A DNA stretch of 64,000 nt from Rebecca billardiae RCC1528 (GCA_965240325.2 OZ251227.1:558001-622000), one strand, 5' to 3'. Shown: positions 1-64,000, numbered from the stretch's first letter. Notes: generated by a model not told the origin, from the letters alone. Made by a program: numbers and translations.

Positions 1-302
1 ACTGGGGACGCTCGGCCGAAAAAGAGTTGCGTCATGGCGCGGAGCGCATGGGCGGCGCGCGCCAAATCCAACGCCGGCGCGGACATCGTGAGAGGACTCC
101 CGAGGGGGGTTTTCGCCCGATTTGCGATTGCTGCCCTCGTCGTCTCGCGTGCAGGTCGAACGGGGGCGAAATCGACGCGTTTGGAGCGGTACGCTCGGCG
201 CGTCGACACGATCGTGCGACCTGGGGCGGTCCTCGCCTGACTTGCACGTCGAGCGCTCGCACCGGCCATAGTAGCAAGCGCTGCGCATGACAGCCACCTC
301 GC

Positions 303-1031
303 GTGATCCACCGTCGCGCGTCGGGCTCGGTGCGAGAAAGCCCTCATCACGAGGCGTCTCGCGGGCGGGAAGCGCCATCGCACGCGACGCAAGATTTGGC
401 GCGGCCTTCTGAACTCGATCGCCGGAATCCGCGCACCGGACTGTCGCGTGCCACAACTTCTCAAGGAACGGGCGCATGCAAATCCGTTTGCGTACAAGAC
501 CCGGTAGCGATCATCTTTCGCGATCGCGGCCAAAGATCGCTCAACCCACGTCCGGCCTGCATTGCGTCGACGGTGGCCAATGCGACGGAGGCGCAGCGCA
601 AAGCGGCGTACGAGGCGCACCGCACGCACCTGCTGGGTCTGCCGCCGTGGCAGGAATCGCGTCTTCGCGAGTCGACGACTGAGGCGACAGCGCGATACAA
701 CCGTTCCAGGGCGCTCACTCGCAAAGAGATGCAACGTCGCGCGTGCAAGATCGCCGCGCCATCCTCCACCATGGCACGGGCGCTGCGGGACGAGGCCGAC
801 GTCGTGAAGCCAGTGGCACATGCGCTGCGCTTCATGTGCCTGCTCGAGCAGCTCGTGCCCACCCTCGATCGCGAGTGGCACACGCTCTCGCACTGCGCGC
901 GCGCGCACCACCGAGAGCTCCTGATACCGCCGAACGTGCGAGTGCCGGACCTGGCGCGCGGAGCGGCGAGCGCCGACGAGCGCGTGCCCGGTGCGGACAT
1001 TGGCATCCTGGCGACACACGATCTCAGCTAA
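303..1031 (+). CDS. Possible hypothetical protein (start uncertain)
   Basis: 242-aa ORF with a protein-like helical C-terminal half, followed by an AT/GA-rich stretch; no recognisable motif. Confidence 0.25.
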   Translation: MIHRRASGSVRESPHHEASRGREAPSHATQDLARPSELDRRNPRTGLSRATTSQGTGACKSVCVQDPVAIIFRDRGQRSLNPRPACIASTVANATEAQRKAAYEAHRTHLLGLPPWQESRLRESTTEATARYNRSRALTRKEMQRRACKIAAPSSTMARALRDEADVVKPVAHALRFMCLLEQLVPTLDREWHTLSHCARAHHRELLIPPNVRVPDLARGAASADERVPGADIGILATHDLS

Positions 1032-1570
1032 ATCAACATAGAGAGACAGAGAGACAGAGAGACAGAATTCGGTAGGATGCACTAACTTCCGGACGACCTG
1101 AACAAATGAATCATGACATCACACTCCGCCACAACTTGAACTGTTTTCGTGTTTAGCTCCAAGAACAAACCGTCACCGTCAGGCGTACATGAGCACGCCG
1201 CCGTCGCACGGCAATCAGTTGGCAGTGCGTGCGCGCAGTCGAAGGCTCGGCACGATGACGAGTAGCGCAGTGGGTGCACGAATACACGCGCAATCACACT
1301 GTCGGTGAGCTCGCACCAGAGTCATCTGTCGCGTTATTATTCGTCGTCAGTGCCGTCGGGTAGCTCACCATCATCTGTATGTCGCATTGTTATTATTCGT
1401 CATCCTGCCCGTCAATCCGCTAAAAGACGCGAACCCGCTGGGGAAATATTGCGACAGCACTGGCACGGCCCGCCGACCCCCCCGCCCGCCAGGGCAGAGT
1501 TTTTCATATTGCTAATAATGGTAATAGCTATGACGAATGAGATGATTAATGCCGGCGCCGGCGGGCCATA

Positions 1571-2203
1571 CAGGGGGGTCCAGGTGAAGTTTCCCACTTT
1601 TGAAGGGAAGCCATGGCGGGCGTGAATGCCCGTCCCAACGCGATCCAAGGCGCGTGTGGCACGTCCGGGACCGGGGGGCATGCCACACGCCGGTCGGCGT
1701 CGCCGTACGAGCGCGTGTGCGTGAGTGACAGCTTCCCTTCAGACTTTTCGACCACTCTCACGTCCACGTCCACGCCCCCGTACGACCGGCGCGCGAGTGA
1801 GGTTGCGCATGGGAAGGATGGGCAGGTAGCGGCCAGGATCACCGTTCTGACGGTCATACCGCCCTCTGGGGCATGCATTGCGAGGGTGCATGCCTGGCGA
1901 AGGTCCATCTGACCCTACAAGCCGTGGATCTGACGAGCAAGGTTGGCTGCGCGGTAGTCGTGCGACCCCCGTCCGACACGGCTGCCGTGCGAATACGTTT
2001 GGCGTGTGCGCGCCTGTCAACGGCAGGGTGATCAACGACCGGCATGGCTAGCAAGCTGATCAGGACTAGTAAGAACCTTGTCTGGGACCACGCCACGCCA
2101 TTTGGCGACCTCACCACCGCTCAATGCCCGTCCAGAGGCACGGCCGTGCCGCACTACCTGGCCAGCCACCGCCAAAGTGGGGCCCACCATCTGGACCCCC
2201 CTG
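1571..2203 (+). mobile_element. 633-bp MITE, Tc1/mariner-type, family A copy 1
   Basis: TIR CAGGGGGGTCCAG..CTGGACCCCCCTG, TA on both sides (1569-70, 2204-05); near-identical inverted copy at 23452-24084. Confidence 0.92.
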
Positions 2204-2576
2204 TACGGCTGAAGTAACTGTTGAAGAGCTCTATCTAGCTGTGACCCTCTTCATCTTGTCGTCGTATTTAAGACTGGCGGGTAGTGGGTACAATGTCTAT
2301 TCTGAATATATTTCGTCACGTCACAGCGGCAGGCACTCTAAGTAAGGACGGGCACTGCGATGCACTTAGCCTGCCTGGCGCCTCCAGGGCTCATGCCTCA
2401 TCGTCAGGCAGTTTGGCACTCGGGCGGTCATAAGCTCCGAGCATCTCCATCCGGCCCTCCGATTCCTGCCGACCTGGTGACTCTTGAGTGGGGCCCTCAA
2501 CCTGCTTCTAAGAGTCTTATGGCCTTCTACTACGGTCAATTCTGCCGCCAGTAGTAGTACGGTCCCGACTACTGTT

Positions 2577-2628
2577 ATCTCGCCTGCCTGAGCTCTCTGT
2601 GTGCGTCTCTTATTCTTAGTAAACTGTA
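2577..2628 (+). repeat. Dispersed ~50-bp repeat, copy 1 of 3
   Basis: CGCCTGCCTGAGCT(CTCT)GTGTGCGTCTCTTATTCTTAGTAAACTGTA, also at 29745-29792 (+) and 35911-35958 (-). Confidence 0.85.
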
Positions 2629-4732
2629 GTACGGCGGTTATAGCTGCGTCTCAGTACAGTTTACGACTATGTTAAATTAACGTAGTGCACACTTATTGGT
2701 TAAGGCGTGATTGACGCCATCCAAATGGCAACATAGAACATTGCACAAAGACACGGCCACAGTAGTACGCCGTTGCGGTCGCCGGGGACGGCCGTCATCT
2801 GTTTTCAAAATAAACAGGATTCGATCTTATTATAATTAATATATATATATATATATATAATATGGCCCGCGGTGCAGGGCGGAGCGCGCAGCGTGGAGCC
2901 CGCACTGCGGGCCCGAACCACGTTTCAAAAAGATCTTTGATCAAGAAAAAAGGGACGACGGGGGGCGATTTTTAGGGCTGGAGGAGACCGAGTTTCGAAT
3001 TTTGAGACCGCACAGAGGTATCCATTCGGCGACAAAAGGACGCGCCCACGATATTTCCTAAGTAAAGGGCGATCTGGACGTGAGCCGGACGTGACTTTAG
3101 CGCAACGGTTCGTTGTCGTCCCGGATCGCGTGACGTCCGGACTGGGCCACATCCGGATCGTCGGAGGTGACGTGCCCCGGCGCGATGGCGGATGCGCGGG
3201 ACCAACCCCTGGCTGCGAGCGCGCCTGCACGTGCCTCCGGACCCGCCTCCCGCTTGCTGCTCACGCAGTCAGCTGCGACCGTGGCGCATGATCGATCGAT
3301 CGCAGAAGCAGTGCGCCGGCAGTACGGCCTGCATCAGCTAGTGCCGCGCCCGTCGTGGCGCGCGCGGTAGTTGCGCGTTTGCAGCGCTCGCCGCTCGGCG
3401 ACGGCACGCGCGTGCGGCTCAGGTGTGTCAAATGCGGTCTCGTCGGCGCGCTTTCGCCTGCCACCTCGTGCACCCGTGCCGCCAGTTTCATCGTCTTCAT
3501 GAGGACTGCTGCTGCTATCGCCATCCGCTCTCCATCACCCCGAGTCGCGCGGCGCGCGGTAGGCAGGGCGTACGGTCCGACTCACCCGTGCAACGGGTCA
3601 AGTGGCCAGAGTACGTCTGGTCGTTGGCTGGCACGGGCCGCAGCGCTAATGCACCCTGCTGTCACACCCGACTCCTTCAGTACTCCGAGCTCCGCGGCAC
3701 GACTCACTCGGCACGATCGCGGACGGGTCGGATCCGAGCTGATCAGCCAGTTGGACATTTGGCAGCTAGTTGTCAGACGGACTACGTCCGATTTGACGAC
3801 CGGTGCCGGGTGCGGTCTCAGGTCCGCTGCTGTGATTATTGTGTGAAGTGTGAATGAGTCTCGCGGTCGCGCAGGCAGGGCGACGGTCGGACTAATAGCT
3901 TCAGTCATCTCAGAACCGCGACTTCAACTGGCGAACTGCCACTAGCTTACGGCGGAGAGCCGCGATTGCACGGCCACCGCGGGCCCCCAACTGCGTTGAT
4001 TCTATGCAGAAAAGGACCGCGGAACGCGGTCATATTAAATCATTTAAAGTCCGACACGAGTCCCGCGTCCGGAATCCGACGGTCAGACTGTCAGTGACAG
4101 TGTCAGTCATCGGAGAGTGCCGTCGGACTCGGAGTCGCGCAGGAATTGTCTAACTACCGCGCCGCTATTTATATAGTGCCAGGAGGCAGTCTATAATGAC
4201 CAGGCATCCGGTACCGACCGGTACGGCCTACGACGGGTATTCCGGTTCCCCGGGCCGCAGGCACACCGTATATACTAACTATGACGACTCTCAGCATCAC
4301 TACTATAATAAGCGGCAGTCCCGCCGGTCATCGACTAATAACGGCGGACTAATTAAATTACGATTTACGGCAGCGCGACAGACCGCGCGACTATAACTTA
4401 CTGAACTGAAACTCTCACGAGTCTCAGCGGTACGTTCGATCGTCATATAACGGACGGATGAAGATCGAGGACCCGGTCGGTTGAAGTCTGAGGCTGAATG
4501 GCGATACCGACATGCAGGGGTCGGCGTCGATTATTCGTCAGTCTGAATCAGGTCAGTGATCCCGTGATCCCGAACCCGATATGGCGGCAAGGGAGGTCCC
4601 GTCGCCGGACCCGGTCCGCACGCCGGAAAGCTCGCTGCAACCCGGCATCGAGCCGTCACGGTTCGCACGCGCGCAAGCCCGAGACAAGCGAGCCCGCAAT
4701 GCTGGCATGCGGCAGGCTCCCGGCGCGCTCGC

Positions 4733-5657
4733 TCACATGTCGGCCGGGTCGGACTCCTCGAAGGCAAACATGTCCTCCTCCTCCTCCGCCGAGCCATCTC
4801 CTCTCCGGTGCGAGTCAGTGGCGACGCCAAAGGAGGTGGAGATCCGTGTGCATGAGCATGTGAAGAAGAGCACCTTCTTCATCCGATGGTTGTAGAAGAA
4901 ATAGTTGAAAGACCAGCTGCGCGGACGTGCGGGAGGGCCGCGGGCCGCGCAGAGCAGCGCAGGGCAGGGCGTCAAGCCGCGCAGCACCCCGCCGCGGGCA
5001 GCCGAGCGCATCGCACATTTTGCCATCGGACAGCGGGTCACAGTCCATGTCCGGGATGTAGCTGAAGATGTCGCACTCCGAGGGCGAGATCTCCGACTCT
5101 ATTTGTTGCCAGAGCTGCTCGCAGAGATTTACGCTCGAGCCGAGTGAGGTGTCTGCCTCGGCGAGCGTTGTCATGATGGAGTTCTTGACCATGTGCATGT
5201 ATTCTGCACCCGTCTTCCATGTGAAGCTCTCTGCCTTCGCAGAAGAGAAGTCGTAGTCAGGATACGACGCGTTGAGCGTAGCGATCAGATGCACGAGCTT
5301 TTTGCGCGTCTGGTGATCGCCAAGATCGCCAAACGGTGAGGATGGCGACGTCCCGTTGTCGACGCTGTTCGACCGCGAGAGCGCGCTGTCTGCGTGCTGC
5401 TGTTCGAGGGTGCGGAATAGGCGCTTGTCATCGGCCGTCATCTTACCTGCGCGGGCATATGCGTGGGGCACCCCCGAGCCGGCGCAAAGTGCGCCACCGG
5501 TTCAAGCCCCTTGCCATCCGTGCTCAGGGAGGGCACGGGTGCGCGCGCGCGCACATGAGTACGCCTCGAGCTTGCCCGAGATCGCCTGATCCCCAAATTC
5601 GATCGAGTCCAGCAGACTGTTGATGTACTCGAGCGAAGGGGTCTCGATGAACTTCAT
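4733..5657 (-). CDS. MAF1: Repressor of RNA polymerase III transcription Maf1 (exons 5657-5555, 5446-5017, 4916-4733)
   Basis: Spliced product MKFIE..GKLEAYSCK, LIATLNASYPDYDFS, GKIWSFNYFFYN..KKVLFF and an acidic tail; GT-AG introns restore frame. Confidence 0.93.
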
Positions 5658-5935
5658 TCGCAGGGGCGCGGGAGCGGCGGCCGGCGCCTTTCAATGGATG
5701 GGCAGCCCGGTGGCCCCCATTTTGGACTGTGGATGGCCGTCCTCCGGCTGCCCCCTTGCCGAAAGAGTCCGGGTCGGCCGCGCCCGGTTTATTTTCATCG
5801 TCGGGAAAAGATTGATTTCGCCGCCCCCAGGCCACCTGAATGCAAGTAATTCGGCGGCGCGTAGTTTGGGCCATGGCGGGCTCGCACTCGCCCAGCGCGT
5901 GTGGGGTCAGCCTCACGAGCGCAGCAGGCGAGTGG

Positions 5936-7405
5936 ATGGAAATGGAGGAACGACTTGTCGATGACCGCGCCATTCTGCTGCCACCCACACCCGTTCGGCA
6001 CGCCTTTGCGGGCGGAGATGTGCATGCGCCCAGCAACGGTGCAGCGCACTCGCCAGGGGGCAAGGCGCAAGGCGCACCTGCCCCAGCTGGCGGCCCAATA
6101 TCGCTTCAGATTAGGGAGGTCGCGACTCCCTCAGCGGGCGACGGCTTTGGGCGCGATCTGCCCTCCCCACCGCAACGAAGTGAGCCCACGCCGCCCGCAC
6201 CGGCCGGAGCGACTGCAGGCGTGCTCACGCGCACCTGTTCGGCACTCCAACCCATGTTCCTGCTGCTCATGGGCTGCGGGCTCGCCACGTACGTCTTCGT
6301 GCACGGGACCTTGCGCAACGCAGCGCACGTGGACCCCGGCCAACCCTCGACCTCGCAGCCTGGGGGCCAAGGGGGAGCGAGCGCACAGTCCCCATCGCCT
6401 CCGGCGTTCATCCCGCCGCCCGGCCCGCCACATGCATGGGCCCTCGACCCGCCAAGCTGTGGCTTCAAGGATTTTGTCGGGCTGATGGCGTGCCGCCACG
6501 GGTACAACGACGAGTGCTGCGCCGGCTACATCCCCTTCCTCGAACACCAGTGCGTGTGCGCCTTCGACACGTGGCCAAAGACGTGGATTCCTGCGGACGC
6601 ATCCCCAGGCGGGTGGATGGCCAATCTCATGAAGTGCAATCACGACTTCTTCGAGATCGCCAACTTCTCCAAATGCCTCGACCAGGTGGGTGGCAGTGGC
6701 CGCGCGCAGCGCCGCTCGCTGCTACTCCCGCCCTGCGCGCCCTCCACCCAGCTGACCGCGGCCCCGCGCCGGTGGCGGTGCGCGCACACCTCGGCCCTCC
6801 GCCGCGCGTTGCAGACGGACGGATGCAACCCGCCGCGCGATGGCGATCTACGGTTGACAACGTACCACCGCGGCGAGCTGCGCGTGTTTCGTGATGGCTC
6901 GTGGGGCGCCGTCTGCGCGAAGGGCTTCAGCTTGGAGGCGGCGCACACCATCTGCCGCCAAATAGGCTACGTGAGTGTCCGGCGCGCCGCGCGCCAGCCC
7001 CGCACTGCAAACGCCCCCGCGTGACGCGCCTGCGCCCACACGCCCGACCCGTGCATGTGATTCTGGGCGCAGGCTCGTGCGGAGCGCTTCTACACGTACA
7101 CGGCCTCCGTAAAGACCACACTCGCGGTCAGCAGCTCGCGCTGCACGGGCAACGAAACGAACTTCGCGGCGTGCGCGACGCTCAACCCGCACATTCATGA
7201 GTTGCCAGACGGGTGCGCGCGCGAGGATGGCGTGATCGGCATCTCGTGCGGCCCCTTTGCGCACGCGGGGCCGGAGGTGTGCTACACTGATCAAGATGGG
7301 GCTCGGCAGTGCTGGAACCCTCGAGGCTACGGCACAGGGTCTACCATGGCATGCGGTACTGCTGGTCGAAGGCAACTGCACGACTGGCGGTGGGCATTGA
7401 GGTAG
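5936..7405 (+). CDS. Membrane-anchored SRCR (scavenger receptor cysteine-rich) domain protein, spliced
   Basis: TM segment MFLLLMGCGLATYVFV; DGDLRL..GELRVFRDGSWGAVCAKGFSLEAAHTICRQIGY; later C-x-G-N-E..C motif; introns near 6685-6813 and 6971-7071. Confidence 0.75.
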
Positions 7406-7754
7406 TCGTCGTGATGACGGCCCGGCGTGGCTCGGTATGCGGGGCCCCCGTTTTGGCGGTCTTCAATCTTCATCACTCAATGTCTCAATCAGGCACTGTC
7501 AACGTGACATAACTCAAAATCATAGGCTAGCGTCGTGCAGTCAGTACAGCATATACAGTGGAGTAGTGACAAGTGAGGATGCATAGAGTATACAATATTT
7601 TATCGGCCTATCGCCATGATCATTGGCGCGGTTCACCAGTAGACTCGTCATCACCGGTCACGCGGTTCTGACGAGCCGGCAAGCCGGCCGAGCCGCGCCG
7701 CCGCGGCGACGGGCACGGCCCGGTGGTCGACTGCAAAGGTAGCACCTGGCAGTA

Positions 7755-8915
7755 TCAAATGACGGGCCAGTTTTGCATGAGTGCGAGCTCATTCCTCGGG
7801 GGCAGCGCACACTGTGCGCCGCATCGCGCGTGGCTGCTCGACTTGCAATAGCACACGAGTGGCACCTCAATGATCGCCGCTTTCCCCAGCAGCGCCACCA
7901 CACTCCACGTGAACGTCTTGTCAACCCCACCGTGCTTGTCCGCCCACACCACCTTGTGCAGCACACGCTTGCGGATGGCGAGGTTGCCCGTGTGGATCCC
8001 GCCGGAGGTGGTCGGCTCGAGCGGCTGGTAGATGGGCATCTTTGTCATGCGCCGCGGCGCGAGTAGCCGCGGCTCTCGCCGGTCGATCATGCGCTTTGAA
8101 AGTCGCGCAGAGTATTTCTCGCGGCAGTAGGTCTCGAACGCGCGCTCCGTCTCTGCTGGCGGAATCACTCGGGCGTGTTCCACCTCGGCGGGGGTCCATG
8201 GCGCAAAGTCAGTTCGGTTCGGCGTGAGCGTGTGGTGCAGCATGAGCACGTCCGCCATACGCGCGAAGAAGTGCGCGATCACGCTCACGCGCTGCGGGTG
8301 TGGCAGGTCATCGGCGTCACCATACACAATCAGGTCAATATCGTCTGCGGCCAGCCACGCAGCAAGGTTGCGATTCGCACCCGACGTCCGCGGGCGCGAC
8401 TGCTCGACGAGCACAAAACGTCGGAATACGGCGCTGTACTGCGCGCGGAACTCATCCTTTCGCCTTGATGACAGCTCCGCGCCCGCTGTGCGCGAGCCGC
8501 CCGCGCCCGCTGTGCGCGAGCCGCTGACAGAGACAATCACCTCGTCCGGGAGCACCGGCGCCGCTGCATATGCAAGCAGCGTGTTGTTCAGGTGGCGCTT
8601 AAAGTGAGAGATCGTGCACGGGACAATGAGCGCAGTCGTAAGCCCGGATGGGTGTGGACGCGGATTTGTCGTACTGAGCTTGTGGAGGAGGACCCCTGAC
8701 TTCTTGGGCCCGGGCGAAGGCATCGCGTACCCAGGGGTGTACGGCCGTCGTTTTGGCCGCCGCAGCGGCCAGAGCTGCTTGAGACCCCAGAAGATCTTAC
8801 CGGCGATGGTCTCCGGCTTGGGCTCCGGCCCGGGCGGCCCGCTGCTGCCGGTCCCGCTGACGAGTGACATCACCATCACACCCAGCACCAACTGTCGGAC
8901 GCACGGCGCCGCCAT
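7755..8915 (-). CDS. GT-A fold glycosyltransferase (GT2-like) with N-terminal signal/TM
   Basis: ALIVPC, PDEVIVSVSG, GANRNLAA, IVYGDADD (DxD) motifs. Confidence 0.7.
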   Translation of the reverse strand: MAAPCVRQLVLGVMVMSLVSGTGSSGPPGPEPKPETIAGKIFWGLKQLWPLRRPKRRPYTPGYAMPSPGPKKSGVLLHKLSTTNPRPHPSGLTTALIVPCTISHFKRHLNNTLLAYAAAPVLPDEVIVSVSGSRTAGAGGSRTAGAELSSRRKDEFRAQYSAVFRRFVLVEQSRPRTSGANRNLAAWLAADDIDLIVYGDADDLPHPQRVSVIAHFFARMADVLMLHHTLTPNRTDFAPWTPAEVEHARVIPPAETERAFETYCREKYSARLSKRMIDRREPRLLAPRRMTKMPIYQPLEPTTSGGIHTGNLAIRKRVLHKVVWADKHGGVDKTFTWSVVALLGKAAIIEVPLVCYCKSSSHARCGAQCALPPRNELALMQNWPVI

Positions 8916-9634
8916 CGTTGTGCTGGGAGGAGCGCGAGCAAGAATCAAATATCGGAATAAAATCTGACGAGCAAAAAGATCGCGATCTCGGGGCATCTGC
9001 CATCTGGCTCGTGGATTGAGGCAAGGGCCCTTGATTGAGGCATCGTCTGCATGCACAGGTGCGGTGTTACGACGCGGAGTGTTACACGCAGGAAGTCTAC
9101 GACGACCACTATCGGAGTATCCCTCTCCTAAGGAGTCAGGCTAGGACTTGATGAGACTAGTTATCAACGCACTTCAACCGTGACGACGCGCGACGACACG
9201 TGCCGCCTCAGACGGCGTCACGGCGCTGCCGCCGCCGCCCGCCGGGATCACTTACAATTTACATCTGACTGGCTTTATCTTATAATAATAAAGAATGGAA
9301 GCCTATGGAGGCAGCGCGTCGTCGGGCGCGCCATGGGCGCCGGCGGTGGTTCGACGGCGCCGCTGCCGCCCACCGTCCGCGCAGCGCCGGCCGCCGCGGC
9401 GACTCGCGTCTCACCGGCGATTCATGGGCCCAAACTGCAAGTGCAGTCAATGACGGGCCCGGACTCCGCAGGCCCGTAGCGGCGAACTCCGAAGCCCTGC
9501 ACCGGTCGGGCGACGCGGTCCTCTCGGTCGAGTGTCGTCCGCTGTCGAGTGGCGGAGCCACTCCCATCCCTCAGGCGCGCCACTGCCGGCCGACTGGCGG
9601 CGCTGTCCCGGCAGCAGCAGGCTGAGCCAGCGGC

Positions 9635-11199
9635 TCATGTGAGCCTCGCACTCACCTCGACAGCAGGCGGCGGGCCGAAGCATTGGAGCCGCCTCCGCGC
9701 AGAATCGTACAGCAAGAACTGGACAGACGTCATGGAGGAGATCATGGCCAGCCGCGGGCCGAGCCCCGAGTAGCATTCCTTCAGGCCGATGGAGTACAAG
9801 TACTGGAGCTGGGCCCGCCAGCCTTTCGCGATCACGCACTGCGACAGGGTCGAGACGGACGCAGAGCCACACATGCGTGTCAGCAGCACGTCCGCGGGCT
9901 GCGACGAGATCGCCGCCGCCGCGCCGGCCATCAGGCCAGCTCCAAGGGCGATGGCCGCGGCGGGGGGGCTGCGGACGAGCGCAGCGTCGTCACCGACCGC
10001 GTGTCGGCGCGCGCGCGCCGTGGCCATCGCGCGCGCCACCGAGCTGAGCAGCAGCGCCGAGAAGACCTCATACGACACGAGCTTGACGACCGTGTACGGC
10101 ACCTGGCGCATGGCGATCGGGCTGAGGCCCTTGTACAGCGCGCCCGCGCCCTCGTGCCGCAGGATGTGCGCGAGGGTGGCGCCCATGCCACGCGCCGCCG
10201 CCACGCTGTCCGTCTGCACGCGCAGTTTGATCACCTGCCGAGCGCGCGAGCGCAGCAGCGCGTGCGGGTGGTGCACGCGCGCGGCACGGCCGTGGCGAGC
10301 GCCGGGATCAGAGCGCGCACTGTCCGCAGCCTCGCGAGTGCCCGCCGCGTGCCCGAGAGGGCGCGCAGCACGACATGCGCCAGCAACGGGGGTGGGCGTG
10401 GCAGGACCTGGCATCGCGGCCGCCGCCGCCGCGCGAGCGGGCTGCCGCTCTTCGGCACGCGCGTGCGCGGCGGGGGGCGGGGGCTCACCTCCAGCGGGCA
10501 GAGAAGGCCCGTGGCGATGAATTCTGCAGCGGCGGCCGAGACGCACATCACCGGCAGCCGCAGCTTGGCGCACAGGCGCTCGCCGTCGGGGAGCGCGCGC
10601 ATGCGCGTGAACGTCGCGTGCTTCAGCGCCTCGTAGCCTCCTGTGTCGCGTCGGGCAGGTGCAGTGGAGCGTGCGCGCGCGCGCGCACACGATCTGCGCG
10701 TGAGCAGCTTGCCTGGTTGGGCGCGGCGCGATGCGACCATCGGCGCAGCAGCGCGCGCACCGAACTTGGCCGCGCCCTGGAGGAAGTAGCCAGTAGCTGT
10801 GGCACTCAAGCCGTTGAAGAACGCAAGAAGCCTTATAGGGCCGCGCCCCTTCGCCGACGCGAGCACAGCGCCTGCTGCTTCGCTCAGGCCCTTCACGTTG
10901 GCGTCCGTTTGCATGCGCGTCTTCATGACGTCGAGCGGCACGACGAGCGAGTGTGTCGCGCTGCACGAGATAGCGCCAGCGAGACTGACCCGAGCAAAGA
11001 AGGGTACGAGCCCCGACATGAGACGTCGTCCACCTCTTTCCGCGCCATCCCCGCGAGGCGCGCTCGCAAACGCTGCGCTCGGGGTTGAGAGCTTTCGCAC
11101 TCGGCCGCGTCGATGTTCCAGGCTGGACAGCCGGCATGCGGCCGGACCGACGAACAGAAGAGCCAAGAGAGCCACGCGCAGCCGGCACGGGTGACCCAT
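9635..11199 (-). CDS. Mitochondrial carrier family phosphate carrier (SLC25A3/Mir1-like), spliced, with N-terminal extension
   Basis: CSATHSLVVPLDVMKTRMQ, GYFLQGAAKFG/GYE, EFIA..LCPLEV/IKLRVQT, LYKGL.P..RQVPYT..K, SQPADVLL; three carrier repeats across two introns. Confidence 0.85.
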
Positions 11200-11472
11200 C
11201 CCGAACACCCGGCACGCAACTCCTCGCCGCCGCCGCGCCGTCGTCGGCTTCGCCCGAGGCGACCGCGCCCAATTGACGCACTGGCCGCGCGCGCACGCGC
11301 TGTTGTCGAGTATGTCGTCGCTGATGTAATCGGACGCGCGTAAGTAATAATACGAACCTAGGCTGCGGCTAAAGTGCCAATAAACTTTGCCCGCCTGATT
11401 TACCCGCAGCGGGCGGGCCGCCGCCAAGCGGAACTGCGGAAGGGCCAACACGTCCCGGCGCGCCTGCCCAGC

Positions 11473-12378
11473 ATGACCCAGCTCGTCCATCCCTACACTC
11501 TGCCCGCGGCGACGGCGGTGGCGGCCGTGGCGACGATATCGGCCTGCGGGATCGTGACTAAGGCGCGCGGCGACCTGCCCGATTGGCTCGTCGCGCCACA
11601 GATCTCGCTGGTCGGATGTACCGGGCCGCAGCGCATCATCTTCCAGGTCGGCCTAGGCCTCACCGCTTCACTGCTCGCGCTTAACATCGCCACGTACGTG
11701 CGCGCCGCCCTTCCGCGCTTCGAGCAGCGGCTGCGCTGGGAGGTGAAAGCAGCGGCTGGGCTCGCGTTCGCTGGCGCGCTCGGCCTGGCCATCCTCGGCA
11801 TCATCCCGCTCCAGCGCGATTGCGTGGCGCTCCTCGAGGGGCGTGCACCGGTACGGCTCGACTCAATGGTGCACCAGGCGGGCGCCTCGCTCTTCTTCCT
11901 GGCGTCGTGGTTTCATGGCATCGTCTCCGCCCACGCATACGGTCGCTCGCTCGCAGGCCGCGTCCACGAGCCAGCCATTGTCTTTGTGCGCCGCGTGCGG
12001 CTGGGGCTGGTTGCGCTTCCGATCGTCGGCCTCGCGGCGCTCATCCCCGCAGTAATGCTTGTGCCCGACAGCCATGCGCGCATGCAAATGGGCGCGGGTC
12101 ACCAGTGGCTCTCGGTGGCCGCGATGATCGGGCTTTACCTCACTTACGCCGTAGACATCGAGGTGTTCACCCGCCAAGCTCCAGGCAGCGATGATGCAGG
12201 CAGTGCTTCCGCAGACAGCGCGCCCAGCCGGGGCGCGGAGAGCACAGCTGATCCCGGCGACTCTGCGCTGAAGGGGGCGCTGCTCGCGGCCCCGCCAGCG
12301 GCCTCGAAGCGGGAGCGAAAGCGCACCGGCGACGAGCAGCGCACGTCGACTGAGCTGCAGTCCCTCGGCGCGGAGTGA
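11473..12378 (+). CDS. Frag1/DRAM/Sfk1-family multi-pass membrane protein
   Basis: About 6 TM helices; PQISLVG..PQRIIF and VHQAGASLFF motifs. Confidence 0.65.
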   Translation: MTQLVHPYTLPAATAVAAVATISACGIVTKARGDLPDWLVAPQISLVGCTGPQRIIFQVGLGLTASLLALNIATYVRAALPRFEQRLRWEVKAAAGLAFAGALGLAILGIIPLQRDCVALLEGRAPVRLDSMVHQAGASLFFLASWFHGIVSAHAYGRSLAGRVHEPAIVFVRRVRLGLVALPIVGLAALIPAVMLVPDSHARMQMGAGHQWLSVAAMIGLYLTYAVDIEVFTRQAPGSDDAGSASADSAPSRGAESTADPGDSALKGALLAAPPAASKRERKRTGDEQRTSTELQSLGAE

Positions 12379-13336
12379 CTCTAGGGCCGTCACGTTCACG
12401 TCCGGACTCCGGACGCGCGGTGCTGGAGCCAAATAACTCAAATATGGGTTGGCGCTGCGCGTCAACTTGGGCTGGAAACCTGTTTCTGAAACGCATGATG
12501 GATTGATGGCACGCCGGGCCAGTAGCCCGAGCTCGGAATTCCGACGCTGCCAACGGCGCCACAGGGGCGCAGCGGCGGGGCTGACGACGCGCGCGCGTGT
12601 GCACGTCTGACCACGGAGTGCGCGCTGCAATGACTGGCCCGTCCGCAGCACCACGCCCCGCGCTGTGAGTGAGAGTGTGGCCCGCGCCCAAGCGAGAACG
12701 CGGGCCGGGCGGCACTCCGCTGACCTCGCCGGCCGCCGACCAGCCCGCGGCCGCCTGCTGCAGCTCGTGGAACACGCAGTCGCGCGCTCGCGCGTGGATG
12801 GCGGCCCTGCGCGCATGCGCCCGCCGCGCGTGCCGCTTCATCCGCTGGCACCGCACGCGAGCCGCTCGTCGCGCGCAGTCGGCAGCTCGAGCCCTCCGCC
12901 GCCCGATCGCGGGCTGGCGCCACGCCTCGCGCTCGTGCTCGAGCTGAGGCGGCGCGTGTCGCCCGAGCCGGCGGGTTCGCGCGCGTGCGCGTGGTGGGCA
13001 GCCTCGCGCGTGCGCCCGCCGCGTGCCCCGCGTCGCTCGCTGGCGCCGCACGCGAGCCGTTCGTCGGACCGACCGAGACGAGCCGGGCGACCCTTGGATT
13101 CGTGGGCTCTCGGCTCTTGTCCTTCGGACCCGGGAGGCCGGGGCCGAGCGGGGTTGCTACTTGCTCCGATACTCGTAGTCCAATGCAAGATGATACCCGC
13201 GTGCCACTATCAGCGCGCCCTTTCGCTCGTGAAATGTCTAGCCAGAAAGCGACGGTTCGTGCGAATGTGAAGTGCGAACTCGCGACACGACGAATGCGCC
13301 GATGCGATTCGCGCGCGAATGTGAGTACGCAAAGCG

Positions 13337-13380
13337 CCGAACGACGAGCGGTTTTTGACCGAACGACGAGCGGTTTTTGT
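13337..13380. repeat. 22-bp tandem duplication upstream of the helicase
   Basis: CCGAACGACGAGCGGTTTTTG twice. Confidence 0.8.
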
Positions 13381-13557
13381 CCTATCGAGCGCGTAAGCGG
13401 GTACGCGAATTGCGCTTATGTGACCCGGCGGGCCGACGACTGGGTGGTTAGGGGGGCGTCAAAAAAAGGCGTGCGACGGGCTGGTCCCCAGCGTGAAGTC
13501 GTGCCTTTGTTCTCGTGGGTTTCCAGAATAAACGCCATGCAATAAAAGTGACGTGGA

Positions 13558-15492
13558 ATGATGGCGGCCACGCGCGCGTGCGGTCTCTTCAGCCGACCGC
13601 TCAGGGCGGCCGTGGCTCGTCGGAGGTGCAGCACGCTGGCGTTCGGGCCGATACAGCTGCCGCAGCGCTATGCAGACGCCCTCGCCGCATGCGGTGTCAC
13701 GGAGCCTCTGCCGATTCAGATCGCCGCGATGCCGGCCATCGCGTGCGGCACCGAGGACCTGCTGATCCACGCATCCACGGGCAGCGGCAAAACGCTGGCG
13801 TTTCTTCTCCCGCAGCTCGCGGCGCTGCGCGAGACCGAGCCGTGGCAGCTGCTAGTCCTCACGCCGACGCCCATCCTCGCCGAGCAGATCGCCCGTGTGG
13901 CCGCGGCCAGCGGCCATCCCGCGGCGGACGTGGCCCGCCTGGGCATGCCGAGCCATGCCGACTCGGCACTGTCGGCGCTCGCCGCGCGTGCGGTTGCGCA
14001 GGCGCGAGTGGTGGTCGGCACGCCTGATGAGCTCTGGGCCGAGCTCACCCGCCCGGACGCGGCCGAGGCCGTGCACCGCGCGCGCACGTGCGTGCGCACC
14101 GTCGTGCTGGATGAGATTGACTCGATCCTCGGGGCGGACGAACAGGCAGCCGCCGGGCGTGGGGGCAGGCGGAGCAGGGCGCAGGCCGCGGGGACGCCGT
14201 CGCGCGCGAAGCAGAACCGCCTGCTCGCTCGCTCGCGCGTCGGGCTCCTCGTGCGCCGCTTCTTCGCCGACGACGCCGACGGCGGCGCACTCGCCGCGCC
14301 CAAGCGCACGCGCGTGCGCATGATCGGCTGCTCGGCCACCGTGAGCAAGCGGCTGCACAAGGACGTGCTCTACGCGCTGGGCCATGGGCGCGGCCGGCTA
14401 CTCGTCATCGGCGCCGATCAGTCGGAAGGCGAGACCGGCCTTGATGCGACTGAGGCTCCCGCCCACCAGGAGCTGCCGGAGCACCCCCCCGAGGACGCGC
14501 CGTGCGCGCCCGCAGAGGCCCGCCCAGGCGGCGGGAGCGGCGGCGGTGGTGGCGCGCGAGATCGGTTCTCGCGGGGCTTGGCGGGCGTGCGCCTCCCAAA
14601 CGCGCTGACGCACCACTTCGTGATCTGCGACACGCTTCGCCACAAGGCCATGCTTACGCAGGACATCGCGCTCGCCCTGCGGCCGCCGGACCAAGCGGCC
14701 AGCCGCACGGTCGCTGCCGGCGCGACGGCCGTCGGCACAGCCGTGCTCGCTGTGGTCAGGGCTCGACCCGGCGCGAGCGCGCCCCGTGCCGCCGGAGCGG
14801 ATGGGCAGATCGACGCCGGCGCGGATATTGGCGCCCGCGAGAGCAGCGTCGGTGAGGCTGAGGCGGTGCTCGTCGGCGACGCGACCTCGGACAGCCGTGC
14901 TGCGCGCTTGGTCTCACTGCTGCGCGCAGGGGGCGGGGCCGCAGGGCGCGCCCCCATTGCGGCCGAGCTCTCCGCAGCCGATGGTTCTGCCATGCCGACC
15001 ATCGCTGTCGCCGAAGCGGCCGACGTGCGCGGGCTCGACATGCCGACGCTCCGTGCCGTCGTCCTGTGCGACCCGCCACAGTCAGTGGACGAGTACGTGC
15101 ACGTGGCTGGCCGCGTCGGTCGCGTCGGCCAGCTGCCGGGCCACGTGGTCAGCCTCCTCACGCGCGCTGAGTGGGAGGCGTGCAACTCGCAGCTCAGCGC
15201 AGGTCTGGGCATCTCGACCAAGCCGGTGAGCGCCCACCGCCTGGTGCACACGCGCCTCCGCCCGGAGCCTGATCGCCGCCGGCGCCGCCGCTCAGCAGGC
15301 GGTAGCCGCCAGCCGCGGCCAGCGACTGAGACCGAGATGCCGCCCGCCGACGCAGCAGACCCTGACGCGGGGTGTGCGATTGGCACTGCGGAGCCGACCG
15401 AGGCCGAGACCGAGGCAGAGGCGACTGCCACGGCTGCCACTCAGCAGCCTCGCGCTCATCATCGTGCTGAGGCGACGGTGTTGTCAGATTAG
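13558..15492 (+). CDS. DEAD-box RNA helicase (DEID variant), probable organellar presequence
   Basis: Q motif PLPIQ, TGSGKT, LTPT, VGTP, DEID, SAT, RGLD, YVHVAGRVGR. Confidence 0.85.
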   Translation: MMAATRACGLFSRPLRAAVARRRCSTLAFGPIQLPQRYADALAACGVTEPLPIQIAAMPAIACGTEDLLIHASTGSGKTLAFLLPQLAALRETEPWQLLVLTPTPILAEQIARVAAASGHPAADVARLGMPSHADSALSALAARAVAQARVVVGTPDELWAELTRPDAAEAVHRARTCVRTVVLDEIDSILGADEQAAAGRGGRRSRAQAAGTPSRAKQNRLLARSRVGLLVRRFFADDADGGALAAPKRTRVRMIGCSATVSKRLHKDVLYALGHGRGRLLVIGADQSEGETGLDATEAPAHQELPEHPPEDAPCAPAEARPGGGSGGGGGARDRFSRGLAGVRLPNALTHHFVICDTLRHKAMLTQDIALALRPPDQAASRTVAAGATAVGTAVLAVVRARPGASAPRAAGADGQIDAGADIGARESSVGEAEAVLVGDATSDSRAARLVSLLRAGGGAAGRAPIAAELSAADGSAMPTIAVAEAADVRGLDMPTLRAVVLCDPPQSVDEYVHVAGRVGRVGQLPGHVVSLLTRAEWEACNSQLSAGLGISTKPVSAHRLVHTRLRPEPDRRRRRRSAGGSRQPRPATETEMPPADAADPDAGCAIGTAEPTEAETEAEATATAATQQPRAHHRAEATVLSD

Positions 15493-15937
15493 TAGTATAG
15501 TGACGGCGCGGTACGACACGAGTCACGTCACTCACGTGTTAGCCGAGCTACGTGATGAGTACGGTCCTGCGCGCACGCAGTGCGGAGTGCTCAGTGTCAC
15601 ACACTGTGACTAGTGAGTGACTGTCGGCACACTGTGCAGGACGTTAGCGGGCAGCACCTCGTCTCAGGCTGAGGCTGCTGCTACTAGGCTCCGTGCAACC
15701 GGGTGACTCGGGTGTGAGTCGGACCGCCTGCCAGGCGCTGCATGGCCATGAGTCAGCTACCCGTCCGCAGCCCGTGTATCTGTTCTATATCTGTACACAG
15801 TGCCAGCCTGGTCCGATCTGACCGTTGTTAGACAGTAATATTACAGCGGGTACCTTACAGGCATACTGTCGGCGCTGAGTCTGAGCCTGACCGAGGTGGG
15901 GCGGAAATTTAACGGAAATTGTTTTTTTAAACGGCAC

Positions 15938-17284
15938 TATGCCAGCATGGCGTCCCCCGCGCCTGCACTTGCGGCGATGCTACTGCTAGGGGCGATGCCA
16001 AAGCTGCCAGAGGGGCAGGTGGCAACTCCTGCGGCCCAGCACATGCGATCAGTGGCCGTCGCGGCCGTCAGGCACCGCCGGGTCGTGTCGCCCGCCCACG
16101 TTTGGCGCCGGCCACTCTTGGATGACCGCGCGCACATCAAAGAGCGCCTGAAGGAGAAGAAGCGGCTCAAGCAGCTCGTGGCCGCGCGCCTGCGTGCAGA
16201 TAATATGCGCGTGCCACGTCGCACCGCTCCCGCTCCTAGGGCCGCAGCCGACCTGCACACGCTTGCGTGGCGCGGCGTCCATACCAGTGGCCGCCTGGCC
16301 CGGCCACTCTGCTTCTGGCGGCCTGGAGCTTCATCGGTCACATCCGGCGGAGCCAACCAGCGCGGCCAGATCACCGACCACACAGCATTCGGCACGGCCC
16401 TGCGTTCGATCGCCTCGTGGCCCGACGTGACGCGTGTGCTCGAGATCGGCACGTGGTTTGGAGGCGGCTCGACTACCGTACTCGGTGCCGCGCTCAACCG
16501 CACGGCCGGGTCGGCCAACTGTGCGCTTGCGCCGGCGCCCGACGGGGCGGGCGATGAGGACGTGGCGCGGCAGGAGGCGAATAGCTCGCGGCATGGCGAT
16601 GTTCGCGTGTGCTGTGACGCAGCACTCGTGACCTTAGAGGTCTTCGAGCGCGCGTGGGCCCACGCGCGCGTGGCCGTACGCGCGCTGCCGGTGTGGTGCA
16701 TCCGCGGCTCCACAGTGCCCGCGCACCAGCTGCTGCAGCCGGACGAGATCCCGCTGCCGGACAGGGGCGAGCACTTCAGGCTGTACTACGAGCGCGACGT
16801 GAGACTGATGGGCGCGCTCGAGCCAAGGCTCGCTTGGCTGTGCGCGCAGGACAGACCCGCCGTGTCGAGCATCGCGCAGCGCGTGCACGACGCGCTGTTC
16901 GGGCGCGAGCGCTGGCCGCCCTTCGACCTCGTCCTCATCGACGGGAACGAGTACACCGGCTGGGCCGAGTTCGAGGAGGTGCGCACATCCTGCCGCCCGC
17001 CCTTCCTTGCGCTGCACGACACGGGCACGCTCAAGACGCGGCGCGTCGAGGCCCACCTCTCACGGCATGAGGACGAGTACGTCCGGCTGCTCTCGCACAC
17101 GGACGTGGGCGCCAGCCCCGCCGCCACGCCCGCGTGCGCGCTTGTGGGTTGCAGGCGCAGGGGTGCGTTCGCGCCAAACCGTGCCGGCTGGAGCATCTTT
17201 GTGCGCGCCGATCTGTCGGCCGCGGTTCTCGCCCAGCTCAACACGTCATGGCTTTCCACGCCTCCCCGTCCGGCCGGGTCGTGA
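15938..17284 (+). CDS. Class I SAM-dependent methyltransferase-like protein
   Basis: RVLEIGTWFGGGST, FDLVLIDG, LALHDT motifs. Confidence 0.65.
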   Translation, partial: YASMASPAPALAAMLLLGAMPKLPEGQVATPAAQHMRSVAVAAVRHRRVVSPAHVWRRPLLDDRAHIKERLKEKKRLKQLVAARLRADNMRVPRRTAPAPRAAADLHTLAWRGVHTSGRLARPLCFWRPGASSVTSGGANQRGQITDHTAFGTALRSIASWPDVTRVLEIGTWFGGGSTTVLGAALNRTAGSANCALAPAPDGAGDEDVARQEANSSRHGDVRVCCDAALVTLEVFERAWAHARVAVRALPVWCIRGSTVPAHQLLQPDEIPLPDRGEHFRLYYERDVRLMGALEPRLAWLCAQDRPAVSSIAQRVHDALFGRERWPPFDLVLIDGNEYTGWAEFEEVRTSCRPPFLALHDTGTLKTRRVEAHLSRHEDEYVRLLSHTDVGASPAATPACALVGCRRRGAFAPNRAGWSIFVRADLSAAVLAQLNTSWLSTPPRPAGS

Positions 17285-20200
17285 CACGCGTGTTGGTGTG
17301 CACTCCGTTTTCTGTGTGTGTGTAGGGGGCCTGTGTCCGGATTCGAACGAGGATTTCTGGATTTCCGTGGATCCGGACCAGGGCGACGTCATCTATTTCG
17401 GGGTCCCGCCTGTCTGGTACTCTCCTCCGGACTGCGCCGCCATCGTTACTCGGCGGGCACAGCCCTAGGTGGGGCTAACCTCACAGGCCGGGGTGGAGCA
17501 CCGGACTGGGCGTGGACGCCCACCTCGTGATCGACCCGGCGCCGCGGGAGTGAGCGGTGCGCGTGGAGCCGGCGCGCTCGGGCCTGCGCGGCATGCCGAA
17601 CGGCCGGTCCAGGAAGCGCGACTTGCCCACACCACCACGTAAGTGCTCCACCGCACTCGCCCTGCCCGCACGCGGGGTGCGCGTGCACGATTGCCGTGTT
17701 TGCGGGGGCGTGTACGTCAGGGGCTGCGTGCGCCAGAAGTGCGGCGAGGGGGGGGCTCGGAGGGGCGTAGTCCGATGGTGCTTGTGGCATACCATCTGCC
17801 AAACATAGACCGCGCTTGCGCCGTCATGTCCCTGAGGTGCTCATGCGTGAGCACTGCAAGCTCTATCTCACACTGTCCCCGTGGTCGCCGCGTGTACGTG
17901 CGCAGGTCGTGTCGGCGGCGTGGGCAGCACGGTGCCCGCGGAGATCTCTCCCGAGGCTCATCATGACGTGCTCTCACCAGTGGCCCAGCGTGTCAGGCGC
18001 CTGGAATTGCAGCTGCGGTTGCGCGCGCAGTCGCACGACCTCATGCGGCTGCTGATCTGAGCGGCCTTAGCGCTGCTGCGGCTGATGGCCTGCATGGGCG
18101 CGCGTTGTTCTGCTGGCGGCACGCGATCGACGCCAGAGCGTCGATGCGCCAGCCCACGATAAGCTCCAGCCGAGACTTGAAAAGGTTGGCATCGACTGGC
18201 AGACGCTCTGGAGGGCGCCGTGCCGCGATGGGCGTACTGCACGCCTAGGAGTGGTCGCGCACAGCTTCTGCGCGACGATGAGCTGAGGCTGCCGCTGGCG
18301 AGTCTGCCGCCGCCATTGCGGCCGATTGGCTTCCCAGCCGTGATGTCTGTGCCAGGCGGGTAGGCAGGTCTCCAGTCTGCATTGCCACACGCAGACGCCT
18401 CACTATCTAACGCCTCAGCTGCCTCGAGTCTGGCCCGGGCGGCGCCGCCGCCAGACTATTGGTACGCAGTGTGGCGCGTCACCGCGTCAGTGCGCGCCTG
18501 CCGCAGCCAGCCCTGAGTGCCCTGGCCAGCCTGGGCCCGGGGTCGGGTCGCGGAGGCGGTCTCCTAGGAGACCATATAGCGCCCGGCGTTGAAGGAGTAT
18601 TTTCGGTGTGCGCGCCATGTAGTAGTAGTGCTGCCAGACGACTGTGTAGCGGACCGCCGAATCATCCGATCGATCTGATTACAGTGAACGTGATTATCTC
18701 CGGCTGATAATGACGATCCGCCGTCCGCGGATAGTTTCGTCGATCAGCGGTTACCGTCAGTCGTCTTAGCAATGTTACATGATCCGAAGCGGGCGCGGCG
18801 TGACGGTCACTGGTCAGCCTCACTAAGCAGCAGTCTCTGCTCAGTACTCACTGTAGTCTAGTCATTGTAGTTAGTGAGTGTTAGTGTCCGCCGCGATCTG
18901 GCACTACGAGCCACGACAGTCTGACAGAGAGTCAGAGTAGTTATTACACGGTCCCATGAGTCCGACGGTACGGCAGACCCGCGTACCCCTCACAGCCCGC
19001 CGGGCCCAAGGGCTGGTCGGCTCAGTAGTAGCTAAGTCACTGTCATATAGGCTTAGCAGCGGTCACAGCCACGAAAGCTATCAGCATTGGCCGCATCAGC
19101 ACCAGATCATCCGCACCACTGCTTTAAGGTGGCGCTTCGCGCGGCCCGCACAGACGTGAGACGGCCCCAAGTCGCAGGGCGGCAGGCTGACGCGCGCGCC
19201 GCGTCGCCTACCGCGTACTCGTAGGTATTGTACTGATGCGCACTGGCCTCCACGTCGCCACCACACTCAGTCTCACAGTAGGACCGTCGTCGGCCTGGTA
19301 CGACCGCTCACCGCAGTCATCCACTGCTTGAGACCGGTGCCAGCCTGGCGTGTCGCCCGGCGCGCGGACCCGGAGGCCAGTACGGCCAGCCTTGCCGACC
19401 TGGCACGGTGATGACGACTCGTTGTTCAGCCGGGCAGCACGCTTCAGCACTCCACGCGAGCACGCTGAAGTCCGTGGCCGAAGTCGTCCTAGGCTGGTCG
19501 TGAGTAGTGGCGTCTTGCGAGAGATGAGAGACGACGAATGCGTCAAGCTTCCAAGACTGACAACCCGTTCGACGAGGGGCGAGCCAGCTAGCGGTGCTAA
19601 GCTTGCCCATGGCCATGGTGCCACCGCGCGAGAGAGCATGCTGCTGCTGATAGAGGGCTCGTTATCTGAGGCGCCGTGTGATGAATGAAACATCACCGCA
19701 CAGGCCACGACCGCAGTGGGCTGCGGGCAGGCTCCAGCTGACAGCCACGAGGGGATTGGCTGTCGAGCCGGAAGCTGGTGGCTGGCACCGGGCGAAGACC
19801 AGTCACGTGCCTACTGCAGTCTTCTGGCTCCATCGCAGGGACTCGGGCAGAGCAAGTGTCCAGAGGTTGAGCAACACCGCCGGTGCAGCCGCCGATCATG
19901 TTGCAGTGTGTGGAGCACAAGAGGGGTTGCGAGCGCGCGTGGCGCGTGAGGGCGAATGCACACGAAGGAAATATCCGCTTAGTGAGCTCCGACTGGCCAG
20001 CCGTATCTACCAGCCACTCGAAACACGCCGCGCGCCCGAAACCCCCGTGGTCCAGCCACCCGGTGCCCGTTCGGGGCAGGCACAGCCCAAACGGTTCATG
20101 TGCGTGCAGAACGGGCGTGGCGAGTGCACAACCAGCCGCGAGCGCTCACCTGCTCGCGCACCCTCCTCCATATGGTCCTACCGAGTGCTCCGCTCAGCGA

Positions 20201-20853
20201 CGCCCTCGAACGGGCTCACACGGCTCTGCCGCACGACCAGCCAAGAGGCGCACGCGACGCGAGGGGAGGGCCTCGCCGGCCCTCCATCAACCGCGGCTCC
20301 CGAAGTGCCCTCCCCTCCGCTCCCGGACTCTGTGAGGTCCAGCCCAGCCGCACTCGCGTGAAGCGAGTGCGATGGCGGAGAGTACCAGCCAGGGGTCCCG
20401 CGCCGGTTGGATACGTACCCGGCTACGCGCGCGCGCCTGAACCCGGCGGCGGCAGGAATATTAATTAAGCGCCGTCTACCAGCGTTGGTGCGCTTACCTG
20501 GACAGTTCGGGGTACAGCCGCCGCCCGCCGGAATGGGCCCACTTGTGCCGACGGAGCCAAAGCCATACCCGTTCATTAGCAGCTCATTTGATGGGCCATG
20601 TCGTTTCAATAAGTAATTCAGTCGGCCAGCACCAACTCGCGTCATCAATACGAAACCGTCATTGGCGGTTCTTAATTTTGAGCTTGGGGCAAGGAAGATG
20701 CCCACCTGCCGCCGCCGGCCCGCCGTGCCTACGCGTGCGGAGTTGAGAGTGCGCCGCCCTCTTTGCGGAAGCAGCGTCGGCTCAAAGCAGCTGGAAAAGC
20801 AGCCGCTTGTCTGGAGCGCGGGCCTTGCCGCCGCACCTGCGCCCACCGCCGCC

Positions 20854-21394
20854 AATGGCGGCGGTGAGGGGCGCTTTTGCGTCGCTCGCACTCGTGCTCG
20901 CGTGCACGGACGTCGCCGTCGCTTCGGCAGCGCTCCGCGCGCCGCGAGCCACCGCGCCGGCCCACGTCCTCCACGCGGCGCCGGCGAGCGCGGCGTCGTC
21001 GGTTGGGCCGCATCCGCCCATCAAGAACCGCGCGCGGCGCGGGGCGCAGATCGTACGCGCGGCGGGCACGGCGGCGGCTGCGGCGGTGCATGCAGCTCCT
21101 CTGCACTTCAGCCTGCCGTCTATCGCCCCGATCCGCGACATCGGTGCCACGTGGGCGAGCAACGTTGGCGGCGCAATCGTGCGCGTGCTCAACTTCTCCC
21201 AGCGCTTTGTTGGGACCGTGATCAAGCGCTACTCGGCGGCATGGATGGCGCCGACGCTCTTCGCTGCCTGCCTCGCAGCCGCGTGGAAGCACTGCCTGGT
21301 CATTGGCGTCGGCACCAACCCCTTCCAGTTCGCGCTGGTGAGCGTCTGCCTCTTGCTCCAGCTGATCAGCTTTGCCGCGTCCATCGTCGACTGA
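20854..21394 (+). CDS. Hypothetical small membrane protein with signal peptide
   Basis: Signal-like N-terminus and two C-terminal hydrophobic helices. Confidence 0.45.
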
Positions 21395-21906
21395 GCACCC
21401 GGCTGAGCCAAAAAGGTGGCGGCCAAGGCCGGCAGGCGGAAACTCCAACGCTGCTTGCACGTGCAGCGCGCACTCCGTCCTCGCCGCGCATCCTGCTCAT
21501 ACCTGTACACCACACTGTACCTGTACACCACACTGTCGTACCCTGCGTGCCGTCCGGGCCCGCGGCGTCGCGGACCGACCCGGGGCCGGCCTGCATCAAC
21601 CGCCGGAGACTGTCGCGAGGCCGTAGTCACTTCGAATGGACCAGTGACACCAACTGAACTTGGCACCTGCCCGCCAGGCGGCGACGTGGAACTGTTAAAG
21701 ACACATCAGCCGCGTAGTTACCCCGCGGTAGTACGGCAGTAGCAGTTTACCGGACGAAAGACACACCAACTACCAAGCGGGCAAGCCCTTGGACATGTAC
21801 ACTGACACCAGAGCGCGGTCCTCGGTGTCCGGACTAAATTATAAAGATGAACGCGCGAAATCGGGAATCATCGCGCGCATTGCCGAGCTCAAAACACGGG
21901 GCACGA

Positions 21907-22927
21907 TGGCTTCCGCTGCCACGATGCTGTCACGTCGCATTCTGGCGCGTGGCGTGTCGCTCGCGCGCCTCGGTGCGGGCGGTGCGCTCTGTGTGGCTGG
22001 CGGAGCACTTGCCCTTGAGCGTCAAGCCGTCCTCTGCCACGCGAAGAGCCTCTCCACCGCCGCCGCGACGCCCTCGCCCACTGCGCTCACGCTGTACCAG
22101 TACGAGATCTGCCCTTTCTGCAACAAGGTGAAGAGCGTGCTCGACTATCTCGACGTGCCGTACGCGACGATCGACGTCAACCCGCTCACGAAGAGCGAGC
22201 TGAAGTTCTCTGCCGACTACAAGAAGGTGCCCGTGCTGCTCACCAGCGCCGGCGAGCAGGTGAACGACTCGGCGGCCATCCTCGACCGCGTGCTTGCGCT
22301 GCTGGAGGCGGAGGGCCGCGCGCCTAAGGGCGAGCTGGAGCGTCTCTCGAACGACGAGGCGCTTAAGTGGGCGCAGTGGGCCGACAAGGAGCTCGCTGTG
22401 TACATCTACCCCAACATCACCCGCAACTACAGCGAGTCCTTCGACGCGTTTGCGTACATCGAGGACGTGCCGCACTTCAGCATGCTCGACAAGCTGGCCA
22501 ACCGCTACCTCGGCGCGCTCGCGATGGTCTTCGCGCAGGGGAAGATCAAGAAGAAGTACGGCATCGTGGATGAGCGCGCGGAGATGTTTGCCAAGCTCAC
22601 CGTCTGGACCGATGCGCTCGGCGATCGCCCATTTTGCGGTGGCGACAAGCCGAGCCTCGCCGACCTCAGCGTCTTTGGCTGCATCCGCGCCATCAAGGGC
22701 ACGGCGACGCACAAAGACATCATGAGCAACACGGCCATCGGGCCGTGGTACCGAGTGCGCGCAATGACGCGGAAGCGCCCTGCGTAGGGGCGCACGCACT
22801 GCGCCTGCCCTCGCGCGACGCGTGTGCCCTCGGGCGCCATGTGCTCATGCGCGCGCGCCTCACCCGTCCGCCCCCGCAGCGGATGGAGGATGCGGTCGGC
22901 GTGTCGTCGAGAACGTCGCGAACATGA
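21907..22927 (+). CDS. PTGES2: Prostaglandin E synthase 2-like glutaredoxin/GST protein (short last exon after an intron near 22755-22879)
   Basis: LYQYEICPFCNKV (CPFC), VNPL, YKKVP, DSA, PNITR, PSLADL..FG; splice gives WYR-RMEDAVG. Confidence 0.85.
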
Positions 22928-23451
22928 ACGCGCGGCTGAGCTACGGGATGGCCGCGGCGGTCTGTGACGCCAGCCTTGCTGGAGCGCGCAGTCTTCCACA
23001 TACTCACTATATTGAACTATAACACTTCTGCTCGCAGCTCGAATGCGCTCGCCGCGACTGACCGAGTGCCACGTACGTGAGTAATTGAGTCACCGAATAA
23101 GATCGAGTCACCGATCGTCTAAATATCGAGTACACTTACTGTCAGTGAAACTGCATCAGCATGCCGCCCGGCACAGTGATGATATTATATATATCGGTGA
23201 TGGCATCTGTCTGATGATGACATGCAGCGGTCCGACACTCACCGCCAGGCCGGCGGCCCCGCGCCGACTGGCGACTCGGGCCGACCGACGTGAGTTACCA
23301 GCCGCCAGGCGCGATCGGATGGTCAGCGCAGTCGTACTCAGTAGCCTCTGAGCTGCGCCACGTCCGTCCATATCAGTGAGATTCATACTGTTCCGCGTCG
23401 GCCTTATAGTAACTTGACACAGTGGCACCGGAAGGGACGATGTTGCGGATA

Positions 23452-24084
23452 CAGGGGGGTCCAGATGGTGGGCCCCACTTTGGCGGTGGCTGGCCAGGTA
23501 GTGCGGCACGGCCGTGCCTCTGGACGGGCATTGAGCGGTGGTGAGGTCGCCAAATGGCGTGGCGTGGTCCCAGACAAGGTTCTTACTAGTCCTGATCAGC
23601 TTGCTAGCCATGCCGGTCGTTGATCACCCTGCCGTTGACAGGCGCGCACACGCCAAACGTATTCGCACGGCAGCCGTGTCGGACGGGGGTCGCACGACTA
23701 CCGCGCAGCCAACCTTGCTCGTCAGATCCACGGCTTGTAGGGTCAGATGGACCTTCGCCAGGCATGCACCCTCGCAATGCATGCCCCAGAGGGCGGTATG
23801 ACCGTCAGAACGGTGATCCTGGCCGCTACCTGCCCATCCTTCCCATGCGCAACCTCACTCGCGCGCCGGTCGTACGGGGGCGTGGACGTGGACGTGAGAG
23901 TGGTCGAAAAGTCTGAAGGGAAGCTGTCACTCACGCACACGCGCTCGTACGGCGACGCCGACCTGCCTACGCCACGCCCCAGTGACCGGGCCGTGGCGCT
24001 GGGGCCTTGGATCGCGTTGGGACGGGCATTCACGCCCGCCATGGCTTCCCTTCAAAAGTGGGAAACTTCACCTGGACCCCCCTG
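23452..24084 (-). mobile_element. 633-bp MITE, family A copy 2 (inverted)
   Basis: Same TIRs, TA flanks (23450-51, 24085-86) and same length as copy 1. Confidence 0.92.
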
Positions 24085-26229
24085 TAAGCCTTTTCGTCGC
24101 CGCGGCGCTCCCCCAGTGGGAAAAATGATTTTCCGTGGTTTTCACGATGGCTGCCGAACCACCTGGTTCGGCCGGCGGACGCCTCTCGACGGGACTTCGC
24201 TCGCTCGCGAAAAGTCGTCGTCGACGGTGTGGTGCGAGTCGCGCGACGGCCCGTGCGCGACGAGGAGTGCGCCGCGCGTCGTGCGCGCTTACCACAAGCC
24301 CCGCCCCTCCACCCCGCCCAAATCGCCCACGCAGAGTGCCACCTCTCTCGACTCGCTCAGGTCACATGCCCGCCTCGGGCACGGACGGGCTTGCTCAAAC
24401 ACGGTGCACGACTTTGGGCAGGCGGGGCTTGTGAACCTAATAAGTCATTGTCGGGCGCCGCGCGGCGTGGTGGGCGGGGTGGTCATGGTTTACACGGTCC
24501 CACCTGGCCGATACGTGTTGCGCTTTTCTCATTGTGTGAGCTGGCCACGATGCCCGGCGGCACGTCCTCGGTCGTGCCCGCTGGCAGCTGCTCCCGCGAC
24601 CCGCGCGCACAGCTGCGTGTGATTCATCGCGCGGACATCGGCGCGACCGCGTGTCTGGCGCATGCATACACCAGTGGGTCTCTCTGCAGGGCCGTTGCGT
24701 TCCGGTACGGCCACCCGCTGGCGCAGCAGGGCCGCTTTTCAGGTGCCGATGGCTTCCGATCGGCACGGCGCGAGCGACTCCCCACGACTTTGGGCAGCCC
24801 TTGCCGACGAAGCCAATACGAGTGTACCTGACCGCGCGCGCGCTGATGATAGCGGGTGTGATGCTGCACGGCGTCGCAGCGGGCTGCCACGCCTGGAGCA
24901 TCCTGCGGCACGTTCCAACCGGATGCGCGCGCTGCGGCATGCGCTCACGTGTGCGCGAGCACGCCCACCACACCTGCCTGCGCGACGCGCGCGCAGGCGA
25001 TACCGATGCTTCCAGTGGGCAAGGGGGCGATCGTGTGGACGCGGCAAGATGGCTGTGCCTACGAGCCTCTCGTGGCGGCCACGATACATCCGTTTGGCAG
25101 ACCGTCGAGCAGCAGTGTGATCGCAGCAGGTGCTTTGCGTTTGCTCGGTGACGACGCAGTACGACCGCCAATCTGAGCTCAAGCACTGCTGTGGTCGACG
25201 AGCTGCGCGGCGAAGCGTGCGCGCGAGCCACGCGTGTGCTTGCATTGGCCTGTGACTCAACGACTTCGAGCGGGTGGCTTGGAACGCGCTTTCTGTATCC
25301 GCTGCGGCCACGCGCAGGTCGGCGCATCGCTTTGGGGCGCGAGGAGCCGTGATCTCGACAGACAAGCGAGCTGCCTGCCCACTGCACGCCCGCGCTCGCC
25401 AACGGCTGCTGCCGCTCACCAGCCCGGCCAGTTGGCAGTTCGGGCGGTAAGACCAGCCACTTGCCGCGCGTGGCCCATCATCGGCCGCCGCCCGTCTCAT
25501 CAGCACCGCGTGGCCGCTCATCCGGTGCCGCGAGGCCCGGTGCCAGGCCGGTGCCGGCCCGGAGGCCGGATACGTCAGCAGCGCCGGCTCGTCCGATGAC
25601 TCACCGCTCGACGCCGACTGACAGTCACTCTACTGCTGGCGCTAGTCTCCTATCAGCAGTCGTCGTCCATCCGCTATATCTCATCATCAACCGGCCGCCG
25701 CGGCCGATTCACTCGTCATCTGCTGTGTCGTCCGCCGCGGCGTCACTTCTCGGCTGCGATCCGTCGGACGTCGTCGTCGTGACGGCGGCTGACTCAGACA
25801 TATATATATATATCCCGGAGCGCGCGCGCGGCGCGCGACCCGATATGCGCGGATCGCCGGCGGCCGGCGGCGAGGCCGGCGGCGGGGCCGCGGCTCGGCC
25901 GCGCCACGCGCCCGCGCCGTATATCATCAGGGTCGTACGATGCGACATATGAGCCCCCAGCACGGCGCGCCGGCCTCGACGACCGTATGTGATGGGCTGC
26001 TCATTGTCTGTTCCACGTCCAGCTGCGCGACTCGTATGATGCGCGCCGGTCGCGGCCCACCCGAACGGCCGCGATGACGCTCCGGGCCGTCCGAGCCATC
26101 AGACTCCGAGAGTATAGTCGGTGGCACGGCATCCGCCTGCCGGCGCGCGCGGTATACCCATATCAGTCTTCCCGGTGCGACTGCTGCTCCCTCTGCGGCA
26201 GTCGCCTGGATCGATCATCGGGGCCGCCG

Positions 26230-26780
26230 CGCGCCGCCGCCCACGCTGCGCGGCGTGCAGCTGCACTCGCCGCCACGCGCCGGGCTCAGCGCCGCGCGTC
26301 AGCGTTCGCCGCCGATGCCCACGCTGCGTGAAGAGCGCCTCGCACGGCTGTGGCGGCGCGGGCCGAGCCGCGCACGCGCACGCTCGCTCGGCCGCCGCCC
26401 ACGCTCTGCGGCGTGCAGCACTCGGCGCCGCCGCGCGCCGGGCTCGGCGCCGCGCGTCAGCATTCGCCGCCCAAAGGACTTGAACACACGCCCAACCGAT
26501 GCCGATGGTTGAATCCATCCCTAGGACACCCTCGCCAGCGTCCGATCCCGGCCACGAGCTAGCGTGCCACCGAGCAGCGTCGCAGCCGCGCGGCGCGCGG
26601 CTCGGCCGCCCGCCCCACCCTGGCGCTGCTGCGAGCTCGCAGGCCCATCGCTGTAGGCTCGAGCGGAGCCCTCCGGCGCCGAGGCCTTGCATACACGCCC
26701 AGACGATGCCGATGCTTGCAAACATTCCTCCGACGCACTCGCCGGCGGCCGATCGCGGCCGTGAGCCAGCGTGCCACCGG
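26230..26780. repeat. Two pairs of diverged local duplications
   Basis: About 26234 vs 26393 and about 26486 vs 26693 are recognisably homologous ~85-bp blocks. Confidence 0.55.
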
Positions 26781-27401
26781 CACGCTTGACGAGTGCGTCA
26801 CGGCCGTCGACAAGCACCAGTGCCCACTGCTCAGCATGCCGACATCCGTAGACCCAGATGCACTCCAGAAGAGATACGCTCGGGGCGTCACGATAAGCAT
26901 AGATACCACTGGGACTGATCCCCACCCATCTAGCTCCATCCTGCGCTTGCTAAGCCCTCGGAAGTGGTTGCACGCGCCTCGCGTGCAACATGTCGACCGC
27001 GAGTCGCAATCGCGCCTTGCGCACGGCGCCCAAGGACGGCTAAGACGGCGACGAGGTGGGTCTGGGCGGGCTTCCTCCGCCTGCCGGGACCCGTGCGCCT
27101 TGCCCCCGCGCACGAGCGCCGGCCGGCGACCGCTCACGTGGCCGTCAGAATTTTTCCGCGGCGGTCGCCGTGCGGGGACGGGTTATCCGCAATCGCCATC
27201 GTTCCGGTGCCACTGTGGATGGCGCTTATTAACTACGGACGCCTAGTATTAGTTCCTCAACGTATAGTCATCAGCATAAGCCACTCGTCCGAGGCGGGCT
27301 CCGCGTGCGGTCGGTGGTGGCATCAGCAGCAGGCAGTATTCATCAGCACTAGCCACTAGCATACGAAGTATTCGTATGCTTCGTTCGTCTGCTAGTCAGA
27401 G

Positions 27402-28838
27402 TCAGCACCGGGTTAAGCACCCGGTACGCTCGACGTACGCAAAGACCTTGATGCCAAATGGCATCTTCCAGTTCAAGCCCGGCCTGTCCAGCTGGTCGAG
27501 CTCATCCAGCACACCTGTCGAGCCTGGACTCGCGCCAACTCTTCGGCGGATGCAATCGAGCGTCTCACGCCACGCGCGCGCGCACTCGGCGCGAGCGCTC
27601 GCATTCACGACGGGGCGAGTGCCGCCCGCGACCTCCACACCGTGGGCCAGAGGGCGCGAGGCCAGGTCCCTGAGAGCGTTGGCAAACCATCCGTAATTGC
27701 GCACCGCTGATGCTTTTGGCATGATGGGCAGAGGCTCGACCGAGGCACTGCTCTCACCGCCCGGCTCTCTCGCCTCGGGGGCACCAGAGCTCGTCCTCGC
27801 AGCGCTGCCAGCGGGGGCCACGCACGCGGGCGCGAGTGACCAGTGCCGCAGCCACGGCTTGCCCACCTCGTGCACCACGCCGTATGTTGTGGGCTCAGGC
27901 CCGCTAGGTAGCTCTCTGAGCTCGATCCCGAACGGGTACGCCCGGCGAACGCGGTACATGTACAGGTACAGTCCCTCCTCCATCGGCGCGCCGCCAAAGG
28001 TCCACAGGTTCGCGCCTTGCGCCGTGACGTTGCTCAGCACCCAGTTGGCATGCTTCACTCCGTGCCGCGTCCAGAGCACGTCGGAGGGAGGGAGCACGTC
28101 GCGAGGACGCCCGCTGAGGCCCCAGCCATGAGTCGCGTTGAAGAGCTGGTCTGCACGCGCGAGCAGCGCCACGCCCTCGTCGTACAGCTGCAGCGACGTG
28201 CGCACGATGAAGAAGCCCCCCCACAGCGGTGCTGTGCCCATCGGCAGCGTCGCGAGATGCGCGCCCACCGTGCGCATGCGGCCTAGCGCCTGCAGCCAGT
28301 CGGAGGCGGCCTCGCGCGCGTACATGCGGACGGGGTCAGGGAACGGGTTCGTGTCCAGGTCGATCACTGCGGCGAATTCCGCGTGCACCAGCGACACAGC
28401 CACCCATTTGAGCAGGGTTGGGGATGCCGCCCGCCGCCGCTTGCGCCGCTTGCTCCGGTGCAGAAGCTTGCCCGAGCGGTCGTACGAGGCCGGAGTGACG
28501 GCTTGGGTGGCGACGAGCGCTTCCGGCAAGGTCGCATGATGACGTAGAATCACGCCTCGGGCGACAGGCCACTCGACCGCGCCGTCAGAAGCTTCCCGCC
28601 CGACCACTCCCATGTCATCGCCTGCGGAGTCTGCGGCCGTGCAGCCGGAGAAGACGTCCACGGCCACCTGGCTCCGGCCCCCTCCTGGGCCCGCCTGACG
28701 GGCGATGGCAGCACCCAGGTCAGCGGCGCGCTGGGTCCACAAGCGTATCGCGCACGTGTGGTCCTGCAGGTCGCACTGCGGGTAGTCGGCCAGCAGTACC
28801 AGCGTAAGGACGAAGCGTCGCGCGGAGTCCGACGCCAT
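27402..28838 (-). CDS. GT-A glycosyltransferase, GT8/glycogenin-like
   Basis: TLLKW..SL, VIDLDT (DxD), PLWGGFFIV..S..LY, H..GKPW. Confidence 0.6.
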   Translation of the reverse strand: MASDSARRFVLTLVLLADYPQCDLQDHTCAIRLWTQRAADLGAAIARQAGPGGGRSQVAVDVFSGCTAADSAGDDMGVVGREASDGAVEWPVARGVILRHHATLPEALVATQAVTPASYDRSGKLLHRSKRRKRRRAASPTLLKWVAVSLVHAEFAAVIDLDTNPFPDPVRMYAREAASDWLQALGRMRTVGAHLATLPMGTAPLWGGFFIVRTSLQLYDEGVALLARADQLFNATHGWGLSGRPRDVLPPSDVLWTRHGVKHANWVLSNVTAQGANLWTFGGAPMEEGLYLYMYRVRRAYPFGIELRELPSGPEPTTYGVVHEVGKPWLRHWSLAPACVAPAGSAARTSSGAPEAREPGGESSASVEPLPIMPKASAVRNYGWFANALRDLASRPLAHGVEVAGGTRPVVNASARAECARAWRETLDCIRRRVGASPGSTGVLDELDQLDRPGLNWKMPFGIKVFAYVERTGCLTRC

Positions 28839-28923
28839 CGTCGCAGCAGAGCCAGCAAAGACAGCAAGCACTTTGGATTCGTGTCATTATTCGTTTTATT
28901 TAATCACGCCTTAATAAGCTGTA

Positions 28924-29724
28924 CAGGGTCTCCAACATTAAACTGATGATGGACACTTTGGGCAAGCAGCTCAGCGTACAGTACGGCCTGTGGCTGCCTC
29001 GTGCGGGGTCAGGAGCGGCCAGCCCGGCTCGTGTGCACCCGACTAGGTCTGTCTGCGACCGAGCATAGCCGGGCAGCAGCCCGCGTTGAGCACCCCTCTG
29101 GGTCATGCGGACAGTCGGCACAAGGGTGGTCGTGAGGGCCGTGAAGCAGCCGTGTGGCTTCTTGCGCATGTCTGTAGCCAGCAAGCCCGCTCCAGGCCGC
29201 CCATCTATTATAACGTGGCATGGTCGGTGACTATGCGACATGCGCTCGACAGCCCTGGGCGAGCCCGGGCGTAGCGCTACAGCAGGAGCATATACGGCCC
29301 GATCGGTCGCCTACCAGTTGCACACCTCTCTTGCACAGCTGCTGCACAGCCAGTCGATCGGCTCTGGCCGTGCAGGCAAGGGCTACACTCGGCGCCACTG
29401 CCCGCAGCGAACTCTGGAGGCCCACCAGTGCGCACACCAACCCGCCCGCCGTCAAATGCAACCGTGCGCCAGATACGAATTTCAGCATGCATGCCACTCA
29501 CGGGGGCTCCGTGGGCCTGTTCAGAGCCAACCGCTACTGTAGTCGGTTGAGCTCTACATCCAAGCCAGCCCTGGCCACACGCAGAGCGCGCCGCTTGCTG
29601 CAACCACTTCCTGTCGTCATCCGAGGAGTAAGGTCCATGGCGCTAATGAGAACCTCTGGCCCATTTCATCGCCAGCAGCCGTAGTCAGCAAAAATCAGTG
29701 TCTGAACAATTGTTGGGGACCCTG
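28924..29724. mobile_element. 801-bp MITE, Tc1/mariner-type, family B
   Basis: Imperfect TIRs CAGGGTCTCCAACAT / ATTGTTGGGGACCCTG with TA on both sides. Confidence 0.8.
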
Positions 29725-29744
29725 TATGTATACGTATGTACGTG

Positions 29745-29792
29745 ATATCGCCTGCCTGAGCTGTGTGCGTCTCTTATTCTTAGTGAACAGTA
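29745..29792 (+). repeat. Dispersed ~50-bp repeat, copy 2
   Basis: Matches 2577-2628. Confidence 0.85.
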
Positions 29793-30089
29793 ATACTACT
29801 TTATACGTTACGACTGTTACGACAGTCACAGTTACTGCAGTAGGAGCGTGCGGTGATCACCCCGGAGCGTGCGGTGATCATCATGAGGGATGATCACTGA
29901 CCCTGCCACCCACGCCCAGCGACGTCGTGGGTACTGTCGATACGTGTCGAGAGCCAGGTCGCCTCTAGCTGTCATAGAGTCTGGCGAGTGGCTGCGCCGA
30001 GCTACCACTAGTTACTGCCAGCAGCCGCTGCGGGACTCATGTGAGTTGTGACGCCGAGCTGTCAGACTCCTGACAGCGCGGGCTGCTCA

Positions 30090-31400
30090 CCAGAGCAATG
30101 ACAACTGGCGCGAGCATGAACACCGCTGCCGTGGAGCGCTGAGCGCCACTCCTTGGCGGCGCGTGCACCGGAGGCAGAGGCTCAAGCCGCATCGGCGCCC
30201 GCGCGGCCCGCCCCATCCGCGCGCAGTTGCCCAGCGCGGCGCTCTCGTCGCCGCCCGCGTACACGGCGCCATCTGCTGTCGACTGCGCTGTTTGGCGCCG
30301 AGCGCGCAGTCGACGACGGTGCCATCGATTGGCACGCGCAGCAGGCGCAAGGTACTCGCCGCGTGCCAAAGCCCGAGCGCGCCGCTCTCGCTCTTTCTAG
30401 CCCCAAAGGGGTGCGCACTGCCGTCAGCCCAACCACCATGCTTGCACGCGCGCCAACGTGTGTACGCATGACGTGCGCGCCCTCGAGCAGTCGAGCACCT
30501 CGACTCGCGCTGGCACACATGCGCGTGGCGCACGGCCTCGAGCGCCTCGATGCGCGTCGGCGTGCGGGGCTCCTGCTCGTCGCCGTGGCTCAGCTGGCCG
30601 AAGAAGCCCTCGGCTCATGAGTAGACCGCGCTGTTAGTGGAGAGCAGTAGCGTGTGCTGATGGCCCGCCGCAGTCCCGCCGACGCGCACGCGGGCCAGCG
30701 CCGCAATGCGCCGCGCCGCCCACCGGTCCTCGCCATCACCGTGGCCCAGCTGGCCGCCGCAGCTGTTGACCGTTGTGCCGGTGGCACCCCAGCCAGCTGT
30801 ACGCATCCCCAGCCGCAGTGATCGCCACGCTGTGGAAGGTGCGCGAGGCGACGCAGACAGTGCCTTCGGCGGCGACGGCGCCCAGCGGCTCGAACACCTC
30901 GCGGATCAGCGTGTCGCCCAGCCCAAGCTGGCCCCGGGTATTTTCGCTGCACACGTACTGTATGCGGCGCTGGCGTCGCTCAGCGCAAGCAAGGGGTCAC
31001 TGCCAGCGGCCACTGCGCGTACGCGTACGGAGACGAGCGTGGGCACGCGCGTGGGTGTGTGTACGTGCTCTCGCGCGGCGTGTCCCGTTGCCACGTGCCG
31101 CTGGTACCGCCACGCCGTGCCCCCGTCGGAGCCACCCTCGCCGCACATGCGCATCGCGCCGCAGGCTAGCGCAAAGGCTGACCACGCGGAGACGGTGCGC
31201 ACCGCGGCGTGGCCGCCCGCGGCGACGGCGTGCACGCGCACGCGCGCGAGCTCGAGTACGCGCTCGCAAACGAGCAGCTCCGCCGTCCACGCACGGTGCG
31301 CGGTGTTCGGCGTCGCGGGTGTCTGAGCGCGCTCGTGCCCGCGTGCGCATGCGCGCATTCGCAACACGCGCTCATCAACCATGACCATGGAGTGCTCGCC
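30090..31400 (-). pseudogene. RCC1/BLIP-II repeat protein pseudogene (boundaries approximate)
   Basis: RCC1 repeats (GQLGLGD, GQLGHGD, AAGHQHTLLL) are split by frameshifts near 30955 and 30793, and VYS-TGA at 30617-30619 has a stop where Trp is expected. Confidence 0.75.
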
Positions 31401-31814
31401 GACGCACCACGGAAGAGGTGTGTGGCGGAGTTGACGCTGGCAAGGTCGCGTGGTCACTCGATTGTTGCGACGATTCGTGCCACTAGCGCGTCGGGCAGCT
31501 CGGCGAGCGTGCTCGTGGACGCCATCTCCGCGGTGGCGAGCGGCGTGGCACGCCCGGTCCGACCCGGCGGCGGGGTGGGGCGGAGCCACCGCCCTTGGCC
31601 GGAGACTGATGTCACAAGCTTGCACGGGGGTTGGTTCTTGGTACTTCGGCTCTCTTCTCTTCGTCCTCTGAGCAGCGAATCATATCAATTCATCATCAAT
31701 GATTCAATACTTGTAATGAATCCATTTGCTTTTCGTCCAGCAGTGGCAGGATGGCTGCGCGCAGCATTGATTTGCTGCCGTGGAGTGGACTGCCGATGCC
31801 ATGAGCGCATACGT

Positions 31815-33656
31815 ATGCTGCCCTGCCGAGCCACGATCCGAGGAGTGTTTCTCGTCGCGCTCGGTGTGGCCACCCGAAGCAGCGCGGCCGCCGCCATCGG
31901 CCCGTACGCCGGATGCCCACGGGTGACAATCGCGACCCTGCCCCCTCGGCTCGCGGCCCTGGAGCGCTGGATGTGGGAGTGGCGGAGATGCGGCAAAGTC
32001 TTATCGTGCGGCGGCTGTAAGAAGGGGGATTTCCCGCTGAAGCGTGCCGTGCCCTGGGGTCGCCAGCTCACGACGACTCACCCCTTTTACGACGTCGACG
32101 GCAACTCTCTCGCGATGCACGTGTCTTGCATGCCCAGCCTCAACGTGTGGCTTGCTGCTCGTCTCCGCGAGTACGAGCAGGCGCAGCGCAACGCCACCAC
32201 GGCTATGATCGCGAGCGTGCCGCCAGCCTTGGGCAACGGCTCAGCGGCCGTGCCGGACGACGGGGCGCCATCGTCAAGCTTATTGGTGCCACCTGTGCAG
32301 GACGACATAGAGCTGGTGTACATCCCGCTCCCGTTCATCGTCCCGCACAATGAGCATCCATTTCCAGAGCTGCGCAAAAACGATGGCCCTGCCCTGTTCG
32401 AGGAGTACGTCAAGTACATGGAGGCCGAAAAGGCTGCTGATGGCGGCGACAACGACGCGGCCGGCCGCGAAGGCCGTAGGCGAGTGCACTTCATCCTGAA
32501 CCCCCTCACAGACGAAGGCGGGAAGACGGTGCAGCTCGCGCGCGAGCATGGCATTTTGGTCGTTGGCAAAGAGGCCTGCCTCTCAGCCAAAGCTTGCAGC
32601 GCCTTTCGCAGCGCCTTCCGCCCCGTGATCGAGGCGATCGCCACGCAGGGTCTCTACCCCGCAGACGCGCCCGGCGCGCAGAAGGCCAACCCCAGCGCCC
32701 CCAAGCCGCCCATACAGCCAGGGTCGCCCTGGCATCGGCTGGACGTGCAACTCCCCTACCTGTCCTCCTTCTCCATGCATGCGCCCTCCCCTCAAGGCCC
32801 GCCGTCGGACCCAGCCGGTTCGAGACCGAGCGCCCGCCCATGGCCGCGAAGTGGCGGAGGCAGAGAGCTGGAAAGGAGCGGAGCGCACGTGAGCGCAGCG
32901 CCAAAGGTGGAATCCGCTCCGCGTCGCTACCGAGTGGGCTTTCTCGGCAGCTGTGACTTCCTGCGCGGAAACAAGGGCAGGTGCGCGGAGCTGCCGCCAG
33001 CACAGTCGTGCTATCGCCCGGGCGCTGGCTGCGCAAGGAAGGAGGCACGAGCCACGCGGATTGGCTATGGCGCATGCCAGCGCGTCCGGATGTGCGCCGA
33101 GCTTCGGGAGGCGCTCGCTGCAGGCGCGCAGGATGTGAGCCCGCTGCGCTACAGCAACCCCAGCCACCGGCACAAGATGAGCGACATCCACCTCGCAGAC
33201 GCTGAGAACCGCACCGCCGATTTTGACACCATCGCAAACTCCGACTTGTGCCTCCAGCCCTTTGGCGACACACCGCTGCGCAAGTCCTTTCACGACGGCA
33301 TCATGCTGGGCTGCATCCCCGTGCTCTTCGCGCCGTGGGCGCCACACCCCTTCGATGATGTCATCCCATATGGCAGCTTTGCCATCCAACTCAACGTGCA
33401 GGGAGCTATGTCCGGCGAGGCGCCTTTCCTCCAGCAGCTTCGGGCCGTGCCTCAGCACGAGATCGTTGAAAGGCGCGCGGCCATGGCGCTGTGGGCGCGC
33501 CGCCTTCAGTATACTGAAGAGTCCAACATCCAGCACTGCGCCACAGCCCCTGACGCGGTCGACGAGATCCTGCACTCCCTGCGGCGCATCGCACTCGTCA
33601 CGAGACCGACGAGACGCACGACGACGACATCACTTCAGCGCAACAATAATAAGTAG
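31815..33656 (+). CDS. Exostosin-family (GT47) glycosyltransferase (start uncertain)
   Basis: SDLCLQPFGDTPLRKSFHDGIMLGCIPVLF, PFDDVIPY, PDAVD; signal/TM GVFLVALGVA. Confidence 0.82.
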   Translation: MLPCRATIRGVFLVALGVATRSSAAAAIGPYAGCPRVTIATLPPRLAALERWMWEWRRCGKVLSCGGCKKGDFPLKRAVPWGRQLTTTHPFYDVDGNSLAMHVSCMPSLNVWLAARLREYEQAQRNATTAMIASVPPALGNGSAAVPDDGAPSSSLLVPPVQDDIELVYIPLPFIVPHNEHPFPELRKNDGPALFEEYVKYMEAEKAADGGDNDAAGREGRRRVHFILNPLTDEGGKTVQLAREHGILVVGKEACLSAKACSAFRSAFRPVIEAIATQGLYPADAPGAQKANPSAPKPPIQPGSPWHRLDVQLPYLSSFSMHAPSPQGPPSDPAGSRPSARPWPRSGGGRELERSGAHVSAAPKVESAPRRYRVGFLGSCDFLRGNKGRCAELPPAQSCYRPGAGCARKEARATRIGYGACQRVRMCAELREALAAGAQDVSPLRYSNPSHRHKMSDIHLADAENRTADFDTIANSDLCLQPFGDTPLRKSFHDGIMLGCIPVLFAPWAPHPFDDVIPYGSFAIQLNVQGAMSGEAPFLQQLRAVPQHEIVERRAAMALWARRLQYTEESNIQHCATAPDAVDEILHSLRRIALVTRPTRRTTTTSLQRNNNK

Positions 33657-33737
33657 TTATTGTCACGTCCTGAATCAGCGCGGCCCGGGCATGTTATTCA
33701 GAGTCTTTAATATATTATTCTAGCTAGTAGCAGCTAT

Positions 33738-33806
33738 ATATCTATATCTATATCCATATCTATATCTATATCTATATCTATATCTATATCTATATCTATA
33801 TCTATA
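33738..33806. repeat. (TATATC)n microsatellite
   Basis: Direct reading. Confidence 0.95.
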
Positions 33807-33807
33807 G

Positions 33808-34950
33808 TTATGATCGGCTACGCCGATCTTCGGGTAGTAAACAACGAAGTTGAGGGCGCACGGCCCTGGGCATCGCGCGCAGGTGCTTGACGAGCTGGTT
33901 CGGCACCGTGTTGATGCCGAGCTTTACGGTCATACGGTGAGGTGGCTGCCCGACGGGCTCGGGCTCGTGAGGTGAGCGAGCGCGCGCTTCAGCTGCGCGC
34001 GCCTGCGCGCGGCGTCCGGGTGCTCGATGCTTGGCCACGCGCTTGTGGATGCGGGGGCCCGCCTTGCTGATGGTGGGCGAAACGGCGATGCACCGCCGTA
34101 TCTCCGCCGCCCGGCTCACCGACACCGGCAGCACGCGGCTCACGAAGGCGTCGCACGGCATGTGGAAGTCGGCCGCGTGCACGCCCATGAAGTCGGTCAC
34201 CGCGACGTCCTGCGCGGTCAGCGTCCTCGCGGCCGCGGCCGCGTCGGCTGCGCCCGTCACCTTGATCTGCGCCACATGGCGCGCACAGCGGAAGCGGCAG
34301 CCCTTCAAACGTCGCCAGCGCGCCCGCGTCCAGTTCGACGCGCCGCGTGCCGAGATGCCACGCCGATCGCAGCTCGAGCTCGTCGACAAGCGCCTGCTGG
34401 CCGGCGCCGCCCCACCAGTAGGCGTGCTTGGAAAGCCGCAGCAGCTTGAGCTTCGCGGTGACGCACAACTGTTGCGTCTCGGACACGAGCGGCGCGACCG
34501 CCGCGAACCACACCCTCCGCCGCGTCGCCGGCTTCGTGAAGGACGGGTCGTCGTACTCCATCGGCACGCGCGCGTGCGCGCGCGCGCTCCCGCCCTCGTC
34601 TGTGCGCAGGTGCAGCTTCTTGTCGCCGCTCGTGCGCGCCCGTTCGGCATAGCGTACAGTCCATGATGTACAGTCCATGATCAAATTCGAATGTCGCCGC
34701 CACGTCGTCCTCCGGCCGCACAGCCGCCGTCTCGCATCGGCGCCGCCATCGCGCCGCCGATGCCGCGCGCCGCCAGCGGCGCGTCCAGGACGGCGCCCAT
34801 CGCGGCAAAGTCGACGTCCGCGTCGAGCGCGACGGATGCGAGTGCGTCATCGAACCCGCCAGCGCCTTCTCTCGGCTCGGGCGGCGGCCGCGACCGCGGC
34901 GGATCGGGCGGCAGCGAGGCGTCGCCGTCGCCCGCCGGCCGGCGTGTCCA
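33808..34950 (-). pseudogene. Probable degraded or frameshifted hypothetical gene
   Basis: Protein-like segments lie in different minus frames; 15-bp tandem duplication near 34654-34681. Confidence 0.3.
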
Positions 34951-35910
34951 TGCCTAGCGCCTGCGCGCGCGAGCGCGGCGAGGCGGGCGGAGACGGTGCC
35001 GGGCCGGGAGAGAAGGGACGCGCGGCGAGCGTCCACGGGCCGCCTCGGCAAGCCGATGTCCGCGCGTACCGGGGGCGCCCTGGGCGCCGCGAGGCGGGCG
35101 CGCGAGGCAGGCGAGCGTCTGCCTCGCCTCGCACTGGCGCGATCTGCCTCGCCTGACACGAAGTCGCTCGAGCGGCCTCTGCCCGCGTACACCCATTTTC
35201 GAAGAGAAGTAGAGAACTCTTATGACTTATTAGTCAATAGAGGAGAATCCAGAAGGGTCGTACGTGAAGCGGTAGAAATTCTAGGCCCGGCCATCATTGT
35301 TGATGAGCGAATTCAGGCCTCATCAACAAATGATCATACTGTATGGGTCGAGAGCGAGATGTTCGCCTTCACGCTGTGTCGTTCATCTGAAATACAAGAA
35401 TTGGATTGCCACCGAACCAAATGTTTGGTTCGCTTTATGCAGAATCTCGTTTCAGTTGAATGGCGGGCGATCGTCTTTCGTTGAAACGGTGTTTTTGAAG
35501 CGCAGTTCTCTTAAGAGGAGAGGGATGCGTCTAATTCTAAAACGCTGTTTTTCAGAAGCGCGTGAATCAAAGCCGACCGAACCTCTCGTTTCTATGGTTG
35601 GCGAGCTGTTTCAGGCTCTTACAATTCAGGCATCTTACTATGACGGAATGTTCGAACACACGGCTGGTGTTATGTGCTCTTCCAGCCTGCATTCCCCTAA
35701 GTGTTACTATCGTTAAAATTAGCATCCACTACAAACGCAATCATTGGCAGCGCGATATCCACTCATACGCTAGGCCACCTACCGAAACAAACCCAAAATC
35801 CTGCGCGCATCCTCTTTTTGATTTTGCGTCGGAGCACGTGCGCCGCCCCCCCCCCCGGCTTTCGCTCACGCTCAGACCTTTCGGGGGGGGGGCGTGCGCC
35901 ATAATATAGA

Positions 35911-35958
35911 TACAGTTTACTAAGAATAAGAGACGCACACAGCTCAGGCAGGCGAGAT
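35911..35958 (-). repeat. Dispersed ~50-bp repeat, copy 3
   Basis: Reverse complement of 2577-2628. Confidence 0.85.
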
Positions 35959-36269
35959 TGACGCCCGCCAACTGTCACCGCCCATGAAGCCGTCGCCGAT
36001 GGTAGCGCCGCCGGAAAAATTCGTTCAGCCGTCCGCCTGCGAGGCCTGGATGAGGGCTGCGGCCGCCTCGCGGCGCGCCAGCGCCCGTCGTCCTCGCCCC
36101 ACCGTCGTCCACAAAACGTCGTCGTCCGAACTCGCCGACTGGGCGCCGATGCAACAGCGCGCCGACAGGATGAGGATGTAGTAAGGAACGTGGCGCCCCA
36201 CTGTCGGTTGGGGAAGGCGTGTATCAAGCGGCATGACTGGGGTAGCTTATCACACAGAAGGCCTGGCCC

Positions 36270-39200
36270 TCAGGTGATATGTGCCCCGGTATGGCGTGTC
36301 GGCCTCAAGGCCGGCGGCAGGGTTCTGTTGCCCGGAGGGTTCGCTGGCTCACCAGCGGCGAGGGCCGGGGCGTCCGGCTGCTTGCGCTTGCGGGCTGGGG
36401 CCGGCACTGGTGCCACCCCTCCGCGTGTGCCGGCCTGCATGTATGGCTGCTGCCCAAGGTCCGCCTCGGCGGGCTGCTCCAGGGTGGGCTGTGCCTGCAC
36501 GCCGGGTGCGCGCGAAGCGTCGTCTCGCTGGTGAGGAGCTGCAGTGGCGCCTGCTCCGCGCGTGCGGCGCTGGCACAGCCTGGCAGACTTGCGCAGGGGC
36601 TGGGCCTCAGGCACCGCAGGCGTCGGGGGTCTGGGCTGGTCAGGAGCGGGGGCGCCAGGCCAGAGAGGCTGCTGCAGGGTATCGGAATCCGGGCTGCGCC
36701 GTTTGGCCGGCGGGCCACGCCCCACAGCGGGGGGGTCGCCACGCGGCGCGACTGGTGGTGCTTGCGCGCCGGCGCTGCTGCTGGCACCTCCCGGGCTACA
36801 CCCCGGGGGGTGTCCAAGCGGGGGGCCGCGTGCCACCGGTGACTGGGGGCTGCCTGTGAAGCCCCTGTGCATAGGGCGCTTGCCGGTGCCTGCAGCAGTG
36901 CTGGGAGGAGGCAGTGCAGAGCTGTCTGGCAACCGCCGCTGCCCATCACCAGCACCTGTGCCATGGTCCTCAGAGCAGTCGTTTGGCCGGTCCCTGGGCT
37001 GTTTGCCGCGCCGATTGCTTGTGGGGCAGAGCTCCCCGTGCTCGAGCCCCGGTCGGCTCGGCAGCGGCAGCACAGGCTGGTAGTGCCCGGTGCCATCAAA
37101 GTACACTGCTGCAAGAGTTGGGTCACGCGCAAGGAGGCGTTCGCGTACCGACTGTTGCTGGCGCGGGTCAGCTGGAGCACCTGCAGGGCCCCCCTGTGGG
37201 TGTTGCCAGCGTTGGGGGTCCGTATACACTGGGTTGTTCATGCTGGACCACCGCGGCACGTGCCTATACAGCGTGCACGCCACCAGGTGCCCGACTGCAT
37301 CCGAGCTCTCTGGCCTGCCTGCTGTCCCATCAGCAGGGGCAGTCTGGCTGGCGCGCGGCTGGAACACTGCGATGTCACGCCCCATGACGGCCGCAACCGC
37401 TGGTATCATGACAGTGGGCCAGTACCTCGACGCCCCACCGGCGGCGAGCCTGCCATCGGCCCCGTAGCTCGCTGCAGCCCTGAGCGGCGCGGCGAACTCG
37501 TGCAGGGTTGGCTGGGCACCCTGCCCATGGTACGTGGCCCTATAGCTGTCAGACATGCTGATTGCCTCCAGTCCATCAGCATCCACGAGCCCCAGTTGAA
37601 GCCGGTGTGTCCGTGAGAGATGTGCTGTGCCGAGCACCCAGTCCACAGCAGCTGCCCTGAGGAAGCGGACTGCCTGGTAGGCTGCGGTGCAGGGGCCCAC
37701 TGCAGCAGCACGTTCCTCGACATAGCCCATGGCTGCCAACAGGAGGCAGTCCCCATGCATGCAAGTAGGGTACACAGCATGCCCCACTGCTGCCAGCAGC
37801 TCAGTGGCCGCCCCGCGCCGCTGTGGCTGGACAGCAACGTAGGCGGGCATAGGTGGCAGCTGCACTGCCGGCTGCCGGTCTGCAGTAGGGTGCTGAGCGT
37901 GGCCGGCAGCCACATCGTCGATTGGGGGGCCAGCAGCGCGAGGGGTGGAGCCTGCTGCTGCTGCCAACCGCCGCTGCTGGGCAGGGGGCCCACTCACACC
38001 GTTATCATCCTGGTGTGCCAGGGCGTCTGCATCGGGCGAGCGGGGCCGCCGCCTGCTGCCACGCTGTGTGCCGTGCAGCGCAGCGCCAGCCAGGCCAGCG
38101 TGCGCTGCTGCTGGCGGCTCAGCTGCTGCGCCCTCCTGCACCGGGCCCAGCAGCTGTGCAGGCAGGGGGTGGCTCGCCTCTGCTGGAGCAAGGCCAGGCC
38201 CCAACGCAGCGGGCGCCCGCGCATCGCTGGCGGGGGCATCTGCAGCCGGTGGGGCAGCTGCTGCGCCTGTGGCCGGCTGCTGTTGCAGCAGCTCATTGGG
38301 GGCTGGCGAGTCTTCAGCAGGTGGGTCTGGCTCTTCCACCTCAGCCGCAGGGGCGGGCTCCGCCTGGCTGGCAGCCGCCCGCCCTTGCTTATGGAGGAGG
38401 GCCCAGTACTTATCCAAGTCATACGTCTTGGCATATGCCGAGCTGAGGCTCAGCGCCCTGCGCTTGTCGTGGATTTTGCTGGCGGCCAGGGCCAAGGGAT
38501 TGTGGATCATCCCCCTGGCGTACTGCACCGGCTGGCTGCCAGGCTGCTGGTGGGCAGCCAGTGCTTGCTTCACAGCAGTGACAGTGGCCTCAGTCACCTT
38601 GCCAGCATAGTAGAAGGGGTGAAGCGTCGCCTGGACCGCAAGTCGGGTGGCTTCGAGCTGTGGGATGGCGCCATTCGAGGCCTTGCGTATCGCAGCTCCC
38701 ACCCTGTCCTCAGCGTCCCGCTGTGCGTGTGCGTGCGGGCACTGATGGAAGACGTGGTGCACGCTATCCGGCCCTGGGTTTGGGTCCCCCGCCTTCAGGC
38801 AGAATAGGCACTCTGTGCCCAGGGCATAGGTCGCCCGCGAGCTGGTGCACCGTCGCCGGGCACCAGCCAGGGCCGGTGTGGCTGCCACAGCATCCGCATT
38901 GTAAACCAGTGCACCGACCGCGCAGCGCAGCACAAACTTACTGATGCGCTCGCGGCACCACTGGTTCTGAAGCGAGTGTGTGGACTCGCGGACATCGCAT
39001 GGGAGCGGGGTACCGCCCTGGTGGTCGGGTGCCTGGTCACTGTCAGGGCCAGCCAGTTTGAGCCTGTACTTCGCTGCTGCAGCAGGCGTGGCAGCATGTG
39101 CCTCCAGCGCAGCCCTGCGCGCCCTGTCCATGACGCGGGTGCGGACCTGGTTTGGGCAGGATGGTAGCAACGTGGCAGAGCCGTGCTCCATCAGTGACAC

Positions 39201-42200
39201 TCTGTACGGCAGCCAGACCATCGGCCCCAGCGCGAACGATGCCTGCTGGTCACCCCTGGCGACCTGCTTGCTGGCCCAATCAGCACACAGGTTGCAGACC
39301 GTACGGAGCGCAGCTTCGCGAGGGGTGCCTGGGGCATGTCCGAGCACTATGCGCAGCAGCGCTTCGCATTGGGCAGAGCTCACGCAGAAGGCATTGTCGC
39401 GGGCCGACCACCATGGGGCCAGGGTGTTGCCAACCAGGCGGTCTAGTTCCGCATGACCTGCCTGTTGGTGGCGAAACGCCCACTGGTGACCCGACGCCGG
39501 CGGGACGCAGATGTCCAGGAGCCGGAGGAGGCGCACCATGTGGGGGCTGCCAGAGAGGAGCTTGGCTGCGGTGCCAGTGCCCTGGCGGGGAGCAGACTCT
39601 CCCGGGGCTGTCAAGTCCGGTCGGGCGCGGAGGGTGTGGTGCAGGGCAGTATCGCAGTCCCACCCTATGTGGGCGTGCAGCACTCCAATAGTGGAGAGCA
39701 CCTTCACTCCCAGGGTGGCAGCGGCAATCTCAGAGTTCTGGGCCGACTGCTCGCCGGGGTACGTGGCAGTGAAGATGGTGATGGCGTGGCGCTCGCCGCC
39801 GGGTGTGAGGGGTAGCGCATATGCCACAGCAGCTGCCCCCTGGCCCCTGCCTGGGACGTAGGAGCCATCCACTCCGGCCATCAGCCTGTCTGTGTCGGCC
39901 TGCAGGCCGCGCACTGGCAGCCTGCCATCCGTAGGGATTTCCCGTTCGTGGGCTGCAGCCCGGTCCGCAGGGCCCAGGTGCCCGGTGAGCAGAAAGTTTT
40001 CCGGGGCGGTGAGCCAGTTGTCAACTAGCCCATCCAGCAAGGCATGGGCCAGGCGACCGCACATCCACTCCTGCGCGGGGTCGTATGCACGGAGGGCCCT
40101 CCTGCCGTCTGCTGTGAAGAGAGAGAGGACAGCTGCGGCTGCTCCCCCATTGGTGGCGCGTATCATCTGCGCGGCGGAGGTCCCACCATCATGCAGGATG
40201 CTCTCCTCCAGCATGCTCGTGTGGGCATGGCCCGGCAGGTTGGGGCCAGCCCTGGGCACTGCCATCTCGATCGTGGCACCCACAGTCATGTCGAGGATGG
40301 CGTTGAGCCGGGCAGTCCGGCTGCTGCGCTTCCGCCGAGACAGCCTATTGGCGTACGTATCCATGATGTGCTCGACACACGAGCCGCACGCCTCCCGGAG
40401 AGTGAGGAGCGCGAGTTCACGGTAGGTGGCTGGCGCCCACCGCGCAGCCCCTGCTGGGCAGGTGTTCAGCGCGCGCAGCCCACCCTCGACGAACGGGGGG
40501 TACGCTGCCGGGGCAAACCCAGGCGAGTGCAGGCAGGCATGCCACTCGCCGAGGGCACTCCGGGCCAAGTGGCCATCCGCCGCCAGCGAGTTCGCCGCCT
40601 TCAGCAGAGTGGTCACCTTCTGCCCAGCATCTCTGGCCTGGGGATCCTCTGGGCCAATGCCCCACGTCTTGGCGGGGCCGCACGCTGCGATGCGCGCGGA
40701 CGCGTGCGGCAGCCCAACACGCTGCCACACAGGGCGCAGGATCGTGGTGCGCATGCTGCGCAGCTCGTCTTTGGTGAGCTTGCTGGCACTGAGCTTGTAG
40801 TCCAGTGTGGACACCACATCATGCTGGAGGAGGGTCCCTGTCATCACAGTATGGCAACAGGGGTCCATGGCCGCCACCCCCACTCGCCACGCAGCTTTCT
40901 GGAGGCGCTCAGCCACTTTCCGAGAGTGCGCCCCCCAGGCCAACTCCATGTTGAGGTGGTATCCGAGGTACGCAAACGATTCGCGGTGCGCCGGGTCCAG
41001 GGTGGGGACGGTGGCCACCGCCTGGCCGGCCCGGGGGAACAGAGGGGCTGCTGGGCCAGCCGGCTGGCGCGCGCGCCCGTCGCGCGGGGCGCGCGCCGGC
41101 CTGTACGCGTGCACACACTTGGCGTGATTGAGAACCATGCCATGCGCAGCGAGGAACTTATGGAGGGCCTCGAGCTGGGCAGTGTTCTCCGCCGCAGTGG
41201 CGGCCACCAGGGCCAAGTCATCCATATACCCTTGCACTTGGATGCAGGCTGTCGGGGGGGCTCTCTGCGGGAGGCGGGCAGTGGCATCTAGCTGGAACGT
41301 GTATCCGGTGGCGGACGTGGCTGTGAACCACTGGATGAACATGTTCATGAACAGGCAGAACTTGATGGGGCTCAGCGGGCAGCCTTGCTTGCATCCCTTC
41401 CGGATGGGCACCGGGTGTGTAAGGCCATGTGGGGTTCTAGTGACGGCTGTGGACCCTTCGTCCAGCCGATCGAGGCTGGCGATGAGCTGCGGCGGGAACC
41501 CGTGAAGGGCCAGGGCCTGCCTGAGGGACGAGATGGGCACGCTGTCGTATGCCTTGGCAATGTCGCACGCTGTGATGTGCAGCTCGCGGTTGTGCCGTTT
41601 GGCATGTGCGATGGCGGCAGTGAGCGCGGCCACGTGCAGGTCACCTTGCCCGCCAGCGCGCGACGCGGCCTGCTCGGGCCGGAGCAGCCCCAGCCTGTCG
41701 CAGACGTGCTGTATCTGGTTGGCCCGGTGGGCCGCAGCAATCTTGTATATCACGCTCTGCAGCGCGATCCCCCGATAGTTGCTGAGGGCGAGGGCATCGC
41801 CCTTCTTGTAGAAGTACACAATCTCTGACTGGGTGATGTGTGCAGGGAGGGGAGAGGCGGAGTGCAGGATAGTGTTGATGCAGTTGACCAACACTGTCCT
41901 CAGCGCGGGCTGTGCCTCTAGTATCAGTTTGAGGCTGCAGATTTGCACCTTATCCAGCCCGGGGGCCCCGTTGGACTTGGCCCTGCCCAGGATACGCTTG
42001 AGGTCCTCGGCGCGCATGGGTGCAGTGACAGCCCTCACTAGCTCTGGGGTCCACCTGTCCCTGATCGGCCTCCATATGGCGTCGTCCTCATACGGGTGGG
42101 GCCCTGGGGTGCGTTCTGCCGGCTGACCGATGTTCGAGGCAGTGTAGGCTGCAGCTAGCTCCTTTATCCGTGCAGGGTCGTCTGTGACAACTGCTCTGCC

Positions 42201-44178
42201 AGTGGCGGGGTCGGTGGTGCGGAGGAGGGTGAGCTCGAAGCCAGATGGCCTATCCCTGGGCAGGAGCTCCTTCCGCAAGTGGTGAGTACCTTTCCGGTGC
42301 ATCTCACGGGTGAGCTTGGCATAGCGCTCCTTGATTCGAGCGGTCTCAAATCTGTGCTGGACACGCTCGAAGGCCATGAGGCAAGTTGTGCATATCTGTT
42401 TAAGGTCGGCCAGCCACAAGGCGATCTCGCGCTGGCTCAGCTGCCACAGCGCGTACAGGTTAGGGACACCCGCCTGACCTGGCGGGGCGGTGGCCCCACC
42501 CGGCAGGGGCACCCCCATGTTTCGCTGTGCCATGGGTTGAGCGGCGCGCTCCCCCCATATGTGCTCATGAGCGCGGACTGCCCTCCTGCTGTTAGGCATG
42601 GCCAGCGAGCGGATCATCTTCCCCCGCTGTGCTGCAGTGGTGAGGCCTTCAAGGCACTCGGTGTGTCTGTGGGCCCTGCGCAGCTGCAGGATGCGAGTGA
42701 CGGTGGCCACCATTCCCCTATACACTCTGTGCATGGTCAGGTGGGACTGTGCCCAGGGGTCCACTGCCCTGTTCTGGGGCCCGCCCACTGGGCGCAGCGG
42801 CTCTTTGGGGGCCTGTGCTGGGTCAGCCGCCCCCACTCCGTCCACAGCGAGGCTGGTAAGCTCCGCCAACGTGTCCGGGAGGGCCTGCTCTGCCGCCGCG
42901 CGTGCTGCTGCATCCATGTGCTCGTGGAAGTCAAGGAGGTTATTGTCATTGTACAGCGGGTGCATGGTGCCACTGTCGTCAGCTATTCTGGCCAGGGTTT
43001 GAGCTGCTGGGCCGCTGAGGGCCTGTACCACCTTGGCCCGATGCTGTGGGTCAGAGGCGCTGAAATAAAACCGGTGGGGCTGCCATCGCACATGCACTTT
43101 TGGCCGTCGTATGTGGCCTAGCTTGTCGACAGGTATGTCTGCGATCATGAAGAAGTGGGTGCTCCGACCCTCGCCGGTGGTCTGGAGCGGGATGCCGAGC
43201 GCTGCAGCAGGGTCACTGTGCCTGACGTGGCAGGCCAGGTCAGCTCTGTTCGAGAGCATGTACGAAATGCGCGAGGCGGTATTGCCACACACGTGGGTGT
43301 ACTCCGTAGCGGGGTCAAACGTGCCCGGCGGCTTCATGTTGTGCATGCCTGTCAATGACTCCATCATATTCCGGAACGTGCATGGGGACTTGTTCTGGTG
43401 CCTCCGGCGAGGGTCCAGGGCGACAGCCTCCCCCTGCGCCCAGACTGCGTTTGCATCACCTGCTGCCATCCGCAGGGCATCTGTGCGCCCAGTGACCATG
43501 TCCGAGTGCATTTCCAGAGTGTGGTGCAGGGCAGGGAGCACCGCGCTGCGCATGGCTGGGTTGCATGGGATATAGAAGCACGTGAGTTGGATGTGGTAGA
43601 CATCTCCTGCTGCTGTGGCGAATATCAGGGTGCCCATCAGGAGGTGGCCTGCCACTGACTTGTGCATGGTGCCCCCCTGCACTTGGATGTCCAGCGCAGC
43701 CATGGGCCGCGCAGGGTCCCGGCGGACAGCAATCGCTACCCCTTTGCCTGAGCTCTTATGGTGCGCTGGGAGGGGGTCGTGGTATGTGGTGTACCCCTGT
43801 AGGATGTCTGGTGTGGCCAGGGCTGACCGCAGGTTTGTCTCCTGGAGCAGTACTATGTCCCATTGGTGGTCATCCAGCAGGGTCTGGAGCATGGCCCTCC
43901 TGGAGAGCTTGGCTATGCCCCCCACGTTGACTGACGCAATGGAGAGGCGCTGCCTGCAGCCACCAGGGCCTGGGTTCTTGGCTTCGCCTTGGCGCTGGCC
44001 ATTGTCTGGGTCGCCGACACGCTGGTTGGAAGTGGCGTCCTCTGCTCGGGTGGGTTCACAGCACTGATGCCCTGCCCTGCCTGCTGCCCCGCTATGCCCG
44101 GCTGCATCATAGCCGTGCTTCACACGCAGGTGCCACTTGTGCTCGGGGGGGACATGCATGAGCATGGTAATCAGAAAC
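36270..44178 (-). CDS. LINE polyprotein, main part: APE endonuclease, reverse transcriptase, RNase H, CCHC zinc finger, OTU-like protease
   Basis: SVNVGG, IVLLQET, AGDAN; NYRGIAL, DIAKAYDSV, GCKQGCPLSP, YMDDL, YLG; VDGS..NSE..WDC..NLCAD; CLFC..HVFHQC; HGDCLL..GHY. Confidence 0.93.
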
Positions 44179-44484
44179 GACCAAGGACCCCAGTTTCTCC
44201 CGGGTAACAATTCCTCTAACTATTACTCACCCCCGTCGCGCCCGTGAAAAGTGTTACGGGCCGAGCGTAGCAGTAACATGTAACACTCTCACGCCGGACT
44301 CACGCCCGGACTGCGGGTGTCTGACCGAGCCGCACTCGCCGCCCGTGACTAAACGCCCTGGCTGAGCACACTGTCAGCCATCACTTTCACTTGAGACCGT
44401 CGGTGGCGTCGGTCTCGGATTCTCGCGGCCCGTTGCCGGCCAGTCCGGGTCCGGGTCCGGGGCCGGGCGGGTGGCGCTGGGCCC

Positions 44485-44647
44485 CGGGAGGAGGCCCCCT
44501 GTAACAGCTGTAACACCGTAACACGTAACAAGTCCGGCGCGGCGAGTCCGGGAGCCGACCGGTCCAGGTCCGGGGCGGGCGGGCCGCCCGGGCCGGGCCC
44601 GGGAGGAGGCCCCCTGTAACAGCTGTAACACCGTAACACGTAACACA
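44485..44647 (-). repeat. Left GTAAC array (2 units)
   Basis: GGGAGGAGGCCCCCTGTAACAGCTGTAACACCGTAACACGTAAC twice. Confidence 0.9.
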
Positions 44648-44877
44648 ATGGCGCCGCTCGGCCGCGGCCCGTCGGCCCGGTGAAAAAATGGCGGCGGGGC
44701 GCGCGGCGCGCAGCGTCGCGCTCGGTGCGCTCGGCGGGGCTCGAGGAACGACTGCGGACGGGCGAGCGCGCACGGGCGCGAGCACGAGTCGCGTCGCCCG
44801 CGCCCCTCCCCGAGCGACCTGCCGCCGCGTCTCGCGACGATGGCGCAGTGGCCGCTCGTCCGTGGCCGCGTGAAAAA

Positions 44878-46131
44878 ATGGCGGCGGGGCGCGCGGCGCG
44901 CAGCGTCGCGCGCCCAGGCGAGGCGTGCACGCACGAGGTTGTGTTCCTGGCAAGTGGCTCGCAGCGTACGTTCGGCGGCCGGCTGCACGTGCCGAGCAGC
45001 CGCCTGCGCGAGCTCGATGCACTCGTGGCCGCGCAGCACTTGGTGCACGGCGCGCGCGCGCCCATGGTGGTCGAGGCGCTCGGCGCGCGCGCGCGCTTCG
45101 TCGTCGATGTGGACTGCGCCTTCAGCACCGCGCCCTCCCCCTCGGACGTGGCCGCACTGCTCGTCGGCCTCTACCGCGTCGCGGAGGAGCATCTGCCCGT
45201 GCCCGTTCCCGTGGCTGGGCGCGTCGTGTACGTCTCGGCGCGCGCGCCCAGCCCCGCGACCGCCGCCGGCTCGGCGCCGGGCGTGCGCCGAGCCGGGATT
45301 CACGCGACATGGAACGACTCGGCCATCGTCTCGGCCGCTGAGGCGGCGCGCATCGCGCGCGTCCTGCTCGACTGGGCGCGCTCGCAGCCGCGGCCGCCGT
45401 GCTGGCACAAGCTCGAGATCGACTGCAGCATCTACGGGGCGGGCCTGCGCCTGCCGTTCACGGCCAAGTCGGACGGCGGCCCGCCCTACCTGCCGGCAGC
45501 CGTCGTCGCCGCCGACGAGCACGGCGCCGTGCGCTGCGCGTGGCTCGACGCGCTGCCTGCGCAGCACGCGCTGCGGCGGCTCGCGGCGGATGGCGCGCGC
45601 TGGCTCTCTCGCGCGCGGCTGCGCACCGAGCTGGTCGAGTGGAGCGCGCCGCCGCCCGCGCCCGGCCGACCGGCTGTGCCGGCGACGAGCGCCGCCGGTC
45701 GCGATGCGGCGGCCGGCGCGCGGCGCGCGGCGCTGGTCGGCTGGCTCAACGAGCAGCTGCACGCGCACGCACGAGTCTCTGGCTCGGCCGAGCGCTGGCC
45801 GCGCATCGTGCAGGTGTTTGCTGGGAGCACGGCGCACGGCCCGGTCGCGACGTGCTCGACCGCCAGCAGGTGGTGCGAGTGCAAGGGCGCCGAGCACGCG
45901 CGACGCACCGTCTTCTACTTCGCCAAGTCCGACGGCCTCGACCTGTGCTGCGCCGACGAGGCGTGCGTGCCAGCGCGCGGCGCCGGGTACGCGCGCGCCG
46001 TCTGCCTGCGCAGCATGCTCTTCTGCGCGGGCGGCGGCCGCACGGGCGCGCCGCCCCGCATCGCCGAGTTTGCCTCGCGCTTCCACGCCGCGTTCGCCAG
46101 CGGCCGTGCCGCGATGGGCCCGGCGCGTTGA
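44878..46131 (+). CDS. Archaeo-eukaryotic primase (PrimPol/NCLDV type) with C-terminal UL52-like zinc finger, 417 aa from the likely ATG
   Basis: Motif I RFVVDVD, motif II GIHATW, motif III IDCSIYGAGLRLPFTAK; Zn finger SRWCECKGAEH..TVFY..C.D..C. Confidence 0.85.
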   Translation: MAAGRAARSVARPGEACTHEVVFLASGSQRTFGGRLHVPSSRLRELDALVAAQHLVHGARAPMVVEALGARARFVVDVDCAFSTAPSPSDVAALLVGLYRVAEEHLPVPVPVAGRVVYVSARAPSPATAAGSAPGVRRAGIHATWNDSAIVSAAEAARIARVLLDWARSQPRPPCWHKLEIDCSIYGAGLRLPFTAKSDGGPPYLPAAVVAADEHGAVRCAWLDALPAQHALRRLAADGARWLSRARLRTELVEWSAPPPAPGRPAVPATSAAGRDAAAGARRAALVGWLNEQLHAHARVSGSAERWPRIVQVFAGSTAHGPVATCSTASRWCECKGAEHARRTVFYFAKSDGLDLCCADEACVPARGAGYARAVCLRSMLFCAGGGRTGAPPRIAEFASRFHAAFASGRAAMGPAR

Positions 46132-46660
46132 CGACGCGGCGGCCGTGCAGCGCGCATGCGCCCGCGCGCCGTCGCCGTCGCCGCCGCCGCCGCCCCGCCG
46201 CCGCCGCCGCCGCCGCCGCGCCCACCTCGCGCCGTCGGCCGACGGGCTCGGCAAACGAGGCGGCGTGCAAACAAGGACTCGGCGCTCGCGCCGGGGTCGG
46301 TGCAGCGCGACGCCACGCGAACCGCCGCGGTGCTCGCGCCCGTGCGCGCTCGCCCGTCCGCGTGCGCTCCTCGAGCCCCGCCGAGCGCACCGAGCGCGAC
46401 GCTGCGCGCCGCGCGCCCCGCCGCCATTTTTTCACGCGGCCACGGACGAGCGTCCACACCGCCATCGTCGCGAGACGCGGCGGCAGGTCGCTCGGGGAGG
46501 GGCGCGGGCGACGCGACTCGTGCTCGCGCCCGTGCGCGCTCGCCCGTCCGCGGGCGTTCCTCGAGCCCCGCCGAGCGCACCGAGCGCGACGCTGCGCGCC
46601 GCGCGCCCCGCCGCCATTTTTTCACCGGGCCGACGACGGGCCATGGCCGAGCGGCGCCAT

Positions 46661-47890
46661 TGTGTTACGTGTTACGGTGTTACAGCTGTAACAGGGGGGC
46701 CTCCTCCCGGGCCCGGCGGCCCGCCCGCCCCGGACCTGGACCGGTCGGCTCCCGGACTCGCCGCGCCGGACTTGTTACGTGTTACGGTGTTACAGCTGTT
46801 ACAGGGGGCCTCCTCCCGGGCCCGGCGGCCCGCCCGCCCCGGCCCCGGACCGGCCGGCTCCCGGACTCTGCGCCGCGCCGGACTTGTTACGTGTTACGGG
46901 CCCCGTGTTACAGCTGTTACAGGGGGCCTCCTCCCGGGCCCGGCGCGGCCGGCCCGCGCCGGCAGCCCCGGACTCGGACCGGAGCCGGACTAGTGTTACG
47001 TGTTACGGTGTTACAGCTGTTACAGGGGGCCTCTGACTGGCTCCTCCCGGGCCGCGAGGCCCGGGCCCGCCGGCAGCCCCGGACCCGGATGACGCGCCGG
47101 ACTTGTTACGTGTTACGGTGAGTTACAGCTGTTACTTACAGGGGGCCTCCCGTCCCGGGCCCGGCGCGGCCGGCCCGCCGGCAGCCCCGGACTCCGGGAC
47201 GAGCCGGACTTGTTACGTGTTACGGTGTTACAGCTGTTACAGGGGGCCTCCTCCCGGGCCGCGAGGCCCGGGCCCGCCGGCAGCCCCGGACCCGGACGCG
47301 CCGGACTTGTTACGTGTTACGGTGTTACAGGCTACAGCTGTTACAGGGGGCCTCCTCCCGGGCCCGGCGCGGCCGCCCGGCCGGCCCGCCGGCAGCCCCG
47401 GACTCCGGGACGAGCCGGACTTGTTACGTGTTACGGTGTTACAGCTGTTACAGGGGGCCTCCTCCCGGGCCGCGAGGCCCGGGCCCGCCGGCAGCCCCGG
47501 ACCCGGACGCGCCGGACTTGTTACGTGTTACGGTGTTACAGCTGTTACCGAGCCTGGGGCCTCCTCCCGGGCCCGGCGCGGCCGGCCCGCCGGCAGCCCC
47601 GGACTCCGGGACGAGCCGGACTTGTTACGTGTTACGGTGTTACAGCTGTTACAGGGGGCCTCCTCCCGGGCCGCGAGGCCCGGGCCCGCCGGCAGCCCCG
47701 GACCCGGACGCGCCGGACTTGTTACGTGTTACGGTGTTACAGCTGTTACAGGGGGCCTCCTCCCGGGCCCGGCGCGGCCCGGCCCGCCGGCAGCCCCGGA
47801 CTCCGGGACGAGCCGGACTTGTTACGTGTTACGGTGTTACAGCTGTTACAGGGGGCCTCCTCCCGGGCCGCGAGGCCCGGGCCCGCCGGC
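46661..47890 (+). repeat. Right GTTAC tandem array (~12 units of ~100 bp, alternating A/B spacers)
   Basis: Core TTGTTACGTGTTACGGTGTTACAGCTGTTACAGGGGGCCTCCTCCCGGG. Confidence 0.92.
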
Positions 47891-48153
47891 CCAGGAGTGC
47901 CGCCGCGGACCGACCGCGCCGCTGACTCAGGACGCCGACGGCGTCACGGCGGCGATGCGGCGCGCCGCCGCGCGGCCGCCGCCGCGCGCGCGCGCCTGAC
48001 GCGCGCGCTGTCGAGCCGCAGTCCCTCGCGTGCCTGCGCTGGCGGGTGACCGGGGTGTTACCATCGCTACGGCCGACAGGCAGCCAAAAATCCCTATAGA
48101 AAACATTTCCCCTATGAAGGTAATATGGGTAGCAGAAACTCGGGTCCATACCC

Positions 48154-49756
48154 TCAGAAACAAGACCGCCTGCTTATGTGGCGCTTGCTGACGCCTGCGT
48201 CTGGCCGAGGCAGCACCTCTGCAGGCACTCCGCCCGGCAACTGTCCTGCCATTGCACTGCCCCTGGTGGCGGCAGTGGTGCCGCTGGGGCGCCCTGCCCC
48301 ACTGCCACTGGGACTGGGGCAGGGCCAAGCACCTGCGCCTGCGAGTTTGCTTACATGCTCTGCTCCTGGGCAGTCCGACCCATGTTGTGCTATGCACCAG
48401 CATCAGCTCACGCGGGTGGGCCCTGCGTGCCTGTCGCCAGCCTGGGCAGGGAGACTCACCCCGTGCAAGCCGGGCCACCTCTGACCAGTAGTTGCGGCGG
48501 GCTGGCACCGCCGCTGCCTCCTCTCGACCGCGCGCAGTGCCAGTGCAGCGCTGCGTGGCAGACAGCTTCACGTCACAGCAATCATCATCACAGACGACCA
48601 CTGCTGTGGCGGGGGGCAAAGCGGGGCGACTGCGCAGTGCCAACAGCAGTAGCCAGACAAGCACCTCAGCCATTACTCCTGCTGCTGCCAGTGCTGGCCG
48701 TGGTCGCACGACGACGGTGAACGTCAGCCACACTGGGGGGGGCAAGGAGGCCAGGCCCAGCCCAGCTGCCAAGCAGCCAGCAGCCGGCATCCGTGTGATC
48801 TGCATCAACACCAGCAGTGCTGCCACCACAGCGTGGGCCAGCCATACGATACTGGCAGCGTGGTCGAAAGCGATGAGGCGAGACGAAGTGCCCACCTCGG
48901 CATTTACCTTCTCCGCCGCCTGGTCGCCAGCGAGCACGGCGGCCGTGGAGGCCATGTCATGCGGCCGCATGCGGCCCGTTTCCTCGGCCATCGCCTCTGC
49001 CGCCCTTCGCATCCTGTCATCTGGGAGAGTAATGACGGCGTTGCCTTTGGCGCAGCGCACGTGCGCGCTCAGCAATCCCGGCTCGGCCGATGCCTGCGCC
49101 CCCGCGTCAGGCGTCTTGGCCCAAGCACCAGCACCGGCCCGCTGCGCGCGCGCCCCGCGGCGCCGTTTACCCAACGGAGTATGTGGCGGGTCGTTCTCCT
49201 CAGCGTCACTCATGTTGGCATCCGCGCCCACACCATCGACGTCGCGCGGCCGCCGAGTCTCCATCTGCCGTCGCAGCAGCGTGTCACGGTGGGCCGCGCT
49301 GGAGCAGCCGCCGTCCTGCTCTGACAAGCCTGCGGGACGGCAAGCCTCGCCGCAAGACTTGCCCAACCGATAGGAACCGTAGGCAGACGAACCGGTGTCA
49401 CCACCATCCGCAAACGCTTCAGTCGCGAGACAATAGTATCTCCCCCATTTTGTAGTGCGTGCATCAGGCTCACGGTTCACCTTGACCGCACCTGGAGGAG
49501 ACCTCACCTGTAATCCAGCACTTCGGCGGTGCACTCGGGACGAATTCCGGGCGCCCACCCGCACCCAACCGTTACCATTCTTACCCGCATCTTCGTCTAG
49601 CACTACCGCTGCAGCCCGAGCGCCGGAGACTAGTAGCGCGGGCAGGGACGCCGGCGTCGAGGGTAGCGGTCGGGCGCTCTTGGGCCCTCGGGCCAGCCCC
49701 GGGCCCACCTGCATCACAGGCCACCTGCCTCCCTGTTGTCTGCCCCGGACTAGCAC
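48154..49756 (-). CDS. LINE polyprotein, N-terminal part displaced by the insertion (hydrophobic leader)
   Basis: ..KQAVLFL joins ITMLMHVPP.. in frame once the element and one TSD are removed. Confidence 0.75.
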
Positions 49757-50318
49757 CTACAACGCTGCCACTGCGCACCCAGTGCAGCTGATGTGTAGGC
49801 GCGCGCATGGGCAGCGCAGAGCAGTCGTCCCTGCCAGCGGTGCCATGCCCATGGTGCCGCACAGGGGCTGGAGAGTCGGGCGGTACACCTTTTAAGCCGG
49901 TGAGGGCTACACGTTTAAGGCCAGTGTAGGCCGGCATGGGGCCCTTTCGGGCGGCTGGGTGGGCATTACGCAGGCTCAGCGGGCTGAGCCTGCAACCCAT
50001 GGACTGGATGGACTCGTCGAGCACGTTCGTGGGCCTGGCCGAGGGCTGCCGTCTCGCCAGCACGGGCGCCGCCTGCGCGTTGGGGCACGGCTGCGCGCTG
50101 GAAGGAGCATGTTGAGGGCCAGACTGTACTCCACGGCGCTGCCGGCCCTGCCTCGTGCCGTCTGCGAGCCGTGGGGTCTTGTCAAAGTCAAGGTCGTCGA
50201 AACGCGTCGGCCGCGTGCGCATTGTCGATGTGCTCTGCGCAGTGGCGAGCGCGGCTGGTTGAGCGAGCGGCTCGGGGAGGAGAAAGGGTGGGCAGACAGG
50301 GTCTCCCCACTCCGTCAT
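49581..50318 (-). CDS. Possible upstream ORF of the LINE
   Basis: 245-aa ORF overlapping the start of the long ORF; no motif recognised. Confidence 0.25.
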   Translation of the reverse strand: MTEWGDPVCPPFLLPEPLAQPAALATAQSTSTMRTRPTRFDDLDFDKTPRLADGTRQGRQRRGVQSGPQHAPSSAQPCPNAQAAPVLARRQPSARPTNVLDESIQSMGCRLSPLSLRNAHPAARKGPMPAYTGLKRVALTGLKGVPPDSPAPVRHHGHGTAGRDDCSALPMRAPTHQLHWVRSGSVVGASPGQTTGRQVACDAGGPGAGPRAQERPTATLDAGVPARATSLRRSGCSGSARRRCG

Positions 50319-50666
50319 GCGTGACCGCGCAGGCTGCGGGGGTCGTGCCTACGCACGCGGCGCCGCCGCCTCGCGCCCGCGGGGGCAGGGGGCGGCCATC
50401 AACCACATGGGTACAGATAGATAGATGATGAGAGCTATTAAATTTAAATATAGCAGTCGTCATTCACTCATCACAGCGTCTGCCGTCCGCTGTCTCACTC
50501 ATTATGTCTCTCATTGCCTGATCTGAGCCTGATGTAGTTACTGCTCGCCGGCTGAGTACGCGACTCCTCCCGTAAGAGTCTAAGACCTAAGCTGAAGAGT
50601 AGTATTGAAGAGCCTTGAACAGTCTAAGCAGTCGTCATACTTTCAATAAGTACTTGATGAATCGTA

Positions 50667-50808
<142 letters not shown>

Positions 50809-50821
50809 CAATAATAATTCG

Positions 50822-51949
50822 TCAGTCACACTCATCACAGCAAGCTGATCGCTTTGACACGCTAGCCGATGAGGTCTGAAGTGGTGTGGATGGGCCCGGG
50901 ATGTCGTGCTGCGTGCTCGACAGCTCAAAGCAAGCGTCAACGCGGGAGCCAAAGGGTAGGGACAGCCTGCACTGCAGGCTGGAGCGCCGTGCAAACTCGC
51001 TGCCGGGCGTCGACGGCGTGTGCAGGTCGATGAGCGGCGCTCCCACCACCACCGGCGAAGCTGGCGTTGAGCGCCCCAGCGGCTCTGGAACGCTCGGCGT
51101 GTCTGGCCGTCGCATGCCCCCGCCCGGGGTGGGAGAGCGCAAGGTGGTTGGGGGCTTCCCCACCCGCGCAGTCGCCGGCGTTCCGACAGCCGAGCTCATC
51201 GGAGTGCGCAGGGGTGTCCCCACCTCCGCGTGGGCGAGCGGGCGCGCGGGCGTGCCCGGCACGTGCGGCCGCGCATACGCGAGAGGAGGGACCTGCGCCA
51301 CGGCGCCGCCGCGATGAGCCTCCAGTGCGCAGCGCAGGGCCCTCATCGGGCCCCAGCAGGGCATGTAGCCAAGGAGCCAGCTGGCAGTGGCCAAAGCGAT
51401 CGAGAGCGCCGTACCCACCAGCGCCCCCAGCAGCTCGCTGAGCGAAGCCGTGGCTGGTGGGGCGGCTGGACGGCGCGGGCCGGCGACGCCGCTCGCCCGA
51501 CGAGCAGCCACCTCGTCGAGAGCCTCCTGCAGCAGCGTGTACTGCAGCGAGTCGCGCACCGGGCCGGCGGGCCATGCTGTGTCCAGCTCGTGCTCGACCA
51601 GCCCGAGGGCGGCGCTCATGCGCTCGACGTCGCGCTCGGCACAGAGTCGGCCGGAGGCGCTCACGCGCTTGCCCAGGCTTTCGAGGCGTGCGAGCATCGC
51701 GCTGACGTGCTCGGGCTGCCGCGGCGTGAGGCACCCGGCGGCCAAATCGGCGCGCCACTTGGAGAAGGCGCGATGCAGCCGGCAGCGCATCATATGCTCC
51801 GCGCGGCATTGCTCCCAGATCTCCTCGACTGTGATAGCCTCCAGCAGCTGGTCAGGCGCAGACGAGGTCGACGCACTAGTTGGTGACGTCAGCACGTGCG
51901 CGGGCTGCCTGCACACGAAATCCGAGTAGGGCGGCGACAAGTCGGCCAT
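50822..51949 (-). CDS. Hypothetical protein (helical N-half, one hydrophobic segment, TP-rich tail)
   Basis: Long ORF, divergent partner of 52105. Confidence 0.55.
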   Translation of the reverse strand: MADLSPPYSDFVCRQPAHVLTSPTSASTSSAPDQLLEAITVEEIWEQCRAEHMMRCRLHRAFSKWRADLAAGCLTPRQPEHVSAMLARLESLGKRVSASGRLCAERDVERMSAALGLVEHELDTAWPAGPVRDSLQYTLLQEALDEVAARRASGVAGPRRPAAPPATASLSELLGALVGTALSIALATASWLLGYMPCWGPMRALRCALEAHRGGAVAQVPPLAYARPHVPGTPARPLAHAEVGTPLRTPMSSAVGTPATARVGKPPTTLRSPTPGGGMRRPDTPSVPEPLGRSTPASPVVVGAPLIDLHTPSTPGSEFARRSSLQCRLSLPFGSRVDACFELSSTQHDIPGPSTPLQTSSASVSKRSACCDECD

Positions 51950-52104
51950 GGCGAGAGCGCGCGTGCGTGGTTTTCGCTGGTCCGCGCCCGTCTGCGTCTT
52001 GCCGCGCGCGCGCGCCGTTTCGGACTTTCGGTCGAGATGCAAGGTGAGAGCAGGAAAGTTCGTCCGGCGGTTGTGACAAGGGCCCACCTAACCTAGGCCA
52101 AGCG

Positions 52105-52878
52105 ATGGCGGACACGAAGTTTCCGCGTGTCATGTCGCTACCGGTCGATTTGCGCCCGCGCGTGCAGCCTGATATACGCTGCGCAGTGCCGGTCCTCGTG
52201 CGACAGCAGCATCTCTTCAAGTTGATCGAGCACCTCCTCGCGGCGAACGCGGCCGCGTCGACGTGCGCAGACGTCACTGAGCTCGTGCAGCGCGCCGTGG
52301 CAGAGGAGCGTGCGCTGGCCAAGGCTTCGAAGACAAAGGTGGTGTACACGACCACGATCAATTCACGCCTGCGCAAAATCCGCCGCGATGGCATCACACC
52401 ACCCGAACGCCCAGCAGCCACCAACGCCGAAGCACACGCGGTGGACACTGACCAGTCGCGCAAAGTGCCGGCCAGCTGCCCTGGTGATGCCGACGCATCG
52501 CTGCCGGCGAGTCGCGCCGAAGATGACGGGAGAACATGCCATACAGAACATGCCTCAACACGCCAGCCAACCTCGCCTCCAGCTAGCGAGCAGCCTCGCG
52601 AGCATCTCCCGCCACAGGGGGCCATCTCGTCGCCACCGCCAGAGGCGCGCGCACTCCCTCTGGCTTCAGCACCCGCATCGTCTTCTGCCCCGCTGGACGA
52701 GACAGGCACGTCGCCGGTATCAGCGGCAGCGCCCGTGGCGATGGCACCTGCTTCATCAGCCATCCTGCCTACCGCTCTGTGCCCCGTCTGCGGGGAGCCA
52801 ACCAGCCGGGATGTGGACTCGTGGCTGGAGGGCACTTGGTGGCATCCCGTGTGCATCGTGGACGCAGCAGCAAGCTGA
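52105..52878 (+). CDS. Protein with a REXO1-like helical domain and C-terminal CxxC..HxxC knuckle, no nuclease domain
   Basis: RP....VP..VRQ..L...IE..A..EE......K..Y.....LRKIR resembles the pre-nuclease region of REXO1; CPVC..WHPVC. Confidence 0.55.
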   Translation: MADTKFPRVMSLPVDLRPRVQPDIRCAVPVLVRQQHLFKLIEHLLAANAAASTCADVTELVQRAVAEERALAKASKTKVVYTTTINSRLRKIRRDGITPPERPAATNAEAHAVDTDQSRKVPASCPGDADASLPASRAEDDGRTCHTEHASTRQPTSPPASEQPREHLPPQGAISSPPPEARALPLASAPASSSAPLDETGTSPVSAAAPVAMAPASSAILPTALCPVCGEPTSRDVDSWLEGTWWHPVCIVDAAAS

Positions 52879-53325
52879 AGAGTGAAGCTGATGATAAGCT
52901 AGGCTTTAGAGTTTAGTCTCAGAGTCAGCCGCACTCGCGGTCGCCCGCAGGCGCAGCGCAGCGTCGGTGGCGGATCCATCGTCAGCAGACTACGCCGCGA
53001 CGAGATCTCAGCATTGCGCAGTGTCAGCAGAGCTGAATCTTCAGTATTATATTTATAATATATATATATATAATTAGTTAGACCTGACTACTCATCACCT
53101 GAGTCGATGGCCACGCGCTGACGCGCGCGGCTCGGTTCACTCGGTTGGCAGCGTTGCGGATCGTCCGGCTGCATAGTGCGCAGTACATACTGCATAAAAT
53201 ACTTATATATTAATAATAAACTATATTATTTAATATATTAGAGTACAGTCGTAAGTTGCAGCTACTGACACTGCGTTCATGATTTGGCAGAGGACCTCCA
53301 CTCTCCAGAGCCCGGCGGAATGATG

Positions 53326-55116
53326 TCATTCGTCGCTTGTTGCCAAGCTGCTCGCTGGCCAGTACACCGCGCTCAGCCGCGACGCCTCCGCGCGCACCTC
53401 TTCGAGCGTCGACAGCTTGGGGTCGAGGAGAAGGAAGTGCTCGTGCGGGCCGATGCGGCGGCCCACTAGCCAGCCCTCGGCCGCACGCACGCACACCTCC
53501 TCCTCTTCGCTCGGCGCGGCGCAACCCGTCCGGCCAGCGCCGCCGGCCGTGTTGCGCGAGAGGTGCGCGTGCGTGTGCTGCAGCAGTGTGCGCAGAGGGC
53601 GGGAGAGCGAGGGCGTGGGCCCGAGGAGCCCCGGCGAGCAGCGCAGGCTATGCGTCACGCTCTCGAGCGAGATGAACGGCGGCGTGTGCGCCGCGTCCGC
53701 CTGCGCCGCCGCCAGCCTGCCCGCCTGCTCGACGAGCGCGCGCTCGAGAGGCTTGAGCGTCTCGGCCGCCGCCTCGGCCGCGCCGCGGTACCACGCAGGG
53801 TCTTGCCAGCTCGGGTCTGCCTCGTCGAGAAGGAGAGCGAGCGTGAGCTGGCGCAGCCGGTAGACGACGAGCCGCGCGTTCGTCCGAGAGCCACGCGAGG
53901 AGTCCGCGCCCACGTGAGCCCCCACGCCGCTGTGAGCATCGGCTGCGCCATCGGCCGCCGCCACCGCGGGCTCTGTGTCGCAGAGCTGCACGCGCGGCGC
54001 CGCGACGGTGGGCCGCGCGGCCGCCTCCTCGGCTGAGCCGGGAGGCAGCCCGACGACGAAGCGGCCAGTGCAGTGCGGCTCGGCGGCGAGGATGCCGACG
54101 AGCTGCGTGCAAAGCGCCTCAAGCCCCGCACCGCCGACCTCCTCCGCGCCGGGGCTGACGGCGCCGTCCGCGCTGTCCGTCCCGCCACTGCCGCCAGCGC
54201 CGCTCCCGGCGGCAGCGGCGCCGCCAGCGTCGGACGCGCCACCGAGTGCGCTCGCGCCGTTCGGCGTGTGCGGTGAGGGCGAGGCGGTCGGCGCGCGTCC
54301 GAGCGCGCCACCGAGCGCGCGCCCGCCACCGACTCGGCGGCTCGGCGCGCTCGTCACGCGGGCCGTCGACGCGCGCGCGAGCAGCGAGAGCAGCGCGCAC
54401 AGCGTGTGCGCATCCGCCGCGCCCAGCCGCGCGGTGGCGACCGCGCGCTCAGAGAGCAGCATGGCCGCGCCGCGCACGGGCGGGAGGAGGGCGTCGAGCT
54501 CGGCCATCGCGGCGTGCGCGCTGAGGTGCAGCGCAGGGGGCAGTGCGAGGAAGCTCAGCGCGCAGAACGCGTCCACCAGCGCCCCGGACTCGACGGAGAA
54601 GGCGGAGGCGTGCGCCTCGAGCAGCGCGCAGAGCGGCGGCAGCGCGGTGCACACCGCTTCGCGCAGCGCGCGCGCGGGCGGCGCGGCGTCGAGGCTGCCA
54701 ACGAAGAGGCGTAGGGTGGCGCAGGTGAGTGCCAGGCGCTCGCGAAGTAGCCCGTCGGGCAAGTCCTCCTCCCGTGCCTCTGCCTCGCCCCCGCGCGAGC
54801 GTGCGCGCTTTGCATGCCGCGTCACCAGGCACGCCCACGTGCCCGAGCCCTCCTCAGCCTCGACGAGGGTGTACCGGTGCAGATGCGTGTGCACTGCGTG
54901 GCACGGCTGCGCCGCGAACGTGCGCGCGAAGTCGAGCATTCCCTCGCACAGGCCCACCACCGCCAGCTGCCGCTCGAGCGCGACGCCTTCCGGAAAGCAG
55001 CACACCACCTTCCTCTCAGCGTCCTCCTCGCCGCCCAGGTCGCGGCGGAAGACGACGAGGCAGTCGAGCTCCGACGGGGTGGCAGCAGGCGGCGGGCTCA
55101 GGAGCGAGAGCAGCAT
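53326..55116 (-). CDS. CCZ1: Vacuolar fusion protein Ccz1 (Mon1-Ccz1 GEF subunit)
   Basis: KVVCCFP..VGLCEGMLDFARTF..HT..EAEEG..W (first longin domain); C-terminal EVCVR..GWLVGRR..L.EV. Confidence 0.85.
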   Translation of the reverse strand: MLLSLLSPPPAATPSELDCLVVFRRDLGGEEDAERKVVCCFPEGVALERQLAVVGLCEGMLDFARTFAAQPCHAVHTHLHRYTLVEAEEGSGTWACLVTRHAKRARSRGGEAEAREEDLPDGLLRERLALTCATLRLFVGSLDAAPPARALREAVCTALPPLCALLEAHASAFSVESGALVDAFCALSFLALPPALHLSAHAAMAELDALLPPVRGAAMLLSERAVATARLGAADAHTLCALLSLLARASTARVTSAPSRRVGGGRALGGALGRAPTASPSPHTPNGASALGGASDAGGAAAAGSGAGGSGGTDSADGAVSPGAEEVGGAGLEALCTQLVGILAAEPHCTGRFVVGLPPGSAEEAAARPTVAAPRVQLCDTEPAVAAADGAADAHSGVGAHVGADSSRGSRTNARLVVYRLRQLTLALLLDEADPSWQDPAWYRGAAEAAAETLKPLERALVEQAGRLAAAQADAAHTPPFISLESVTHSLRCSPGLLGPTPSLSRPLRTLLQHTHAHLSRNTAGGAGRTGCAAPSEEEEVCVRAAEGWLVGRRIGPHEHFLLLDPKLSTLEEVRAEASRLSAVYWPASSLATSDE

Positions 55117-55303
55117 GGCCGGGCGCCGGACGAGCCCTCGCACGTGTACTTTGAGCCGCTTGGCACTCACCGCGGATCGCGTGTCGTCGCTCCCTCCATC
55201 CTGGGCGCCGTTCCGGGTGGACTTGAACCGCGCGGGCCGGAGCCACCGCATCTGATCCCGCTACACAGCGGAAAGCGCGTTGCTGCTCGTCGAGCGCACG
55301 ACG

Positions 55304-56065
55304 ATGCGCGCCAATGCGCTCCTGCTGCTGGCCTGGGCGGCAGGCGCGAGCGCGTCTTGCGGGCGCGCGCCAAAGTGCTCGTGCTGTGAGCTGCACCAGC
55401 GCATGTCGAGCGAGCCGGGAGGCAGGGCCCTGCAGCGCGTGCAGATGGTCGGCATCGATGCGGCATACCTCAAGCTCAAAATGGCGTGCGCGATGTGGGT
55501 GCAGCAGAACCAGGGGTTCGAGCAGTACATGTGCCACATCTCGGACGGTCCGCCAGGGATGTACCGCGGTGCTGTCTACGCTGGCACTTCGCTCACGGTC
55601 GACATGGCCCCGGCGAACCAGTGCCGATCGGGCGCGATGGGCAGCGGCGCGAGAATGAAAACGAATGTTGTGTATGACTGTCGGGTGGACCCACCGCCAC
55701 CACCCCCGCCGTCGCCGTCGCCGCCGTCGCCGCTTCCATCAGCGAATCTGACGACGGCGGGCGCCAGATCTCACCTCGGCGCGGAGCGCGAGGCAGGCTC
55801 TCGCGGCGGGGCAGGGCAGCACATGGCTAAGAGCACATCCCGAGGGCTGATCACGATGCTGCTTGCGCTGGTCATCTGCCCGCTGCTCGCCGGCGCCGTC
55901 TCCGTGTACCTGCTGATGGGCGGCAACGAGCGTGATCTACCCCAACTACTGGCGCACACATTCCCCTCCGTCTCGCGCAAGTCTTTGCCAACGGAAGAGC
56001 ACGACTCCTCTGACGGTGACATGGCCGACGAGGGCGCTGGTCTGGTGTCGAGTGCGAACAAATAG
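55304..56065 (+). CDS. Type I membrane protein (signal peptide, Cys-containing ectodomain, Pro-rich stalk, TM)
   Basis: MRANALLLLAWAAGASA; PPPPPPPSPSPPSP; TM LITMLLALVICPLLAGAVSVYLL. Confidence 0.65.
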   Translation: MRANALLLLAWAAGASASCGRAPKCSCCELHQRMSSEPGGRALQRVQMVGIDAAYLKLKMACAMWVQQNQGFEQYMCHISDGPPGMYRGAVYAGTSLTVDMAPANQCRSGAMGSGARMKTNVVYDCRVDPPPPPPPSPSPPSPLPSANLTTAGARSHLGAEREAGSRGGAGQHMAKSTSRGLITMLLALVICPLLAGAVSVYLLMGGNERDLPQLLAHTFPSVSRKSLPTEEHDSSDGDMADEGAGLVSSANK

Positions 56066-56882
56066 GCTGCTTCACACCGGGACGATCCTCTCCCCAGTCC
56101 TGCCTGGCGCAAGGGCTTTGATCGGTCTGCTTTCCCACGCACTCGGGGTGATGCGCCTGGGTCGCGAGTGGGTGAATGGTTTTTGACAAGGACTCGAGCG
56201 AGCGCGGAGCGACGCGCCGCCGTGGACTACTGCCTCCTGGGCGTGGCCCATGGCATGCCGCATGCCAGACCGTGCGGGCCGACTGTTGCGGCACCTCAGC
56301 CCACGCGGCCAGCACGGTGGCGTGCAGCCGTCACGCCCCGGGGCGAAGTCCACCGGTGGTGGCGACCGTCCGATGGCTGCTGCCACGCAGGGTCGGCCCC
56401 CGGTCCCGAGGCGCCGCGCCCGCGGAATCATCGTCGGCTTTATGTTCAGTACTGACGGACCTGAGTCCTGACGATGATCCGTGATGACCGTTGATCGTCA
56501 CTGGGCGCGATCTGCGGCTGAGACTGAGGCTACTAAGTTCGTCGTCTTTCAAGAACTAATAAGTCGACTGCTCGCGCAATGACATGATGATGTGATAACT
56601 TGACACTTTGATGTCAACTCACCGGGTATGGACCCGAGTTTCTGCTACCCATATTACCTTCATAGGGGAAATGTTTTCTATAGGGATTTTTGGCCCTGTC
56701 GGCCGTAGCGATGGTAACACCCCGGTCACCCGCCCGCGCAGGCACGCGAGGGACTGCGGCTCGACAGCGCGCGCGTCAGGCGCGCGCGCGCGGCGGCGGC
56801 CGCGCGGCGGCGCGCCGCATCGCCGCCGTGACGCCGTCGGCGTCCTGAGTCAGCGGCGTGGTCGGTCCGCGGCGGCACTCCT

Positions 56883-58284
56883 GGGCCGGCGGGCCCGGGC
56901 CTCGCGGCCCGGGAGGAGGCCCCCTGTAACAGCTGTAACACCGTAACACGTAACAAGTCCGGCTCGTCCCGGAGTCCGGGGCTGCCGGCGGGCCGGCCGC
57001 GCCGGGCCCGGGAGGAGGCCCCCTGTAACAGCTGTAACACCGTAACACGTAACAAGTCCGGCGCGTCCGGGTCCGGGGCTGCCGGCGGGCCCGGGCCTCG
57101 CGGCCCGGGAGGAGGCCCCCTGTAACAGCTGTAACACCTGTAACACGTAACAAGTCCGGCTCGTCCCGGAGTCCGGGGCTGCCGGCGGGCCGGCCGCGCC
57201 GGGCCCGGGAGGAGGCCCCCTGTAACAGCTGTAACACCTGTAACACGTAACAAGTCCGGCGCGTCCGGGTCCGGGGCTGCCGGCGGGCCCGGGCCTCGCG
57301 GCCCGGGAGGAGGCCCCCTGTAACAGCTGTAACACCTGTAACACGTAACAAGTCCGGCTCGTCCCGGAGTCCGGGGCTGCCGGCGGGCCGGCCGCGCCGG
57401 GCCCGGGAGGAGGCCCCCTGTAACAGCTGTAACACCTGTAACACGTAACAAGTCCGGCGCGTCCGGGTCCGGGGCTGCCGGCGGGCCCGGGCCTCGCGGC
57501 CCGGGAGGAGGCCCCCTGTAACAGCTGTAACACCTGTAACACGTAACAAGTCCGGCTCGTCCCGGAGTCCGGGGCTGCCGGCGGGCCGGCCGCGCCGGGC
57601 CCGGGAGGAGGCCCCCTGTAACAGCTGTAACACCTGTAACACGTAACAAGTCCGGCGCGTCCGGGTCCGGGGCTGCCGGCGGGCCCGGGCCTCGCGGCCC
57701 GGGAGGAGGCCCCCTGTAACAGCTGTAACACCTGTAACACGTAACAAGTCCGGCTCGTCCCGGAGTCCGGGGCTGCCGGCGGGCCGGCCGCGCCGGGCCC
57801 GGGAGGAGGCCCCCTTAGTAACAGCTGTAACACCTGTAACACGTAACAAGTCCGGCGCGTCCGGGTCCGGGGCTGCCGGCGGGCCCGGGCCTCGCGGCCC
57901 GGGAGGAGGCCCCCTGTAACAGCTGTAACACCGTAACACGTAACACTAACAAGTCCGGCTCGTCCGAGTCCGGGGCTGCCGGCGGGCCCGGGCCGCGCTG
58001 CCGGGCCCGCGGGAGGAGGCCCCCTGTAACAGACAGCTGTAACACCGTAACATTCGACGTAACAAGTCCGGCGCGGCGAGTCCGGGAGCCGGCCGGGCCG
58101 GGGCCGGGGCGGGCGGGCCGCCGGGCCCGGGAGGAGGCCCCCTGTAACAGCTGTAACACCGTAACACGTAACAAGTCCGGCGCGGCGAGTCCGGGAGCCG
58201 ACCGGTCCAGGTCCGGGGCGGGCGGGCCGCCGGGCCCGGGAGGAGGCCCCCTGTTACAGCTGTAACACCGTAACACGTAACACA
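56883..58284 (-). repeat. GTAAC tandem array of copy 2 (~14 units)
   Basis: Same unit as 46661-47890, reverse strand. Confidence 0.92.
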
Positions 58285-58813
58285 ATGGCGCCGCTCGGCC
58301 ATGGCCCGTCGTCGGCCCGGTGAAAAAATGGCGGCGGGGCGCGCGGCGCGCAGCGTCGCGCTCGGTGCGCTCGGCGGGGCTCGAGGAACGCCCGCGGACG
58401 GGCGAGCGCGCACGGGCGCGAGCACGAGTCGCGTCGCCCGCGCCCCTCCCCGAGCGACCTGCCGCCGCGTCTCGCGACGATGGCGGTGTGGACGCTCGTC
58501 CGTGGCCGCGTGAAAAAATGGCGGCGGGGCGCGCGGCGCGCAGCGTCGCGCTCGGTGCGCTCGGCGGGGCTCGAGGAGCGCACGCGGACGGGCGAGCGCG
58601 CACGGGCGCGAGCACCGCGGCGGTTCGCGTGGCGTCGCGCTGCACCGACCCCGGCGCGAGCGCCGAGTCCTTGTTTGCACGCCGCCTCGTTTGCCGAGCC
58701 CGTCGGCCGACGGCGCGAGGTGGGCGCGGCGGCGGCGGCGGCGGCGGCGGGGCGGCGGCGGCGGCGACGGCGGCGGCGTGCGGGCGCATGCGCGCTGCAC
58801 GGCCGCCGCGTCG

Positions 58814-60067
58814 TCAACGCGCCGGGCCCATCGCGGCACGGCCGCTGGCGAACGCGGCGTGGAAGCGCGAGGCAAACTCGGCGCTGCGTGGCGGCGCGCC
58901 CGCGCGGCCGCCGCCCGCGCAGAAGAGCATGCTGCGCAGGCAGACGGCGCGCGCGCGCCCGGCGCCGCGCGCTGCCACGCACGCCTCGTCGGCGCAGCAC
59001 AGGTCGAGGCCGTCGGACTTGGCGAAGTAGAAGACGGTGCGTCGCGCGTGCTCGGCGCCCTTGCACTCGCACCACCTGCTGGCGGTCGAGCACGTCGCGA
59101 CCGGGCCGTGCGCCGTGCTCCCAGCAAACACCTGCACGATGCGCGGCCAGCGCTCGGCCGAGCCAGAGACTCGTGCGTGCGCGTGCAGCTGCTCGTTGAG
59201 CCAGCCGACCAGCGCCGCGCGCCGCGCGCCGGCCGCCGCATCGCGACCGGCGGCGCTCGTCGCCGGCACAGCCGGTCGGCCGGGCGCGGGCGGCGGCGCG
59301 CTCCACTCGACCAGCTCGGTGCGCAGCCGCGCGCGAGAGAGCCAGCGCGCGCCATCCGCCGCGAGCCGCCGCAGCGCGTGCTGCGCAGGCAGCGCGTCGA
59401 GCCACGCGCAGCGCACGGCGCCGTGCTCGTCGGCGGCGACGACGGCTGCCGGCAGGTAGGGCGGGCCGCCGTCCGACTTGGCCGTGAACGGCAGGCGCAG
59501 GCCCGCCCCGTAGATGCTGCAGTCGATCTCGAGCTTGTGCCAGCACGGCGGCCGCGGCTGCGAGCGCGCCCAGTCGTGCAGGACGCGCGCGATGCGCGCC
59601 GCCTCAGCGGCCGAGATGATGGCCGAGTCGTTCCATGTCGCGTGAATCCCGGCTCGGCGCACGCCCGGCGCCGAGCCGGCGGCGGTCGCGGGGCTGGGCG
59701 CGCGCGCCGAGACGTACACGACGCGCCCAGCCACGGGAACGGGCACGGGCAGATGCTCCTCCGCGACGCGGTAGAGGCCGACGAGCAGTGCGGCCACGTC
59801 CGAGGGGGAGGGCGCGGTGCTGAAGGCGCAGTCCACATCGACGACGAAGCGCGCGCGCGCGCCGAGCGCCTCGACCACCATGGGCGCGCGCGCGCCGTGC
59901 ACCAAGTGCTGCGCGGCCACGAGTGCATCGAGCTCGCGCAGGCGGCTGCTCGGCACGTGCAGCCGGCCGCCGAACGTACGCTGCGAGCCACTTGCCAGGA
60001 ACACAACCTCGTGCGTGCACGCCTCGCCTGGGCGCGCGACGCTGCGCGCCGCGCGCCCCGCCGCCAT
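58814..60067 (-). CDS. Archaeo-eukaryotic primase (PrimPol/NCLDV type) with UL52-like zinc finger, copy 2
   Basis: Same length and motifs as 44878-46131; 6 amino-acid differences, none in catalytic motifs. Confidence 0.85.
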   Translation of the reverse strand: MAAGRAARSVARPGEACTHEVVFLASGSQRTFGGRLHVPSSRLRELDALVAAQHLVHGARAPMVVEALGARARFVVDVDCAFSTAPSPSDVAALLVGLYRVAEEHLPVPVPVAGRVVYVSARAPSPATAAGSAPGVRRAGIHATWNDSAIISAAEAARIARVLHDWARSQPRPPCWHKLEIDCSIYGAGLRLPFTAKSDGGPPYLPAAVVAADEHGAVRCAWLDALPAQHALRRLAADGARWLSRARLRTELVEWSAPPPAPGRPAVPATSAAGRDAAAGARRAALVGWLNEQLHAHARVSGSAERWPRIVQVFAGSTAHGPVATCSTASRWCECKGAEHARRTVFYFAKSDGLDLCCADEACVAARGAGRARAVCLRSMLFCAGGGRAGAPPRSAEFASRFHAAFASGRAAMGPAR

Positions 60068-60297
60068 TTTTTCACGCGGCCACGGACGAGCGGCCACTGC
60101 GCCATCGTCGCGAGACGCGGCGGCAGGTCGCTCGGGGAGGGGCGCGGGCGACGCGACTCGTGCTCGCGCCCGTGCGCGCTCGCCCGTCCGCAGTCGTTCC
60201 TCGAGCCCCGCCGAGCGCACCGAGCGCGACGCTGCGCGCCGCGCGCCCCGCCGCCATTTTTTCACCGGGCCGACGGGCCGCGGCCGAGCGGCGCCAT

Positions 60298-60465
60298 TGT
60301 GTTACGTGTTACGGTGTTACAGCTGTTACAGGGGGCCTCCTCCCGACCGGGCCCGGCCCGGGCGGCCCGCCCGCCCCGGACCTGGACCGGTCGGCTCCCG
60401 GACTCGCCGCGCCGGACTTGTTACGTGTTACGGTGTTACAGCTGTTACAGGGGGCCTCCTCCCGG
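60298..60465 (+). repeat. Short GTTAC array of copy 2 (2 units)
   Basis: Direct reading. Confidence 0.9.
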
Positions 60466-61288
60466 GGCCCAGCGAAACCCGCCCGGCCCCGGCCCCGGAC
60501 CCGGACTGGCCGGCAACGGGCCGCGAGAATCCGAGACCGACGGTCTCAAGCCTTGAAAGTGATGGCTGACAGTGTGCTCAGCCAGGGTTTAGTCAGGCGG
60601 CGTGGCTCGGTCAGACACCCGCAGTCCGGGTGAGTCCGGCGTGAGAGTGTTACATGTTACTGCTACGCTCGGCCCGTAACACTTTTCACGGGCGCGACGG
60701 GGGTGAGTAATAGTTAGAGGAATTGTTACCCGGGAGAAACTGGGGTCCTTGGTCAACTCACCGCGCGACTGCTGTCGCTGATGAACAGAGGTACTGTAAG
60801 TAACAGCGGCACAGACAGAGTGAACAGACGGTCCCCGCACCCGGCCCCGGGGCCAGGCGACGCTGCAACCGCGGCAGGCGTGCGCCTGATGACAAACAAC
60901 GTGAAGCAGCAAATTCACGTCGCATGACCAACCGTCACCTCCACGCCCATGGCCGAGCACGATGGCCCACGATGCCAGGCGGGAGTAGTCAGTCAGCGAC
61001 GTCGCCCAGTGCAACGGCAGGCCGGGCGTGATGACGAGCGCGTTGGCAACCACTTGACCACGGCGTTGGCAGCTGGTGTGCTGCATGAGCGCGCCGGCGA
61101 CCCTCGAGTGCGCGCGAAGCCCGCACGGCATGTGCTCATCTGCGGCTCGCGTCTGTCGTCCACTTCCGCGGACACCCTTCTGTGACCACAGATGACATGA
61201 GCTCGCGACCTTGTTCCAACCCTATTTTGCTTTTGGGCACGACTTGAGTCCAGCAGCACGTCCGGGCTGTCTGTGCCACGCCGTTGCC

Positions 61289-61567
61289 CTAGAAGATCCC
61301 GGGAAAGTAACTGTTCCGCAAGCGCCTCGAAGTCGATACTGACATAACACCAGCGCCAGACAGGCGGAAGCCGCGATTCACGGTCTTCTTGACGTTCTTG
61401 TGGTGCTTGCCAGCCCTCCTGAACACGAGCAGCCCGCTGCCGTTGATCTTGAAGCGCTTCTTTGCCGCCGCCTTCGTACGATGTCCCAGCCCGCGCGCGA
61501 AGTTCATCAGCGCGGCAGAGTCCAGCACCCGCGGCCAACTGCGCAAGCTCGCGACAAGCGCCATCAT
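61289..61567 (-). CDS. rpl35: Organellar (probably mitochondrial) ribosomal protein bL35
   Basis: RTKAAAKKRFKINGSG....RRAGKHH...KK after a presequence-like N-terminus. Confidence 0.85.
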   Translation of the reverse strand: MMALVASLRSWPRVLDSAALMNFARGLGHRTKAAAKKRFKINGSGLLVFRRAGKHHKNVKKTVNRGFRLSGAGVMSVSTSRRLRNSYFPGIF

Positions 61568-61649
61568 CGTCGCACCACCGCCCCCGACCTCGTCCGAGAG
61601 ATCGCTGCGCACAGAGTCCGGGCGGAAAGGTCAAAGGACTCGCGTAGCC

Positions 61650-62152
61650 ATGGAGGACGCAGCGGAGCTGCGCTTCGGAGAGGGTGCGTTCGCGACGTCG
61701 CTTCGCGCTGCGCCCGCGGCTCGTGCGCCTGCCTGAGACATGCCTGCGCGCCGTCCTATCCACACTGCACGGCAGACTTTAACAATGCCCTCATTCTCTA
61801 CAACACGGAGGTGGCCATTGTCGCCAAGCAGATGATCGATCAGCGGAGAGAAAATGGCCAGCAGCCGGCTGAGCACCTGCGGATGATTCTTGACCACGTG
61901 ACCAGGTTTGACTACATGCGGGCGGATCAGGCCACGGTGCAGGACATGCGCTCTCACGACCTTGGCCTCCACCCGTTCGAGCTGGTGCAGATCAACAACC
62001 TGGGCTGCGAGGAGGTTGACGAGGCAAAGACGCTGATCCCGAGCCTGCGCCTTCGCATCGAACGCAGCGACGATGACTTCGACGACGACCAGCTCCAGGC
62101 CATTCTCGACAAGTGTGCGGCGGCGCGCTCGTTTGACGAGGGAGCTGGCTGA
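61650..62152 (+). CDS. RPB4: RNA polymerase II subunit RPB4 (intron 61684-61775)
   Basis: EDAAELRFGE/DF.NA..L...EV; LHPFELVQINNL..EEVDEAKTLIPSL; DDQLQAILD. Confidence 0.92.
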
Positions 62153-63240
62153 CAACCGCGACGGACTCGCGGGCAACTGCAGGGGTTCTCTCTGGCGCAG
62201 GGCCCTCACCAGCTGCCGCTCGGTGGCTGGCGACAGGCCGGCCTTGGCGAACACCTGCCGAACCTGGGAGAGCTCTCACGCGAAGCCAAGTTGGAGGCCA
62301 GGCAGTGGCCTACACTTCCGGGCTGGCCAAGCTCACCGAGCTTTGCTGGACGTGGCGACACGTCTGTCTAGTATAACGCTCGTCGGACTGTGACCGCGCT
62401 GCTACGGCCATTGAGTACAGCAGAGTACCGGCCACTGGCCACTGGGCCAGTAGGCAGTAGCCCAGTATCTTAGTTACCGCCGTCTACCGTCTCTATACTG
62501 AGTATACTCTCTAGAGGGCTGACTAGACTCTAACCGAAAGGCGAGTCCCGAACGGGCATCAACTCACAGAATGAGAAGTCCGACAGAGTACTCGCGGCTG
62601 GAACTGAGACGTGGCTCGCAGCTAAGAGTCCGAGTCGCCGACTCAATCAACACCCTGGCTCTGCTTACTCAGCTTAGTGATAGATAGTGAGTCTGACTGT
62701 CAGACTCTAATAATCGACTACTGATGACTGAATTGACTGAATCTGACAATACGATTACCTAGAGTGTAGCACCTAGTATTAACTAGCAGTAGTATCTCAT
62801 TAGTACGCTGGTCCGAACCTGGGCGAGTGGCGCGCTTAACTACTGTATATGACGACTACTGCTAGCTATAGATCCGCGCTAGCATTATCAGCGCTGACTG
62901 CTCTCATCGTAATAAATAATCGTTGCGCATGCCAGCACCGTCACAGCACTGTCAGCAGGCCGCCAGTCAGCCCAGACGGTCCAACTGTGAACGGTCACCG
63001 TCCAGTCACCAGTGAGTCAAGTGATTCCGGCTGTGCCCCCGACTGAGTCGACTGACTCCGGTGCCCGCTTTAATATTATTTATATATGATTATACACATA
63101 AATATTAAATGTTTTATTGAACAATGTATTATTTCAAATCAGCGACTCAGCCGACTGCGCCGCGGCGCCGCCGACTGCGCGCGATCTGACTATAGTGATT
63201 AATAATAAGTATTGGTTATACGCGACAGCACGATAGATCA

Positions 63241-64000
63241 TCAGCTCTTGAACAGACTGCGGCGCGCAGGCCCTGCTCGATGGTCGCCACCCCTCACGTG
63301 CGCATGGTCGATCACGCGCGAGAAGAAGGCGGCAAGTGCGGCACGAGGCAATGTCGGCGCTGTCATGCTGGCCTCAAGTCCGCCAGCTGGTCCCGTGCCG
63401 GAGCGCGAGGCGAGGTCAAGTTTGCTGCCGATCGTGACACATGGTACCAATCCCTGCGAGAGCACGCACGGGGGAGAGCACACGCGTGAAGACAAACCGT
63501 GCGCCATGGCGGCATGCAGCGGGTGGAAGGGCGGCCCAGAGCTGGGCTGTGCCACCGCTGAGCGCAGCAGGCGGCACGGCAGACGTACCATTTCGCCGGC
63601 GTCGAGCCACTCCTCCTCGGCTGGCGGCACGCCAGTGGAGAGCTGCCGACGGCTTAACGACGGGCCCGGGCTGCCATCGAGCGCGGGGTGCGTCCTCCGC
63701 GCCCCACTGCTCGCCCCGCTGCTGCTCGCGCTGCCTGCGGGCACGCTGCTGTCAGCCACAGCGACCTCCGCCGCGGGGCGCGCGTCTGCAATCTCGCGCC
63801 GCCAGCGCTCGAGGTTGTGCAGCGAGTTGCGGTTGGTCAAGTCGTGCACGAGCATCACCCCGTCGAAGGGCTGCGTGAAGAACACGCCGCGCGCCAGCCT
63901 GAACTTGTCCGCGCCGCCCACCTCGAGCAGCTCGACAAAGAACGGCGTGCCGGAGTGCGCGTGCAGGGCGACGTCGATCTCGCAGCCGACCGTGCCTCCC
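63241..64000 (-). CDS. RABL3: Rab-like protein 3 small GTPase (5' end outside the window; intron near 63455-63587)
   Basis: TVGCEIDV..FFVEL.EVGG; RGVFF...DGVMLVHDLTNRNSLHNLERW; IGSKLD. Confidence 0.8.
   Translation of the reverse strand, partial: GGTVGCEIDVALHAHSGTPFFVELLEVGGADKFRLARGVFFTQPFDGVMLVHDLTNRNSLHNLERWRREIADARPAAEVAVADSSVPAGSASSSGASSGARRTHPALDGSPGPSLSRRQLSTGVPPAEEEWLDAGEMVRLPCRLLRSAVAQPSSGPPFHPLHAAMAHGLSSRVCSPPCVLSQGLVPCVTIGSKLDLASRSGTGPAGGLEASMTAPTLPRAALAAFFSRVIDHAHVRGGDHRAGPARRSLFKS

Follow-up and report, generated by a model that had tools for sequence, protein, structure and literature searches.

Several described systems join a mobile element to proteins of DNA replication. 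Teratorn of fish is a piggyBac transposon fused to an alloherpesvirus, an autonomous element of 180 kb whose roughly 90 genes include one for a transposase of its own. Polintons/Mavericks and casposons possess terminal inverted repeats (TIRs), target-site duplications (TSDs), and their own replication protein. In E. coli, IEE, a protein with an archaeo-eukaryotic primase (AEP) domain, promotes the excision of IS629 and performs end-joining. Among green algae, a curated catalogue of transposable elements assigns 8-bp TSDs to hAT, Novosib, P, Kyakuja, Zisupton, and the unclassified DNA-1_cRei. The Chlamydomonas families carry terminal motifs such as CAGGG (hAT/P) and GAG (Kyakuja). DNA-1_cRei, from Chlamydomonas reinhardtii, is 18.4 kb long, has 67-bp TIRs, and carries four cargo genes (the TET/JBP gene CMD1, a kinase, and others). 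Gene flow between a giant virus and DNA transposons has also been reported in Chlamydomonas.

The locus described here lies in a 64,000-nucleotide stretch of Rebecca billardiae RCC1528 DNA (the window) and consists of two copies, A and B, of an element of about 4 kb (Table 1). The element is of the cut-and-paste type, carries a predicted primase of giant-virus type, and lacks a transposase; no description of such a combination was found. The favored reading, to which we assign a probability of roughly 55%, is a non-autonomous class II (TIR) transposon that is moved in trans and carries as cargo a primase of giant-virus ancestry.

Table 1. Coordinates of the two element copies and their features, counted from the first nucleotide of the window.
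Feature	Position	Strand	Description
Element copy A	44179..48153	+	3975 bp; bounds from the inter-copy BLASTN alignment
Element copy B	56624..60754	-	4131 bp; inverted relative to copy A
Copy A TSD, left	44171..44178		TCAGAAAC; partner 48154-48161
Copy A TSD, right	48154..48161		TCAGAAAC
Copy B TSD	56616..56623		AACTCACC on + strand; partner 60755-60762
Copy B TSD, partner	60755..60762		AACTCACC
Copy A TIR, left	44179..44198	+	20 bp; 15/20 complementary to 48134-48153
Copy A TIR, right	48134..48153	-	20 bp
Copy A primase ORF	44878..46131	+	417 aa + stop, intronless
Copy A AEP core, predicted	44923-45543		about aa 16-222
Copy A Cys-His-Cys-Cys finger, putative	45853-45966		aa 326-363
Copy B primase ORF	58814..60067	-	417 aa + stop
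Copy A inner inverted-repeat arm, left	44445..44911	+	two GTAAC clusters of four
Copy A inner inverted-repeat arm, right	46394..46851	-	97-98% complementary to left arm
Copy A tandem array	46663..47890	+	period about 100/200 bp; 12 clusters of four GTTAC
Copy B tandem array	56885..58282	-	14 GTTAC clusters; includes perfectly identical 198-bp units
Copy B inner inverted-repeat arm	58093..58551	+	partner 60034-60501
Copy B inner inverted-repeat arm, ORF-start side	60034..60501	-

Copies A and B are two independent, recent insertions of one TIR/TSD element, which has thus inserted at least twice. Region-against-region BLASTN gave 96.8% identity across 3.7 kb (about 97% overall), and the similarity ends exactly at 44179/60754 on one side and 48153/56624 on the other; divergence is about 0.7%, alike in coding and non-coding parts. 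Each copy is bracketed by a perfect 8-bp direct repeat, with a different octamer for each copy. Two 8/8 matches would arise by chance with a probability of about (4^-8)^2 = 2e-10, a figure that holds because the boundaries were set by the inter-copy alignment. The same 20-bp TIRs are found in both copies; they are imperfect, matching at 15/20 positions with a core of 13/14. This core motif occurs four times in the window, against 0.03 expected, and only at the four element ends. The termini start with GAC/GGG, and the outermost six bases of the two ends mostly differ before the TIR begins. Copy A breaks up the reading frame of a retrotransposon. A composite transposon formed jointly by the two copies was ruled out, as the outer flanks differ. 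The copies lie 8.5 kb apart, and a nearby pair of insertions would fit local hopping.

The surrounding DNA is GC-rich, alga-like nuclear DNA; the window is about 65% GC, and copy A reaches 0.73-0.76 compared to about 0.65 in its flanks. The flanking ORFs encode SRCR, mitochondrial carrier, DEAD helicase, Frag1, GST, exostosin, longin (CCZ1-like), and Ras proteins, in addition to a non-LTR retrotransposon with APE and RT domains. The GC content, the algal type of the genes, and this retrotransposon rule out human DNA. Window ORFs had no exact match in look-ups, a search with a helicase ORF gave distant matches only, and peptides of the flanking retrotransposon had no match in Chlamydomonas/Edaphochlamys data. 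No viral hallmark gene was found among them, and an integrated giant virus was ruled out since the flanks are host genes. No transposase was detected in the element or in a scan of ORFs throughout the window. The sole recognizable gene of each element encodes the primase: the remaining ORFs of the element have no Pfam domain, and none encodes a DNA polymerase, integrase, helicase, capsid, or packaging protein.

The primase ORF is a real gene whose codon usage is now host-like. Its GC content by codon position is 0.76/0.63/0.92, as in host ORFs, and the overlapping frames lack such a pattern; a chance ORF was ruled out by the GC3 of 0.92 together with homology. Openness alone is weak evidence of function in DNA of 75% GC, where other frames are open for 600-700 codons. 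The proteins of copies A and B are identical at 411/417 positions. The codon differences between them comprise six non-synonymous and one synonymous change, and purifying selection since their split is not seen, a lack of signal that is expected for copies of a transposable element. The original prediction had described two near-identical elements of about 4 kb, each with its own perfect 8-bp TSD, 20-bp imperfect TIRs, and an intact 417-aa ORF with primase motifs and a finger as its single recognizable gene; the BLASTN bounds, octamer pairs, paired ORFs, and domain-free remaining ORFs bear out this description.

Outside the gene, the element of about 4 kb is not featureless: its inverted ends are long and imperfect, and it holds tandem arrays as well as inverted repeats in its interior. 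A conserved CGTAGC..GTAACAC block lies about 85-108 bp in from each end, at an equal distance on both sides. Inverted arms of about 460 bp begin about 266 bp inside the element ends, and the left arm of copy A contains 1.3 units of a 190-bp repeat that bears an A-tract motif. In both elements, clusters of four GTTAC motifs each are mirror-oriented on either side of the gene, reading GTAAC on the left and GTTAC on the right, at a density of 15-17 GTTAC/GTAAC per kb within the elements versus 0.3 per kb outside. These arrays could represent satellite expansion with no binding role. A search against Rfam gave no match, nor did the 32-nt GTTAC cluster against metagenomes. An A-tract stands immediately upstream of the primase start codon in DNA of 75% GC, and it bears no resemblance to a punuivirus promoter motif, which was ruled out as a match. 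The start codon of the copy A ORF is supplied by the inner edge of the left inverted-repeat arm, and the 18-nt A-tract motif of the arm repeat also adjoins a distant primase relative in other datasets (about 41% protein identity, tblastn). Because the start codon lies inside the arm and the A-tract accompanies a distant relative, the gene and the repeats appear to have traveled together over a long time.

The protein family is tiny, with six representatives among 1.84 billion proteins. The primase matches one relative, P0006, with a phmmer E value of 8.7e-5, and P0006 scores 43 bits on Pfam AEP_C962R (PF23162; cut-off 23), whose threshold is passed by P0005, P0006, and P0009. P0006 is encoded on a giant-virus-like contig, where it adjoins genes for a capping enzyme, a NUDIX protein, and TFIIS. 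When the alga-like group was aligned with the viral-contig group by hhalign, the probability was 97.5% (E 5.5e-12) across motifs I-III. The window protein carries the corresponding motifs (DVD at aa 77-79, GIH at 140-142, and D182..Y186..LRLP) and finger residues (C333/H340/C357-358/C363), and every full-length relative, at 26-40% identity, retains the catalytic and finger residues. The conserved Cys and His residues would form a putative UL52-type zinc finger downstream of the catalytic domain; a UL52 Pfam match appears in P0006 and P0009 only and is weak (E 0.1). Searched directly against Pfam, NCBIfam, PHROGs, and PDB sequences, the window protein has no AEP match, and its matches to DUF7739 and PcrP were discarded as weak and below threshold. 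By sequence, the AEP assignment is transitive, through the phmmer and hhalign matches; the window protein itself misses the Pfam and PDB sequence thresholds. Most relatives in other datasets are truncated or split over two or three frames. None of the related contigs exceeds 2.7 kb apart from the giant-virus-like contig, which is itself without TIR-element features. Word-indexed protein searches gave nothing further than the HMMER scan had, protein patterns had no match in IMG/VR (2.9 million viral contigs) or the JGI metagenomes, and the 1.84 billion representative proteins contained no detectable close host parent gene.

Structural comparison points in the same direction. In the AF2 model (mean pLDDT 60), the core reaches 70-92 and the finger region falls below 50. 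The best Foldseek matches in the PDB are the Prim/Pol domain of AsfvPrimPol (E 1e-6, target TM 0.56-0.60) and HSV UL52. The Foldseek probability is 1.0 to this domain (the N-terminal part of the ASFV PrimPol), to HSV UL52, and to giant-virus primases. The best BFVD matches are stand-alone giant-virus primases of 400-500 aa, a size near that of the window protein, and cellular PrimPol is absent from the best 50 structural matches. Compared to the AEP_C962R-like and stand-alone Nucleocytoviricota primases, UL52/UL70, and PrimPol, the window protein shares the predicted fold and motifs I-III (DxD, xH, D), and it has a putative C-terminal Cys-His-Cys-Cys finger. It differs from the viral enzymes in its setting, a 4-kb TIR/TSD element in host chromatin rather than a viral genome, and it has no fusion to a D5/SF3 helicase. 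Unlike members of the C962R-like family, it is too diverged to meet the Pfam threshold alone. Collectively, these comparisons support the assignment of the protein to the AEP primases of the NCLDV/herpes/PrimPol clade, with its nearest kin viral and not cellular. Both the clade and the viral kinship had been predicted, and an AEP fold was indeed recovered by structural search. Decay of the ORF, which the same prediction had taken as a sign against it, is evident in most relatives elsewhere, which are truncated or frameshifted, and not in copies A and B.

Among described transposons, no family matching the element was found in the literature, including the green-algal catalogue, in line with the original prediction. 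Its proposal that the ends fit MuDR or Merlin better than hAT or P is not supported by the catalogue, whose 8-bp-TSD families are those listed above. MULEs generate TSDs of 9-11 bp and Merlin elements TSDs of 8-9 bp. The element shares the 8-bp TSD with hAT and lacks the CAGGG-type ends of algal hAT. Non-autonomous members of the hAT, Novosib, P, and Kyakuja/Zisupton (KDZ) groups have 8-bp TSDs, short TIRs, subterminal repeats, and internal satellites, as does the element, but no catalogued Chlamydomonas 8-bp-TSD family is about 4 kb long with a primase. The ends look more like the Kyakuja/Zisupton type: the 8-bp TSD, the unique outer bases followed by the TIR, the inverted arms of about 460 bp, and the satellites are alike, whereas the internal position of the arms, the GAC/GGG rather than GAG ends, and the lack of a transposase differ. 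DNA-1_cRei, likened here by description, also combines an 8-bp TSD, imperfect TIRs with partly differing outermost bases, expressed cargo, few copies, and no recognizable transposase; its length, gene number, and TIRs are larger, and no primase is reported in it. Polintons/Mavericks and casposons differ in having a family B polymerase and an integrase, a length of 15-20 kb or more, and other TSD lengths. Teratorn resembles the element as a cut-and-paste transposon with replication genes of a virus, among them one for a primase from the same broad clade, and differs in its size, autonomy, and possession of a transposase. A Replitron was ruled out, as the Replitron paper makes no mention of a primase, TIRs, or an 8-bp TSD.

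For a transposon moved in trans, as the TSDs and TIRs suggest, each insertion would involve an 8-bp staggered cut of the target, and movement would therefore be carried out by a DDE-type transposase encoded elsewhere. The 20-bp ends, the CGTAGC..GTAACAC block, and the mirror-oriented clusters of four GTTAC are putative binding sites for this transposase. The gene product is predicted to be an archaeo-eukaryotic primase-polymerase of the stand-alone type, to bear a Cys-His-Cys-Cys finger, and to descend from Nucleocytoviricota primases. Tentatively, and on odds that lean against it, the primase may serve as an accessory factor aiding DNA synthesis during transposition, by closing the 8-nt gaps, by repair or renewed copying at the donor site, or by priming on the excised copy; otherwise it would be a mere passenger. 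For such an accessory role the closest parallel in function is IEE, an AEP polymerase serving a transposable element; it is bacterial, helicase-fused, and encoded outside the IS, and the likeness is one of function.

That the primase is pure cargo of the Pack-TE kind, captured either from giant-virus DNA that had integrated or from a host gene of viral derivation, and without any role, is possible though somewhat unlikely. Captured genes are frequent in green-algal DNA transposons, the 6:1 ratio of non-synonymous to synonymous changes carries no selection signal, and the broken relatives in other datasets are as anticipated for passively decaying cargo. However, the catalytic and finger residues are all kept, no close host parent was found among the 1.84 billion representative proteins, and the ORF start within the inverted-repeat edge, with the A-tract motif shared beside the relative of about 41% identity, argues against the pure-cargo reading. 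Non-autonomous DNA transposons are usually internal-deletion derivatives, and the element may likewise be a 4-kb remnant of a larger autonomous element that encoded the primase together with a transposase or integrase, possibly also a helicase or polymerase; such a parent would be a virus-transposon fusion like Teratorn or a new self-synthesizing transposon. The position of the primase gene, which abuts one inverted end, and the Teratorn precedent of a cut-and-paste transposon joined to a virus with a primase are consistent with this origin, but no longer relative was found in the window, IMG/VR, or the JGI metagenomes, and the related contigs are short except for the giant-virus-like one, which has no TIR-element features. 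We consider it unlikely.

A lineage of eukaryotic cut-and-paste elements that retains the primase-polymerase as its own working module, in effect a minimal "self-priming" transposon that starts DNA synthesis on its repeats, or a transposing satellite replicon amplified in giant-virus infection, appears quite improbable. In its specific form, a satellite-like replicon that hitchhikes on giant viruses would use the GTTAC arrays and inverted repeats as its origin, be copied with its own primase during infection, and persist as an integrated transposon between infections. The viral type of the primase, the dense iteron-like arrays with large inverted repeats, and the A-tract directly 5' of the start codon in GC-rich DNA would suit such a replicon. 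Yet the element has no capsid, packaging, helicase, or polymerase gene, its codon usage is host-like, none of the 2.9 million viral contigs matches it, and the A-tract is unlike one giant-virus promoter motif described for a green-algal virus, which together make this form very unlikely. An immobile pair, produced when a host primase gene within satellite DNA underwent local segmental duplication in inverted orientation, might be entertained for two copies so close together in tandem-repeat-rich DNA; it is scarcely credible when the similarity breaks off sharply at terminal sequences that are identical, the perfect 8-bp duplication differs between the copies, and copy A interrupts a retrotransposon reading frame.

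In eukaryotes, the transposons in which replication proteins are known are large ones, Polintons and Teratorn among them, and a 4-kb TIR element with a viral-type primase as its only recognizable gene would be the smallest such association. It would be a tangible example of a gene passing from giant virus to host transposon, opposite in direction to the TET capture that was recently proposed for Chlamydomonas. A primase that serves its element would have a bacterial counterpart in the AEP protein IEE and would be relevant to the question of how cut-and-paste elements might acquire the ability to replicate; the self-priming or satellite-replicon reading, if true, would connect DNA transposons with Nucleocytoviricota in a new way. 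Furthermore, because this primase family is nearly absent from public data, it widens the known diversity of AEPs.

The element lies in two copies, A on the forward strand and B on the reverse strand, and BLASTN alignment of one with the other showed that their similarity begins and ends exactly at the boundaries of the original prediction: 44179-47890 aligns with 60754-57081 at 96.8% identity, and a second block pairs 46670-48153 with 58052-56624. The same 20-bp terminal sequences, complementary at 15 of 20 positions, are found at either end of both copies, and a 14-nt core of these terminal inverted repeats (TIRs) occurs in the window only at the four element ends (0.03 chance matches expected). 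Perfect octamers were present on both flanks of each copy, TCAGAAAC for copy A and, differing from it, AACTCACC (+ strand) for copy B. Because the boundaries were set independently, by the inter-copy alignment, the chance of two such 8-bp flank matches is about 2e-10. The alignment, the flanking octamers and the shared ends confirmed that there are two elements with imperfect TIRs, each with its own target-site duplication (TSD), and the expected intact 417-aa reading frame was present in both (411/417 residues identical). GC content is 73-77% in both elements and about 65% in the window.

Features of the element, its surroundings and related loci
Feature	Position	Strand	Remarks
Copy A	44179-48153	+	3975 bp
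Copy B	56624-60754	-	4131 bp
Primase ORF, copy A	44878-46131	+	417 aa
Primase ORF, copy B	58814-60067	-	417 aa
A-tract motif (18 nt), copy A	44676-44693, 44866-44883, 46422-46439, 46612-46629		
(CCG)n microsatellite	46162-46222		directly downstream of primase stop codon
Palindrome	46680-46697		perfect, 18 nt
Array, copy B	57042-57935		198-bp units 100% identical to one another
Host gene fragments	5840-33656		domain matches in ORFs: SRCR, mitochondrial carrier, Frag1/DRAM, DEAD-box helicase, GST, exostosin GT47
Non-LTR retrotransposon frame	36273-49756	-	APE endonuclease and reverse transcriptase domains; C-terminal part Cys-rich, without Pfam match
Longin (CCZ1-like) ORF	53329-55251		between copies A and B
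Ras-family ORF	63244-63999		
L002, metagenomic	1-11230		57% GC; mRNA capping enzyme, NUDIX and TFIIS genes, P0006
L004, AT-rich flanks	1-300, 1530-1640		GC 0.42-0.49
L006, AT-rich flank	1-200		GC 0.42-0.49
L004, A-tract match	485-502		15/18
L006, A-tract match	331-348		15/18

The elements lie in unremarkable nuclear DNA of a eukaryote, and neither viral hallmark genes nor a transposase were found in the ORFs of the window. The contig is not of human origin; its base composition and genes look like those of a GC-rich green alga. Copy A sits within a long non-LTR retrotransposon reading frame, of which its insertion is the single interruption.

Each element is built in layers. From the outside inward, the 20-bp TIR is followed by about 265 bp that are unlike between the ends save for a CGTAGC..GTAACAC block 85-108 bp in from either end, by clusters of four GTTAC motifs spaced about 100 bp apart, by a 190-bp repeat with an A-tract motif, present in one to two units, and by a 1.5-kb core containing the primase ORF. 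A Pfam domain was found in none of the other ORFs of the element. The ORF-start side carries 2 GTTAC clusters and the opposite side 12 in copy A and 14 in copy B, so the array has changed in length since the copies split. The inner ~460 bp of both sides form an inverted repeat (97-98% complementary), at whose inner edge the primase ATG falls inside one of four A-tract motifs that, in each copy, point at the ORF from either side. The palindrome listed in the table lies where this repeat meets the array and includes the sole + strand TGTAA downstream of the ORF, which in a Chlamydomonas-like host could act as a polyadenylation signal. GTTAC/GTAAC is enriched about 50-fold within the elements, and the two sides read GTAAC and GTTAC, respectively, the mirrored arrangement that would be expected of subterminal transposase-binding sites, for which these motifs are candidates.

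Taken together, the TSDs and TIRs, the mirrored orientation of the subterminal repeats, the proximity of the two insertions and the failure to detect a transposase argue for a non-autonomous cut-and-paste element that would be mobilised in trans. An affiliation with MuDR or Merlin, as initially suggested, found no support. By the length of its TSD, 8 bp, the element agrees with hAT, Novosib, P, Kyakuja/Zisupton and the unclassified DNA-1_cRei in the curated Chlamydomonas catalogue. Its long, satellite-bearing subterminal inverted repeats and outermost bases that differ from end to end point weakly to ends of the Kyakuja/Zisupton type.

The GC content of the primase ORF by codon position (0.76/0.63/0.92) is a coding signature common to host ORFs, and overlapping frames lack the pattern. 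Using HMMER, only six relatives were detected among 1.84 billion representative proteins. The nearest Pfam-positive relative, P0006 (43 bits on the archaeo-eukaryotic primase model AEP_C962R, cut-off 23), and its near-twin P0009 are found on a 14-kb contig, next to genes for mRNA capping enzyme, NUDIX and TFIIS proteins; locus L002, which carries P0006, appears to be giant-virus sequence, whether of a virus itself or of an endogenous copy, and is unusually GC-rich. Profile comparison linked the alga-like group to the P0006/P0009 pair with 97.5% probability (E 5.5e-12, 174 columns, motifs I-III). The AlphaFold2 model of the primase (mean pLDDT 60; core 70-92, C-terminus poor) best matched the N-terminal Prim/Pol domain of ASFV PrimPol and HSV UL52 in the PDB and, among viral models, stand-alone primases of giant viruses, 400-500 aa long, as well as 'C962R-like AEP' proteins of medusavirus, Feldmannia virus and pandoravirus. 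Every full-length relative, at 26-40% identity, retains DxD, H and D together with the Cys-His-Cys-Cys ligands. Given the viral-contig relative, the profile link, the structure matches and these conserved residues, the protein was correctly assigned as an archaeo-eukaryotic primase, and the proposed viral leaning held as well, its closest kin being viral, not cellular.

The two ORFs differ at 8 nucleotides (0.64%), which change 6 codons non-synonymously and 1 synonymously; the motifs are untouched and four of the differences lie past the finger. The unique non-coding parts differ by a similar 0.6-0.8%. Since these differences are alike and small, the copies are young and have drifted neutrally since their split. 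Such drift is usual among copies of a transposon and carries no information on the active lineage. In DNA of 75% GC an open frame is weak evidence of function; better evidence is that deeply diverged relatives still keep every catalytic residue, which suggests that the family has been under selection. Decay is common beyond the window, as most relatives in other datasets are truncated or frame-broken: that of L001 is full-length and intact, those of L003 (with an intron-like GT..AG segment) and L009 lie in two frames, one locus seen in two sequencing runs (L005, L008) is in three frames, and another seen in three samples (L004, L006, L007) has the C-terminal half only. The flanks of this last remnant are AT-rich in L004 and L006, so its GC of 0.7-0.8 is not simply host background there.

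Several roles may be considered for the primase. It could be a passenger gene. In L004 and L006, however, an A-tract motif adjoins the truncated primase relative, too, with a 15/18 match reached by 0/200 shuffles. This pattern was spotted before testing, so the result is suggestive only; it would fit a long-standing unit of primase gene and A-tract repeats better than a recent chance capture. The gene could also be what is left of a larger element that combined transposase and replication genes, as Teratorn does, or a module used in giant-virus infection. By functional analogy with IEE, a bacterial AEP protein that promotes IS629 excision, the primase may serve as an accessory that fills gaps, repairs the donor site or primes synthesis.

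A eukaryotic TIR/TSD element with a primase as its sole recognisable gene was not found in the literature, Repbase and Dfam being beyond the scope of the search, and none is listed in the Chlamydomonas catalogue. Replitron was considered and set aside, as its paper mentions no primase. We rate the element as a cargo-carrying non-autonomous DNA transposon, for which an unpublished library entry is possible. Such transposons are a known kind; what appears to be new is a primase as the only recognisable gene.
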